Under the pieces are notes generated by a model, which saw only the letters and a list, made by a program, of their open reading frames with translations, was not told the DNA's origin and did not search any database. A stretch of DNA of 64,000 nt, taken from positions 640,001 through 704,000 of the forward strand of contig CAXXMD010000003.1 of the NCBI GenBank assembly GCA_963675755.2, read 5' to 3'. Source of the stretch: a bacterium. GTDB taxonomy: Bacteria > Zhuqueibacterota > Zhuqueibacteria > Residuimicrobiales > Krinioviventaceae. Position 1 is the stretch's first letter. Each line of letters begins with the position of its first letter. Of the stretch, positions 1 to 64,000 are shown one piece after another. The position numbers were made by a program, and so were the translations under genes.

Positions 1-192
1 TCACAAAATATATTAAGGCACATTTGTCTAAAGGGGCACTCCCCATTATTCAGACAATTTTAGGTACTTTTGGTGAAAGACCAAAGTAGCCAATTAATTT
101 TCCTCGGTCAAGTCATTTTAAATAATTTTGCGCCAGAGTTTGGTCCGCTTTAAAAGCCAGAAAGAATCCTGGGGCAGGGGTCCTAGGCTACA

Positions 193-429
193 TACTCAAT
201 CGTGTTTTTATCCGTGAGGATCTGTGTGAATCCGTGGCCGAATTGACAGATAGAAAATAGGCCACGGATCTCCACAGATCAGCACGGATTGGAATTGCTA
301 TATTGGGGATTGTTGTGCCTTGGTAAGCAAGGAGACGTTCGTGACGGAGATGATCTCCGTCACGATCAAATTCATAACATCAATTCAATCCTATAATCCT
401 TAAATCCTACAAATCTTAATTCAGACAAA
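193..429. repeat. ~236-bp direct repeat, copy 1 (composite of REP-like hairpins)
   Basis: Near-identical to 1729-1964. Contains the inverted pair ATCCGTGAGGATCTGTG..ATCCGTGGCC / GGCCACGGATCTCCACAGATCAGCACGGAT, the palindrome TCGTGACGGAGAT-G-ATCTCCGTCACGA (339-365) and AATCCT short repeats. Confidence 0.95.
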
Positions 430-522
430 AATGCGACGGTCACTGCATGGGTAGCAGTGAGACGGCGCTTAAAGATGAATACCTGGGCCACAGGTCCAGG
501 CTACGAACTACGAAATGATCAT

Positions 523-912
523 TTACTTTGAGAGTGACATAATAAAAAGTGCAATGGTTAATATAAAATAGCCCCAGATTAAAATATTACCCAAGTCATG
601 ATATTTATTATCCCATTCATCATATTCTTTTATCATTATATCAAGATTTTTATTCGGTTTTAACAATAAAAAATGAATAATTATTATAACAAAATATCCA
701 ATTAGTTGATGTATTAATGATGAATTTGCAATAGTATTCAATATAGAATAACTAGCTATTTTATTCAATATCCGTATTATACTTATAATATTGTATGATG
801 CGAAAACACTCAACAATACAATTGCACCAATATCTGCAACATCATCATCATTATAACTCCATAGCATCAAGTTATAAAGTTTTATATAAAGAATTTTATA
901 AATCTTGAACAT
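523..912 (-). CDS. Small membrane protein, putative immunity protein of the upstream Rhs toxin tip
   Basis: 129 aa with about three hydrophobic segments, very AT-rich, 11 bp downstream of the Rhs-tip ORF on the same strand. The immunity role is inferred from position. Confidence 0.6.
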   Translation of the reverse strand: MFKIYKILYIKLYNLMLWSYNDDDVADIGAIVLLSVFASYNIISIIRILNKIASYSILNTIANSSLIHQLIGYFVIIIIHFLLLKPNKNLDIMIKEYDEWDNKYHDLGNILIWGYFILTIALFIMSLSK

Positions 913-923
913 TTCTAACCTTC

Positions 924-1685
924 TTAATAATATTTAAACATTCGGGATACTCCAATACGTGCGGCATTACTCGCATCTACAGGAAATGTTTCAAGTTTTG
1001 GTCGTACTATCAAATATGAAATCGTTAAGGGGACACCAACTATAGGGCTTGACAAAGTTGATACTGTAGAAATTCCAATATCTAACACACCAAGCCCAAT
1101 ACCATAATAATCATTGTTATTGTAACTTGTAGATATTTGATAGCCACCACTAATTAAACCGAAACTATATCCAACAAGACCAACACCTTTTAAAAATCTT
1201 ATCGAAGGATAATACTTAAAATCTGTAATTTGAGTTAAATTAAGCTCATGAGCCGACATTAATACTCCACCATTGATGCCTATGAAATTACTTATAGCTC
1301 CAGTGATTTCCCCCGCATCCGGGAAATCACGGCAAATACTTTGATAATAAACTGATTCTGCTGTCAAACCTAGCGAAGGTCCGGTCTTATTATTATAAAG
1401 ACCAGGATTATTACTATTTCTACTAGAATAACTATCTAACGATTGTGTCATTGCATCTAAAATATATATATAATTCCAATTTACTGGTCTATCTGCTTCA
1501 ACTATAATATCATCAGTTTCATAAAATTGATAATCTCCTATTTGTTTTGTCTCCAACCCGTTTGGGTCTATCAGTCTTAACGGGTTATTCATCGTATAAT
1601 TATACGGACTCAACCCCGGATACTTCATTGCCAACGGATCAACGCTGATAAACGGCCCCACTACCGGATCATTACTAAACATCAT
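924..1685 (-). CDS. Orphan Rhs-repeat-associated core fragment with C-terminal putative toxin domain
   Basis: N-terminus DPVVGPFISVDPLAMKYPGLSPYNYTMNNPLRLIDPNG matches the Rhs core end (DPxxGRFxSxDP...PYxYxxNNPxxxxDPxG). The tail is Gly-rich and hydrophobic. No Rhs body lies upstream. Confidence 0.85.
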   Translation of the reverse strand: MMFSNDPVVGPFISVDPLAMKYPGLSPYNYTMNNPLRLIDPNGLETKQIGDYQFYETDDIIVEADRPVNWNYIYILDAMTQSLDSYSSRNSNNPGLYNNKTGPSLGLTAESVYYQSICRDFPDAGEITGAISNFIGINGGVLMSAHELNLTQITDFKYYPSIRFLKGVGLVGYSFGLISGGYQISTSYNNNDYYGIGLGVLDIGISTVSTLSSPIVGVPLTISYLIVRPKLETFPVDASNAARIGVSRMFKYY

Positions 1686-1728
1686 CGTATTGCATCATAA
1701 CCAAAATAACGCAAAAAAGCAAACATTT

Positions 1729-1964
1729 TACTCAATCGTGTTTTTATCCGTGAGGATCTGTGTAAATCCGTGGCCGAATTGACAGATAGAAAATAGGCCA
1801 CTGATCTCCACAGATCAGCACGGATTGGAATCGCTATATTGGGGATTGTAGTGTCTTGGTAAGCAAGGAGACGATCGTGACGAGATGATCTCCGTCACGA
1901 TCAAATTCATAACATCAATTCAATCCTATCATCCTTTAATCCTACAAATCATAATTCTGACAAA
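1729..1964. repeat. ~236-bp direct repeat, copy 2
   Basis: Aligns with 193-429 with scattered substitutions and a 1-nt deletion in the palindrome at 1875-1900. Confidence 0.95.
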
Positions 1965-2190
1965 GAAAACATCAAAACTTTGGGGAATACAGTAAACCAA
2001 CACTCGAGCAAAAATCTTTTCATATACTCTTGCATTCTGTTGCCCAATATAGACCAGGTATGCTCAATTCATCAAGAAATTTCAATTATCAATTGTTTTT
2101 TCAAGATGTATCCCTTATTTTTAAATAACCTGAATCTGAAATTTCCAAGTACAGTTGAATATATAAAATTTAAAAAATAAGGAGTTACAA

Positions 2191-3828
2191 TTGAGTCAAA
2201 ATAAACTTGCCGGCATGCCTGCTCCACGGGAATTACTGGTCAACATTCCCGGACTTGTTTCTGCTTATTATACATATGAACCCGACATTGAAAATCCCTC
2301 AAACCTGGTCTCCTTTGGCACATCAGGACACCGTGGTTCTTCATTAAAAAAAACCTTTACAGAATCGCATATCCTTGCTGTTTCACAAGCCATTTGTGAA
2401 TACAGAAATCAAAATAATATAAAGGGCCCCATTTTCATCGGAAAGGATACCCACGCACTGTCTGAGGCAGCCTTTGCAACAGCGCTTCAGGTTTTTGCGG
2501 CAAATGACCTGCAAGTAATCATTCAAAAAGGTCTTGGATTCACACCCACCCCCGTCATCTCTCATGCTATTCTAAATTTCAACAAGGGCAGAACCTCAGG
2601 TCTGGCGGATGGGGTTGTTATAACACCCTCGCACAATCCACCAGAAGATGGAGGATTCAAATACAATCCACCTAATGGCGGCCCTGCAGACACGGCAACT
2701 ACAAGTGTAATAGAAAAACGCGCCAACGAAATCCTGAAAAAAGGTTTAAAAGATGTTAAACGCATGCTCTACGAAAAAGCGCTAAAAGCAGAAAATGTAC
2801 AACATCTTGATCTCGTACATCCCTATGTAAATGATCTGGCAAACATCGTTGATATGGAAGCCATCCAATCTGCCGGATTAAAAATTGGTGTTGATCCCAT
2901 GGGTGGTGCCGGTATTGCCTATTGGGAACCGATTGCTGAGAAATACAAGCTCAATATAGAAAACGTGAATCCCTATGTAGATCCAACCTTTTCTTTTATG
3001 ACATTGGACAAAGATGGAAAAATCCGTATGGATTGTTCATCGCCCTATGCTATGGCAGGTCTGATAAAACTGAAAGAAAAGTTCGACATTGCATTTGGTA
3101 ATGACCCGGATTATGACAGACACGGCATTGTAACCCAAAGCAGTGGATTGATGAACCCCAATCACTATCTTGCGGTTGCCATTTGGTACTTGTTCCAAAA
3201 TCGTCCGGAATGGCGGCAGGATGCTGCAATTGGTAAAACTCTGGTTTCCAGTTCAATGCTTGACCGTGTGGCAGCTCATCTTGAGCGGAAAATTTCCGAA
3301 GTACCGGTCGGTTTCAAATGGTTTGTTGATGGACTCATTGATGGATCTTATGGCTTTGGTGGTGAAGAAAGCGCGGGGGCTTCTTTTCTACGTAAGAATG
3401 GAACAACATGGACAACAGATAAAGACGGTATTATAATGGACCTGTTAGCTGCCGAAATTTTAGCCAAAACCGAACGGGATCCCGGCGAGATCTACCAGTC
3501 CCTTGAAGCTCAATTCGGATCACCGGTTTATGAACGCATAGACGCGCCGGCAACCAAAGCACAAAAAGAAATATTGAAAAACCTGACCCCGGACCAGCTT
3601 AAAGCCAGCGAATTTGCGGGTGAACCCATTTTGCAAAAATTAACTCATGCACCCGGCAATAACGCTGCAATTGGCGGATTAAAAGTCGTTACCGAAAATG
3701 GCTGGTTTGCAGCTCGTCCTTCCGGAACAGAAGAAATTTATAAAATATATGCCGAAAGTTTCAAAGGTAAAGCGCATTTAGAAAAAATTCAGAATGAAGC
3801 AAAATCCCTTGTTGCGTCTGTTTTTTAG
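2191..3828 (+). CDS. pgm: Phosphoglucomutase (alpha-D-glucose-1,6-bisphosphate-dependent)
   Basis: [15 protein letters not shown] phosphoserine loop, DPDYDRH metal loop, GGEESAG, RPSGTE. TTG start with AGGAG RBS. Confidence 0.97.
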
Positions 3829-3862
3829 AGATAAATAAATGAACCCATTAAATACATTATAA

Positions 3863-3889
3863 AAAGGCCCTTTTTTGAAAAGGGCCTTT
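3863..3889 (+). terminator. Intrinsic terminator hairpin after pgm
   Basis: AAAGGCCCTTTT-ttg-AAAAGGGCCTTT inverted repeat 35 bp after the stop codon. Confidence 0.75.
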
Positions 3890-4234
3890 CCCCTACAAGA
3901 ATACAACCCAAATATAAAACCAAAAAATTTAATTTAAGCATTATAGCATAAGCTATTTGGATTTAAAATTCTTTTTGCTTGCTTTTCTTCTATATAAATT
4001 GTTAATTAGGATATTATTATAAAAATTTTATTATATTCAAATATGTATGGTAATTTGAGTATAATTTTTTAAATAAAATAAATTTATTTGCACTATGGTA
4101 AAGAAATATTAATTGTATATTTTTTTGCGGCCTTTCTCCAGCCTTTATTTATATTATCCTAACATTTGTTAATAAATATTGTATAAAGAAAAATTAAAAA
4201 ATCATTAATAATATTCTGTACATTTAAAAATTTT

Positions 4235-4248
4235 TATAAACGTTTATA
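4235..4248. promoter_or_regulatory. Candidate LacI-family operator (autoregulation)
   Basis: Perfect palindrome TATAAACGTTTATA with a central CG, upstream of the LacI gene and related to the operator at 8914-8929. The AT-rich context lowers its significance. Confidence 0.5.
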
Positions 4249-4384
4249 TGTAACTTTTTTGAAACAGACATTGATTTAAAAAACACAAAAAGTTAATGAG
4301 CAACTAGAAAAAATTTGTAAATCCCGATTCTTTTAAATAGATATTTATAGTTTACTGGTTATCAATTGGTGAATAAATTTTATT

Positions 4385-5401
4385 ATGCAAAACAAAAGCA
4401 CAATTAAAGATATTGCAAAACAACTTGGGGTTTCAACCTCACTTGTATCATTTGTTCTCAATGGTAAAAGTAAAGAAAAAAGAATTAGCGATGAAATGAC
4501 AGCCAAAGTCTTAAAAGTTGCTAAAAAAATGAATTACACTCCAAATTATCTTGCAAAAAGTTTAAGACATGGCAAGTCAAGAACTTTAGGACTCATAGTA
4601 GCTGACATATCAAATCCATTTTTTGCAAACCTGACCCGACATATCGAAATTGAAGCATTTAAATATAACTATCATGTTATTTTGGGCAACTCGGATGAGA
4701 ATTTATCAAAATTTTCCAACCAATTAAAAGTTTTAAAAAATGGCCAGGTCGATGGATTTATTATTACGCCGCCTCATGGAAGTGAAAAGGAAATAATTGA
4801 ATTACAAGAACAAAACATACCTTTTGTTATTATAGACAGAATATTTAACATACCTAATACACATTCGGTAATGATTGATAATCATAAAGCAAGTTATAAA
4901 GCCACAGAACGCCTGTTAGCTAATAATAGAAAAAATATTGCCCTTATTAATATAATCCCAGAATTGATTCATATGAAGCAACGAGAAGATGGTTTTCTTG
5001 ATGCTTTAAAAGACAATGGAATTCCTATAAACCACTCTATTATCAAACATCTTGATTTCAGCCATCAAAAAGATGTTTTAATGGAAGCGATCAAAGATGT
5101 TATTCAAAAACAAGCCGATGCAATTCTATTTACCACCAATAAACTCGGGCTTATGGGTGTAGAATGTCTGAAAGAATTGAATGTAGATATTTCCAACAAA
5201 ATGTCAGTTATCAGTTATGATGATCCTATAGCATTCAAGGTATCATATACACCAATCAGCGCAATTGTACAGCCCATTGAGCAAATGAGTAAAGATGCGG
5301 TTCGAATATTAATGAATACAATTGAAAACAAGTACAATGGTGATATAATAGAAAATATTGAACTGGATGTTGATTTTATTTTCAGGGCATCATGTAAATA
5401 A
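4385..5401 (+). CDS. LacI-family transcriptional regulator
   Basis: TIKDIAKQLGVSTSLVSFVLNG HTH, YTPNYLAKSL hinge, ADISNPFF sugar-binding domain. Confidence 0.97.
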   Translation: MQNKSTIKDIAKQLGVSTSLVSFVLNGKSKEKRISDEMTAKVLKVAKKMNYTPNYLAKSLRHGKSRTLGLIVADISNPFFANLTRHIEIEAFKYNYHVILGNSDENLSKFSNQLKVLKNGQVDGFIITPPHGSEKEIIELQEQNIPFVIIDRIFNIPNTHSVMIDNHKASYKATERLLANNRKNIALINIIPELIHMKQREDGFLDALKDNGIPINHSIIKHLDFSHQKDVLMEAIKDVIQKQADAILFTTNKLGLMGVECLKELNVDISNKMSVISYDDPIAFKVSYTPISAIVQPIEQMSKDAVRILMNTIENKYNGDIIENIELDVDFIFRASCK

Positions 5402-5664
5402 TACTACCAACTCTTGATTTCCCATTTTTGACAGTCTACCTGTAAATTCATATTATCTTTAACAAGAATCTAACCTTTTCCTCTCCGAATATCGGTTTTT
5501 CAAATTTCCGGAATAAATCCAGGGGATTAAACTATACTTGTTTTTTTGGGCGAATTTTACTATGTTTTTCTACTCTGAATATTAACGTGACACTGTTTAT
5601 ATTCTATGGATATTATGACTGATGTGCTTTTGCATTTATTAAATTGATATATGAGTAATGCATA

Positions 5665-8481
5665 ATGGTAATATTGAAAAAAAATTATTTATTATTTATC
5701 TTGATAATTCTTTTGGGGGGCTGTTCAAAAGATTTTTCCCCTGATAAAAACAAAAAATATTTTGTGGGTTTTTCTCAATGCGTAAGTAATGATCTATGGC
5801 GTCAGTCCATGAATTATGAGATAAAGCTTGAAGCATCATTACATCCTGAAATTGAACTTTTAATTCTAGATGGCCAATCTAACAATCAAAAACAAATCAA
5901 TGACATTACTTATTTGATTGATCAGCAAGTTGATTTGTTAATTGTTTCCCCAAATGAAGCTGAGCCTCTAACGCCTATTGTGGAAAAAGCTTACAAAAGT
6001 GGAATTCCGGTAATCTTGCTGGACCGGAAAATTAACAGCGATTTATACAATACCTATATTGGCGCAGATAATTATGCAATTGGTTTTGAAGCCGGTTTAT
6101 ATGCAGTAAATCAATTAAAAAATGGCGGCAAGATATACGAAATTTGTGGATTGGCCGGTTCTTCACCCAGTTATGATAGACATGCAGGTTTTGCAGATGC
6201 TTTAAAATACAATGAAAACATTGAACTTTTGAAAAGTCAATATCACGATTGGGTAATAAAAGACACTCTTCAATTTCAGGAACTTTTATTCAATGAATTA
6301 AAAAAACACCCAAATATAAACATGATATATGGTCATAATGATGGATTGGCTGCTGGAGCCTTTATAGCGCTGAATAAAATGAACATGGCGCAAAAGATAA
6401 AATTTATTGGTATTGATGCCTTGCCCGGAGAAGGTGGTGGCCTTCAAATGGTATTGAATAAAGTCCTAGATGCCTCTTTTCTTTATCCAACAGGTGGGGA
6501 TGTTGCAATTCAAACAGCATTTAAAATATTAATTGGAGATACTGTTGATAAAAATATAAGCCTGGAATCTGTTCTTGTTGATTCAACAAATGCAAGATTG
6601 TTGCAAATAAAATCAGATCAAATCCATAATATCCGATCAAAAATTGAAACTCAAAATCAAATCTTGAACAGGCTATTCATTCAATACAATTCGCAGCGAT
6701 ATTTTGTTTTTACACTTGTTACAGCAATTTTTTTGCTGGCGGCTTTTCTTTTTTTACTGTTCCGTTCTTTACAGATCAATAAAATGATGAATCGTAAATT
6801 AAATGAAAAAAATCTGGCAATTGAAGAACATTTAATTGAACTTGAAAAGCAGCGTGACGAGTTATATCAGATGCAAGAAACTGTAAAAAAAGCGAATGAA
6901 TTTAAAATTCAATTTTTCACAAACATCTCTCATGAATTCCGAACTCCTCTTACTCTTATTTTAGGGACACTGGATCAATTAAAAAAACTAAACATCAAAG
7001 ACAATTATATTACCAAACAGTTGAATATTTTAAACAAAAACGCTGAAAGATTATTAAAGCTCATTAACGAATTAATGAACTTTAGAAAAATAGAAGCTCA
7101 AAAAGTCTCTCTAAATATTTATGAGCATGATATTGTAAGTTTCTTAAAAGATATATTAATATTCTTTGAAGGCTCGGCAGAAACAAAAAATATTAAATTA
7201 AACTTTTTTGCTCAACATGAACAAATGAATGTTTTTATTGATGCTATAAAATTTGAAAAAGTTATTTTTAATCTTCTTTCAAACGCTTTTAAATTCACCC
7301 CAGACAATGGAGAGATTACTCTATGTGTTATATATAATGAATGCATTGAAGATAATATTAGATGCATCGAAATTAGTGTTAAAGATACTGGTATTGGTAT
7401 ACCTGAGAATGAACTTGAACTTATATTTGAGCAGTTTCATAATATTGACCAAAATGGATATTCTTCAATAACAAGTACAGGTATAGGATTAGCCTTTAGC
7501 AAGAGAATAGTGACACTGCATCATGGAAACATAAGTGTAAAAAGTGAGGTCAATAAAGGCAGCACATTTACCATTCAACTGCCTTCTAATGCTGCTGCAT
7601 ATAAAAACAATGAAATCATAAATGATATGGCGGCTTTTAATTCCTTTGAGCACCTTGTTTCTGAGGAATTAGATAATTTACCGGAGCAAACTGTCAATCA
7701 AATAAATGTTATTGAAGATAATGCAGAAGTATTACTCGTTGTTGAGGACAATAAAGATGTTGTCCAGATGTTGAAAGATAATTTTGTCAAAGATTTTGAG
7801 ATCATTACAGCATACAATGGCAAAGAGGGTCTCGCATTAGCAAAAAAATATAAACCCAATATTATTATTAGCGATATAATGATGCCCATAATGGATGGCA
7901 ATGAGATGACAAAGTTATTAAAATCTGATATTGATACAAGCCACATTCCTATAATTTTACTCTCTGCCAAAACTACTGAAGAAAATAAAATAGAAGGTCT
8001 TGAATGCGGTGCTGATTATTATATCACAAAGCCATTCAACTTTAAAATCCTTGAATTAAAATTAAAAAATATCATAAAAAACAGAGAGAAAATTAAAGAA
8101 CATTTTTCCAAAGATATTCTGTTCTTTAAAAATGAACCACGGATCAAAGATCTTGACAAAGCGTTTCTTCAAAAAGTAATTGCACAGGCGGAAATGCAAA
8201 TATTGGATTCAAATTTATCTGTTGAAAATTTGGGTAAAACATTTGGAATGAACCGGCTTACTTTTTATCGAAAAATCAAAACAATTACAGGTCTTGCTCC
8301 AAGTGAATTTATAAAAACCATTCAGCTGCACAAAGCATCTGATCTTTTGAAAAATTCAGACTTGACCATTTCTGAAATTGCTTTCAAAGTTGGTTTTGAA
8401 ACCCCTTCATATTTTACAAAATGTTTTAAAAATGTCTTTAAAGTAAAACCTTCAGAATACCAGAAAAATTTTAACAATTAA
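5665..8481 (+). CDS. Hybrid two-component system (periplasmic sugar-binding domain, His kinase, receiver, AraC HTH), BT1754-like architecture
   Basis: RbsB-like sensor (GFSQC..WR, GADNY, HNDG, GIDA), one TM, NISHEFRTPLTLI H-box, NLLSNAFKFT, DTGIGI, SDIMMP receiver, ISEIAFKVGFETPSYFTKCFK. Confidence 0.95.
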   Translation: MVILKKNYLLFILIILLGGCSKDFSPDKNKKYFVGFSQCVSNDLWRQSMNYEIKLEASLHPEIELLILDGQSNNQKQINDITYLIDQQVDLLIVSPNEAEPLTPIVEKAYKSGIPVILLDRKINSDLYNTYIGADNYAIGFEAGLYAVNQLKNGGKIYEICGLAGSSPSYDRHAGFADALKYNENIELLKSQYHDWVIKDTLQFQELLFNELKKHPNINMIYGHNDGLAAGAFIALNKMNMAQKIKFIGIDALPGEGGGLQMVLNKVLDASFLYPTGGDVAIQTAFKILIGDTVDKNISLESVLVDSTNARLLQIKSDQIHNIRSKIETQNQILNRLFIQYNSQRYFVFTLVTAIFLLAAFLFLLFRSLQINKMMNRKLNEKNLAIEEHLIELEKQRDELYQMQETVKKANEFKIQFFTNISHEFRTPLTLILGTLDQLKKLNIKDNYITKQLNILNKNAERLLKLINELMNFRKIEAQKVSLNIYEHDIVSFLKDILIFFEGSAETKNIKLNFFAQHEQMNVFIDAIKFEKVIFNLLSNAFKFTPDNGEITLCVIYNECIEDNIRCIEISVKDTGIGIPENELELIFEQFHNIDQNGYSSITSTGIGLAFSKRIVTLHHGNISVKSEVNKGSTFTIQLPSNAAAYKNNEIINDMAAFNSFEHLVSEELDNLPEQTVNQINVIEDNAEVLLVVEDNKDVVQMLKDNFVKDFEIITAYNGKEGLALAKKYKPNIIISDIMMPIMDGNEMTKLLKSDIDTSHIPIILLSAKTTEENKIEGLECGADYYITKPFNFKILELKLKNIIKNREKIKEHFSKDILFFKNEPRIKDLDKAFLQKVIAQAEMQILDSNLSVENLGKTFGMNRLTFYRKIKTITGLAPSEFIKTIQLHKASDLLKNSDLTISEIAFKVGFETPSYFTKCFKNVFKVKPSEYQKNFNN

Positions 8482-8683
8482 TTTTAGCTTTTCGCAAACT
8501 CTTCCCAGAGCGACATGTGTTTTCTGATGCATGTATTGCAACTATTTATACAAAACTCTATTTCCATCCTCACACTTTTCCTGCTGTGATTATTAATCCA
8601 TCAAATAACGAAAATTTTAAAAGATAAAGTTTAGTGGATTAATAAAAAACGATTCAATCCCTGTTCAAAAGAACATTTTTCAA

Positions 8684-8716
8684 AATTGATACATCTCTTG
8701 CAGTAATTGATACATC
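8684..8716 (+). promoter_or_regulatory. Candidate HTCS/AraC activator binding site
   Basis: Exact 12-bp direct repeat AATTGATACATC at 8684 and 8705 (21-bp period, two helical turns), upstream of the TonB receptor operon. Confidence 0.7.
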
Positions 8717-8913
8717 CATTCTATTTGATTTATTTAAAAAATATTATCTTAATCATAAAAATTACCGCATTGAAGCAAGCTTATAATTAACATTGTATTT
8801 CATTTGCCTGATTTTTAATAAAAACATTTTAATATGTAATAATCACCATGAGCAATATAGTTTCTATAAATAAAAATTTGATTTTGTTGTAATAAAATTT
8901 TTTTAACTATTTT

Positions 8914-8929
8914 GCTAAAACGTTTTAGC
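8914..8929. promoter_or_regulatory. LacI-family operator
   Basis: Perfect 16-bp palindrome GCTAAAACGTTTTAGC with a central CG, between the HTCS gene and the TonB receptor. Confidence 0.8.
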
Positions 8930-9192
8930 TTTTATGTTTTATCATTGGCTTTTAATCAACACACAAGGTAGACAATCTTAAATATGAGTCCAGCATAATC
9001 AAGATCTTTTTGTTATGCAGAATAAAAGCTACAAATCAAAGACGCTGTTAAATAGCTTTTTGAATTATTTAACCGCCCCTTTTTTATAATAAATATTTAA
9101 TGATTAATAGTGTATATCAATATTTTCGAGGAGTAAAATGGAAATCAATAAAGAATATAGAATGAAAAAAAGAATAAGGAAAGGATTGGTTT

Positions 9193-11898
9193 ATGAAAAG
9201 ATTCACCATTGGTTTTCTCCTTCTTTTATGTCTGTCTGGAAATTTATTATCTCAGACAACCGGTAAAATTGCCGGATCCATTAAAGATGTTGAAACAGGG
9301 GAGCCTCTTGTAGGTGTAAACGTTATGGTCGATGGCACCTATTTAGGTGGAGCTTCAAATATAGAGGGAAACTACTTTATTTTGAATGTTCCTCCGGGGA
9401 AATACACTATCAAATTCATGTGTATTGGTTATGCAACAAAACTCATAACTGACGTTCAAGTATCTGTAAACCGCACTTTAACTTTATCAACGACAATGAG
9501 CCAGGAAGCTTTGGATCTTGGTGAAGAAATTATCGTTTCCGCAGACCGCGTTGCTATCAAAAAAGACCAGACGAGTTCAATTCGAAATGTATCATCAGAA
9601 GATATTAATGTTCTTCCTGTTGAAAGCACCGGAAGCGTTGTTGCTATGCAACCGGGTGTTGTTCAGGGCCACTTTCGTGGTGGTCGTAGTAATGAGACTA
9701 GCTACTTGATCGATGGTATGTCTGTCAATAATGGGCTTAACAGAGGGCAAATGATAGAGATTGATCCTGATGCGGTACAGGAAGTAGAAGTCATTACCGG
9801 TACGTTCAGCGCCAAATATGGACAGGCTATGAGCGGTATTGTCAATGCAGTAACAAAAGAGGGCGGTAAAGACTTTCATGGTAAAATTGAAGGGTATTTA
9901 GGAAACTATTTTACTACCCATGATGATGTATATATCGGCCTTGAGCCATCTCAAATGGACCGTAACGAAGATTATAAGGTAATGTTACACGGCCCTGTTT
10001 TTGGCGACAAGCTGACATTTTTCACAAGTGCCAGAGTTCAGGATAATGATGGCTATTTAAATGGAGTCAGACGGTTCAATGTAACGGACCAACCGGATTA
10101 TAGTTTGTACCAAGACAGTACCTCATATGATCCTGAAACCGGCGCATACCTTTATAACGAAAATACAGGTGACAATGAATATGTTCCTATGAGCTGGTCC
10201 GAATCCATAAATTTCAACGGCAAGCTGACATACAAAATGCAAAACTTGAAAATGTCATTAATGTATTTACGTAATCAGAGTGAAGGACAATCTTACAGCC
10301 ATTCCAGAAAATATAAACCCGATGGTCGTAGTAGAAGTCACAACAAAAGTCAGATGCTGACCTACCAGTTGAACCATATTTTGAGTCCGGAATTATTTTA
10401 TGAAGTCAAAGTATCATATTCAAAAGATATGGGGGGCAGTTATCTATATGAAGACCCACAGGATAGTCGCTACATTCATGACTCTTTTTCAACAAATTCA
10501 TCATATACAGGATTTGTCACAGGTGGTCAAGATAAAGGCTATTCCAAAACAACAAGTAAAAAAATGCTCGGTCGTTTTGACATAACCTGGCAGGCCAACT
10601 ATAATCATAATATTGAAGCGGGTTTTCAGGGTGAACAATTTGATTATGATTATTTAGGCGGTTCGATTTTAAATTATTATAGAAACACTTCAGCGTCAGA
10701 TTTCCTTTATGCACCAGAGTTGCCGTCTGATTCAACCGTATATACAGACAGCTACCAAAAGAAACCCTATCAATTTGCTGGTTGGATTTCAGACAAAATG
10801 GAATATAACAACATGGTTATTGATTTGGGTGTAAGAGGTGAATACTTTGATCCAAATACAACTTACCCTTCCAACTATAGAAATCCCAGTAACCTGCTTC
10901 AAAAAGAAGGCACAGAAGATTGGGTTAGTACATATCCAAAAGCAAAAGCTAAAATTAATATAGCCCCACGTTTAGGTTTATCTTATAAATTGGGTGAAAC
11001 AGCATTGCTGCGTTTTAGCTATGGCCACTTTTATCAATATCCCCCACATAGCACCATGTATCTCAACAGCTCTTATGTAATCTCACCTGGAGATTATGAG
11101 ACCACATTGGGTAATCCCAATGTTGACCCGGAGATGACTGTTAGTTATGAAATAGGTTTATGGCAGATGCTTAATGATTATATGGATCTTGAAGTCGCTC
11201 TTTGGTACAGAGATATTTATAACCTGTCCACAGTCAATATTGTTACCACCTATAATTCTGTTCGATATGGACTCTATGGCAATAAAGACTATGGAAACGC
11301 AAGAGGCCTCGAGCTGAAATACAATGCACATGTTGCAAACTTTTTTGCCGAAGTCAATTATACCCTACAATACACACGTGGTAATGCTGATAATCCTATC
11401 TTTACCTTTAGTCGTGCAGGTAGCAGCCAGGATCCTATTCCAACATTAATACCAATGAGTTGGGACCAGCGTCATACTGTCAATATGTCTATTGGATATA
11501 ACTTGAGCAAATGGGGTGTATCAGTAATGGGTTGGGCAGGATCAGGTTCTGCATACACATGGAGTCCAATCAGTGAAAACCCATTAAACCGAATTAATTT
11601 ATATCCAAATGGAGCAAGTAAACCTGCTCACTATAAATTTGATTTAAAAGCACATTATGACATTGCTACCATTATGGGAGCCAAATTTATTGCAACCTTA
11701 CGGGTATATAATCTTTTTGATCACTTGAACGAAAACAATGTAAACTCGAATACAGGACGCACCAACCAGGCGATTATCAAACCCAGCGACCTGTTAGGTT
11801 TTTATAGTGATTTTAGTACTTATGAAGAAAGTATTTACAGCCCCGCAAACTGGTCTGCGCCTCGATTAGTCAAATTGGGCCTTGGTATTTCGTTTTAA
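9193..11898 (+). CDS. TonB-dependent receptor with N-terminal carboxypeptidase-regulatory-like domain (not SusC-type)
   Basis: Signal peptide, TGKIAGSIKD..GEPL.G.NV, plug (HFRGGRSNE..YLIDG, GTFSAKYG..MSGIVN.VTKEG), barrel (APRLGLSY, FSYGHFYQ), C-terminal ISF. Confidence 0.95.
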   Translation: MKRFTIGFLLLLCLSGNLLSQTTGKIAGSIKDVETGEPLVGVNVMVDGTYLGGASNIEGNYFILNVPPGKYTIKFMCIGYATKLITDVQVSVNRTLTLSTTMSQEALDLGEEIIVSADRVAIKKDQTSSIRNVSSEDINVLPVESTGSVVAMQPGVVQGHFRGGRSNETSYLIDGMSVNNGLNRGQMIEIDPDAVQEVEVITGTFSAKYGQAMSGIVNAVTKEGGKDFHGKIEGYLGNYFTTHDDVYIGLEPSQMDRNEDYKVMLHGPVFGDKLTFFTSARVQDNDGYLNGVRRFNVTDQPDYSLYQDSTSYDPETGAYLYNENTGDNEYVPMSWSESINFNGKLTYKMQNLKMSLMYLRNQSEGQSYSHSRKYKPDGRSRSHNKSQMLTYQLNHILSPELFYEVKVSYSKDMGGSYLYEDPQDSRYIHDSFSTNSSYTGFVTGGQDKGYSKTTSKKMLGRFDITWQANYNHNIEAGFQGEQFDYDYLGGSILNYYRNTSASDFLYAPELPSDSTVYTDSYQKKPYQFAGWISDKMEYNNMVIDLGVRGEYFDPNTTYPSNYRNPSNLLQKEGTEDWVSTYPKAKAKINIAPRLGLSYKLGETALLRFSYGHFYQYPPHSTMYLNSSYVISPGDYETTLGNPNVDPEMTVSYEIGLWQMLNDYMDLEVALWYRDIYNLSTVNIVTTYNSVRYGLYGNKDYGNARGLELKYNAHVANFFAEVNYTLQYTRGNADNPIFTFSRAGSSQDPIPTLIPMSWDQRHTVNMSIGYNLSKWGVSVMGWAGSGSAYTWSPISENPLNRINLYPNGASKPAHYKFDLKAHYDIATIMGAKFIATLRVYNLFDHLNENNVNSNTGRTNQAIIKPSDLLGFYSDFSTYEESIYSPANWSAPRLVKLGLGISF

Positions 11899-11917
11899 GA
11901 ACTTTTGAATTAAAGGT

Positions 11918-14900
11918 GTGAATCTAATGAGAGGAAGAATTTCGAAAGGATTTTTAACTATGAGGATAAAACTTTTTATTCTTTGTTTTGGATTATTATT
12001 TCTTAGCATAACCGACCTCTATGCTCAGGGGAAAACTTATGACGGTCCTCAAGACAGCGCAGGTGATCCATATCTGGAGCGCGAAGGTGTAATGTCAGGT
12101 AACCGTGTTCAATTGAATTTTAAAAACAATACGGAATTGGGTGGTTATCCCGTTGCTACAACCGCGTGGTGGCCAAAAGGTGTTGGTGGAAACAAAATGC
12201 ATGACAATATGGGTCTGTTAATAAGCTCAGCTGTCTGCATTACCCAAGATTCAATTCCGGTCACTGATCCTGATGAAATCAAAGCACTGGAAGCTCAGGG
12301 TCTGATTGATACTCTATTTTATTGCCAAACCAATTATAGAGAAGAAATGGACCGTGACCCTACCGGTCAGGTAGAATGGGGTTTTCATCCGGTTCCTGGC
12401 TATATGAACAATGCCAGTGAAACTCCGGCATTAAGCAATGATCCGGACTCATGGCCAACACACGGCTGGCTTTATACAGGACGCCAAACGCATTGGATGG
12501 GCGAATGGGATGGCCGTTTTGGTCGTGGCCAAATTAAAGCAGATTTAGAAGCATATTTTGTTGCCAACGATGCTCAGGATCTCGAATACCTGGGAGATGA
12601 CGACAAAGTTAAATATTATCCACGCAAAGATGTTAAAATTGGTGATATTGATGGCAGTGTGACTGTGCAAAAAGGAGAGCCCTGGGGTGGTCTGGGAATC
12701 AGAGTAAAACAAAGAGGTTTTCAGTGGAATAATCCCATGGCCCAGGACTGTATCTTTTGGGAATATACTGTTGCAAATATTTCAGACTATGATCTACCCA
12801 ATATGGCATTTGGTTACTGGCTTGACAATAATATTGGTGGTGAAAACACGGGTGAAGATGGTAATTTCAATAAAGTTATGAACTTGTCATATTGTTGGGA
12901 CACTGATGGAGTTGGTTCAGGTGGATATAAAACCGGAACCGCGGGTTATGCTTATCTTGAAAGTCCTGGTATTTTTAATGACTTTATAGATAATGATCAA
13001 GATGGTTTGGTCGATGAAGAACGAGATAATGATGCCGGTATGTTTATCGGCAAGTATGACGGTATAACAAATTTAGATGATTTTCTGTCTTTTTATGGCA
13101 AAACAGAAGAAGACCTGGTAGAGCATTGGTCAGGTGACGAAGATCAGGATTGGTCAGATGGTGAAGATACCAATAATGACGGAATTTATCAGGCAGATGA
13201 ATATGCCGGTGACGATATAGGTCTCGACGGTGTTTCTCCCAGTGAATTAAATTATACCGGTCCCGATGCTGATGGTACTGAATGTAATCACAAACCGGAC
13301 ATTGGAGAAGGTTACGCGGAACCAAACTTTGGCTGGACGGATGTAACAGAAACAGACATGTTGGGTTTAACAACATTGTTATTTTACGAAGCGCCTATAC
13401 ATACAGCGCCTTATGTAAACTGGTTCAGAAATGATGAATCTGTATATAGAAACATGACCTGTGGAATTCTGGAAGCCGGTGCCACACACATTGACAACCT
13501 GTTCCAGCTCTTTTCTACTGCGATCTTTCCGCTTTATCGTGGTCAAACTGAATTTATCTCAATTTCAGAACTACATACTTATGATGACCTTGCAGGTTTG
13601 ACTTCTGCTGAACACTCTGCTCCGGCACTCTTTACATTAAAAAATGTAGTTCAGCTTATATATGAAAAAGACTATCGTTTTGCTCAACCACCAGAAATGC
13701 CCAAACTGACTGCTGTTGCCGGTGATGGTTTTGTTCAATTAATGTGGGATGACCGTTCAGACCGGTTGACAAAGGAATCCTTTCTCAATGGTGAAAATGA
13801 CTTTGAAGGCTATAAAGTGTATCGTTCCACAGATCCGGATATGCTTGATCCTATGGTAATAACAGATGGTTATGGATCTGCAGCTTTTTCAAAACCTATT
13901 TTTCAATGCGATCTTAAAAACGAGTATGAAGGTTTTGCCACTTGGGGATTTTTGAATGGAACAGCTTATTATCTGGGTGACAACTCTGGTATAGCGTATT
14001 CATTTAAAGACGAAACCGTTCAAAATGGACGTACCTATTATTATGCCCTGGTAGCTTACGACTATGGTATTGAACCTGACAAACTTAAAGGTACCTCCCT
14101 CATATCTCAGGATGAAAATGCCGGTATCTCACCTTCTGAAAACAATGCTATTATTAGAAAAGATGATTCTGAAAACATAGAATTCATCGGAGCAAATGTG
14201 GCAATTGTTACCCCCGGTTCTGATGCTGCGGGAGAGGAAGTGACGGTTGATTTTCAAGTTGATGATAATGGTTCTATTGGTGGTGGTAAAATTGTTCCCA
14301 AAGTTATTGATATCAATTCATTAAAAGATGACCACGTCTATAAAATAAAATTCTCTTATAATCAGATTGATTCTGCTTACAGATACCATGCAGGTTATGG
14401 ATATAAATACACTGCCAATGGCTTAAAAGTCTATGATGTAACCGAAGATAACAGACTAGTTCTTTCAGACCTTTTAGGAAGTGGCGGCCCTGCCAACATG
14501 ACTTCCATTATTGAAAAGGACGACTATTACCACCTGGCTTCTTCCGAGCTCATGTGGACGGATATTTTTGATGGAATACAACTGGGCGTAAAAATGGATG
14601 CTGCATTGTCAGAACTCGATGTGGCAAACACAGGATGGATGCCTGGTGAATCTCCCATGAACATCCGCTATATTGATAACCTGGCAATGGAATGCTATAG
14701 CTGGGATTATAACATTGTCTTTTCCGATCAACCCCTGCATAAAACACAAATTACTCAGAGATATGCGGCTTATCTGGACGATGAAAATGGAAACAGATTA
14801 AATAAAGATGAATTGCTGGTTGAAGAAGAGTTTAACTTTAGAATTGAATGCCTGGATTTTGCCGATACTACCGGAGCACCTCGTGTTTTAGATATGCTGG

Positions 14901-15502
14901 TCCAGGACATGAATGCTAACGGCCAGTTTGACATTTTAGAAGATCGTATTTTGGTTGGTCCCTATAATGCAAATAAATTATGGGATGGCGTTTTGTTTAT
15001 CATTGATTTCCAACGTTGCGATGACGAAAGTGACTTGCCCAAAGCAAACGACGTTTATGCCATTCGCCACTTGAAACCGTGGTACAAAACCGATTCATTA
15101 ACATTCACAGTTTCTGCCGAAAAATTGATCAATACGGAAAGTGCAAAATCATTAATGGATTCTATCCGCGTGGTTCCAAATCCTTATGTTGCTACAAACA
15201 TGATGGAACCCTCAGTGGTCAATAAATATCTGAACCAGCGTAGAAGATTATTGTTTACGAATCTACCTGCCCAATGTACAATCAAAATCTTTACTGTTAG
15301 TGGAATGCTTGTACGGGAATTAAATAGCCCGGGAGATTGCTTGACAACCTTTTCAGGCTTTGGTGACAATAATACCGGTACTCTTCACTGGGATATGCTA
15401 TCCTGGGAAGGATTGGAAATAGCTGCCGGTATGTATTTATATCATGTTAAAGATGATGAGACCGGTGAAGAAAAAGTCGGCAAATTTGGTGTCATTAAAT
15501 AA
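11918..15502 (+). CDS. Large secreted protein with Asp-rich Ca-binding-like loops, FN3-like domain and C-terminal T9SS-like sorting domain (start probably ATG 11960)
   Basis: Signal peptide MRIKLFILCF, DNDQDGLVDE/DTNNDG motifs, PP..PKL...WD..FEGYKVYRS...GRTYYYALVAYD, C-terminal IRVVPNPY..FTNLP..CTIKIFT..G.Y.YHV..KFGVIK. Confidence 0.85.
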   Translation: MNLMRGRISKGFLTMRIKLFILCFGLLFLSITDLYAQGKTYDGPQDSAGDPYLEREGVMSGNRVQLNFKNNTELGGYPVATTAWWPKGVGGNKMHDNMGLLISSAVCITQDSIPVTDPDEIKALEAQGLIDTLFYCQTNYREEMDRDPTGQVEWGFHPVPGYMNNASETPALSNDPDSWPTHGWLYTGRQTHWMGEWDGRFGRGQIKADLEAYFVANDAQDLEYLGDDDKVKYYPRKDVKIGDIDGSVTVQKGEPWGGLGIRVKQRGFQWNNPMAQDCIFWEYTVANISDYDLPNMAFGYWLDNNIGGENTGEDGNFNKVMNLSYCWDTDGVGSGGYKTGTAGYAYLESPGIFNDFIDNDQDGLVDEERDNDAGMFIGKYDGITNLDDFLSFYGKTEEDLVEHWSGDEDQDWSDGEDTNNDGIYQADEYAGDDIGLDGVSPSELNYTGPDADGTECNHKPDIGEGYAEPNFGWTDVTETDMLGLTTLLFYEAPIHTAPYVNWFRNDESVYRNMTCGILEAGATHIDNLFQLFSTAIFPLYRGQTEFISISELHTYDDLAGLTSAEHSAPALFTLKNVVQLIYEKDYRFAQPPEMPKLTAVAGDGFVQLMWDDRSDRLTKESFLNGENDFEGYKVYRSTDPDMLDPMVITDGYGSAAFSKPIFQCDLKNEYEGFATWGFLNGTAYYLGDNSGIAYSFKDETVQNGRTYYYALVAYDYGIEPDKLKGTSLISQDENAGISPSENNAIIRKDDSENIEFIGANVAIVTPGSDAAGEEVTVDFQVDDNGSIGGGKIVPKVIDINSLKDDHVYKIKFSYNQIDSAYRYHAGYGYKYTANGLKVYDVTEDNRLVLSDLLGSGGPANMTSIIEKDDYYHLASSELMWTDIFDGIQLGVKMDAALSELDVANTGWMPGESPMNIRYIDNLAMECYSWDYNIVFSDQPLHKTQITQRYAAYLDDENGNRLNKDELLVEEEFNFRIECLDFADTTGAPRVLDMLVQDMNANGQFDILEDRILVGPYNANKLWDGVLFIIDFQRCDDESDLPKANDVYAIRHLKPWYKTDSLTFTVSAEKLINTESAKSLMDSIRVVPNPYVATNMMEPSVVNKYLNQRRRLLFTNLPAQCTIKIFTVSGMLVRELNSPGDCLTTFSGFGDNNTGTLHWDMLSWEGLEIAAGMYLYHVKDDETGEEKVGKFGVIK

Positions 15503-15539
15503 GTTCACGAAAATTTTTAAAGATTGAAAGGATAAAGTA

Positions 15540-16601
15540 ATGTTAAGAGGACACCTTAGAGTTTCAATTTTGACATTTTTTTTACTGATAAGCATTCAGG
15601 GACTAGCTCAGCAACCCTATAGGGTTGGAACAACATCCGCTAGTTTTTTGGAAATTGGAATAGGCGCTGCAGGTAATGCCATGGGAGATGCATATGTTGC
15701 ATCAACCGGAGATATGTCATCCATTTATTGGAATCCTGCAGGTCTTGCTTTTTTGAAATCTAACGAAGCACTGTTTATGTATCAACCCTGGGTGGTTGAC
15801 ATTAATTCAATGTTTTCCGGATTCGCTATGCCATTACAGGGGTTAGGCACCATTGCAGTAGGCATATTTAGCCTCAATTATGGCGATATCGATGTAACAA
15901 CACTTGAATACCAGAATGGTACTGGTGAAAAATATACAGCAATGGATTACAACTTTAGTTTATCATATGCCCAAAGTATTGCTCAATGGTTTTCCTTTGG
16001 TGCCACATTTAAATACATCAGCTCAAAAATCTGGCATACCAACAGTCATGCAATTGCGGCTGATTTGGGTGTACTTGTTCAAACCCCGTTCTTCTCACCT
16101 AACAGCAAGAATGAAGATGGTCTTCGAATTGGTATGAGCATATCAAATTATGGTTCAAAGATGGAATACGATGGTGATGATTTGCTGATTCCGGTAGACA
16201 TTGACGTAGATGCTAACGGTAATTATCAAAATCTTCAGGGGAAATATAAAATGTCTGAATGGGAATTACCACTCATTTTCCGGGTTGGTATTGCCGTTAC
16301 TCCTATCTCTTTGGGAAACCAAAAATTAGTCCTGGAGGCTGACGCCCTGCATCCAAACAACATGGGTGAATCCATTAATGCCGGTGCAGAATATAAATTT
16401 TTTGCCCCGGGATATGGAGATTTTTCTCTACGGGCAGGTTACAAAGCCTTGTTTTTAGAAAAATCTAATTATGGGCCCACTTTTGGAGCTGGTTTAAATT
16501 ATCATCTTTCTCCAAATCTGTCATTCAATATTGATTATGCCTATCGTACTCTGGGAGTATTGGGTAATATTCATTGCAGCAGCTTTGGTGTACAATTTTA
16601 A
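15540..16601 (+). CDS. PorV/PorQ (UPF0164)-like outer-membrane beta-barrel
   Basis: FLEIGIGA...AMGDAY, SIYWNPAGLA, LPLIFRVG, LRAGY, DYAY, C-terminal F. Confidence 0.9.
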   Translation: MLRGHLRVSILTFFLLISIQGLAQQPYRVGTTSASFLEIGIGAAGNAMGDAYVASTGDMSSIYWNPAGLAFLKSNEALFMYQPWVVDINSMFSGFAMPLQGLGTIAVGIFSLNYGDIDVTTLEYQNGTGEKYTAMDYNFSLSYAQSIAQWFSFGATFKYISSKIWHTNSHAIAADLGVLVQTPFFSPNSKNEDGLRIGMSISNYGSKMEYDGDDLLIPVDIDVDANGNYQNLQGKYKMSEWELPLIFRVGIAVTPISLGNQKLVLEADALHPNNMGESINAGAEYKFFAPGYGDFSLRAGYKALFLEKSNYGPTFGAGLNYHLSPNLSFNIDYAYRTLGVLGNIHCSSFGVQF

Positions 16602-16661
16602 TTACCATCCAATAATTGATAACTCTTTGAACAAGAGTTTATAATAGATATAGGAGGCACA

Positions 16662-17477
16662 ATGAAATATAGGATTTTAATTCTGTTTGTGGCGATAGTT
16701 AGCTTTGGAATTGTTGCGTGTGATTTTAATAGCCATACTGAGCCAGAATTGAATTACGACAAGGCAAAAATATTAGGAGATGAAATATATATAAATCAAT
16801 CGGACGAAAGACCGCAGGGAATTGATTCGCTGTATATTAATGAAGGCGATACATTGCTGCTTAAACTCACTACCCAGCTATTGGAAGATCCTGAATATCA
16901 GTGGATAATTGAAGATAACAGTGTTTTCGAAATTCTACCCATTGCAGATGATCCAACTTCGTTTTATGCAGTTGCCAAAACTGATAGCGGAGCAACAACC
17001 AGTTTTACACTAAAAGACAACATTAATGAAGCAAAAAAACAAATGCAAGTTATTGTGACTAAATTCTGGGCGGATCCCGATATATATATATTGCTGGGCC
17101 GTTTTGGCGGTCACTGTTATTACATCTCTCGTTCAAAAATCACCTGGCCTGAAGCTAATTACAACTGTGAACTTGCCGGCGGATATTTGCCTTGCATTGC
17201 AACCCAGGAAGAGCACTCTTTTCTTTTCAATGCAATGATGGATCTTGATATGGGTGAAACATGGATCGGTATTCGTTATGAACCCACTGGTGAAGGTGGT
17301 TTTACACTCCTGAATTGGATTAATGGAGATGAACTAACCTATGAATATTTTAAAAGCAAAGACGGTGTTGATGGTTTTAATGCAAGATACTTTTTCGCCA
17401 TGTTAACTACCGAAGGCGGTCTTTGGTACAACTATGCTGTTGCTGACCGGTGTAACTACTTTTTGGAACTTGAATAA
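16662..17477 (+). CDS. Lipoprotein with C-terminal C-type lectin-like domain
   Basis: Lipobox IVAC. FGGHCYY...TWPEA..NC...GGYL.CI....E..FL....WIG...W...C..YFLE matches the CTLD pattern. Confidence 0.85.
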   Translation: MKYRILILFVAIVSFGIVACDFNSHTEPELNYDKAKILGDEIYINQSDERPQGIDSLYINEGDTLLLKLTTQLLEDPEYQWIIEDNSVFEILPIADDPTSFYAVAKTDSGATTSFTLKDNINEAKKQMQVIVTKFWADPDIYILLGRFGGHCYYISRSKITWPEANYNCELAGGYLPCIATQEEHSFLFNAMMDLDMGETWIGIRYEPTGEGGFTLLNWINGDELTYEYFKSKDGVDGFNARYFFAMLTTEGGLWYNYAVADRCNYFLELE

Positions 17478-17507
17478 AAGCACCGCTTCTCAAACAAAAT
17501 AAACTCG

Positions 17508-17543
17508 TTAAATGTCCGATCTTTATTTAGATCGGACATTTAA
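17508..17543 (+). terminator. Strong hairpin (terminator or mRNA stabiliser)
   Basis: TTAAATGTCCGATCT-ttattt-AGATCGGACATTTAA. Confidence 0.75.
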
Positions 17544-17581
17544 TTCAATCATTACAATTATTAAAATGTTGGTTAATTACC

Positions 17582-19075
17582 ATGAAGTATAAAATTTTAA
17601 TATTGATATTATTTCTTTTTTCTTGCAGTACAAAAACACCCAAAGAGCCTCAGGAAAAAATCCTTGTAGACATTGACGGCAAGGCTACTATTAGTGTTAA
17701 CGAATTTTTACGCCGTGCCGAATATGTTCCAAGACCAGACTATTGTAAAGCAAATACATATATCCATAAAAAAATCATATTAAACTCACTCATTGCAGAA
17801 AAGTTACTTGCACTTGAAGCCGGGAATGATTCCCCCTTGTTGGAAAATATAGAGTTTCAAAACTATATCAAAGGTCATAAAGAACAGGCAATGCGTCAAT
17901 ATATGCATCATGTTGAAGCTACAGATAAAGTTGTTTTAGACAATGCTGAATTAACAAATGCATATAAATTTGCAGGTCGTGAATATGATGTTGCTTATTT
18001 CACAATCGTTGATAGTTCCGTTGCAGAAAAAGCACATGATGAACTGGTACAGAATCCTCAACAATTTGATGAATTCTATTTTCAAATGACGGGTCAAAAA
18101 AATGTACCAAATCGTAAAGTTCAATGGAACAGTGATGAGCACGTAAAGCTGCATCAAACTTTATTCTCACAAGACATTACCAAGGGACAAGTGCTGTCAC
18201 CAATCAAATTTGATGAAAATGGTTATCTTTTTATCAAAATACTTGGCTGGACAGATACTAAAGTCATTACAGAAAAACAGCAGCGAGAAAGACTTGATCA
18301 GATAACCGAAAAATTAACAGAGATTAAAGCTAGTGCCATTTGGGAAAATCGTGTTTCTGAAATTATGCGTGGTAAACGTATGGATTTTAACAAAGACGTT
18401 TTCAATAAAATGGCAGAAATTTTATATGCTTCTTATTTCCCAACATCAGAAGAAAAAAAGGATATTGCTATTAACCAATTATGGCAACAGGAAGATGAAC
18501 AGAACCCAAAATCATTACAAGATATGTCCAATGAGGTGTTTTTACAAGAACCTTTTTTCACTATTGATGGTAACGTGTGGACAGTTGATGATTTTCGGAA
18601 TGCCCTCATGTCTCACCCACTTGTGTTCCGAACCAATAAAGTTAATCCCAATGAATTCCCCCAACAGTTACGTCTCGCTATTGCAGACCTTGTTCGGGAT
18701 CATTTTATAACCCAACAAGCTTATAAAGCAGGTTACGATAAAGTCAATATTGTTGAAAGAAATGTCAACATGTGGAAGGATACTTTTTTTGCATTAAATG
18801 AAAAACACCAATTTTTAGATTCTGTACATGAAAACAGAGATTTTGCAAAAAATTATCATGAAATACTAGATGAAACTTTGAATCCATACATCAACAAGCT
18901 ACAGGAAAAATATTACAAAAAAGTCAAACTGGATTTCAAGACATTTGAAGACATCTCTCTTTCTTCTATAGATTTATTGGTTATGCACCAGGACCAACCA
19001 TATAAATATGTTGTACCATTATTTCCAATAATCACTAACGACCATTTGATAGAATATGTAGATAAAATTCATTAA
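17582..19075 (+). CDS. Lipoprotein, SurA/PrsA-like chaperone (degenerate PPIase-type)
   Basis: Lipobox LFSC. ISVNEFLRR, LNSLIAEKLLALEA, GQVLSPIK..GY.FIK, and a second TIDG.VWTVDDF repeat. Confidence 0.65.
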   Translation: MKYKILILILFLFSCSTKTPKEPQEKILVDIDGKATISVNEFLRRAEYVPRPDYCKANTYIHKKIILNSLIAEKLLALEAGNDSPLLENIEFQNYIKGHKEQAMRQYMHHVEATDKVVLDNAELTNAYKFAGREYDVAYFTIVDSSVAEKAHDELVQNPQQFDEFYFQMTGQKNVPNRKVQWNSDEHVKLHQTLFSQDITKGQVLSPIKFDENGYLFIKILGWTDTKVITEKQQRERLDQITEKLTEIKASAIWENRVSEIMRGKRMDFNKDVFNKMAEILYASYFPTSEEKKDIAINQLWQQEDEQNPKSLQDMSNEVFLQEPFFTIDGNVWTVDDFRNALMSHPLVFRTNKVNPNEFPQQLRLAIADLVRDHFITQQAYKAGYDKVNIVERNVNMWKDTFFALNEKHQFLDSVHENRDFAKNYHEILDETLNPYINKLQEKYYKKVKLDFKTFEDISLSSIDLLVMHQDQPYKYVVPLFPIITNDHLIEYVDKIH

Positions 19076-19080
19076 GACAC

Positions 19081-19139
19081 AAAGGAGGTGATACAAAAAG
19101 CTACTCATTTTTACGTAATAATATTTAAAGGAGGTGATA
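19081..19139 (+). promoter_or_regulatory. Two extended Shine-Dalgarno-like motifs without start codons
   Basis: AAAGGAGGTGATA at 19081-19093 and 19127-19139, 155-200 nt upstream of ATG 19294. Confidence 0.55.
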
Positions 19140-19293
19140 AGAAAAACTGTTGATCAATTCGGAATATTCAAAACCAGACTTGATCAAGAAAAAGTATCTT
19201 TTGTTTTGAAATGTGATAAAATCGAATAATTCGAAAGAAACGCAGATCAATTCATAATTACTACTCATTTGCTACGTTAGGAGAAATGAAAAC

Positions 19294-22179
19294 ATGTTTA
19301 AAACAAAACTACTAGTACTTTGCGGACTTGTCTTTACATTCTTTATGTTTGGATCATTGTCTGCTAAAGAATCAAAAACTACTACAAATACTGTCGATGC
19401 TGTCAAAGTATGGGCAAATGAAATGATGGATCCTGATCCGGAAAAACTCAATACCAACAATGGCAATCCGGTTCGTTACGGAACCAAAGCTGAACCCGGC
19501 TCTGAAAACATTGTTCGCTGGTGCGTTCAAAATGCAGAAGACTGGATGTTAATCAATTCTGATGATCCTGCAAGTGGTCCTTATTCCATGACCATTAGTA
19601 TTGGTGGAGAACGCATTCCGTCTGACAATTGCTGGCTTGATTTACGTCGGGAAGATGCTCCTGTAGCTGGTTATAACGTTCCTTTTGATGCCACTGGTAC
19701 CGACCGGGTTACTTTTTGGATCAAAGCTGAACCTGGTACAGCTCCATTGTGGTTCCTGGTACAGGGTTTTCAGCCTGACTATGATGGCACCACCTACTCT
19801 GGCGACAAACAGGAAACTGTTAATGCGTTTATCGATGGTGAAACCATTATCGTTAAAGACGCAGACGGTGGTTTAAAAGTATTGCGTGACAATCACTTTA
19901 ACGGTGAATGGCAATTTGTTAGTCTGCCATGGGAATTCTTGACAATGTCAGATTCAGCTGCTGTTGCTGAATTGCTACCCTGGAGTTTGGCATGGGAGGG
20001 TTCTTCTGCAGATTCTCGCGATGATGTTGCTTTTAGAGTTTCTGAAGTTCGTACAGTTAAATGGTTCACCAAACCTGCAAGTGAATTCCTCAAAGATCAA
20101 TATTGGGAATCTGATGACAACCTGTGGGGTCCTTATGGTATCAATCCTGAACGGGCTACATGGGAAATTGATGAAATTATGTTTGACACTTTTAATACTG
20201 ATGAAATTGATGACTGCTTGACACCCGAAGTTGATGTTTGGGCAAATGAAATGATGGATCCTGATCCGGAAAAACTCAATACCAACAATGGCAATCCGGT
20301 TCGTTACGGAACCAAAGCAGAACCCGGCTCTGAAAATATTGTTCGCTGGTGCGTTCAAAATGCAGAAGACTGGATGTTAATCAATTCTGATGATCCTGCA
20401 AGTGGTCCTTATTCCATGACCATTAGTATTGGTGGAGAACGCATTCCGTCTGACAATTGCTGGTTGGATTTACGCCGCGAAGATGCTCCTGTAGCTGGTT
20501 ACAATGTTCCGTTTGATGCCAGCAATACTGACAGAGTTACTTTTTGGATCAAAGCTGAACCTGGTACAGCTCCATTGTGGTTCCTGGTACAGGGCTTTCA
20601 GCCTGACTATGATGGTACCACCTACTCTGGCGACAAACAGGAAACTGTTAATGCGTTTATCGATGGTGAAACCGTTATCGTTAAAGATGGAAACGGTGGT
20701 TTAAAAGTATTGCGTGACAATCACTTTAACGGCGAATGGCAATTTGTTAGTCTGCCATGGGAATTCCTGACAATGTCAGATTCAGCTGCTGTTGCTGAAT
20801 TGCTGCCTTGGAGTTTGGCATGGGAAGGCTCTTCTGCAGATTCTCGCGATGATGTTGCTTTTAGAGTTTCTGAAGTACGTACTGTTAAATGGTTCACCAA
20901 ACCTGCAAGTGAATTCCTCAAAGATCAATATTGGGAATCTGCTGACAACCTGTGGGGTCCTTATGGTATTAATCCTGAACGGGCTACATGGGAACTTGAT
21001 GAAATTAAATTCCAAAAATCTAATTCTTGTGAATCATATCCTGCAGAAATTGCGGTATGGGACAATGCAATGATGGATCCTGATCCGGAAAAACTCAATA
21101 CCAACAATGGCAACCCGGTTCGTTACGGAACCAAAGCTGAACCCGGCTGTGAAACTATAGTTCGCTGGTGTGTTCAAAATGCTGAAGACTGGATGCTAAT
21201 CAACTCTGACAATCCTGCAAGTGGTCCTTATTCTATGACTATTAGTATTGGTGGAGAACGCATTCCGTCTGACAATTGCTGGTTGGATTTACGTCGCGAA
21301 GATGCTCCTGTAGCTGGTTACAATGTTCCTTTTGACGCAAGTGAAACAGATCGTGTAAGTTTCTGGATCAAAGCTGAACCTGGTACAGCTCCAGTTTGGT
21401 TCCTGGTACAGGGTTTTCAGCCAGACTATGATGGCACCACTTATTCTGGTGACAAACAGGAAACTGTTAATGCATTTATCGATGGTGAAACCGTTATTGA
21501 TATCAATGAATTAGGTGAATTGGCAGTTGTTAGAGACAGACATTTTACAGGTGAATGGCAATTTGTTAGTTTGCCATGGAAATTCCTGACAATGTCAGAT
21601 TCTGCTGCTGTTGATGCCATACTGCCTTGGAGTTTGGCATGGGAAGGTTCTTCTGCGGATAGTCGCGATGATGTTGCATTCAGAACTTCCGAAGTACGTA
21701 CCGTTAAATGGTTCACCAAACCTGCAAGTGAATTCCTCAAAGATCAATATTGGGAATCTGCCGACAACCTGTGGGGTCCTTATGGTATTAATCCTGAACG
21801 GGCTACATGGGAAATTGATGCAGTGTATTTCACATCCGGTTTTAAAGCACGTGAAGGTTTCACAACTGGTATTGAAGATTTGGATAAAGAAAGAATTCCT
21901 GCTTCTTATACTCTTTACAATGCATATCCAAATCCATTTAACCCAAGCACCACAATTCGCTACACAATTCCGGTATCAAACATGGTAACCGTTGATATTT
22001 ATAATGTTATGGGTCAAAAAATCCGTACGCTGGTTAATGAATATAAATCAGCAGGTACCTATGATATGGTATGGGATGGTCGTAACGATGCTGGTAACAA
22101 CATTTCCTCCGGAATTTATTTTGTCAAAATGCAAGCAAGCCATTTTAATTCAGTACAAAAGGTTACTTTGATTAAATAA
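19294..22179 (+). CDS. Secreted protein with three tandem ~275-aa putative carbohydrate-binding domains and a T9SS/FlgD-type C-terminal domain
   Basis: Signal peptide. Three near-identical units (FWIK...GEWQFVSLPW..L...IDEI, reminiscent of CBM11/CIA30 sandwiches). C-terminal AYPNPFNPSTTI...SGIYF...KVTLIK. Confidence 0.88.
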   Translation: MFKTKLLVLCGLVFTFFMFGSLSAKESKTTTNTVDAVKVWANEMMDPDPEKLNTNNGNPVRYGTKAEPGSENIVRWCVQNAEDWMLINSDDPASGPYSMTISIGGERIPSDNCWLDLRREDAPVAGYNVPFDATGTDRVTFWIKAEPGTAPLWFLVQGFQPDYDGTTYSGDKQETVNAFIDGETIIVKDADGGLKVLRDNHFNGEWQFVSLPWEFLTMSDSAAVAELLPWSLAWEGSSADSRDDVAFRVSEVRTVKWFTKPASEFLKDQYWESDDNLWGPYGINPERATWEIDEIMFDTFNTDEIDDCLTPEVDVWANEMMDPDPEKLNTNNGNPVRYGTKAEPGSENIVRWCVQNAEDWMLINSDDPASGPYSMTISIGGERIPSDNCWLDLRREDAPVAGYNVPFDASNTDRVTFWIKAEPGTAPLWFLVQGFQPDYDGTTYSGDKQETVNAFIDGETVIVKDGNGGLKVLRDNHFNGEWQFVSLPWEFLTMSDSAAVAELLPWSLAWEGSSADSRDDVAFRVSEVRTVKWFTKPASEFLKDQYWESADNLWGPYGINPERATWELDEIKFQKSNSCESYPAEIAVWDNAMMDPDPEKLNTNNGNPVRYGTKAEPGCETIVRWCVQNAEDWMLINSDNPASGPYSMTISIGGERIPSDNCWLDLRREDAPVAGYNVPFDASETDRVSFWIKAEPGTAPVWFLVQGFQPDYDGTTYSGDKQETVNAFIDGETVIDINELGELAVVRDRHFTGEWQFVSLPWKFLTMSDSAAVDAILPWSLAWEGSSADSRDDVAFRTSEVRTVKWFTKPASEFLKDQYWESADNLWGPYGINPERATWEIDAVYFTSGFKAREGFTTGIEDLDKERIPASYTLYNAYPNPFNPSTTIRYTIPVSNMVTVDIYNVMGQKIRTLVNEYKSAGTYDMVWDGRNDAGNNISSGIYFVKMQASHFNSVQKVTLIK
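19408..21830 (+). repeat. Intragenic tandem triplication (periods 828 and 819 bp)
   Basis: Units start at 19408, 20236 and 21055 and share long identical DNA stretches (e.g. ATGATGGATCCTGATCCGGAAAAACTCAATACCAACAATGGC). Confidence 0.97.
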
Positions 22180-22205
22180 ATTCATTGTTAAATTAAGCTT
22201 TACAA

Positions 22206-22237
22206 TAAACGAGGAGCAAAATATTGCTCCTCGTTTA
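22206..22237 (+). terminator. Intrinsic terminator hairpin
   Basis: TAAACGAGGAGCAA-aata-TTGCTCCTCGTTTA after the stop at 22179. Confidence 0.8.
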
Positions 22238-22562
22238 AATATTATAAATCAAACCCTAATGAGTCATGTGTTCCAGTCATTAAGGTTTTAATACAAAGGA
22301 TGATACTTGAAAAAACAACATGAATAGATAAAATGACCTGCCCAAATGTTGTTTCTTTAATTATTATCTTTTGCGTTTAACAAAAGGATGTTTTGAAAAG
22401 TAAAAAAAATATCAATATATTTTCTGGCCCTAATAAAGAGCCACTGATTCTTGTATAATATAAATGAAAAAAGCTGCTTAATATAAAATTACAAGCATTG
22501 CATCGCAACGCTTACATGAATGTTCGATTGAATGGCATATCAAGTAGTATGAGGTTACGGAG

Positions 22563-23732
22563 ATGATAAAGAAAAAGTGTTTTGGATTTATCCCCACAAA
22601 AGGCGAAACGGTAGATGAACAATTCAAGAACTGCCTGTTACAATTAGAAAAAACTTTAAAATCGTTAAATTTAGATAATATCGATATTCTCAAACAAACA
22701 ATTTTCGTCAATGCAGAAAATAATACCCGTTATCTTGAAATAAAAAACAGACTGGTAAAAATTTTAGACGCAAATTTCAATTCTTCCACTCCCCCAACCA
22801 GTTTTGTAGGTCAACCGCCTGAAGAAAATAAACATTTAGCATTAGAAATTATTGTTGCTGAAAAAGTTGATGGTTACCAGATCCAGCAAAAAAAAGTTGA
22901 AAATATAAAGTATGTGGTCGTCCAGAATACTGACATGAAAGAAGTTTATGCAACCGGATTGACAATGTCTGATCTGAACAGTGGAATTTCAGAGCAATCC
23001 CAAAACGCGTTTAACAAAATGGAATTAATTTTACAAAACGAGGGGTTAGATTTTAACAATATTGTTCGTCAATGGAATTACATAGAAAATATTCTAGATG
23101 TTAAAACCAGTGACCAGAAATTAGAACAAAATTATCAAATCTTTAATAACGTTAGATCCACTTTTTATGGAAAAAGCTCCTTTAATAATGGGTATCCTGC
23201 AGCAACAGGCATAGGGATGAATGTTGGTGGAGTTATTCTCGATTTTATTGCAATTTCTTCTTCAAAAAATATTTCTATTTATCCTATAAAAAACCCAAAC
23301 CAGGTAGACGCGCACCAGTATTCAGAAAAAGTACTGGTAGGTGATAATGCTGCAAATAAAACCCGTCCCAAATTTGAACGTGCAAAAGTAGTTTCTAACG
23401 AGTCGGTTAATCAAATTTTCATTTCGGGTACAGCAGCAATTATAGGCCAATATACAATTAACGAAAACACTGTTTCAGATCAAACAATTGCTACTTTACA
23501 AAATATAAACAAACTGATTTCAATTGATAATCTAAAAGCACATGGTGTTTCAATTCGCGATAGCTTAAAAGGACCCTCATATTTAAGGGTTTATGTTAAA
23601 AACAAAAATGATATTCCTTTGGTAAAAAATTTATGCAACGAATTTTATAAAGAAATTCCTACATTGTTTCTTGTATCTGATATTTGCCGTAATAATTTGA
23701 CTGTAGAAATTGAAGGAATAGCAGATTTTTAA
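22563..23732 (+). CDS. FkbO/Hyg5 chorismatase-like protein (Rid/YjgF fold, multi-domain)
   Basis: VRQWNYI, YQ.FN..R, YPAATGIG, NP.QVDAHQYS, PKFERAK, ISGTAAI.G, DICR..L.VEIEG. Confidence 0.75.
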   Translation: MIKKKCFGFIPTKGETVDEQFKNCLLQLEKTLKSLNLDNIDILKQTIFVNAENNTRYLEIKNRLVKILDANFNSSTPPTSFVGQPPEENKHLALEIIVAEKVDGYQIQQKKVENIKYVVVQNTDMKEVYATGLTMSDLNSGISEQSQNAFNKMELILQNEGLDFNNIVRQWNYIENILDVKTSDQKLEQNYQIFNNVRSTFYGKSSFNNGYPAATGIGMNVGGVILDFIAISSSKNISIYPIKNPNQVDAHQYSEKVLVGDNAANKTRPKFERAKVVSNESVNQIFISGTAAIIGQYTINENTVSDQTIATLQNINKLISIDNLKAHGVSIRDSLKGPSYLRVYVKNKNDIPLVKNLCNEFYKEIPTLFLVSDICRNNLTVEIEGIADF

Positions 23733-23771
23733 AATGAACACAGTCAATTTTAAACTTGGAGGTATTGAGTT

Positions 23772-26375
23772 TTGAAGTTAACTATATCCAAAAAGATCAT
23801 TTTATGTGTGTTTACATGCACTATTTTATTCATGTCTCAGCTATTTTACTGCCAAAATAGCGATAATAAAGTAATTGAAAATTGGCAAAAGAATAAAAAT
23901 TTAAAGGGTAATCTTTCTATTACCTATCCTGAAAACAATACTGTATTTCCTCCAGAAATAGTAGCACCAACTTTTCTGTGGAAAGATGAAATAGAGCAAG
24001 CGGATAAATGGCTGGTTTCAATAAATTTAAAAGAACAATCAATCAATATATTTACAGAGCAGCAACAATGGCGGCCAGATTCAGTACAATGGGGAAAAAT
24101 TAAATCCCAATCAATAGAACAGAATATTCAGGTAGCCATTCTTGGCATAAGTGGATCATCTATCGTATCCGGCTCCAGTGTTGTCATCGGCACATCAAAA
24201 GATTCTGTAAATGCGGCAATTTTTTATCGTGACGTGCCATTGCCTTTTAAACATGCCCTCAAAAACCTGCATTCCATCAAATACCGCTTGGGTGATATCT
24301 CTCAAGATGGAGAATCTAAAGTACTGTTGGAAGATCTGCCAATTTGCGGCAATTGTCACTCTTTTTCGCGTGATGGCGAAACAATGGCTATGGATGTGGA
24401 TTATGCCAATGACAAGGGATCTTATGTTATATCTGATATTGAAAAAGTAACTCCGTTAACGTTAGATAAAATTATTACCTGGAGTGATTACAAACGAGAT
24501 GACGGAGAAACAACTTTTGGATTATTATCACAAATTTCCCCGGATGGACGTTATGTAGCGAGTACCGTTAAAGATCGTTCCATTTTCGTAGCCAAAGATG
24601 ATCTGGCATTTTCACAACTGTTTTTCCCAATCAAAGGAAGAATTGTAATATATGATCGTCAAACAAAAAAATATTTCCCTCTGCCCGGCGCCAGTGATCC
24701 ACAATATTGTCAGTCAAATCCTGTATGGTCACCTGACGGCAAGCACCTTATTTTTGCACGGGCAAAAGCATATCGTTCGGAAAAAATTGAACAGTATAAA
24801 ACAGCCGTAATACCAACAGAAGCTGCTGAGGAATTTATAAGCGGAGAAAAAGAATTTAAATTTGATCTTTATAAAATCCCATTCAATAATGGTAAAGGTG
24901 GCAAAGCAATACCCATAAAAGGTGCCTCAAAAAACAACATGAGTAATTTTTTCGCTAAACCTTCTCCTAACGGAAAATGGATTGTCTTTTCTCAAGCGAA
25001 AAACTTTATGCTGCTTCAACCGGACAGTAAATTAATGATAATGCCGGCTGAAGGCGGAGAACCCAGAGAAATGATTTGTAATAATACAACTATGAACTCC
25101 TGGCATTCCTGGTCTCCTAATGGTAAATGGTTGGTATTTGCCTCCAAAGAAAGAGGCCCATACACCCAACTCTATCTTACCCATATAGATGATAACGGTA
25201 ATGACACACCAGCGGTTTTACTGGAAAACCTGATTTTAGAAAACCGCGCCATAAATATCCCTGAATTTGTAAATAGAAAAAGTGAATCATGGGACAAAAT
25301 GGTCGATATTTTTTCTGATAGCAGTAATTATCCCTTACGTGTTGGACACGTTGCACTTTATTATGGAAAATATGATGAAGCGATAAAGTCATATACAGAT
25401 GCAATAAACCAAAATCCTCAAGATTATGGAAATTGGTATTCCAGATCAGTTGCGAATAAAAGAGCCGGAAAAATGCTTGATGCCATTGATGATTTAAACA
25501 AAACGTTAGAATTAAATCCTGAATTTACGGATGTCTATAAGGACTTGGCAGAAATCTATATACAAATGAAAAATTTCAAAGGCGCTGAAGAGTATTTTAA
25601 TAAAGCATTAAAAATTGACCCTAAAAACTCTTATATCTGGTCTGCAATTGGTGTCAGTTATGCCATGCGTAAACAATATGAAACCTCGATAGAATACTTT
25701 GACAAAGCAATAAAATTTGAACCGGATAGTGCGGCGTACTGGACAAATCGTGCAATATCTAAAAGATACCTTGGAAAACTTGACGCTGCAGTTAATGATT
25801 TGAATAAAGCGCTGCAACTGAATCCTAAATTCTTGCTCGCCAACCAGCACCTGGGTGATATTAATATGCAAACCGGCAAATACGCCGATGCAGCAAAAGC
25901 ATATACCCGGGCAATTGACGCAAAACCGGGTAACGCAGTTCTTTACCATATGCGAGGTGATGCTTATCTGAGATCAGAGAACTATCAACTCGCCATTAAT
26001 GATTACGATCAAAGCCTGATGCTGAACCCTAAAAATGTTGATATCTATCTGGCAAGAGGCGTTTCGAAAATGAATATAGAAGACTTTTCTAACGCGGTAA
26101 CAGATTTCGATAAATGCATTCAACTTAATCCCAAAGATATTGAGGCATACTATAATCGGGCTGAAGCAAAATATCAGATGGAACAGTATATAGAATCACT
26201 CCAAGACTATAGTATTGTTCTTGAATTAAATCCAAAATTTGCAGCGGCATTTTACAAAAGAGGTCTTGTTCATTTCAAAATTGGAAATAATAAGGAAGGT
26301 TGTTCAGATTTGCAGATTGCTCTGGATCTTGGTTATAAATATGCGCAATCTGCTATTAATGAATATTGTAAATAA
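23772..26375 (+). CDS. TolB/PD40 beta-propeller plus TPR protein with a CxxCH motif
   Basis: CGNCHSF, several WSPDG/SPNGKW PD40 repeats, and about ten C-terminal TPRs (A...NP). Confidence 0.88.
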   Translation: MKLTISKKIILCVFTCTILFMSQLFYCQNSDNKVIENWQKNKNLKGNLSITYPENNTVFPPEIVAPTFLWKDEIEQADKWLVSINLKEQSINIFTEQQQWRPDSVQWGKIKSQSIEQNIQVAILGISGSSIVSGSSVVIGTSKDSVNAAIFYRDVPLPFKHALKNLHSIKYRLGDISQDGESKVLLEDLPICGNCHSFSRDGETMAMDVDYANDKGSYVISDIEKVTPLTLDKIITWSDYKRDDGETTFGLLSQISPDGRYVASTVKDRSIFVAKDDLAFSQLFFPIKGRIVIYDRQTKKYFPLPGASDPQYCQSNPVWSPDGKHLIFARAKAYRSEKIEQYKTAVIPTEAAEEFISGEKEFKFDLYKIPFNNGKGGKAIPIKGASKNNMSNFFAKPSPNGKWIVFSQAKNFMLLQPDSKLMIMPAEGGEPREMICNNTTMNSWHSWSPNGKWLVFASKERGPYTQLYLTHIDDNGNDTPAVLLENLILENRAINIPEFVNRKSESWDKMVDIFSDSSNYPLRVGHVALYYGKYDEAIKSYTDAINQNPQDYGNWYSRSVANKRAGKMLDAIDDLNKTLELNPEFTDVYKDLAEIYIQMKNFKGAEEYFNKALKIDPKNSYIWSAIGVSYAMRKQYETSIEYFDKAIKFEPDSAAYWTNRAISKRYLGKLDAAVNDLNKALQLNPKFLLANQHLGDINMQTGKYADAAKAYTRAIDAKPGNAVLYHMRGDAYLRSENYQLAINDYDQSLMLNPKNVDIYLARGVSKMNIEDFSNAVTDFDKCIQLNPKDIEAYYNRAEAKYQMEQYIESLQDYSIVLELNPKFAAAFYKRGLVHFKIGNNKEGCSDLQIALDLGYKYAQSAINEYCK

Positions 26376-26395
26376 TATCTAAGAGTTTGGTATAT

Positions 26396-26445
26396 TTCAA
26401 GATCAGGACACGTTGAAAAATACACTTTTAAATCCTGATCTTGAA
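26396..26445 (+). terminator. Inverted repeat after the TPR gene
   Basis: TTCAAGATCAGGA...TCCTGATCTTGAA with a 24-nt loop. Confidence 0.5.
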
Positions 26446-26647
26446 TAAACTTTATAAATTAAATTTCTGCTCCGGTTGATATTAAGAATTATTTTATTGA
26501 CAAATAAAAACGTGTTTGAACGCGAGAAACAGAACCAAACTCCCCTGTTAATACAAAGCTTGATTCAAAAATAATAAATCCTGACATTTTAAAATTAATA
26601 TATTTAACAGCATACTATTTCGGTATGGATTAATAAAAAGGGAAATT

Positions 26648-27940
26648 ATGAAACTGCTCCAAAAATTAATACTCGTAAAAGCTCAGCAAAACAAAACAGG
26701 ATTAATAAAAGCCACTATTTCAATGCTTAAAAAAATGATATTACTATCAAGTATAATCATTTTAACCGGCTGTTCACAAAACGGACCAGATATTAACAAA
26801 AAATATCATTGGGATGATGACGGTATGCTTGTGATTGACGGGAAACGCACCTTTATTATCGGTTCCTATCATCTTCCCAAAGGCGACGATCCATATAAAG
26901 AGATCGCAAAAAAAGGTTATAATTATGTACGTGCAAATGCATCTCAGGAAGCCCTTGACGCAGCCAAAGATAATAATCTGAAAACATGGCTCTCTACGGG
27001 TTGTATTCGTGATGATCACCGCGAAGATGATCAAAAACGAATTGCAGAATTGGTTAATAAATTTAAAACACATCCTGCACTTTTATGCTGGGAAATTGCT
27101 GATGAGCCGGCCTGGACCTGGAATTCTGCTGAACCCAGAATAGAAGCAGAATTAATGATTGAAACCTATCAATTCATCAAACAAAATGATCCTGAACATT
27201 TGATATATACGAATCATGCCCCTACAAATTTGGTGTCAACCATGCAAAAATACAACGATGCCACAGATGTTGTTGCCTGTGACATTTATCCGGTTATTCC
27301 ACATGGAATTACACCCACATATGCCTTGTTTCCGGATGGTTTGCAAGGAGATTTATTAAATCCATACATCAGCCAGGTTGGCGAATATGTTGATAAAATG
27401 CTAAAAGTCACAAATCAGAACAAACCGCTTTTTATGGTGTTGCAGGGTTTTGCCTGGGAAATGTTAAAAAAAGAACCTGAGCGTAATTCGGCTATGATAC
27501 AATATCCTACTTTTAAAGAATCACGCTTTATGGCATATAATGCTATAATTCATGGAGCTGTAGGTATCAACTATTGGGGAACTCATTATACACCCGAGTC
27601 TTCACAATTTATGAAGGATCTTGACAACCTTACACAAGAACTTGCAGAAATGCAAGATATTCTGTCAGCCCGTTCATTTGAGCTTGATATCAATAAAGAG
27701 TATCATGAAATTGGCTATTCGGTAGATACCGGTGTAGAAATTCTTACCAAAAAAGTCAACAATAAAACCTATTTATTGACTGTTAACTCGCATAGAAAAC
27801 CCGTACGTGTGAGCCTTTCAGGATTAAAAGAATACAACAATGCGAAAGTCTTAAAAGAAGGCCGTACTCTTTCGATTAATGAGGGTATACTCTTGGATGA
27901 TTATAAACCATTTGATGTACATGTGTATGAATTGCAATAG
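26648..27940 (+). CDS. Putative clan GH-A TIM-barrel glycoside hydrolase, lipoprotein (true start probably near MLKKMILL)
   Basis: Lipobox LTGC, IDGK..F.IG.Y, HPALLCWEIADEP, DIYP, PLFMVLQGF, AIIHGA.GI.YW. Confidence 0.7.
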   Translation: MKLLQKLILVKAQQNKTGLIKATISMLKKMILLSSIIILTGCSQNGPDINKKYHWDDDGMLVIDGKRTFIIGSYHLPKGDDPYKEIAKKGYNYVRANASQEALDAAKDNNLKTWLSTGCIRDDHREDDQKRIAELVNKFKTHPALLCWEIADEPAWTWNSAEPRIEAELMIETYQFIKQNDPEHLIYTNHAPTNLVSTMQKYNDATDVVACDIYPVIPHGITPTYALFPDGLQGDLLNPYISQVGEYVDKMLKVTNQNKPLFMVLQGFAWEMLKKEPERNSAMIQYPTFKESRFMAYNAIIHGAVGINYWGTHYTPESSQFMKDLDNLTQELAEMQDILSARSFELDINKEYHEIGYSVDTGVEILTKKVNNKTYLLTVNSHRKPVRVSLSGLKEYNNAKVLKEGRTLSINEGILLDDYKPFDVHVYELQ

Positions 27941-28027
27941 CTTTATAAAATAATAAATTCTTTATATAACAGACACAAAAAAGTAACTGTTAAATTCAAT
28001 AATTCAAGACAAAGGAGCCTTATCTAC

Positions 28028-31000
28028 ATGCTGAACCGAAAAATCCCCAAAACGATTATAATGCTGTTTCTGGTTTCATTCCTTTTTACTATTAAAATAT
28101 TTGCCGGTGATGTTGATTGCATATGGACATATAAATCACCTGATATTAATTTTGATGCGTCTGCGGCTATTGGAGATGTAGACCGTGATGGTAATTTGGA
28201 TATTGTGGTTGCAAGTTTGACCGGAGATGTAATAGCACTTGACGGTTATGGACGCGAAATCTGGAAAACCGTTATGGGTAAAAGAATTACCATTGCACCT
28301 ACCCTTGTGGATGTTACAGGAGATACAGGCCTGGAAGTGCTGATATTAACCCATGAAGGCAGACTCTGCTGCCTGAATAGCCTGACCGGTGAACTGGTTT
28401 GGGAAAACAATATGCTTGAAACAATTAAATGGGCATGCATGACTGTGGTCGCCTCTGATATAGATCAGGACGGCAATATTGAAATTATTACTGCTGATGA
28501 AAAAGGGACACTTTTATGTCTTGACGGCAGCGGCAAATTAATGTGGAAGTATGTTGAAAAGGAAGGTATTGGAGCTGCTCCGGCAGTTGGCGATATTGAT
28601 GGTGATGAAAAGTCTGAGATTATTATTGCATCAGAAGATACACCCCTTATTTGCCTTGACTATGAGGGAAACGTAATATGGCGTTTTAGACCCGAAGGAG
28701 ATATCCTCAATTCTGGCCGAAAAAGCGAGGTTTCCGCACCCGTCATCTGGGACATTGATGGAGACAAGAATGCAGAAATCCTCACAGGAATGGGATATAA
28801 TCTTGCTGCTGTAAACAACAAGGGCAAGCTTTTATGGTCATATCCTATGAAAAACAGAATAGACAGTTCAATTTCCGTTGCTGATGCCGACAAAGATGGA
28901 GATGTTGAAATTTACGCGGGTGATTTATCCGGAAACTTTATATGCGTAACCCAAGATGGAAAATTAAAATGGTCAGATAAGCTGGAACGTCGGGCACGGC
29001 GCTCACCGGCAATTGCAGACATTGACGGTGATGGAAGCATTGAAGTCATTGTTGCCGGCTATGGAAGTAAAATGAATATCTATAGTTGTACCGGAGAACT
29101 GGAAAACGACCTTATACTAAAAGGTGGTACAAATGCAGCTCCAGTCGTTGCGGACCTTTGGGGTGACGGTGGATTATGTATTGTGGTTCCGGTAATTAAT
29201 GGTAACCTGATAGCGTATCGATGGGAACCGGTTATTAGTGATCCTCAGGTACTTTGGGCGGAATATCGTACCTGGCCTTCCAGATCCGCAGGAGAATTTT
29301 GCCAGAATACACGTAAAAACAGTAAAAAAGCGCGTCCTGTAAAAATGACTGATACTGAAAAACAAAAATTTGCAGATGATTTATCACATCTTTTAAAAAT
29401 AGAGGATGAAATATATCAACTATTACCCAAATTGCCTGACAGCCGGGGAATAACAGAACGCGTGTATTACTTGAGTGCGGCTATCGAAAAATCTAAAAAA
29501 TCGGTCAAGGATGTTTCCAAACTTGAACCAATCAAAAGACGAGAATTGCGAGACAATTTATCTGACTGGACGAAAGAGTTTGAAAATCAGTTAACAATAA
29601 TAAATCTTGTTACCGAAAAAAATGAAATTCTATGTGCCAATGCGGCTAATCCATGGACACCCTTTGTTGGAATGGATGAACTTGCTAAAGGCCGTACATC
29701 AGAATCAAACCTGTCTGTTGAAGCGTTCCAGGGAGAATTTGAATCAGCCGCAGTAAATTTGTTTAATTTCAGCGGCAGCGCGCGTACGCTTCGTGTCATG
29801 TTTGATGAATTTTCTGCTCCAACAGGATCAGATGCTGTTTCAACTGATGATGTATTTACTTTGCGGGAAGTTGTTAGCGTACCCACACAGGATTCTGACC
29901 TTTCTGCTGACCCGCTTCCCGAGTTGAATACGGGAAACCTGATTGTTGTTCCCGCCTGGGACGCAAGACAACTGTGGATCACCGTCAATACAACCAAACT
30001 CACACCCGGCACCTGGAAAGCCAAAATACATTTAAAAAGCCTTGATGTCCAATTTGTTGAAACCACTGTTGAATTAAATATTAAAATTTGGGATGTTCCT
30101 CTGCCTAAAGAGAAACCTTTGCATTTGTGTAACTGGAGTAGAACCGAGTACCCGAATGGCACCTTTGAAGACCAGCTTGCACATGGTGTTGACCTTTTCC
30201 CACGTACGGTTCCTGCAACAGCAACATTTGACGAGTCAGGAGAAATTACAAATATTGATTATACTGAACATGATAAATTCATGGCCAAACATGCGCCACA
30301 CGGTATCGCTCTTTTTCACAGCTTTGTAAAACTGAATGGTCCATCCCCTGCTTTTTCGGATCCATGGATAAAAGCGTATAAAAGTTTTATTCCCCAATGG
30401 GTTGAACATTTAAAAGACCTGGGGTATGGATATGATAAATTTGTCTTTTATCCCCAGGATGAACCCGGACTTGAGCATGGTAAAAATGTAGCCAACTTTT
30501 TGAAATGGGCAAAATTGGTCCGCAGTATTGACAAGAACATCCTGATTTATGCGAATCCTGTTCAGCATATTACCATGGAACAACTCGGAGAAATTGCGCC
30601 ATATGTTGATATCTGGGCGCCTTTATCAACAATGACTTTCCCAAAAGAACAATTGGATTTCATTCACTCTACCAACAAACAATTCTGGAATTATAATTGT
30701 TCAGACAATGGCAAGAAATTGTCCCCGTTGAATTATTACCGCGGACAAGCCTGGATGTGCTGGGATTTTGGACATACCGGTATAGGATTCTGGACCTATT
30801 TTTCCACACCCAAAACCTGGTTTCAACCGGAAGCAGGTTTTGAATACGATATGGTTTATGATGGAAAAGGCGTTGTTACCAGCAAACGTTGGGAAGCCGT
30901 TCGTGACGGTGTAGAAGATTATTCACTATTATATGCGCTCAGAATTGCTACAGAGTCCGCAGAACAAAACAATGCTCCAAAAGAGCTGATAGAAAAAGCA

Positions 31001-31159
31001 CGTCACGTCTATATTGATAAAGCGGCTATCATTGCAGGGTTTTATAAAAAGCATAAAAATAATATAATTATTGACGGATACGATGATGATGCAAAATGGG
31101 CGGAAATCACAAATATCCGTAGAGATATTGCAGAATTGCTCTCTGAACTGTCAGATTAA
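28028..31159 (+). CDS. FG-GAP/PQQ-like beta-propeller fused to a GH123/DUF4091-like glycoside hydrolase domain
   Basis: Repeated GD.D.DG..EII and G...W motifs at the N-terminus. C-terminal A.QGEFES, YPQDEP, VDIW.P, W.Y.C, G.GFWTY, SKRWEAVRDGVEDY. Confidence 0.75.
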   Translation: MLNRKIPKTIIMLFLVSFLFTIKIFAGDVDCIWTYKSPDINFDASAAIGDVDRDGNLDIVVASLTGDVIALDGYGREIWKTVMGKRITIAPTLVDVTGDTGLEVLILTHEGRLCCLNSLTGELVWENNMLETIKWACMTVVASDIDQDGNIEIITADEKGTLLCLDGSGKLMWKYVEKEGIGAAPAVGDIDGDEKSEIIIASEDTPLICLDYEGNVIWRFRPEGDILNSGRKSEVSAPVIWDIDGDKNAEILTGMGYNLAAVNNKGKLLWSYPMKNRIDSSISVADADKDGDVEIYAGDLSGNFICVTQDGKLKWSDKLERRARRSPAIADIDGDGSIEVIVAGYGSKMNIYSCTGELENDLILKGGTNAAPVVADLWGDGGLCIVVPVINGNLIAYRWEPVISDPQVLWAEYRTWPSRSAGEFCQNTRKNSKKARPVKMTDTEKQKFADDLSHLLKIEDEIYQLLPKLPDSRGITERVYYLSAAIEKSKKSVKDVSKLEPIKRRELRDNLSDWTKEFENQLTIINLVTEKNEILCANAANPWTPFVGMDELAKGRTSESNLSVEAFQGEFESAAVNLFNFSGSARTLRVMFDEFSAPTGSDAVSTDDVFTLREVVSVPTQDSDLSADPLPELNTGNLIVVPAWDARQLWITVNTTKLTPGTWKAKIHLKSLDVQFVETTVELNIKIWDVPLPKEKPLHLCNWSRTEYPNGTFEDQLAHGVDLFPRTVPATATFDESGEITNIDYTEHDKFMAKHAPHGIALFHSFVKLNGPSPAFSDPWIKAYKSFIPQWVEHLKDLGYGYDKFVFYPQDEPGLEHGKNVANFLKWAKLVRSIDKNILIYANPVQHITMEQLGEIAPYVDIWAPLSTMTFPKEQLDFIHSTNKQFWNYNCSDNGKKLSPLNYYRGQAWMCWDFGHTGIGFWTYFSTPKTWFQPEAGFEYDMVYDGKGVVTSKRWEAVRDGVEDYSLLYALRIATESAEQNNAPKELIEKARHVYIDKAAIIAGFYKKHKNNIIIDGYDDDAKWAEITNIRRDIAELLSELSD

Positions 31160-31274
31160 TTTTGCCTGAACCAATTAGACCGGTAAAAAATCTCAAACAA
31201 ATGGTAACAATTTGCCAAGCATATATATTTGAGACACACAATAGCCGGGTCTGTATTTTACAGACTAGTGTTTC

Positions 31275-31303
31275 AAAAGCCCCTGATAATCACAGGGGCT
31301 TTT
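31275..31303. terminator. Bidirectional intrinsic terminator
   Basis: AAAAGCCCCTG-ataatca-CAGGGGCTTTT between convergent genes. Confidence 0.85.
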
Positions 31304-34300
31304 ATTTCGCAAGTACCATCTTACCGGTTGCGTTGTATTCACCTGCCTGGATTCTATATAAATAAATTCCTGTTGAGTATTGCAAAGCATTCCAGACAAT
31401 CCTGTGTCGGCCAGTTACCATCAATTCTTCAGCCAACTCCTCCATTAACTGGCCGGCAATATTATACACTGATATTTTTACATAACACGCTTTGGGTAAA
31501 TCAAAAATAATATAGGTTTCAGGGTTAAAAGGATTTGGATAATTCGGCAACAATTCAAATCTGTCCGGCAACTCTGTGCTCATGTTAGATGTAATATCTG
31601 TATCAATCCGGGTTATCAATTCATCAACAATTGAAAGTCCATTCACCTGGTATACATTTGGTGAACCTTCCTCAAAAACAACATTGGCCATAAACTCTTG
31701 ATTTTCAGATTTGGACCATACACAAAACCTCAACGTGTCTCCAACAATAAATCCATCAGGGTCTTCTGTTTGTTGGTTATCACCCCATACCGTGATAGCC
31801 AGATTAGCACCTTCCCAAACTGCAGCACCACAACATATTTGCTCTGAATTCAAAACACCTATTTCATCACCGTTTTGCAGCAGCGTTCCGTCTGCATATT
31901 TTGGCGGCTTTTCATATGTAATCACAACTGTTGCATTTTCACCTGTGTTTGAAACAAATTCAAAATGCTCAGGAGGTGTTGTTTCCGCGTGATGAAGAAT
32001 TTTATCTTTTCTCATCTTTCCATGAGGATACACCAGACTTTCAGGTGCGTTCAGATATAATTGATACCCCTGACCGGGGACCATTTCACCGATATCATTT
32101 ATATTATATAATGGGATATATACCTGACCAAAATTATTTTTCGCTATTACCAGATGGTCTGCTATACTTGCCAATGCCGTAGCAGCATTCAAGGGAAGCG
32201 TTGGCAGGTAACTGACCATTGACCAGCCCGCATTCAATAAAATAGATGTACCGGGATCTATCCAGGCGCCACAGAATTCTAATGATGCATTTTGGTTCAA
32301 ATAAATCTGATAACCCTGATCAAATGCGATATCGCCTATATCATTAATATTATATTGGGGTATAAAGGTTTGACCCGTTCCTGATTTGATCAGTACAATC
32401 TGATCAACTATGGGTTCCATACAAACGCCTATATCCGGATCTTCAGGTTCCACATTTATGGAGAACATATTCCAGCCGCTTGCAAAATCCACACTCATAC
32501 AAAAACCTTCAATTACATCAAATTTATTCAAAACCATAAACGCATTTGCAGAATACATTCCAGTTCCCGTTTCGTATCCAACGGAAACAGTGCCCCATTC
32601 AGCATTGGCATCCAATCGTAAAACCCGGTAATAAATACGTTCCCCGGCTTGAAATCCATCAACAATCCCGGGAGTTTGCTCATTGTCTCCCCAGACAGTA
32701 ATGGATAGATTCTCACCCTGCCATTGTTTCCAGCCACAACATAATGCCGAGGGAGTGAATACTCCAATATAATCTCCATTCTGCAGCGGCTCGCCGTCAA
32801 TATTGGGATTAGCCGTAAGAGGCAGCACAACTGTAGCATAATTCCCTGTATTTGCTGAAAACTGCCAATGGTCTGGCAAGGTCATGCTTTGTTTGGCAAT
32901 TGAAACTGAAACATTTGCATTCCCGCCATTAGATGTAACGGCTAATATGCCGTCATCACTCTCGCCCGCCAATTGATCACGATCTACATTAACAGTTACT
33001 GTAGCAGTATTGCTGCCGGAAGAAGGAGATATATTGGTTATCCAGGCTTTTTCAGGATTTTCAACAACATCCCAACTCAAAGTACCATTACCACTATTAC
33101 TAATTTCAAAAGTCATACTCGAGTTATCAAGGCCAAAATCCAGTTCCAAGGGTGTAACACTGAGAACCGGATTTTCTTCAACAACTCCGGTACCAGACAT
33201 TTTCACCTGATAAGGATTCTCATCGGGATCATTACTAATAACATCTATTCTTAAATATTTTGTGCCTGCACTGGTTGGTGAAAAACGTACAACCAGCTGC
33301 TCTGTTGCTCCGGGTGCCAGTGTATTACTTTCACCTCCACTGGTAACACTGAATTGTGTTATATCACCAGTTACCTGAACATCGGAAATATTTAAACTGG
33401 CATCACCTTCATTTTTTATGGTAAATTCTTTATCTGCAAAACCTCCCACACTAATTGAACCATAATCCCAGTCATCCGGAATCACAACAATATCAGGCTC
33501 TGTAGTTTCATCTTCACCGGCAGTCATTAAAACTCCAAAGCTAAAAGGAGCCGTGCCCCATGAATAAATATTGGGTGTAATGGCATCCAGCTTTGTTGCT
33601 TCCTGCGGCCAAAAAGCATTATAATACATGGGATCATAATCATAAACAAAAACAAGAATCCCGATTTTGTATTCTTTTGTTGTCTGCAAAGGACTGGATG
33701 ACATATCGATTCGGGTTTCATACTGAACGTGACCGGAGGCAATGGATATACCCGGGGTAACGCCAGCAGGATCAATAATATTGGTTTCCAGTTTAATGTC
33801 ATCAGGCCAGTAACCATATCGCCCGCCGTATACACTAAAAGCTTTTCCTTCATCTTTATCCCAGGCTGTCCAAATAAATCCTTCTCCGCTAGGACTCAGT
33901 GAAGGCCATTCCTGGTCAAAATTCTCGTCGAAAATAAAAGCAAACTGGTCCAGATCTTCCAGGCTGTTGTCAGTCACATCATCCACTGCCAGATAGAGGT
34001 ATTGTTTATCATTCATAACATATAGAATAATATCCTTGGCGCTTCCGGGATACGCAATATTGGTTTTTATGGCGTTAGCCCACTCGTCCAACTTTATCAA
34101 TCCATCAATATTGGGAGTTTTATCAGCCCAACCGGCCTCTATGGTATAGCCATCAGTCAGTGGTGTAGCATTCGCTATATTTGAGAAACCGCTCTCTCCG
34201 CTATCATATACTGCTGTTATCTTGTAATAAAACGTTTGAACTCTGGATACAGATTCATCCAGGTAATATTGTCGTGACACATTACTGGCTATTTTAGTAT

Positions 34301-35423
34301 ATGACCCACCCGATGTTTCACTCCGGTAAACATTATACCCTTTTAATGCGGTAACAACAGGCAATTCTATTTGGCGATTTTCAGGCTGTTCCAGTAACAT
34401 GGATTGCAGAATACTGGTATAGCCGGGTATGGATTTTTGCTGCCTGAACATAACAGCATCTGCCTGAGGAGGATGAATTTCATGGATTTGTTTATTCACA
34501 GAAACAGGTCGTCTTGCCTCAGCCGGCTCGTTCCAGGCAAGCGGTACCCGTCCATGATATCCGCTGAGAGCAACCAGATCGTTAGGCGGATTTTCTTCGG
34601 GAGTTGTTGCACCTTCATAGGTAACAGATCGCACAAATGAAATTGCATTATCATGCGTTGCACCGGTTGCATTACAGTAATGGATATCTGCCCATTGCAA
34701 ACTGGTAGAATATGTGTCATAGAATGCATAGCGTAAAGTACTGCGATCGAACCCTACAAGTGCCACCCAGTGATCTCCACTACGATCTTCATCAGTATCA
34801 ATGGTTAAAAAAATGGTAACACCCGCGCTCAATTTATCTTCCACAAAATCACAAAAGTCACTTGCGTCAATATCCCATGTACCATCAGAGTAATTCCGCC
34901 AGAAATACCCGTCGTTCAGCCACGAATCTCCAAATGCACCATAATCGTTCAACCAATCTGAAGCACTCGAGTTTGGATCATAGGAAGGAGAAGCATGTAC
35001 AACCACCTTTACCTGAAAACCCCTGTCAGTGGCATAATTCTCCAAACCGGGCTCAATGTTATATACCGAACCAAATCCATTACTGCCGGTATTCATGTAC
35101 TGGCTGCCATGTAATACCCAAGCGGTATTTAATCCTTCATCCACACCAACAACAGGATTGGTCAACAGTCCATTTACAGTTAAACTGTTTATATGATCAA
35201 AATACCCGAAAATCATGGCACCCGTTGTGGGTCCGCAGCCTACAAACGCATTACTCTGTTTGTAAGCAGTCGTGTTGTACGGATAGGCTGGAAAATCTGA
35301 AAAATTGCTAATGTAAACAGGCGCAGCCATTAAAGAAACAGTCAGAAAACAAAAAATTGATAAAACCATCAGGGATTTATCCCTGTAACGCTTTAACAGA
35401 CTATTCATTTTGCTATCCCTCAA
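31302..35423 (-). CDS. Secreted modular papain-like (C39/C10-like) cysteine peptidase with FN3, CBM9-like, Ig-like/BACON domains and T9SS C-terminal domain
   Basis: GCGPTTGAMIFGY, DHWVALVGFD, YDT triad, GYNVYRS FN3, P.IDG....EW, FTIKNEG...L, ISNSGNGTLSW, duplicated NTG.NATV..GD.IGV..CCG..W.G module, NYPNPFNP...KMVLAK. Confidence 0.8.
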   Translation of the reverse strand: MRDSKMNSLLKRYRDKSLMVLSIFCFLTVSLMAAPVYISNFSDFPAYPYNTTAYKQSNAFVGCGPTTGAMIFGYFDHINSLTVNGLLTNPVVGVDEGLNTAWVLHGSQYMNTGSNGFGSVYNIEPGLENYATDRGFQVKVVVHASPSYDPNSSASDWLNDYGAFGDSWLNDGYFWRNYSDGTWDIDASDFCDFVEDKLSAGVTIFLTIDTDEDRSGDHWVALVGFDRSTLRYAFYDTYSTSLQWADIHYCNATGATHDNAISFVRSVTYEGATTPEENPPNDLVALSGYHGRVPLAWNEPAEARRPVSVNKQIHEIHPPQADAVMFRQQKSIPGYTSILQSMLLEQPENRQIELPVVTALKGYNVYRSETSGGSYTKIASNVSRQYYLDESVSRVQTFYYKITAVYDSGESGFSNIANATPLTDGYTIEAGWADKTPNIDGLIKLDEWANAIKTNIAYPGSAKDIILYVMNDKQYLYLAVDDVTDNSLEDLDQFAFIFDENFDQEWPSLSPSGEGFIWTAWDKDEGKAFSVYGGRYGYWPDDIKLETNIIDPAGVTPGISIASGHVQYETRIDMSSSPLQTTKEYKIGILVFVYDYDPMYYNAFWPQEATKLDAITPNIYSWGTAPFSFGVLMTAGEDETTEPDIVVIPDDWDYGSISVGGFADKEFTIKNEGDASLNISDVQVTGDITQFSVTSGGESNTLAPGATEQLVVRFSPTSAGTKYLRIDVISNDPDENPYQVKMSGTGVVEENPVLSVTPLELDFGLDNSSMTFEISNSGNGTLSWDVVENPEKAWITNISPSSGSNTATVTVNVDRDQLAGESDDGILAVTSNGGNANVSVSIAKQSMTLPDHWQFSANTGNYATVVLPLTANPNIDGEPLQNGDYIGVFTPSALCCGWKQWQGENLSITVWGDNEQTPGIVDGFQAGERIYYRVLRLDANAEWGTVSVGYETGTGMYSANAFMVLNKFDVIEGFCMSVDFASGWNMFSINVEPEDPDIGVCMEPIVDQIVLIKSGTGQTFIPQYNINDIGDIAFDQGYQIYLNQNASLEFCGAWIDPGTSILLNAGWSMVSYLPTLPLNAATALASIADHLVIAKNNFGQVYIPLYNINDIGEMVPGQGYQLYLNAPESLVYPHGKMRKDKILHHAETTPPEHFEFVSNTGENATVVITYEKPPKYADGTLLQNGDEIGVLNSEQICCGAAVWEGANLAITVWGDNQQTEDPDGFIVGDTLRFCVWSKSENQEFMANVVFEEGSPNVYQVNGLSIVDELITRIDTDITSNMSTELPDRFELLPNYPNPFNPETYIIFDLPKACYVKISVYNIAGQLMEELAEELMVTGRHRIVWNALQYSTGIYLYRIQAGEYNATGKMVLAK

Positions 35424-35964
35424 ATTTTAATAGATAATCAAAATCATGTAAAATCTTAACTTTTCATATTGAGACTGTAAGGAATCGTAATTCTGGCTGC
35501 ATGAAGAAATGAAAGAATACTGCATCGAAAGGATTACAAGAGGACACTAGCGTTTTAGATACCAGTCTATTTAATTTAACAAACCTATATTATTTTATAT
35601 TCATCATTCATAATAATCGTGATCAATTTCTTTGAAATATATGTACAATAGGTATACTGTCTCCCTGGCTTGCAACATTCCCACCACCCGGAGGTTTTGG
35701 ATATGAAATGAACAAATTAAAACTGCTAAAACAATTTCAACACATAAAATTTCATTCTTTAGAAAAAATTATGTTTTCAATAAACCATGAATAAAGGAAT
35801 GTTAATTAAAACTTGCATGTTACAACAACTATATCAACTATAATAGTTTTTTGAAAAAAGTAAAGGAAACAATTTAAAAAAATATTATCTCAAAAACTGA
35901 ATCTCATTCATGCCAGATAGAAATCTTTTCTTTATCTCTACTGATTACAGTTAAATAATCACAC

Positions 35965-37359
35965 TTGAAATTAGGATTAATTTTGAATAGCGAAATTTTA
36001 AATAATAATATTATATCTAATGCATTACTTGATTTCATTCCTGCGGGAGTGATGATAATTGATGAAAAACAAAAAATCAGGTATGTCAACTCACAATTAA
36101 CTGAAATATTCGGGATAAAAAACAAAGATTTCTCATTGAACAAGCTGGATAATTCTTTAAAATGTATAAATTTTTCAAGTGACTTTGGAACCTGTGACAA
36201 ATTAGATATTTGTAAAATATGTAGTTTGCTAAAACCTAATATTGCCTTGATGAATACAAAACAAAAAAACACATCACACATTGTTTTGTATAATGGTGAT
36301 AACACAATTAATAAAGAATTACTGATAACGTCAAAAACATTGAGAATGGAAAGTGAAACGTTTGCATTGGTAATGGTTGAAGATGTTTCTAAAGTATCAC
36401 ATCTCAGACAACAATTGCATAAAAATAACGAAAATATGGGTATATGGGGCAATGATCCACAAATTATTGAATTGTGTAAAACTATAAAGTTACTGGCACA
36501 GGTAAACTTTCCTGTTTTAATATATGAAGAAAGCGGAACAGGCAAGGAACTCGTTGCCAGAGCAATTCATAATCAGGGATTAGGAAAACAAAAACCATTT
36601 ATTCCTGTAAATTGTGGTGCCATTCCAGATACGCTATTGGAAAGCGAACTATTTGGTTATGTAAAAGGAGCCTTTACCGGTGCATTACATGACAGAAAAG
36701 GACGATTTGCTATTGCTGACGGTGGTACACTTTTCCTTGATGAAATTGGAGATATATCTCCTTCAATGCAGGTAAAGCTGCTGCGAGTGATTCAGGAAGG
36801 AACCTTTGAACGGCTGGGGGATGAAAAAACTCAATCTGTTAAAATCCGAATCATTTGTGCCACGAATAAAGATCTGAAAAAAGAAATAGAAATGGCACGT
36901 TTCAGACAGGATCTCTATTACCGGATTAATGTATTTCCGGTAACAATTCCTCCTTTACGGGACAGGAAAAACGATATCCCGATTATTTCAAATTATTTAA
37001 TAAACATGTTATCAACTTTTAACAATAAAAAGCCAGGTATTTCAACTGATGCTTTAAAATGTCTGATGGAATTTGATTGGCCGGGAAATATCAGAGAATT
37101 GGAAAATGCTTTAAAATATGCAATAGTCAATTGCCACGGGGATGAAATACTTTTGAACCATCTACCCGATAATATAATAGAAAACATGCCAGGTTTATCA
37201 AAGAATAGAAAACGTACAAGAAAACGGAAATTAGATAAAACAGACGTTTTAAATGCCCTTGAAGAAATGCAATGGAACAAATTAGCCACAGCTAAAAGAC
37301 TGAGGGTATCAAGAGCTACTTTATACCGTTTTATTGATTATCATGATATTAATAAATAA
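35965..37359 (+). CDS. Sigma54-dependent transcriptional activator (PAS-like Cys-rich sensor, AAA+, Fis HTH)
   Basis: [51 protein letters not shown]. Confidence 0.95.
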
Positions 37360-37476
37360 AACATGACAATCATTATTTCCTCGAATATAGATATAATCCT
37401 TTTGGTAAAAACCATTCATCATAAAAAAAATATAATAAAAAAACATTGGGTTAACTTTTCTGCAAAACATAAAAAA

Positions 37477-37509
37477 ACCTCTCTCACAATTTAAAATCAG
37501 GAGAGAGGT
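37477..37509. terminator. Hairpin between convergent genes
   Basis: ACCTCTCTC...GAGAGAGGT with an A-run on the left, which gives a U-tail on the minus strand. Confidence 0.55.
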
Positions 37510-37652
37510 CGCTTGATACATAAAAACATTGTAATAGATTCCAACTAGTAAATTTTTATTTTCCCACATTTAAAGAACAGATTGATTGATTATCAAAATT
37601 ACAGTTAATCGCTACATCTGAAATCAATAACCAATCTTGTACAATTCTTTGG

Positions 37653-38012
37653 CTATGCCAATAAAGTATGAGAATGAACTTTAAATTGTTTATCATACAT
37701 TGAGATGTTCAGCAACTGAAATTTTCCGAAAAATTTCTTGATATTATCAATTTTAATCAAATCAAAACCTGGCTTTTGATACTTTGTATCTTTTTTGGGT
37801 AAAGTAATATTGCCTTGATTGTTTTGGTCAACTTTTTCATATCTTAATGTTCTAGTATCCGTTTTGTACAAATTTTTCTTCACAGTTTCAGATACCTGGG
37901 ACTTTTGCTTATATGTTTTATGCTGTTTTGATGTAACACCTGATGCATAACCAGTTGTCATAAAGCACAATACAAATGCAAATACAATTAAACCGATTAA
38001 ATTTGTTTTCAT
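37653..38012 (-). CDS. Small basic secreted hypothetical protein
   Basis: GGAGG RBS, signal peptide MKTNLIGLIVFAFVLCFMTTGYA, Lys-rich. Confidence 0.75.
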   Translation of the reverse strand: MKTNLIGLIVFAFVLCFMTTGYASGVTSKQHKTYKQKSQVSETVKKNLYKTDTRTLRYEKVDQNNQGNITLPKKDTKYQKPGFDLIKIDNIKKFFGKFQLLNISMYDKQFKVHSHTLLA

Positions 38013-38060
38013 GATTACCTCCGTTTATGTTAGATTAACTGCCTTTTAATACCTCAATAG

Positions 38061-38075
38061 TCAATAGTCATGCCA
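38061..38075 (-). promoter_or_regulatory. Sigma54 -24/-12 promoter (TTGA variant)
   Basis: Minus strand TGGCAT-GACTA-TTGA, about 48 nt upstream of ATG 38012. Confidence 0.7.
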
Positions 38076-38459
38076 GATAATACTCTGAACACACAACAAC
38101 CTTTCTAGATCATAAAACAAATAAAAACAGTGTATTAAACGGATTCGCAAATTCGAACATAAAAAGGCAGTTGTGTCAATTAAAAAAATTAATGATACAG
38201 TAAATGATACATTCCAAAAATTTATAAAGAGACATAAATTTATAGATTCAAGTTTAAAATCTCAGCATGTGTTCTGAGGTTTTTAAAAAGCAGATATACT
38301 CCCAGTTAGAGCGAAATTTATCACGTATTTATTTTGGATGAGTAGGTGATTATTATTCAATTGTACAAAAAAATATGCTTATAATTACGCAGGATCAATT
38401 TTTAAATCACAGTTTAATAAATAAACATCTTTATGATAAACAGATTATATCCCCTAAAA

Positions 38460-38500
38460 AAAATCCTTTCTCCCGTAATCGATTTGGGAGAAAGGATTTT
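38460..38500 (-). terminator. Intrinsic terminator
   Basis: AAAATCCTTTCTCCC...GGGAGAAAGGATTTT just after the stop at 38517, with a U-tail on the minus strand. Confidence 0.85.
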
Positions 38501-38516
38501 CATTTTTTCATTTATT

Positions 38517-38993
38517 TTATTCCAAGGATGTTAATGTTGTAAAAACTCCACTGTCTTTATCATATTGTATATTGGCCCAGAATTCAGTATGAATAATATG
38601 GTCCACCTTTTCAAAAAAGATTTCAGGCTCTTCAATATTAATAGTAAGGTTCATTTCTGAAACAAATCTATCATCGCTCAAATATGCCAATGCTAAAAAT
38701 GCATGTGTACGAATCATCAATTGGGGATCATTCATAGACATTTTACCCAGTTTCTTTTTAAATGTATCCAAATCAGTTTCAGGATGTAGGGATTTGATCC
38801 TTACAATTTGGTAAATTGCATCATTCCTGAGACCAAGGTTATCTTTGTTATTCAGGTTTTCCTTTGCAGAATTCAACGCCATAGTAATACGTTTCTCAAG
38901 TTCGGGAGAATATTTTGTTTTTTCTTTAGCATATCCGGTTGCCAGGAATACAATAGATATGAGAAAAGAAACAATAATCTTTCGAGTTTTCAT
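38517..38993 (-). CDS. Small secreted HEAT-repeat-like helical protein
   Basis: AAGGAG RBS, signal peptide ending TGYA, L...N.GLRNDAI...L...D....IR..A.LAL pattern. Confidence 0.75.
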   Translation of the reverse strand: MKTRKIIVSFLISIVFLATGYAKEKTKYSPELEKRITMALNSAKENLNNKDNLGLRNDAIYQIVRIKSLHPETDLDTFKKKLGKMSMNDPQLMIRTHAFLALAYLSDDRFVSEMNLTINIEEPEIFFEKVDHIIHTEFWANIQYDKDSGVFTTLTSLE

Positions 38994-39042
38994 GATAAGC
39001 TCCTTTTATATTCATTAAATTTTGATGTCATTATATTGTAAA

Positions 39043-39057
39043 TCAATAGTCATACCA
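39043..39057 (-). promoter_or_regulatory. Sigma54 -24/-12 promoter (TTGA variant)
   Basis: Minus strand TGGTAT-GACTA-TTGA, 14/15 identical to 38061-38075 and at the same distance from its ATG. Confidence 0.7.
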
Positions 39058-39456
39058 AAAGAAAATCCTGCCACCCCAAAACCCAAGACAGGCATAACGT
39101 CAATAAAAATAGAATATTAAACAAGGGTAAGAGATCAATCAACTTTGCTTGTGTAACAAAAAAATAAAATTTATGAAACACTTAACAAGACAGTTAAAAA
39201 GACACTAATTGAGACATTTTTATTGAGACCGGAAAGTATTTAAAAATTTCAAGTGTCTTGATAAATATTCAAGTGAATAAAAAATAATATGGTAGGTTTT
39301 AAGTAGATAATAATATCAAAAATCAGCAACAATAAACCGCCCAACTACTGAATCAAAGTACATTTACCCCTTTTACCACCTCCGGGAGGTCGATTGAAAT
39401 ATAAGTATATAGATAAAGAATCCCGCGTCACTGGGCCAATTTTCAAACAAAGTTAA

Positions 39457-40596
39457 TTATTCATCAGAATTGGGGCACCAGGATAGGGACCATTTATAAC
39501 ACCCGTCAAAAGTCATCTGTTTGATATTCGATCCATCTGAATCCATTATGTAAATATCCAAAATGCGGTTTCCGAATGTACCCGAATCACGAATAAACGC
39601 AATTTTCTCTCCAAGGGGCGAAAATACAGCCTCCCGGACATTTTCAACCAAAAACTCTATCTTGCCGGTAATACGATTTTGCACAAATAGATTTCCGCTG
39701 TCTTTTCCTTTTTCCAATTCAGTGTATAAAAACTTTTTCTTGTCACGAGAAAGATTGAGAAATGGTCTCCGCTTTTCATCTTCTTTTGACAAAAAAACAA
39801 TTTCCCTATCTTTAACTAAATAGTACCCTATACGTTCTCTTTTTTCTTCAACATCAAAGGGCCGAAAACACGCCAAAAGGGTATCTGAATTTATCCATTG
39901 TTGACAAATGAATTCCCATTTCGGATAATAATAAAGATCCCGATATATTTTTAGCTGTTTTCCAAGAGTGTCTGTAGAACACAAAACACCGGGTGCTGTC
40001 CTGATACCATAGGGAAGCTGTCGTTTAAATGAAATCAAGTTTTCGTCAAACCAAACCGGGGACATGTTTGAACAGTGTTTCCTTTCAAGATCATCATACG
40101 GACTGTTCCAGGTACCTTCTTTTTTGTATTCCATTCCCATATTATAAACGCTTTGCCTGAGTGTCTTTTCCAGCATTTGTTCTTTTCCCTTTCTGAAATC
40201 GTAAATATATAAATAATCAGAAAAGTTTGATCTTCTTTGGTTGTTGCGATAAGAATATTTTTCCAAACTTCTCGAAGAATTAAAAAGGATACGATGTCCT
40301 TTAGGGGACCAGGAAACGGCACGATAACTAAATTTATCATGGGTCAACTGATACTGACTACCTGTTTGCGAATGCAAAAGATAAATATCATGACTTGTTT
40401 TTCCTGGTTTCTCTTTATTCTCAACATACATGACATAAGCAATCATATTTCGGGTATCACGAATCTCTTTATTAAAATCACCCTTTCCAAAATGAGTTTG
40501 TCTGGCATAAAATAAAAGTATGCCGACGCTTGAAATAATAGCTAGAATAAATCGACCAATTTCCTCTAGAGGGTCTTTTACTTTAACTTTATGCAT
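39457..40596 (-). CDS. TolB-like/PD40 beta-propeller protein with N-terminal membrane anchor
   Basis: QLT...VSWSPKG..ILFNS, FSPLGEKIAFIR, DIYIMDSDGSNIKQMT...LSW.P. Confidence 0.8.
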   Translation of the reverse strand: MHKVKVKDPLEEIGRFILAIISSVGILLFYARQTHFGKGDFNKEIRDTRNMIAYVMYVENKEKPGKTSHDIYLLHSQTGSQYQLTHDKFSYRAVSWSPKGHRILFNSSRSLEKYSYRNNQRRSNFSDYLYIYDFRKGKEQMLEKTLRQSVYNMGMEYKKEGTWNSPYDDLERKHCSNMSPVWFDENLISFKRQLPYGIRTAPGVLCSTDTLGKQLKIYRDLYYYPKWEFICQQWINSDTLLACFRPFDVEEKRERIGYYLVKDREIVFLSKEDEKRRPFLNLSRDKKKFLYTELEKGKDSGNLFVQNRITGKIEFLVENVREAVFSPLGEKIAFIRDSGTFGNRILDIYIMDSDGSNIKQMTFDGCYKWSLSWCPNSDE

Positions 40597-40826
40597 AGCA
40601 TTAATTCCCTATTTGGGGTAATGTAATACCCCAAACCTTTCATTTTAAAATTCTATCTATTTTCAACGACTTGAGTATCGGCAACAAAGCTTTAATAATT
40701 TTAATCACCCTAGCTAAAAAGTATAAACCCCTGAATAATATTTATTCAACTGTTGGAAAACATCCATATCTCCTGAAGGTCCTGATCTCCGGATAGTCTA
40801 TTTAAATATTGGAATCGGATAAAAAA

Positions 40827-42191
40827 TCAACTGTTGAACAAAATACCCTGAATTTCTTTTGGATCGACCTTTCTCACATCAACCCGGTTGCGATGCGCCA
40901 GGCCCGCGGCCACTCCGGCACCGGCTCCGATTGCCATGGCAATCTGCTGTACCCGATAAGAACTGTGTGCCTGGTGGCTGCCGCTGATACACCGTCCCGC
41001 GGTCAGCAGTCCCGTAAAATCCTTGGGGATCAGACATTCCAGGGGGATGTCGTAAGGAAGCGGGTTGGGGTCCCGACCAAAGGGATTTTCCTTGCTCTGG
41101 CCTGTGGCTTGTCCCACACCATTGGGATTGTGGATATCCAGAATAAAATGAGCATCTTTGACAACCGCGGATTCCCATTTTCTACCGGACAATAAATCCT
41201 CAGCGGTTAAATAGGCTTCTCCCAGAATCCGTCGGGTTTCTCTTACACCAACAATTGCCGGCATGCCATTGATATAGGCATTTTCAAATCCCGGTGCGTA
41301 TTTTCTCAAAAACGCGATCACCTTTTGCGCCTGTCTGCGCCCCTCTATTTCCGCATAGGTCAAATCTTTTATTTGGGTTCCGTCCTTACCATTGATCTGG
41401 GTTGCATTGATCACCCGCTCGTCTTTACGGATAGACAGATAGGTTCGCACCTTGCCCACAGTGGGCGGAAGCTCGCCCTTGTCATAAAGTTCTTTACAAA
41501 CCTGGTCCCAACTGCGGCCATCTGCAAATCTGTATTTACTTCTGCCACCTTGGGCTTCCATGCTTTTGTCATGGTCCACCCCACCTACGCGGAATTGTAT
41601 GGTCATGGGCTGTAAAAGGCCATCGGCCTCCCATGATGGTCCAGCATCCCGGCCTTTTTCAAATGCTGCTCCAGCATGGTAGGCAATGTCCCCGTCTCCG
41701 GTGGCATCAATGGTTATATCGGCATAGATATCGATCGCCCCTTCTTTGGAAAAGGTCCGCACGCCCACAACCTTTTTATTTTTCAGCAGCGGTTCCTGTA
41801 CCCAGGTATGCAGTAAAAAGGATGCGTTCGCCTCCTCCAACATATCGGCATAGGTCAGATCAATACATTCGTAATTTACAAAACGCCCGCCCTGCCGTTC
41901 AAGAAACTCTTTTACAAACGGACTGCCGGACTTGCCCATCAACGGACCCACCATGGCCTGTACTGCCATACCGCCCAGCCTGCCATAGCGCTCCAGCAGC
42001 AAAACATTCAGTCCCATCCTGCCTGCCATTACCGCTGCCGCAATACCAGAAGGGCCGCCACCGCAAACCACAATATCCGTTTTGATGGTTCGTGCGGGTT
42101 GCGTCTGTACGCTCTGAGCATTTGCGGACTCGAGCAGCATTCCACCCGCCAGCATAGCAGATGAAGATTTAAAAAAGGACCTGCGTTTCAT
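40827..42191 (-). CDS. Tat-exported FAD-dependent oxidoreductase
   Basis: Start reassigned to ATG 42191 (GAGAGGA RBS; MKRRSFFK twin-arginine signal). DIVVCGGGPSG, IDATGDGD, VRETRRI, AGRCISG. Confidence 0.9.
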   Translation of the reverse strand: MKRRSFFKSSSAMLAGGMLLESANAQSVQTQPARTIKTDIVVCGGGPSGIAAAVMAGRMGLNVLLLERYGRLGGMAVQAMVGPLMGKSGSPFVKEFLERQGGRFVNYECIDLTYADMLEEANASFLLHTWVQEPLLKNKKVVGVRTFSKEGAIDIYADITIDATGDGDIAYHAGAAFEKGRDAGPSWEADGLLQPMTIQFRVGGVDHDKSMEAQGGRSKYRFADGRSWDQVCKELYDKGELPPTVGKVRTYLSIRKDERVINATQINGKDGTQIKDLTYAEIEGRRQAQKVIAFLRKYAPGFENAYINGMPAIVGVRETRRILGEAYLTAEDLLSGRKWESAVVKDAHFILDIHNPNGVGQATGQSKENPFGRDPNPLPYDIPLECLIPKDFTGLLTAGRCISGSHQAHSSYRVQQIAMAIGAGAGVAAGLAHRNRVDVRKVDPKEIQGILFNS

Positions 42192-42480
42192 TGAATTCCT
42201 CTCAAATTTGTATCCCGACCAATTATCCCAAACGAGAAGCGTTTCCCACGGAATCAACGCTACAAAGCATCATAACAAGAATAAGGCAAAAAAGCAAATG
42301 GTTTAACCGTATGGGGGTTTTTGAGGGATGAAATGTAAGAGGCACATTGTATTGAATAGTCAGCTCAACTCCCATTAGACGCCATACTTGACAATGCTTT
42401 TCCATTTTTTTATATTTGTTAACCAGATCACCTCCCGGAGGTCCCGGGCCCCCCGGATTCCTGTTGAAAAAACAAACAAT

Positions 42481-42628
42481 CTCCTTACCAAATTTTATTT
42501 GGTAAGGAACGTTGGCTCCAAGCTGTGCTTGGAGAGAATAGCACAAAACGCAAAACATTAATTTGCATACATTCGCGAAGCAGAGCTTCGCACAACAGTT
42601 CCGTCCCAAATAGGAATTTGGGACGGAG
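42481..42628. repeat. REP/MITE-like multi-hairpin element
   Basis: Four hairpins: TCCTTACCAAA/TTTGGTAAGGA, CTCCAAGC/GCTTGGAG, GCGAAGC/GCTTCGC and TCCGTCCCAAA/TTTGGGACGGA. The outer pair mirror each other. Confidence 0.75.
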
Positions 42629-42683
42629 AATTTATAGCGATTTAAGGTAAACAATCTTAGAAAAGTGGGGTTCCCAAAATCTA

Positions 42684-44243
42684 TTACTTTACCAGCAGCA
42701 ATCTTTCTTCACCGGCGGAGAGTTTAACAGGCAGTCCCTCATGCAATGCCTTGCCGGTGGTGGTTGTTTTGGATTTGTTCGAGACGTCTTTAACCACATA
42801 GTCCTTGTCTGATTCTACCGTGAACCACTCGGGCAGGGTGTTCATGCGCGGCCAGTCGTATGCAAATCCCATATATTCGCGGTACCGGGGGATATCAAAA
42901 ACCAGTGTACCGGACCATTCCTTGTCCGCTTTTAGAACAATGGCCAGGCCGTCCTCGGTTTCACTGGCACCGAGTTTCAGGTCCTGCCGCCAGGGACGTG
43001 CAATAACGCCGCGGGTATGCATGAACGCGTGCATCAGGGTGGTACGCACACCATTGGATTGCAATTTCATGGTGCCCCAGAGCTTGGCGGTTTGTAACGG
43101 TTCATTTGCATAAACCACATTGGCCGCCATCTCCTGGTCTACCCAGGCGAATCCCTCGGGTACCGGAAGCCGGTTGAGCATGTATATGGCCCCCTCAATA
43201 GAGTCCGCAAATCCGTCTATACTCTCTCCTTCCCAGGGATAATTGGTATAAAAAGGTTTGGCCAGGTTTTTCAATGTCTGCTCCATATGCGCGCGATACA
43301 CCGATTGTTTGGCCACCATGTCATAACACAAATAGCCCACATAATTATATCCCCAGCCGTCGCTCAGGTGCGCATTGTCTTTTTGATCAAAAGTATTGTA
43401 CATGATTCCGTCTTCATTAATGCCACTTTCCAGAATGGTATCCAGCATTTTTTTGATCAATGGTTGATACACACGGGCTTTATCCGGATTGTGGACCGAT
43501 TCCACTCCAAGCAGCAATCCGAGTCCTCCAATAATCTCGCAGCCATGGTCGCGCAAGCGATTGGGGACAAAATCGCCGGGCAGCAGATAATAGTCTGCCA
43601 GCCGCTCTGCCCACTCTAAATATTTTTTCTCGCCGGTCATGGTGTAGAGTCTTGCCAGCGCCTGAAGCTGCTCTCCATTGACTTCAATGTTTTTAGAAGG
43701 GATCTTGCCGTAATCGGTATCGTATTTGGCGTATTTCCAGATATCATCCTCAATGTCGCGCATCCGATCAAACCACTCGTCCTTGCCGGTGATCTCTACA
43801 ATGGCAATCAGCCCGTCTTTGACGTATTCCGAGGCCTGGAACATCATCTCGTCATAATCTAATTCTATTTTCTTTTTATTCTCATAATCATAGGGAACGG
43901 GGATGCGGTCCAGTTCGTTGCAAAGCTTTTGTTCCGCATGAAGGATATCCCGCACCGGACCGTTGAGAGCGTCCTGGTCCACAATATACGCTGCCCAGGT
44001 CAAAAAAGGATAACAGTCCGCGGCAGTATCTCGATAGTTCCATTTGCCATCGGCAATATAGAGGCCTGTGCCGGGATCAATGCGTTCCAGCGCCACCTCG
44101 TGCAGCCAGCGATGTACCTTGCTGAGCGAGTAGCCGGCAATCTCGGATGATTGACGGGCTGTCTCAAAATCATAGCTTTTACTGCATGAAAAAATAAATA
44201 CCAATGTGAAAATTAATAAAATGTGCAGATACTTCATTTCCAT
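42684..44243 (-). CDS. Lipoprotein of unknown function, probable (alpha/alpha)6 glycosidase-like fold
   Basis: Lipobox IFSC. ARLYTMTGEKKYLEWAERLADYY six-hairpin-type motif. AGGAG RBS. Confidence 0.65.
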   Translation of the reverse strand: MEMKYLHILLIFTLVFIFSCSKSYDFETARQSSEIAGYSLSKVHRWLHEVALERIDPGTGLYIADGKWNYRDTAADCYPFLTWAAYIVDQDALNGPVRDILHAEQKLCNELDRIPVPYDYENKKKIELDYDEMMFQASEYVKDGLIAIVEITGKDEWFDRMRDIEDDIWKYAKYDTDYGKIPSKNIEVNGEQLQALARLYTMTGEKKYLEWAERLADYYLLPGDFVPNRLRDHGCEIIGGLGLLLGVESVHNPDKARVYQPLIKKMLDTILESGINEDGIMYNTFDQKDNAHLSDGWGYNYVGYLCYDMVAKQSVYRAHMEQTLKNLAKPFYTNYPWEGESIDGFADSIEGAIYMLNRLPVPEGFAWVDQEMAANVVYANEPLQTAKLWGTMKLQSNGVRTTLMHAFMHTRGVIARPWRQDLKLGASETEDGLAIVLKADKEWSGTLVFDIPRYREYMGFAYDWPRMNTLPEWFTVESDKDYVVKDVSNKSKTTTTGKALHEGLPVKLSAGEERLLLVK

Positions 44244-44427
44244 CTCCTCCCGATCAGGTTATGTTATAAAAGAATAGCAAATTGAAGGCAATAAAGCAAG
44301 TGCAATATCTTTAGTTCTTTCAGGATGTGGATTGGCGCACACTTAAAAACTGAACCACAAAGCCGCCAAGAACGCAAAGGGATAAAATCAAGTTCGGTGA
44401 AATCGTATTAAAAGAAAGATTAAAATA

Positions 44428-45157
44428 AACCACAGATGAACGCAGATAAAATCACTTGACGGATTGTGACGGTGAGCATCTCTTTCATGATAATAAATAT
44501 TGCATACCTGACGGCATGCGAATACATTTTTTTAATTTTCTACAAATATTTTATCCCTAACGGGATAATTTCAATACGACCTATTTACGAATTTGTGAGT
44601 GCCGATTTAGCATTTATAGGCCCCGTCAGGGGCCAAATATTTGTAGCATCCGGTCTCCAAACCCTTCGCGTCCCATAGGGACGCAATCTGGGATTATGAT
44701 AAAAATTTTAGATTTTTGACACCGAGTAAAAAAAATCTTTAACTACAAGGCCGGAGTCCTGGAATGAGGATTAAAGCCGCCAAGTACAAAAGGGAAAAAT
44801 GAACCACAGATAAACGCAGATTAAACCACTTGACGGATTGTGACGGTGAGCATCTCTTTCATGATAAAAATATTGCATACCTGACGGCATGCGAATACAT
44901 TTTTTTAAATTTTCTACAAATATTATATCCCTAACGGGATAATTTCAATACGCCTATTTACGAATTTGTGAGTGCCGATTTAGCTTTCATCGGCCCCGTC
45001 AGGGGCCAAATATTTGTAGCATCCGGTCTCCAAACCTTTCGCGTCCCATAGGGACGCAATCAGGGATTATGAACAAGATTTTAGATTTTTAACCCCGAGT
45101 AAAAAATAAATTCTTTTACTACAAGGCCGGAGCCTTGGAATGAGGATTAAAGCCGCA
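44428..45157. repeat. Tandem duplication of a ~374-bp non-coding REP-hairpin unit
   Basis: Units start at 44428 and 44802 (AACCACAGAT.AACGCAGAT). Each has hairpins GCATACC/GGCATGC, TATCCC/GGGATA, GGCCCC/GGGGCC and GCGTCCC/GGGACGC, plus inverted CTACAAATATT/AATATTTGTAG. Confidence 0.95.
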
Positions 45158-45177
45158 AAGCGACAAGTCGGTCCCTG

Positions 45178-45375
45178 CCCTTCGACAAGCCCTTCGATAA
45201 ACTCAGGACAAGCTCAGGAACCGTGTCAGATAAAGACAGACGTATCGAAGGGCCGACGCAGTGTAAAAAGTACAAATATGAAACGAGATATAAACAAGGA
45301 TTGACTGATCGTGACAGAGATAATCTCTGTCACGATTATAAGGATTCTTTCAAGGCTGGAGCCTTGGAACGAGGG
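45178..45375. repeat. Cluster of short dispersed palindromic repeats
   Basis: CCCTTCGACAAG..CTCAGG units with an inverted partner TATCGAAGGG (~45243), ATCGTGACAGAGATAATCTCTGTCACGAT (45308-45336) and CAAGGCTGGAGCCTTG. Confidence 0.75.
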
Positions 45376-45399
45376 TTAAGCATAATGCTTTTTCATTAT

Positions 45400-46464
45400 C
45401 TAATTGCTGGTTATAAATTTCTTGTACAATGCGTCAATGCGAGCCGATGTTGGCAAGGTACTGTTAAAAATCACAACCTGGTTCTTGAATGTAACGGATT
45501 TGCCTTTTTCAAGAACAAAATTAAATTGCTCAGCGCCATTTGTATAAATGTTGCTGCCCATGGGGTTCACACCATACAATCCATAATCCCTTGCCATCCA
45601 ATGCGGGGGATAGTTGATGTTATCGGGATGAGCAAAGATACAGATAGAGATACTGTCATTCTCTACATAACCGGAAAGCCGCATCCATTTGGCGCGTTTG
45701 CCCCAAACTTCCGGGTACCCCTGCAATCCATTGCTGTTTAAATACTGTCCGGTCACACCTTTTTTATCCACGACCGCGCTATCCGCCGGCTGCAGGTTCT
45801 CATCAAAAAGAAGGGTAGGACTATCTGAGGGGATCTCTAACTCGCGTCTTACCCGCATGGCAAAGGTGCCCTGCTTGGAATCCCGAAACAGCACATCAAC
45901 ATTGGGAGCGGTAAGGGTGGTCACATGTGTTATGATGCGCTTGTTTTCATCTCCACTGAAAGTATAGTGCGTTTGCTCATCAATAAAATGCTCTCCCGCA
46001 TCACTGATCCATTTCTTTGTTACTTCCAGTGTTCCGGTATCTCCGGATTCTATCCTCCCAAATTTTACATGATGAATCTTGCCATATAGCGCGCCGGGCT
46101 TTTTGGGTATTACGCCGCTGTTCCAAAAATCCACGCCGTTCACATCACCATGATTGAACCACAATCCGTAATGATGGGGATGGTCCATGCGCTCACCGGG
46201 TTTGGTCGCCAAAGGATACCCGCGGGTGATGCGTATTTCGCTCGCGGTCAGCAGCGGAAAAAGGACCGGTTTTTTCAATATAGTATCCGCATACATATAA
46301 GAGGTAAAATATTTTCCGTCGATGAAAATATCCAGCTTGTTCTGCGATTCATTTTGCACCAGGGAAACATGATCAGATTTTGCTTTAGTAGAAGATTGGC
46401 AGGAAACAAGGACGAACAGGATTGATAAAATCAAGCAAAGATACGCTATTGTCTTTTTCATCAA
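45400..46464 (-). CDS. DUF6807 (so-called 'PmoA' Pfam) family lipoprotein
   Basis: Lipobox LVSC, KP.LFPL...ITRGYP, DHPHHYGLWFNHGDVNGVDFW, WG.RA.W, W.ARDYGL...NP. Confidence 0.85.
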   Translation of the reverse strand: MMKKTIAYLCLILSILFVLVSCQSSTKAKSDHVSLVQNESQNKLDIFIDGKYFTSYMYADTILKKPVLFPLLTASEIRITRGYPLATKPGERMDHPHHYGLWFNHGDVNGVDFWNSGVIPKKPGALYGKIHHVKFGRIESGDTGTLEVTKKWISDAGEHFIDEQTHYTFSGDENKRIITHVTTLTAPNVDVLFRDSKQGTFAMRVRRELEIPSDSPTLLFDENLQPADSAVVDKKGVTGQYLNSNGLQGYPEVWGKRAKWMRLSGYVENDSISICIFAHPDNINYPPHWMARDYGLYGVNPMGSNIYTNGAEQFNFVLEKGKSVTFKNQVVIFNSTLPTSARIDALYKKFITSN

Positions 46465-46619
46465 AATTCACTCCCGAATATGGATTACTACAAAATTGCC
46501 GGTCTAGAACGGTTCAAGAACCGTTCACACCAGAATAAACTGAAAAGACCTGTACGGTATTCTCAAATTAACAATTTGTATTTAGAAATCAATAAAAATC
46601 TAGGAATTGACTGGCGGCT

Positions 46620-47678
46620 CTACTCCCCTGAGCCAAAAGGTCCCGGCAGGCCATAAATTGATTTAACTTTATCCATTACACCGGGTGTCAAAAATCGCTC
46701 ATAAAGGATATTTGCCTTGGCCTCAAACTCGGCAATAGACCGGTCAGTCAAAGCATAAGCAAGATAAAACGCGTTCACCAGAACCGTCTCGTAATTTTCT
46801 CCATAAAGCCGGGTGGGATACAGTTCATACATGTTTTCAAATCCACCTAAAAAGCCATAGGTTTTCAGGTCCTTTTGTACCTGAGCTTTACAGGCCTTGT
46901 CAATACATATCACATCCGGGGACCATATTGCCAACTGTTCTATATTGATATTGACGGGATTGGTGGATTTTGCCTGCAATCCGCTCGCAACATTTTCAAT
47001 GCCCAGCAATTGAAACGGCGTAAAAGCACCCTGTGTGGAGGTAATGCCCTGGCGGCCCTTGAATATCAATCCGCCAATGTACGCGGATACATCCTTGAAC
47101 TGATTCTGCTCTGCAATTTTAGACAATTCGGCAATCTGTTCATCCACAAATTGGATGAGGCTGTCGCACCGGTACTGACGGTCGAGTATATCTGCAATCA
47201 GACGCAGACAGTTGTCAAAATCCTGACGACGATCATACAAATCCCCGCAGGTAATATTAATGACCGGAATACCGGTTTTGTCCTGCAAGGTATTAACAGC
47301 CTGAGGACTCCCATCCGCGTAAAATATAACCTGCGGCGCGGCCTTCAGCAACAACTCGGGATCCCCCTTGGCGCCCATGCCAATGGATGGCAGTTGTTTT
47401 AAATACGGATACGCCAGCAAATAGGGACGCGCATGCTCTGTCTTTTTACGCTCCGGAAACTCTACGCCTACTACAGCTTTCGCGGCATGCAGATAACAAA
47501 CCATGCGCAGCGCCCCTCTGCCAATACAGGCAATACGGTCCACCTTCTCCGGGACCGTAACTGTACGACCACGCATGTCTGTTATGACAGATTCAGCAGA
47601 ATATGCACTGCTCACCAATAACAGGAGAACAGCAAGCACTTTAAAAGCAGTATATTTTGTTAATCGATTCATACTCAA
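46620..47678 (-). CDS. Iron/metal-chelate ABC transporter substrate-binding protein (BtuF/FecB-like)
   Basis: Signal peptide, ITDMRGRTVTVPEKVDRI, VVGV, LPSIG...DPELLLK..P.VI, IEQL..W.PDVI. Confidence 0.9.
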   Translation of the reverse strand: MSMNRLTKYTAFKVLAVLLLLVSSAYSAESVITDMRGRTVTVPEKVDRIACIGRGALRMVCYLHAAKAVVGVEFPERKKTEHARPYLLAYPYLKQLPSIGMGAKGDPELLLKAAPQVIFYADGSPQAVNTLQDKTGIPVINITCGDLYDRRQDFDNCLRLIADILDRQYRCDSLIQFVDEQIAELSKIAEQNQFKDVSAYIGGLIFKGRQGITSTQGAFTPFQLLGIENVASGLQAKSTNPVNINIEQLAIWSPDVICIDKACKAQVQKDLKTYGFLGGFENMYELYPTRLYGENYETVLVNAFYLAYALTDRSIAEFEAKANILYERFLTPGVMDKVKSIYGLPGPFGSGE

Positions 47679-48448
47679 TTACACACAATTTCTGAAAAAT
47701 TCGCAACACCGGGCATGGTCTCTACCAGCGGTAAAACGTCGTTATAATCCACATCATAGAGCTTTTCAATATTGGAGATGCTCAACACATCTTTGCCGCC
47801 CTTGGCTATCATTTTACCCGATTTTAACAATACCAGTTCGGTACAGTAGGCATAAGCGATAGAAATGTCATGCACGCTAATGACAATGGTTTTACCCGTT
47901 TCCGCAAGACGGCTGAGGATATTCATCACCTCTATCTTGTATTTCAGATCCAGATTGGCTGTGGGTTCGTCCATAATAATCACCGGGGTTTGTTGACTCA
48001 GCGCCTTGGCAATGCAGACACGCTGCCGCTGTCCACCGCTCAAGGTCTGCACCGGACGCATGGCCATATCTTCAAGCTCCAGTTCAGCCAGTACCTGAGA
48101 AACAATATCGATATCCTTACAAGAAGGATTCGATCCAAAATGGGGTTTACGGCCCAGCAGTACCGTTTCGAAAACGGTGCCGGTGCCAAACTGTTTGGTG
48201 TCCTGCGGAACATAGGCGGCAATGGCAGCCCGTTTGCGCGCACCCAGTTTGTGCATGGTCTTGCCGCAGATCTGAACATTTCCGGATATTACCGGTAAAA
48301 TACCGTGCATGCACTTTAACAGCGTGGTCTTGCCAGATCCGTTTGCGCCCAAAATACCACACAGATTTCCGGCAGCCACTGTGAACGATATATCCTGCAA
48401 TACCGGATTTTCGGTATATCCAAAGTCGAGTTTGCTCATGTGTATCAT
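47675..48448 (-). CDS. Iron/metal-chelate ABC transporter ATP-binding protein
   Basis: GANGSGKT, YVPQ, LSGGQRQRV, MDEPTANLD, SVHD. Start reassigned to ATG 48448. Confidence 0.95.
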   Translation of the reverse strand: MIHMSKLDFGYTENPVLQDISFTVAAGNLCGILGANGSGKTTLLKCMHGILPVISGNVQICGKTMHKLGARKRAAIAAYVPQDTKQFGTGTVFETVLLGRKPHFGSNPSCKDIDIVSQVLAELELEDMAMRPVQTLSGGQRQRVCIAKALSQQTPVIIMDEPTANLDLKYKIEVMNILSRLAETGKTIVISVHDISIAYAYCTELVLLKSGKMIAKGGKDVLSISNIEKLYDVDYNDVLPLVETMPGVANFSEIVCN

Positions 48449-48450
48449 AT

Positions 48451-49506
48451 CTATAGTCCTTTGTTCCTGATGAGCATAATGATAAAAAACGGAGCGCCAA
48501 AAAACGCAGTCACAATGCCTACAGGCAATATAACCGGTTGTAATACAAAACGCGCCAACGTGTCGGATAAGAGCAGAAACAATCCACCAAACACGGCACA
48601 TGCCGTAACCAGCATGGTCTGGCTTTTAAAAAAGTAACGGCAAAAGTGAGGGGCCAAAAGCCCAACAAAACTGATGATACCATATCCGGATACAATCATG
48701 GACGTCATGAGCGATGCCAAAAGCAAAACACGCAGACGGAACCGCGCCGGTTCTAAACCGCCTGCTTTGGCGGAATCATCACCGGATTGCAGCAGGGTAA
48801 AATCCCAGGTGTGCCGCACCATCCATATCAGAATCGGTAGAATGATCAATGCCTGTACCACAAGCATGGGATACGTGGCCCGCCCCGGATCGCCAAAGGT
48901 CCAGAATATGATCTCTGCAAGTTGACGGTCATTTGCAAAATATTGCAAAGCCGAGGTCAATGCACTGAACAGGCTGCTGGTCATAATACCTGCCAATACA
49001 ATAATAGAAGGACGACTGCCGCGGTGTTTCATCACCGTAATAATGATCAATACGGAAATCATACTAAACACAAATGCGGAAAAGCCTGAAAGCAGAGGCG
49101 TAATAAATGTAAAAGAACCCGGGTCCCAGGCAACCAGACTGCCCAGCATCCCGGAAGTCATAACCGATAAGGCCGCGCCAAAAGCAGCCGCGCCGGATAT
49201 ACCCAACGTAAAGGGAGAAGCCAGCGGATTTCGAAGCACGTTCTGCATTGACAGACCGCTTATGGATAATCCGGCGCCGGCCAAAACCGCCGCCATAATG
49301 CGCGGCATTCTGATTGACAAGAGCACCCGCCAGGCACTCGTGTCAGAGTTTATAAATAAAGACAAAATCGATAATTTTACCGGTCCCACATGAAGGGCAA
49401 GCAAAATACCAGCTGCAAGCAGCAAGGCCATGGCCCAGGTAATCCGGTACTGACGCCGCACCATTTCCGTATATTGTAATGCCGTATCTTTCATATTCAT
49501 TTCCAT
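48451..49506 (-). CDS. FecCD/BtuC-family ABC permease
   Basis: RMPRI.AA.LAGAGL..SG..MQ...RNPLASP.TLGIS.AA, I.FVGL.APH, LPVG.VTA..GAPFF. Confidence 0.95.
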   Translation of the reverse strand: MEMNMKDTALQYTEMVRRQYRITWAMALLLAAGILLALHVGPVKLSILSLFINSDTSAWRVLLSIRMPRIMAAVLAGAGLSISGLSMQNVLRNPLASPFTLGISGAAAFGAALSVMTSGMLGSLVAWDPGSFTFITPLLSGFSAFVFSMISVLIIITVMKHRGSRPSIIVLAGIMTSSLFSALTSALQYFANDRQLAEIIFWTFGDPGRATYPMLVVQALIILPILIWMVRHTWDFTLLQSGDDSAKAGGLEPARFRLRVLLLASLMTSMIVSGYGIISFVGLLAPHFCRYFFKSQTMLVTACAVFGGLFLLLSDTLARFVLQPVILPVGIVTAFFGAPFFIIMLIRNKGL

Positions 49507-49507
49507 A

Positions 49508-51772
49508 TTAAATGGCCAGCGAGCAATACAGCCTCACATCCCGGCCTTTACCGGGAACAAAAGACTGAAACGCGTAATATTGGGTGTTCATAAAATTATT
49601 CACTACCAGCCGCACAACTGAATTGCCATAACGATGACGATATTTTACCCCAAGCATGAGCGAAAACAATGCATATTCCGGGGTCACATATGCATCATCC
49701 GGTAAACGGGTCTGCCGACTGTACTGCTGCACAGACAACATTGAACTCACATAGAGCTGCTTCGAGATTGAAAATCCATATCCCAGTTCTGCTTTGACAT
49801 GAAACGGCGGAATATAATCCAGAGGTTCATACAGTGTGCCTGAATCATATTCTGTAATGTCCGTTCCGTGCGTATATGCAGCTCCAAGGGAAAAGCGCAG
49901 CTCATCTGTGTTCCATAAAACATCATCGAGCTGGGTGCTTGCTTCAATCTCGCCGCCATAGATCTCGGCCCTGCCAATATTGACATATTCATAATTGAGA
50001 CCGGGCATATCGTATATAATTTCCTTGCTGATCATATTATCCAGCAGCCAATAAAACGGACTGATCTCGAACCGAAACATTGGGTGGCTGAACAGATATA
50101 CCAGATCAATATTGCGGCTATATTCCGGTATCAATTCGGGATTGCCGTACAGAATGCCGTTTGCGGTATATGTATCGCTGAACATTTCCTGCGGTGTGGG
50201 CATGCGAAACGCTTTTGCCAGATTGATTTTGACCCGGCTAAACGTGCCAAGTAAATACTGCGCCGCCAAGGCCCCGCTCAGCGCTCCGGTTTGAGTGCTC
50301 CGTTCCTGCTCCTGCTCTAAGCTGAACACATCGCCTTCATAAACAGTCGAATGATCATAACGAACACCACCCTGCAAGGACAAATGGCTTCCCGCCCGGT
50401 ATTTCAATTCCGCAAAACTGCCTGATGTTAAAGAACGTGCATTACGGCTCACCTGGTTTTCAAAATAATATCCGTTATAATAATCCGTTATATTCACCGG
50501 AGATGAAATGCTGAATCGGTAAAACTCGGCACCGTATTGCAGGGTCATATCTTTATTCAGCCTGAAAAGTGGCGTAACCTTGGCACCATACCAGGAATCA
50601 GAATACATGGTCAGTTCCTGATACGAGGGTGCTTTGGTACCGGCATTCAGATACAGTTTTTGCTGGTCTCTGTTCTCTCTGGCGTAATACACGGAAAAAG
50701 CGAGTTTTTCCAATACGCCACCCGGAGAATAATCGTAATGCATGCTATAATTATCACTGTTTTCCGCCAGCGTGTTGACATGCAGATAACGGGTGCCGCT
50801 GAATCCCACCGGTTTTCCCCACGGACCGCCACGATGCAGTTCGGCATACAGACGCAGTTCATGTGTGTTTGTATGCAGACCCGCGGCCGTGAACACGTCT
50901 TTATCGCCGTAAAAACTATTCACGGCCCTGCTGCCGTCAGCATAGTGATACACGCCGGCATTCCGGTCCCGGTACGCGCCTTTTAGCGCAAAGGTTCCGT
51001 TACTCCATCCCCCGCAATACAGTGTATTTTTTTCATTATTGTTCGATGCATAACCAGTGGTTACACGCGCGTTCAAACCCTTTTGCTTGAACGGAGATTT
51101 ATCAATCAAATTGATCACACCGGCAATAGCACCAGCCCCAAAAGTAACCGAAGCGGGGCCTTTTTCCACATCTACTTTTTCAAGATCATATATATTGACC
51201 ACATGAGACATAAATCCGGCAGGATAGCTGCTAAATCGACGGTTACCATTGCGTAGAATCAGCAATCGTTGTCCGCTTAACCCACGCAGTACAATGGGAG
51301 ACTGGTACGGATCTTTTACCACAATACCCGGTGTACGAACAAGCACCTCAGATGTGGTGGAAGGCACAATAGCCTCAATTTCTTTTTTGCTGATGGATCT
51401 TGCGGAAACCGTACTGCTGAAACGGATAGGTTGTTCAGCGGTAACGGTAATATCATCCGCCTGCAAGACTACCGGTTCCAGCTTGATAGTTGTTTCAGCA
51501 TCCGGTGTATTCACCATAAATGTAGCAGGTTTGTACTGAATGTGTTTTATCCACAATTCCACAGGGAACGAATCTGTTTTACAATTCAGGTTAAAACAAC
51601 CTGATGAATCAGTAACAACGCCTGTGCTGTCAAAAAGAACCTGAACATTGGCAATACCCTTGCCGGTACTGCTCTCGCACACCCTGCCGGTCAGAATATG
51701 CCGGGCAAATACACTGCCCGGTATCCATGCTAAAATCCATATCCATATCAAACATTTGCGTATCATTTTCAA
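49508..51772 (-). CDS. TonB-dependent receptor (heme/siderophore/metal-chelate type)
   Basis: Signal peptide, N-terminal CarboxypepD-like domain, plug (PIVLRGL, VDVEKGPAS..FG.GAIAGVIN), AFRMPT..E, GNPELIPE, C-terminal GR. Confidence 0.93.
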   Translation of the reverse strand: MKMIRKCLIWIWILAWIPGSVFARHILTGRVCESSTGKGIANVQVLFDSTGVVTDSSGCFNLNCKTDSFPVELWIKHIQYKPATFMVNTPDAETTIKLEPVVLQADDITVTAEQPIRFSSTVSARSISKKEIEAIVPSTTSEVLVRTPGIVVKDPYQSPIVLRGLSGQRLLILRNGNRRFSSYPAGFMSHVVNIYDLEKVDVEKGPASVTFGAGAIAGVINLIDKSPFKQKGLNARVTTGYASNNNEKNTLYCGGWSNGTFALKGAYRDRNAGVYHYADGSRAVNSFYGDKDVFTAAGLHTNTHELRLYAELHRGGPWGKPVGFSGTRYLHVNTLAENSDNYSMHYDYSPGGVLEKLAFSVYYARENRDQQKLYLNAGTKAPSYQELTMYSDSWYGAKVTPLFRLNKDMTLQYGAEFYRFSISSPVNITDYYNGYYFENQVSRNARSLTSGSFAELKYRAGSHLSLQGGVRYDHSTVYEGDVFSLEQEQERSTQTGALSGALAAQYLLGTFSRVKINLAKAFRMPTPQEMFSDTYTANGILYGNPELIPEYSRNIDLVYLFSHPMFRFEISPFYWLLDNMISKEIIYDMPGLNYEYVNIGRAEIYGGEIEASTQLDDVLWNTDELRFSLGAAYTHGTDITEYDSGTLYEPLDYIPPFHVKAELGYGFSISKQLYVSSMLSVQQYSRQTRLPDDAYVTPEYALFSLMLGVKYRHRYGNSVVRLVVNNFMNTQYYAFQSFVPGKGRDVRLYCSLAI

Positions 51773-51799
51773 TACAACCTGTTATATTCATTTCCAGTA

Positions 51800-52486
51800 T
51801 TATAATTCCAGCAACTGCCACATCACCGTGGTTTTTTGTTTATTCTCTCCGGAACCTTTGAATTGCGTTACCATAAACTTTACAAAGCTTCCCTCTACGG
51901 TTTGTACCAGAAATACAGGTTGTAAATCCTCTTCATTCTGATCTTCGGGTATGGATATAATACGTGTGCGGAACTTGTTGCCAATCACGCAACCATCATA
52001 CGCCGCCATGATCAGAGATTTGTCATAAAATCCGCTGTCATTGACGCAGGAATTGAAATCAATAGTAATATCAGAAGCCAGGCTGTCAAGCATTGCAGAC
52101 GTGATCTCGGTAAAAGAATTGAAATAATCAATTCCCGTTCCTGCCAGCATTGCCCGGGCTTCTTCTGCAAGTAGAATAGCGGGCGATCCTTCACTCTGGG
52201 TATCGCCCTTTTCATCCTCAAAATAAACCATAAGATTATAAAAGACAGCATCTGCAACAAATGCTTCCGGTGTACTGTCTCCAAAATAAGTAGTATCTGC
52301 ATATTCGCCATTATGGACAAAATCCAACCCCGCACCTGTACGGTTGATTTTAGGACTCCGTTCCAGTGCATAGGTTTTTAAGGAAAAATCTCCTTGAATT
52401 TCCGGTTCAGTTACCGTGTCATCTTTTGAGCATGAAAATGCCAACATCAAAATAAAAATCAATATAATATACAGTCGCGTTCTCAT
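51800..52486 (-). CDS. Lipoprotein with HmuY-like C-terminal motif
   Basis: Start reassigned to ATG 52486 (AAAGGA RBS). Lipobox AFSC. C-terminal PVFLVQTVEGSFVKFMVTQF resembles the HmuY-type vyvvrtadGkyaK strand. Lies directly upstream of a TonB receptor. Confidence 0.6.
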   Translation of the reverse strand: MRTRLYIILIFILMLAFSCSKDDTVTEPEIQGDFSLKTYALERSPKINRTGAGLDFVHNGEYADTTYFGDSTPEAFVADAVFYNLMVYFEDEKGDTQSEGSPAILLAEEARAMLAGTGIDYFNSFTEITSAMLDSLASDITIDFNSCVNDSGFYDKSLIMAAYDGCVIGNKFRTRIISIPEDQNEEDLQPVFLVQTVEGSFVKFMVTQFKGSGENKQKTTVMWQLLEL

Positions 52487-52517
52487 ATCATGTCCTTTCT
52501 GAAAGTTACTACAGCAA

Positions 52518-52820
52518 TCAATCCAATAAATATTCACTGCACGCTTCACCCTCTTCCAGCGAATCTAGTATTTCATCAACTTTATCCTCATCAATGCCGC
52601 CATACCACCAGCCTTGAGGATATACAATCATGATCGGGCCTTTTTCACAGACTTTTAAACAACCTGTGCTCGATACCATGGCATCAAGACCTCTATCCAG
52701 GATTTCATTCTCTATAAATTGCAACAGACTTGCCGCGTCTTTTTTATTACAAATACCCTGCGGTTCACCGCTGATACGAAAGCTGTTACAAACAAATATA
52801 TGATATTCCGGTTTTTGCAT
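52518..52820 (-). CDS. Thioredoxin-like [2Fe-2S] ferredoxin (nif-associated)
   Basis: HIFVC...GIC...STGCLKVCEKGP.MIVYP.G.WY, with four Cys ligands. Confidence 0.93.
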   Translation of the reverse strand: MQKPEYHIFVCNSFRISGEPQGICNKKDAASLLQFIENEILDRGLDAMVSSTGCLKVCEKGPIMIVYPQGWWYGGIDEDKVDEILDSLEEGEACSEYLLD

Positions 52821-52845
52821 TTTCTCTCCAGCGTTTAATAATCAC

Positions 52846-54225
52846 CTACATTACCAGTTCAATGTCAACTTCGGTAGCGTCACGGTCCTGACGGTCCATC
52901 AGCATACCCAGCATTTTGATTAAAAACTGGGTAGCACCGGCATAACCAACATTCGGCAAATAACTGTGCCCTACTCGATCCAAAATGGGGAACCCATACC
53001 GCATAAAAGGTATATCTTCATCGTGTGCGATGTACTTGCCATAGGTATTTCCAATCAACAGGTCTACCGGTTCGTTCTTGATCCACTGGTGCAATAAAAA
53101 CATATCTGCACCTTTACCATTCATGAGATTATAATGATCTACCCGGTCTTCCAGCAACTCGTTCATACGATTGGCGAAATACTTGCCGGGAGTACCACTT
53201 ACAATGTGTACCGGCTGCATGTCCAGATCGAGCAAAAACTCGGTCAAGGGTATCAGGTGATCAGGATCTCCAAACAGCGCCACTTTTTTTCCATACAGGT
53301 ATTGATGCATATCCGAGATGATATCTACCAGCCGACCGCGTTCGTCAGCCATTTCTTCCGGAACGTCAACTTCGGCAGTCAGGCTCATGGCTTCAACAAA
53401 ACGGTCTGTTGCGGAAATACCAATTGGCAGATCAAGCACATCAAACGGTACCGAGCATTTGTTACGTAATGATCTAGCTGCAGACTCGGATGAAAAATAA
53501 CCCAGAGCCAGGGTATGCTTGCTGCAGCCCGTGCTTTTCAGTTCAGGGATAGTTACCCCGCCACGCGGATAAAACTCGTGCTTACCGGTCATGGGGGCGT
53601 CCATCACATTCGATGTATCCGGAAACATGACAATTTTCACTCCCATGTCTTTGGCAATCTTTTTGATCTCGCGCATATCACTGGGCTCCATCCAACCGGC
53701 AACAATATTGATCTGGTCAAAATGCTGGCCGTTTTCAGAAAAATAATCTACCATGCTTTTGGTCATGTTGGCATAGCCGGTTACATGCGAGCCCACATAA
53801 CTCGGTGTACTGGCATGGATTACAAATTTTCCTTCCGGTACTTTGCCATCATCCATTGCTTTTTTCGATATCTGCTGTACATCATCACCAATGGTTTCTG
53901 ACAAACAGGTGGTATGAACAGCGATAATGTCAGGTTCATAAATTGTAAATATATTATCAATGGCTTGTACCAGGTTCGCTTGTCCGCCAAAAACGGAAGA
54001 GCCTTCCGTAAAAGAGCTGGTAGCGGCCATAACCGGTTCCTTGTAATGCCGGGTCAACGCACTGCGATGATACGCGCAGCATCCCTGAGATCCATGACTA
54101 TGGGGCATACACTTGTGAATGCCCAGCGCAGCATACATGGCGCCGACCGGCTGACAGGTTTTTGCCGGATTTATTGTCAAAGCTTTACGCTCTGTAATTT
54201 CCTTTGGTGTATGTCGTAACAACAT
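52846..54225 (-). CDS. nifK: Nitrogenase MoFe protein beta subunit
   Basis: INPAKTCQPVGA, HGSQGCC, TTCLSETIGDD, TPSY.GSH. Short N-terminus of clostridial type. Start ATG 54225 with GAGGA RBS. Confidence 0.97.
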   Translation of the reverse strand: MLLRHTPKEITERKALTINPAKTCQPVGAMYAALGIHKCMPHSHGSQGCCAYHRSALTRHYKEPVMAATSSFTEGSSVFGGQANLVQAIDNIFTIYEPDIIAVHTTCLSETIGDDVQQISKKAMDDGKVPEGKFVIHASTPSYVGSHVTGYANMTKSMVDYFSENGQHFDQINIVAGWMEPSDMREIKKIAKDMGVKIVMFPDTSNVMDAPMTGKHEFYPRGGVTIPELKSTGCSKHTLALGYFSSESAARSLRNKCSVPFDVLDLPIGISATDRFVEAMSLTAEVDVPEEMADERGRLVDIISDMHQYLYGKKVALFGDPDHLIPLTEFLLDLDMQPVHIVSGTPGKYFANRMNELLEDRVDHYNLMNGKGADMFLLHQWIKNEPVDLLIGNTYGKYIAHDEDIPFMRYGFPILDRVGHSYLPNVGYAGATQFLIKMLGMLMDRQDRDATEVDIELVM

Positions 54226-54267
54226 GGTTATCCTCGTCAATCTATATTTATCACTCTATATTCTCTA

Positions 54268-55899
54268 TCAGCTTGCGGTTCTGGCAAATTGCGCATTTAA
54301 TTTGGGGCCTTTTTGCCAGGGGGGTGTAATCAAACTCCAGATACGTGAATTTACCATACGGTCAATTTCATGATAAAAGTTGATAGCACCGCCAAATGCA
54401 GCATAAGGACCGCCGTAATCATAACTGTGCAGCTGTTTCAAAGGCACGCCCATCTTTTGTACAGCGTATTTTTCCTTGATTCCCGCACAAAATACCGCAG
54501 GATTATAATAATCAATGAGTTTTTCCATCTCATAGTGGCTAATATCGTCAATAACCAAAGATTGCTTGTCCATTTCGAACATCATGCCTTCATAATCCGC
54601 AAAGACGAGTCCCTGTTTTTCAAGACGTCCTTTTTTGGTTTCACTGACACGCGGATTAAATTTTTCAGGGTCCGCGGAAACTGTTAGTTCTTCAATATTA
54701 CGGCTATCGGCGTCTACCTTGATATTTGGCAAAACCCGGCGGCCTTCATAATCATCTCGGTGCGCAAATTCGTATCCCGCAGCTATGGTTCTCATACCAA
54801 TTTCACTGAACAGATGCTGGTAATGATGCGCGCGTGAACCACCTACAAACAACATGGCCAGCTTGCCTTCTGTTTTCGGTAAAATCTCTTCCTGGGCTTT
54901 CTTGACTGCTGCCATCTCTCGCTCTATGACAGTTTCAACACGTGCTTTTAATTCTTCATCTTCAAAGAAATCTGCTATTTTTCTGAGCGATTTTGCCGTT
55001 TCCTCGGCACCAATGAAATTGATTTTGATCCAGGGAATTCCATATTTTTTCTCCATCATTTCTGCCACATAGTTGATAGAACGGTGACACATGATCATGT
55101 TCAAATCTACTGTATGCGCGTTCTCAAACTGGTTAACCGTAGAGTTTCCACTCAGGGTTGCAACCAGCTCTATACCGCATTCATCAAATAAACGTTCAAT
55201 TTCAAAAGCATCGCCACCAATATTGTATTCACCCAGCAGATTGACTCTGAACTTTTTTTCACCTTTAATCTCATCATCCAGACCAACAAGATGCTTGAAT
55301 AATTGGTTATTGGCAATATGGTGACCCGCACTTTGCGAAACACCCTTGTATCCTTCACAGCTAAATCCAAAAATATTACAATCGCCCAGTTTTTCTCTCA
55401 TCTCTTTGGCAACTGCATGTATATCATCACCTATCAAACCTACAGGACAAGTTGCAAAAATACCAATGGCTTTGGGATGAAACAGGTCATAAGCTTCCTG
55501 AATTGCTTGCTTTAATTTGTTCTCACCACCAAATACAATATTCTCATCCTGCATATCTGTAGAAAAACAATAGGTCATATAATTTTCATCTTCCGGGCCA
55601 TCTGGCTTGGTCTGGTTACGTCGGGTCAGCCAACTGTAAAATCCACAACCAATGGGACCATGGGTTATGTTGACAATATCTCGTGTGGGACCCAGTACCA
55701 CACCTTTACAACCCGCATAAGTACATCCTCGCTGGGTAATAATTCCAGGAATGGTCCGCACATTGGCCTGTATTTCCTGACCGGGCTCCTGCTCGTTGAC
55801 CACCATGGCCTTGCTTCGTTTTTTTGCAACTTTGGTTGGATATTTTTTAAGGACTTGTTCCTTAAACGCTTCCGGCGCAGGTAATGTCTTTTTCATCAT
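54268..55899 (-). CDS. nifD: Nitrogenase MoFe protein alpha subunit (Group II / cluster III type with insertion)
   Basis: P-cluster Cys (RGCTYAGC, GPIGC, TCP), GVSQSAGHH, FeMoco ligands MCHRS and LHSYDY, GGSRAHH, ~50-aa insertion after YEFAHRDDY. Confidence 0.97.
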   Translation of the reverse strand: MMKKTLPAPEAFKEQVLKKYPTKVAKKRSKAMVVNEQEPGQEIQANVRTIPGIITQRGCTYAGCKGVVLGPTRDIVNITHGPIGCGFYSWLTRRNQTKPDGPEDENYMTYCFSTDMQDENIVFGGENKLKQAIQEAYDLFHPKAIGIFATCPVGLIGDDIHAVAKEMREKLGDCNIFGFSCEGYKGVSQSAGHHIANNQLFKHLVGLDDEIKGEKKFRVNLLGEYNIGGDAFEIERLFDECGIELVATLSGNSTVNQFENAHTVDLNMIMCHRSINYVAEMMEKKYGIPWIKINFIGAEETAKSLRKIADFFEDEELKARVETVIEREMAAVKKAQEEILPKTEGKLAMLFVGGSRAHHYQHLFSEIGMRTIAAGYEFAHRDDYEGRRVLPNIKVDADSRNIEELTVSADPEKFNPRVSETKKGRLEKQGLVFADYEGMMFEMDKQSLVIDDISHYEMEKLIDYYNPAVFCAGIKEKYAVQKMGVPLKQLHSYDYGGPYAAFGGAINFYHEIDRMVNSRIWSLITPPWQKGPKLNAQFARTAS

Positions 55900-55912
55900 G
55901 AACTCCTTTATA

Positions 55913-56290
55913 TTAATCCAACACTACATCACCGGACTGACCGGTACGGACCCGAATGGAATCCATCACCGGCAGCACAAATATTTTTCCATCACCGGCA
56001 TTACCTGTCTGGTTGGCTTTAATAATCGTATCCACTGTCACTTTAACTTTATCATCGGGTACCACAATCGACAACAACCGCTTGGAGACCAAAAGGGGTC
56101 CCTGTCCTAATAACGAAATTGCTTCATCTCGGCCTTCTTCAACTGCATGAAGAATGCGGTAATCCACCAAACCTTTACCACGCCCCAATACTTTACCTGT
56201 TGCCGTAAAGGAAGGCACTCCGGCGTCAGCCAGCGCGCGTTTGGTCTGGTTGATTTTATTAATTCGTATAATTGCCATCACTTCTTTCAT
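55913..56290 (-). CDS. nifI2: P-II family nitrogenase regulator NifI2
   Basis: MKEVMAIIR, V.GRGKG, KRLL, GDGKIFV.P...IRVRTG. Located between nifH and nifD. Confidence 0.92.
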   Translation of the reverse strand: MKEVMAIIRINKINQTKRALADAGVPSFTATGKVLGRGKGLVDYRILHAVEEGRDEAISLLGQGPLLVSKRLLSIVVPDDKVKVTVDTIIKANQTGNAGDGKIFVLPVMDSIRVRTGQSGDVVLD

Positions 56291-56300
56291 TTGTTATCCC

Positions 56301-56627
56301 TCACGCTTCTTTAAATCCTGAACTGATCGTGTACACTTCATCAACCGGTGAAATAAAGATTTTACCGTCTCCATAAGCACCCGATTTTCCGGTTTTTGCA
56401 TGGTCCATGATGGTCTTTATTAAAAAGTCTTTTTCTGTCTCGGGTATTACCATTATCAACATTTCTTTGGGCAGTTCATCATAAATCACTTCGCCCACCT
56501 TCAAGCCTTTTTGTTTACCACGTCCGGCAACCGGCAGCTTGGTAACCGCAGGATACCCCGCGTCTGTCAAACCCTGTAAAACGGCATCAACTTTATCAGG
56601 CCTTACAATCGCCCTTATCATTATCAT
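56301..56627 (-). CDS. nifI1: P-II family nitrogenase regulator NifI1
   Basis: IRAIVRP, GRGKQKG.KVGEV.YDELPKE, GAYGDGKIFISPV.E.YTISSG. Start ATG 56627 with AGGAG RBS. Confidence 0.92.
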   Translation of the reverse strand: MIMIRAIVRPDKVDAVLQGLTDAGYPAVTKLPVAGRGKQKGLKVGEVIYDELPKEMLIMVIPETEKDFLIKTIMDHAKTGKSGAYGDGKIFISPVDEVYTISSGFKEA

Positions 56628-56651
56628 AGTATCACTCCTTGTCAAAAACTC

Positions 56652-57518
<867 letters not shown>

Positions 57519-57540
57519 TTAATTGCTTACCCGGTTACAG

Positions 57541-57555
57541 GCAACGGTTGTGCCA
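57541..57555 (-). promoter_or_regulatory. Sigma54 promoter of the nif operon
   Basis: Minus strand TGGCAC-AACCG-TTGC, a perfect -24/-12 consensus 65 nt upstream of nifH. Confidence 0.92.
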
Positions 57556-57652
57556 CAGATAAACACTTGAAAGTCAACTCAGGTAACCATATGTTTTTAA
57601 GATACTTACACAGACAAAGTCAGCCATTAATAAAACAGCTCAAAATGAAAAG

Positions 57653-57787
57653 GGAAATAATTGTAACTTTTGAGGAGGGTGTTTATTGTGAGAAATCTAT
57701 AATTCTTGATCAAGCTAATGAAAAAACAGAGGGTTAGACCGTGTGACAATTATTTCCACCTTTTTTTGAAAACGGAAATAATTGTCA
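57653..57787. promoter_or_regulatory. Candidate upstream activator sites
   Basis: GGAAATAATTGT(C/A)A occurs three times: at 57653, inverted at 57744-57757 and at 57774-57787. Confidence 0.6.
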
Positions 57788-57809
57788 GATTTGAGAAAAT
57801 CACGGAATA

Positions 57810-59369
57810 TTAATCTATTAAAATTCCTAAATTTTTTATTTTATATCTTACCATTCTGGGAGTATAGCCCAATTCGCGTGCCGCAGAAGCTACATTTCCG
57901 TTGGATCGCTTTAAAGCATCTACAATAATGTCTTTTTCAATCAACTGGATACGTGCCTTCAAAGTCCCATTATCTTTGCTACCTTTTACAACATCCAGTT
58001 CTTCCGGCACCTGTAATGTAGGCGGTAAATTATATCCATGTATTGCACTGTCACTACTCAACAGAACCGCATGCTCTATACAGTTCTCAAGCTCGCGCAC
58101 ATTCCCCGGCCAGTGATAAGCCAGCAACATATTTATTGCAGGCGTGCTGATACGATGCACTTTTTTGCCCAACTTTTTCGCGTATTTCTCCACAAAAAAA
58201 TCCGCAAGAAGCAGAATATCGGACCGTCTCTCCCGCAACGGCGGCAGGAAAATGGGAAACACATTAATACGATAATAGAGATCTTCCCGAAAGGTACCTT
58301 CTGTTAGTGCTTTTTCAAGATCCCGGTTGGTTGCGGCAATTATTCTCACATTGGCTTTAATGGTTTTATTACTGCCCACACGCTCAAATTCTCGCTCTTG
58401 CAAAACCCGCAGCAACTTTGTTTGAATAGAAGGAGGAAAATCGCCTATCTCATCTAAAAACAGGGATCCACCCTCGGCCTCTTCAATTCGCCCCTTTCTT
58501 GAATACAAGGCCCCGGTAAACGCACCTTTTTCGTGCCCAAACAATTCACTTTCCAGAATATTTTCATTCAAAGCGGCACAATTCACCTTAACAAATGGCC
58601 GATTAAACCGCGGTCCTGCATAGTGAATAGCAGAAGCAACCAGCTCTTTACCCGTACCCGACTCGCCACGAATCAATACCGTCGTGGTTTCACTGCCCGA
58701 TACCTGGTAAATGCGGGTATACACACCTTTCATAGCGTGTGAATTGCCTATTATGTTTTCGGGACGGTAGCGCTGTTCCAACTCGTACCGCAATCGAATA
58801 TTTTCAGCCTCCAGGGCTTCCTTTTCCTGTCGCGTAATACGCCGCGATTTCACATCGTTTGCAATCATACCCGCAACAATTCGTAATACCCGCTCACCGT
58901 CACGTAGTATTTCTTCATCCGTACTTTCAAGGTCAACAGAAAGGGTTCCCACAACTTCATTCACTAGCATAATAGGTACACAAACAAAGCTCACATTTCT
59001 AACCTGTCCGTCAAACCGCCTGTGAATACGGTCTTTAAAATCCGGTTCATCAGCAATGTTGGGCACAATTGCAGACTTGCCGGCTTCTACAACCTTGCCG
59101 GTAACACCTTCCCCTTTTTTATAGATAATTCTGGGCCGTTCAACATCCAGATCCCCACCTGTAGCTTCAACAATCAACTCTTTTCCATCAATAGTCAAGA
59201 GCATAATTGTTCCGCGAATCATATACAAGTCTGCTTCAAGCGTTTGTAATATATTTCGAAAAATTTTGCGCTGCGATGTTTCGGTTGCAAGGATATTGGC
59301 AACCGCATACAGTGCATCGAGTTCTTTTTCATGCCTGATCAGATGCGCATTCAAGATTTCCACTAGCAT
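57810..59369 (-). CDS. nifA: NifA-type sigma54 activator (GAF, AAA+, HTH)
   Basis: GAF (GEGVTGKV...EP.F, SF.CVPI), GESGTGKE, GAFTGA, WPGNVRELEN, HTH TPRMVRYKI. Adjacent to nifH. Confidence 0.88.
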   Translation of the reverse strand: MLVEILNAHLIRHEKELDALYAVANILATETSQRKIFRNILQTLEADLYMIRGTIMLLTIDGKELIVEATGGDLDVERPRIIYKKGEGVTGKVVEAGKSAIVPNIADEPDFKDRIHRRFDGQVRNVSFVCVPIMLVNEVVGTLSVDLESTDEEILRDGERVLRIVAGMIANDVKSRRITRQEKEALEAENIRLRYELEQRYRPENIIGNSHAMKGVYTRIYQVSGSETTTVLIRGESGTGKELVASAIHYAGPRFNRPFVKVNCAALNENILESELFGHEKGAFTGALYSRKGRIEEAEGGSLFLDEIGDFPPSIQTKLLRVLQEREFERVGSNKTIKANVRIIAATNRDLEKALTEGTFREDLYYRINVFPIFLPPLRERRSDILLLADFFVEKYAKKLGKKVHRISTPAINMLLAYHWPGNVRELENCIEHAVLLSSDSAIHGYNLPPTLQVPEELDVVKGSKDNGTLKARIQLIEKDIIVDALKRSNGNVASAARELGYTPRMVRYKIKNLGILID

Positions 59370-59408
59370 ACCACATATTTATATTCAGACTACACTAGAT
59401 GTCAGAAT

Positions 59409-59423
59409 GCAGAATCTATGCCA
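59409..59423 (-). promoter_or_regulatory. Candidate sigma54 promoter of nifA
   Basis: Minus strand TGGCAT-AGATT-CTGC (GG-N10-GC), 40 nt upstream of the ATG. Palindrome ATACAAATTTGTAT at 59536-59549 further upstream. Confidence 0.6.
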
Positions 59424-59640
59424 CTACCCGTCGGTCATCACAAAACATAAGCCCTTAAAAAACAACACCCTCAAACTTGCCCCAAAACATTCAACTGCAA
59501 CATATCCCACAATTTTGCATGCCAATTTTGAAAAAATACAAATTTGTATGAAACTGTTTTTGCGTTTTCTTCTTTTGAAACCCCAGGCAAAAAAACCAAT
59601 TTGTATTTAATATAACATGAATTCAGATAAATTTTCAAGC

Positions 59641-60465
59641 TTACGCATTTCCTGCGTCCAAACCCACAAATTTTGAATAGACTTCCGGACCCAGTTTACG
59701 TCTCAATACTATCTTAATCATCCTGACCGGCAGCTTGCCAATCATCTTGTAAAGCAAATTTATTTTAGATGGTACAAAATAATCTGCTCCAAACCAGTTT
59801 TTATCTTGCCAGTATTGATAATCTGCGGGAAACCTGTCTTTGTGCATTTGAATCTTTGTTCGGATCTTGTTAAAAAAGACGACATCTGCCATAGAAGGCT
59901 TGGCCGTTTCGTCAACAGACATTTGTCCATACAGCTTTTCAGCAGCATGGCGAATATTAACCAACATCTTTTCCCGATAAGGCCCGGGCTCATTAAATGC
60001 CGGAGCTATCACCCCTATTTCATCAACCAGATTAAATCCCATAGCTTTTACTGGAAACTTGAGATGGTGTAAAGCCTCTTTTAGTCCGCTCAACTCGGTA
60101 GTACTGATCAACATGGCTTGCTTGTCGTGAAAACATGGACGATGAAGATAGTATGCCATGCGGTCAAACAAATTTTTTATTGGCGCTGTAATAGAATGCA
60201 CATACACCGGCGAAACAAACAAAACCGCATCTGCATTACACATCTTTTCACGGATCATGGGCACATCATCTTTTAAGGGACAATGATCTTCTCCTTTGCG
60301 CATGCATGCCAGACATCCCCTGCAATATTCTATTTTAAATTTCCGAATTGTAACAAATTCTAATTCAACATCACCATATTCCTGCATGTGCTCAATCAAC
60401 AATTTTACGACTTTATAACTATCTCCTTTTCTTGGGCTTCCTGACAGTGCAAGTACTTTTTTCAT
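59641..60465 (-). CDS. Flavodoxin-family NADPH-dependent FMN reductase / iron-sulfur flavoprotein
   Basis: LSGSPRKG, CRGCLAC......C..KDD, AD.V.F.SPVY, K..FDR. Confidence 0.9.
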   Translation of the reverse strand: MKKVLALSGSPRKGDSYKVVKLLIEHMQEYGDVELEFVTIRKFKIEYCRGCLACMRKGEDHCPLKDDVPMIREKMCNADAVLFVSPVYVHSITAPIKNLFDRMAYYLHRPCFHDKQAMLISTTELSGLKEALHHLKFPVKAMGFNLVDEIGVIAPAFNEPGPYREKMLVNIRHAAEKLYGQMSVDETAKPSMADVVFFNKIRTKIQMHKDRFPADYQYWQDKNWFGADYFVPSKINLLYKMIGKLPVRMIKIVLRRKLGPEVYSKFVGLDAGNA

Positions 60466-60845
60466 ATAAAACTCCTAACTACATTGATGATTTTAAAAAA
60501 AAGTGCCAATCCACAATCTTTTATAATATGCAGGAATCATTACAACTACAATATCCCCTGAAATGTATTATTTGGTATATATTAATTATAATATTTTAAT
60601 TTAAACAAACAACAATTAAAAAATTGTTAATAAATATAAATCAGGATATCTAAAATGCTGAGAAAGGAAATAAATCATATCAAATATTTTAGCTGGTCGT
60701 GAGGGGAACAAAAACATTTTCAAACGCAATGCATAAACTCGAAAAAGGATAATGACACCCTTGTGAAATAAAAATACAGATAAACTCGAGCACAAGCTAT
60801 TACAATACCCGGATAAAACAAATTTAAGATTTTACTTTTAAAAGA

Positions 60846-62279
60846 TTAGTATCGTGGTCCCACCCGAGTTTCATCAAGAGGTCCATCATTCTTGAGCCAT
60901 ACAGAGTACTCTATGGCACCTATACTGCGCAATTGCCCCCGCACATGTCCAAACACATCATTATTCACTCCAGGGAAACTGGCATCGGCACGGGAAACAA
61001 CAGGGCTATTCAGCGCCGGCAACGTCATACCATCACCAATAGCTTCCAATTGCGGGTCCTGACGGGTGATTCCACTGACGGGTTTCATCCCCAAAGTTCC
61101 CCAGGCAATATTGTTTTCCCACTTCCAGTCAAGGTCCTGTTCTTTAACAAATTTGAACAATTGAAACTGCTCAACAGGCTTTTGATATTTTTTGGGGCCC
61201 CGGTCCAGATAAAACACATTGTTAGCCACCGTACACTTGGAGGGTGGGGCCCCATTAAATCCATACAACACTGCATAACGACAATTATAAAATGTATTAA
61301 AAGCGATTACTGCCCGCTCAACCTTGACGTATGATTTATCATCCACTCCGTAATGAATAAACAAACCACTATTGCCAAGATTACTGAAATAATTATTAAC
61401 AACCAGATGGTCTGTACCCTGAATTCTTACACCTGCGGAATTGGGTTCACCATCTCCTAAAAATATATTTTGTGACGCTACATTTCCATCCCCATGCCTG
61501 AAAACCAGCGCTCCCGCACATGCCCTGAATGTATTTCCACTGACCTGATTGCCATTGGATTTTATTGAAATAATCTCCGGCTCACCGCTGCAACGTTCAA
61601 ACAGGTTTCTTTCAATCAAAGTACCACAGTCTCCAATTTCAGGATCACGCGGATTTCCTTTGGTAATTATTTGGATTGTTTCAAATCCATTTGTGCCCTT
61701 ACCCGGTAAAACATCTCTAAAATGATTATGATGAATATGATGACACTCGTTAGAATTGGTAACATTGATTTTGATCAACTGGCAATCCCGTTCATAAAGT
61801 CGGTTATTACTCTTGTTTTCAAATAAACAATGATCAATTTCCAACTGACGACATGAATAATCCGCCCAAATCCACTTTTTGGTCATAACATCAGACATAA
61901 TACAATTGGTAATTCGCAACCCCGTGCCCATTAATTGTATATTGCCCATTGATTTGAACAAAAATCCTTCGAGCGTAATAAAATCGCCTTCTATTGAAAC
62001 GCCGGAAAAGAGTTCTACAAGACCAATGCCTCTGGAACGAACAATAATAGGTAATTGCCTGCTACCCTTGCCTTTTAGTACGAAAGTGCTATCCTGATAT
62101 TTCCCATCTTTGAGAATAATTACATCTCCAGGATCTGCTTTTTGTACAGCCTTTTGCAGGTCCGTTAAGGATTCTACCATTATCTTACCAGCATTAGCTG
62201 TTTCAGATAACCCGCAAAAAATCAAAATCAGGGTACACATCCATAGCAGATGTTTAGTACAGGCATTTTTCAAGTACAT
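60846..62279 (-). CDS. Polysaccharide lyase family 6 (chondroitinase-B/alginate lyase beta-helix)
   Basis: A.PGD.I.LKDG.Y, IDHC.F, NGFETI, E.NLFE.C.GE.EIISIKS (catalytic Lys), LVFRHG (catalytic Arg), GVRI.G.DH.V.NNYF. Confidence 0.9.
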   Translation of the reverse strand: MYLKNACTKHLLWMCTLILIFCGLSETANAGKIMVESLTDLQKAVQKADPGDVIILKDGKYQDSTFVLKGKGSRQLPIIVRSRGIGLVELFSGVSIEGDFITLEGFLFKSMGNIQLMGTGLRITNCIMSDVMTKKWIWADYSCRQLEIDHCLFENKSNNRLYERDCQLIKINVTNSNECHHIHHNHFRDVLPGKGTNGFETIQIITKGNPRDPEIGDCGTLIERNLFERCSGEPEIISIKSNGNQVSGNTFRACAGALVFRHGDGNVASQNIFLGDGEPNSAGVRIQGTDHLVVNNYFSNLGNSGLFIHYGVDDKSYVKVERAVIAFNTFYNCRYAVLYGFNGAPPSKCTVANNVFYLDRGPKKYQKPVEQFQLFKFVKEQDLDWKWENNIAWGTLGMKPVSGITRQDPQLEAIGDGMTLPALNSPVVSRADASFPGVNNDVFGHVRGQLRSIGAIEYSVWLKNDGPLDETRVGPRY

Positions 62280-62318
62280 AATAAAAAGGCCTCATACAAA
62301 ATCATGTTAATAATTTTC

Positions 62319-62351
62319 CCCGGCACGGTAATAGCACTATCCGTACCGGGG
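62319..62351 (-). terminator. Hairpin after the T9SS protein gene
   Basis: CCCGGCACGG...CCGTACCGGG imperfect inverted repeat. Confidence 0.5.
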
Positions 62352-62378
62352 ACCTTGGTCAAAGGAACTATCTGTTAA

Positions 62379-64000
62379 TTACTTGATAAAGACCATTTTC
62401 TTACATTCTGTTTGATTACCAACAGTCAATCTGTAGAAATAAACGCCTCCAGCCATTGCTGTACCAGCTTCATCAACACCGGTCCAGTTAACTGAATGTA
62501 CACCTGCAGCTTGTTTAGCATCAACAAGTGTTTTCACTTTTTGTCCAATTGTATTGTAAACAACCAGACTTACGTGATCTGCTTTATTCAATGAGTAATT
62601 GATTGAAGTAGTTGGGTTGAATGGGTTCGGATAATTCTGTCCCAATTTGAATGCAGCTGGTGCTTTGGTATCATCATTAATGTCTGTAGATGCAGGAGTA
62701 ATCAATGGCAGATTTCCATCACCTAAATAGATAAGTTTTGCATTATCAACAGAATCTCTCATAGCAGCAACATACTGTTCACGATTTGCTACCCAGTCTG
62801 CCTTTTTATCTGGCCACCAGTTGAGGTCACCAAGAGGTAATCCGTCAGTACCACCGGTTTGCCAGGTTGTATTGGCATAAGAGAGATCATATTGAATAGG
62901 CCAGTTACAAACCGGTAAACCATCTTCTCCAAATGTAACAAGTGCCGGTACATCATAAGTAGGTACATCTACCGGTTGTTCACCCCAATATGCTTCCAAA
63001 AAGGCAATAAGGTCTGCAACATCTGTTGGTGCAACAGTAAAACCAGGATTAAAATCCATGTAATTGGGACCAATTTTGTAATCAGCATCAGTAACTACAA
63101 AAGTGTCTGTTGTTGCAGGGAAAAGACCGGATTGATGGATACTGTCCAATGGTGCTGTAGCTGCTCTGTTTTCGAACCATTCATCAATGGCTTCTTCAGT
63201 GTAAAATCCATTATACGCGAAATAAGTAGAAACAGAATCAAGCATATCACTCACTTCATATAACCAGTTATAGGTAGTGAAATTCATCTGATACCAGTCA
63301 TCGTTTCTAATCTGATTCGGGCCATAACCCATAAATTCCCAGTTTACCCAGTAATTATTAGCACAAACACATTCATACTGACGTAATTCCATGGCATTTT
63401 TGGTATTGTTAATAATAGAATTATGGGTAATGACTGATTTCATTTTGGGGAATGGGCCGGCATTACACAACAATCTACCGTTGTTTATAATGGTGTTGTT
63501 TTCAATTACTACGTCACCACCGCTTGTATTAAAACGAGTAGTCATTCCATCAAACAAACTATAGTCTGCACTACCGGCATTTTGGAACACACAGTTTGTA
63601 ATACTGACTTCGATATTCTCGCTATCATTTTGAAAAATTCTGTCATAGTCAGAGAAAGCTATATTGTCCATTACAAATCTGATGCCATAGGTACTCCTGA
63701 TCATCGTGCCGCCGATTTGACCGGTGCTGACCATACCGCTCATAATAAAATTCTTTAAAATCAGCTCACCACCTTCAATAACAGTAAAAAATCGTCTTCC
63801 AGCGCCTGATGATTCGTCAGGGGTATTTACCAATACCGGTGGAAAATCATCACCATTATCCTGAACCATGTATTCAACAAAAGGGCCAACAATTTCACAC
63901 TTGAAATCTACAGTCATTGTACCATCAAAGGCATAGAATGTTGAACGTTCAAGTTTATAAACATCGTGAGCCTGGGAACCATCCGCAAGGGTATCTGCCA
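62379..64000 (-). CDS. Secreted beta-helix-like protein with T9SS C-terminal domain (5'-truncated by the window edge)
   Basis: The frame stays open past 63917 to the window end (ADTLADGSQAHDVYKLER...). NC.F.N/NNT..N repeats, GGTDGLPLGDLNWW, QNYPNPFNP...KKMVFIK. Confidence 0.85.
   Translation of the reverse strand, partial: ADTLADGSQAHDVYKLERSTFYAFDGTMTVDFKCEIVGPFVEYMVQDNGDDFPPVLVNTPDESSGAGRRFFTVIEGGELILKNFIMSGMVSTGQIGGTMIRSTYGIRFVMDNIAFSDYDRIFQNDSENIEVSITNCVFQNAGSADYSLFDGMTTRFNTSGGDVVIENNTIINNGRLLCNAGPFPKMKSVITHNSIINNTKNAMELRQYECVCANNYWVNWEFMGYGPNQIRNDDWYQMNFTTYNWLYEVSDMLDSVSTYFAYNGFYTEEAIDEWFENRAATAPLDSIHQSGLFPATTDTFVVTDADYKIGPNYMDFNPGFTVAPTDVADLIAFLEAYWGEQPVDVPTYDVPALVTFGEDGLPVCNWPIQYDLSYANTTWQTGGTDGLPLGDLNWWPDKKADWVANREQYVAAMRDSVDNAKLIYLGDGNLPLITPASTDINDDTKAPAAFKLGQNYPNPFNPTTSINYSLNKADHVSLVVYNTIGQKVKTLVDAKQAAGVHSVNWTGVDEAGTAMAGGVYFYRLTVGNQTECKKMVFIK

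Follow-up and report, generated by a model that had tools for sequence, protein, structure and literature searches.

A widespread cassette of a TonB receptor, a sorting-domain protein and a PorV-family barrel that may serve glycan capture without SusCD

PUL prediction in PULDB seeds on susCD pairs (PMC5753385). In Ignavibacteriales, CAZyme clusters are reported to contain few such pairs (PMC10576277); M. roseus has one SusCDE operon (PMC3534657). In type IX secretion, the C-terminal domains (CTDs) of PorU and PorZ are uncleaved, the CTD of PorZ falls outside both type A and type B, and PorQ anchors PorZ (PMC10947112). Cognate PorV-like barrels have been proposed to shield CTDs from cleavage (PMC10202324), and the gene for a type B cargo protein is directly followed by that of its own PorP/SprF barrel (PMC9143113; PMC12618676). 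A look-alike of the gene order described below occurs in the xylan PUL of Rhodothermus marinus, where Rmar_1070-1072, a TonB receptor, a sorting-domain hypothetical protein and a further hypothetical protein, follow LacI and xylanases (PMC6987092). This likeness is drawn from the table descriptions alone, which list the proteins as hypotheticals and suggest neither a barrel nor a lid function for them; unlike the loci considered here, the R. marinus locus contains a genuine SusCD pair as well (PMC6987092).

Here we describe a widespread three-gene PUL core that is SusCD-like by position and PorQ-PorZ-like by anchor, is a member of neither system and is apparently undescribed. A full-text literature search of mainly open papers, covering listings and the starts of abstracts, returned no description of the triad, and a term search of the Caldithrix abyssi genome paper returned no mention of PorV, SusD or type IX (PMC5317091). 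In several bacterial groups that have been little studied, the triad may be another way, besides SusCD, of capturing complex sugars.

The window (the whole stretch of DNA analysed, 64,000 nucleotides) carries six ORFs between 9193 and 22179, all on the + strand and placed as the preliminary description had it, with gaps of 19, 37, 60, 104 and 218 bp; the first three are the core. Core gene 1 (9193..11898), a conserved neighbour of gene 2, encodes a TonB-dependent receptor with Plug and TonB barrel domains and a CarboxypepD_reg domain as N-terminal extension. Its match to the SusC model TIGR04056 is limited to residues 25-226 and scores 67.3 bits, far under the cut-off of 368, in agreement with the earlier view of a non-SusC receptor. 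The gene run was also said to hold no SusD, and none was found among the 29 window proteins scanned with Pfam.

Upstream of this run, also on the + strand, lie a LacI-family regulator (4385..5401; Pfam LacI and Peripla_BP) and a hybrid two-component sensor-regulator with a periplasmic sugar-binding domain by Pfam (5665..8481), which from the genes alone back the description of the run as sugar-regulated. The top PDB match of the hybrid sensor is 2x7x, titled 'SENSOR PROTEIN' (E 8.9e-77), which we take to be the fructose sensor BT1754. A perfect 16-bp palindrome at 8914..8929 (no strand assigned), 264 bp upstream of the receptor gene, has what we presume to be the shape of a LacI-type site and is a candidate operator; of the window's three perfect 16-mers, no other is intergenic. 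Among related loci, a LacI-type site is present in 2 of 14 with LacI and in 0 of 31 without it, and these numbers are small. A promoter and terminator scan gave counts close to shuffled values. No confident CAZyme lies in the window's own gene run, and the downstream ORFs at 26648-27940 and 28028-31159 have no more than weak GH-like matches, which point to no particular substrate.

Core gene 2 (11918..15502) encodes a large exported protein of 1194 aa that belongs to no described family. It matches no Pfam family at E≤0.01 and, as a single query, no PDB sequence; its NCBIfam matches, to PorZ (E 5e-7) and PorU and no others, are weak and C-terminal. Translation probably begins at Met4 or Met15 and not at the GTG. 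The predicted structure of the mature protein is of high confidence (pLDDT 90.5, pTM 0.83) and nearly all beta, and a Foldseek search with the whole model puts PorZ (5m11) in the top row, the remainder being generic beta-sandwich matches with TM-scores of at most 0.15. Close homologues that bear a name are from KSB1, the nearest at 63-66% identity, which makes KSB1 or a lineage close to it the probable host; the Caldithrix abyssi homologue is 51% identical.

Fold comparison with VIA identifies residues 49-588 (12062..13681), the head, as a galactose-mutarotase-like beta-supersandwich. The head matches 9ju0 with Z 20.2 (rmsd 3.0, 258 aligned), residues 36-274 of glucoamylase 1lf6 with Z 17.8, the GH174 fucanase 9k1g, whose body has a similar fold, with Z 14.2 at 6% identity, and aldose epimerases with Z 13.0-13.9. 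This fold is common among carbohydrate-active proteins; here it occurs without a catalytic barrel. The top matches are N-terminal, non-catalytic domains of GH15/GH94-type enzymes, and in GH15/GH65/GH94-type enzymes an (alpha/alpha)6 catalytic barrel comes after the supersandwich. The gene 2 model contains no such barrel, just nine scattered helices of 4-15 residues. Aldose 1-epimerase, for its part, needs a conserved catalytic His/His/Glu set, and no His is kept in at least 80% of 52 aligned rows of the head; E211, R266, Q269 and W270 are invariant and D218 is nearly so. The head is therefore like the GH15/GH65/GH94 supersandwich, aldose 1-epimerase and GH174 in fold (Z 13-20), but unlike them in its 7-12% identity (6% for GH174), in a 130-residue acidic insertion, and in having neither the helical catalytic barrel nor a conserved His. 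Because these last two features are absent, the 1194-aa protein is, as judged from the model, not a known CAZyme, although it could still be a new enzyme; a known catalytic CAZyme would have counted against the preliminary description.

The acidic insertion (residues 350-481; 12965..13360) stands out in the alignment as a conserved Asp-rich segment with DxDxDG-type motifs that probably binds calcium. The head is followed by an Fn3-like conserved domain with insertions (residues 589-766; 13682..14215), recognised by its strand pattern and a weak profile match to 3mpc (E 0.034) and conserved at 50% mean identity. Together with the CTD, the acidic insertion and the Fn3-like domain are the best conserved parts of the protein (50-52% mean identity). 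The all-beta region between the Fn3-like domain and the CTD (residues 767-1082; 14216..15163) is variable, at 26% mean identity, and is possibly a stalk or specificity part; its best fold match, to flagellar junction proteins (VIA Z 8.1), is at background level and does not imply a novel fold. Of 246 proteins that end in an ordinary type A CTD, 8 contain the head domain, which indicates that it can work without the anchor described next.

By profile, fold and HMM, the C-terminal domain of gene 2 (residues 1083-1194; 15164..15499) is PorZ-like, with the form VVPNPY...GKF.VIK (VVPNPY at 1085, FTNLP at 1113, KFGVIK at 1189). PorZ 5m11 is its closest solved relative (Z 13.9, rmsd 2.0, 94 aligned, 28% identity). 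The type A models TIGR04183 and PF18962 do not match the 1194-aa protein. On HMMs built from the loci it scores 140.6 with the family model and 15.3 with the type A model, the reverse of the pattern of three type A proteins in the window (95.5-108.7 on the type A HMM). A [VA]VPNPY motif is found in 72 of 73 family CTDs, 107 other CTDs mostly have Y/FPNPFN, and the HMM scores part the two sets cleanly. Family CTDs are also longer (median 104 residues versus 85 for type A) and, at 52% mean identity, conserved like the head. In terms of sequence, then, the VVPNPY CTD is a separate class that is private to the large-protein family and nearest those of PorZ and PorU, and the earlier distinction between this domain and the YPNPFNP type is upheld. 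PorZ orthology does not follow, as the 1194-aa protein scores 28.5 of the 260 bits set for the PorZ orthologue model, through its CTD part alone.

Core gene 3 (15540..16601), directly after the 1194-aa gene, was described as PorV-like, and it passes the PorV/PorQ-family outer-membrane barrel model NF033709 with 207.6 bits (cut-off 90). It lies below both orthologue cut-offs (PorV 99/250, PorQ 91.6/220 bits), and its family profile matches PorV 6h3i with E 1.4e-25. Based on the nearness of the CTD to that of PorZ and on the published PorQ-PorZ and type B parallels, we propose by analogy that the barrel is probably a PorQ-like private anchor holding the large protein at the surface. The precedent invoked earlier, PorP/SprF-type barrels serving adjacent cargo, stands as far as a dedicated neighbouring barrel is concerned; the family does not, as neither the type B CTD model TIGR04131 nor a PorP/SprF barrel was matched at E≤0.1, and PorQ-PorZ is nearer.

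The large protein has many relatives: 1578 among 8000 candidates scored and, among cluster representatives at 50% identity, 3023 at E≤0.001 and 345 at E≤1e-30. A scan of species genomes confirmed at least 546 relatives among at least 599 stretches, from which the best 79 loci, all titled MAGs and to that extent a biased subset, were taken. Within three ORFs of the large gene, a receptor is found in 68 of these 79, a barrel in 69 and both in 62. Forty-nine of the 79 are informative (at least 3 kb upstream and at least 1.5 kb downstream), and in 47 of these, from several FCB phyla, both partners flank the large gene. The exceptions are L015, which has three large genes and then a barrel on a contig cut upstream, and L019, where receptor and barrel are four ORFs distant. 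Among the best 79, the consecutive order is receptor-large-barrel in 54 and receptor-barrel-large in 3; several large-protein genes share a barrel or receptor in L013, L015 and L059, and L069 and L075 show the cassette in multiple copies in one genome. The survey proposed in the preliminary description thus finds the triad conserved and, with the large protein no known CAZyme, two of the three outcomes named there as speaking against its reading are not what is observed.

Receptor, large protein and barrel are passed on together as a cassette. Across 52 complete triads, their distance matrices are correlated at r 0.88-0.94 (permutation maximum 0.17), and well-supported splits in FastTree trees are shared at 27/31, 19/36 and 19/31, with at most 3 by chance; the closest match is that of large protein and receptor (27/31). 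Mapping gene-context labels on the large-protein tree takes 4 changes, against a minimum of 2 and a mean of 22.9 after shuffling (50 rows labelled, with L067, which has both marks, counted as CBM9, and a possible long-branch join of L072 flagged). Phylum labels fit much less well and take 18 changes, where the minimum is 7 and shuffling gives a mean of 23.2 (15 rows carry no label). The 11 loci that have ABC transporters together make up one side of a branch; they bear six phylum labels, which as MAG titles can err. This pattern fits substrate-specific paralogues that travel as a cassette, although plain linkage would look alike. Co-evolution of the CTD with its adjacent barrel, a check suggested earlier, gave no specific signal: distances of CTD and barrel correlate at r 0.82, which does not exceed the values for the rest of the protein with the barrel (0.87) or for the CTD with the receptor (0.84), so that the tree agreement speaks for linkage only. 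Mutual information over the 52 paired triads returned clade-split signal alone, even within proteins, and no residue-level co-evolution.

Gene context ties the triad to glycan degradation. The neighbourhood comprised 399 non-core ORFs of at least 250 aa, 266 of them scanned directly with Pfam and 133 covered by a cluster representative. No SusD/RagB match was found among the 266 (E≤1e-5 or 1e-12), a scan that a very divergent SusD could escape because part of it was run at E≤1e-12. Where two or more other genes are present (62 loci), a GH or CE gene occurs in 47 loci, SSS, ABC or LacI genes in 35, one or the other kind in 53 and neither in 9; these are raw counts, and some labels come from cluster membership. 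GH16 is present in 21 of these loci, GH3 in 11, GH5 in 10, GH2 in 8, GH9 in 6 and GH130 in 5, and many of the neighbouring enzymes carry type A CTDs. The claim of a PUL-like setting without SusD is in this way borne out, with sugar genes in 53 of 62 context loci and no SusD match among the 266 ORFs scanned directly, though the sugar-gene setting is weaker in the window itself.

Comparison with described systems places the triad between them. Like SusC/SusD, it consists of a TonB receptor and then a surface partner inherited along with it, in a setting of CAZymes, sugar transporters and regulators, with clades that track gene context; unlike SusC/SusD, its receptor falls under the SusC cut-off, its partner is a beta-rich protein of 1.1-1.2 kaa with no lipobox and no SusD match, and its core has a third gene, the PorV-family barrel. 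With PorQ-PorZ and PorV-PorU it shares such a barrel together with a protein bearing a long non-A, non-B CTD, to which its own is structurally closest. Here the barrel is under both orthologue cut-offs, however, the body of the 1194-aa protein is unrelated to PorZ, and the triad is multi-copy and tied to a receptor and glycan genes. Type B cargo with PorP/SprF offers the same arrangement of a cargo gene and then its own barrel gene, whereas the triad barrel is of the PorV/PorQ family and its CTD has no TIGR04131 match. In gene order, Rmar_1070-1072 is like the triad (PMC6987092).

We propose, with modest confidence, that the three core genes encode a module for uptake at the outer membrane, that the PUL they serve is SusCD-independent, and that the large protein is the receptor's capture partner. 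The receptor would very probably import oligosaccharides released by neighbouring enzymes. By analogy with PorZ, the large protein would very probably exit via Sec and the type IX translocon, be caught by the adjacent barrel via its special CTD, escape cleavage and remain surface-bound on the barrel. We lean towards a calcium-stabilised supersandwich/Fn3 head that would sit over or beside the receptor and capture glycan, doing the job of SusD with an unrelated fold and with a protein anchor in place of a lipid anchor. The placement of the head as a lid over the receptor, which we regard as only somewhat favoured, is the weakest step of the mechanism; no fused form longer than 2090 aa was present among 4248 candidates, which is itself weak evidence. 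A fuller version of this proposal, which we hold tentatively and rate a little short of evenly balanced, is a second, independently built lidded TonB glycan transporter, in which the receptor, a lid exported by the T9SS and a private anchor of the PorV family would form one outer-membrane complex. Bearing a CTD class of its own, this complex would replace SusCD in KSB1, Calditrichota, Fidelibacterota (Marinimicrobia), Ignavibacteriota and Rhodothermota.

The large protein could instead be barrel-held yet free-standing, a glycan binder, adhesin or scaffold comparable to SGBP-B/SusE-F, leaving the receptor uncapped. Varying copy number and order between loci would suit such a protein, as would the presence of the head in type A cargo whose other modules are PKD, dockerin or FG-GAP and the lack of residue-level co-evolution by mutual information. 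Against this, accessory genes change from locus to locus, whereas the near-fixed adjacency to the receptor and the 27/31 shared splits look like those of an obligate pair, and we consider this alternative unlikely. It is less likely again, and in our estimate improbable, that the head is a new surface enzyme, e.g. an endo-glycanase, lyase or epimerase, that has its active site in the beta-supersandwich and feeds the receptor. Its invariant polar residues (E211, R266, Q269, W270, with D218 nearly so) and the alike folds of the GH174 fucanase and aldose epimerases invite that reading, but the same residues are kept beside differing glycosidase sets (GH16/GH3/GH5 versus GH130/ABC), the conserved His that epimerases need is lacking, and the top fold matches are non-catalytic domains.

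Two further alternatives concern export. If the trio were an export or display module for neighbouring CTD-bearing CAZymes, the large protein might act as PorZ does: a Reg_prop propeller, presumably the domain type of PorZ, is present in 6 of the 25 long homologues that were scanned, and many neighbours bear type A CTDs. The receptor might equally face outward like Myxococcus Oar, a TonB-dependent transporter able to export protein (PopC; PMC11658791), a precedent to which a weak Pfam match to PF25183 can be added. A cassette that follows substrate context rather than host phylum, that is multi-copy in one genome (L069, L075) and that adjoins inner-membrane sugar transporters or LacI in 35 of 62 context loci argues against this, and we regard export as quite improbable. 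Finally, PorV itself is a shuttle (PMC12618676), and the barrel, with PorV at 99 and PorQ at 91.6 bits, both under cut-off, could be a transient shuttle from which the large protein is cleaved, released or LPS-attached like type A cargo; given a CTD that is conserved like the head, longer than type A and nearest two uncleaved CTDs, this is highly improbable.

As an uptake module, the triad is a concrete and widespread candidate for oligosaccharide uptake in susCD-poor lineages and, if the lidded-transporter reading is true, a genomic marker for PULs missed by susCD-seeded predictors. A further CTD class would be gained, and the rule of one barrel for one retained CTD, known from PorQ-PorZ and PorP/SprF, would come to cover nutrient uptake too. 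The homologue in Caldithrix abyssi and the look-alike locus in Rhodothermus marinus make these proposals testable.

Three further genes, all + strand, lie downstream of the trio. The preliminary description counted lectins among the parts of the module; the lectin-like and triple-repeat genes are each present in 0 of the best 79 related loci and are local extras. The first (16662..17477) encodes a lipoprotein (lipobox Cys20) with a C-type-lectin-like fold, Lectin_C being above cut-off (E 9e-6) and 89 PDB sequences matching at E≤0.01. The calcium-sugar motifs of C-type lectins are EPN/QPD and WND, and since EPN, QPD and WND are all absent from this protein, its naming as a C-type lectin lipoprotein holds for lipobox and domain and not for these motifs: it is lectin-like, not an established lectin. 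The last (19294..22179) is a type A T9SS cargo protein with 6 relatives among 2723 candidates. Its description as a triple binding-domain protein is right about three repeats, each of 259 aa and 89-97% identical (19408-20184, 20236-21012 and 21055-21831), while binding is suggested by a weak Atlas lead to galactose-binding-like domains alone. Between them, a SurA/PrsA-like foldase lipoprotein (17582..19075; lipobox Cys15) is a recurrent accessory. It has no Pfam match by itself, but its family profile matches PrsA/parvulin foldases (E 3.7e-16), and it probably helps to fold the parts of the module; the gene is found in the best 79 loci 18 times by direct search and 29 times by clustering.

Two hairpins punctuate the gene run to which the triad of TonB receptor, large protein and barrel belongs. 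The first, a long perfect hairpin at window positions 17508-17543, lies between the lectin-like and SurA-like genes and is scored as a minus-strand terminator by the terminator scan of the window. This hairpin may split or tune the transcript. Further 3', the triple-repeat gene carries three repeats spanning window 19408-21831, whose mutual identity of 89-97% points to a recent triplication; its family is rare, with six relatives. The second, strong hairpin (22206-22237) sets the triad gene run apart from a downstream plus-strand run (22563-31159) that encodes Rid/FkbO-like, PD40-TPR, GH-A TIM-barrel and beta-propeller proteins. The GH-A TIM-barrel protein is assigned on a weak match (GH158, E 4.5e-5), and the beta-propeller protein partially matches beta-N-acetylgalactosaminidases (E 1.3e-7).

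The following gene groups of the window are on the minus strand. A second TonB receptor and a FecCD-type ABC transporter (46620-51772), which probably serve metal or cobalamin uptake, adjoin a nif-like cluster (52846-59369), in which a GAF/sigma-54 (NifA-like) activator gene accompanies two genes of the nitrogenase component 1 type. The genome carrying this cluster is probably KSB1-related. A chondroitinase B (PL6-like) gene is found with a gene for a protein bearing a type A CTD, the ordinary T9SS sorting domain, at 60846-63917.

Among the loci carrying relatives of the large protein, L002 (2550-5222) and 21 others encode a conserved protein of ~850 residues that combines a CBM9-like domain with a type A CTD. 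In most of the 22 loci its gene immediately precedes that of the receptor, and it often follows an SSS transporter; no Pfam family was found for its N-terminal 600 residues.

Longer homologues of the large protein (P0166, P0171, P0181, P0192, P0198 and P0206) carry a Reg_prop beta-propeller ahead of the C-terminus. At locus L015 (1-16770), three tandem paralogues of the large protein accompany a single barrel and are followed by HlyD/MacB-type genes, not sugar genes. Two tandem triads occur within a single genome at L069, where the second is cut by the contig end, and at L075; these pairs are suited to testing cognate specificity.
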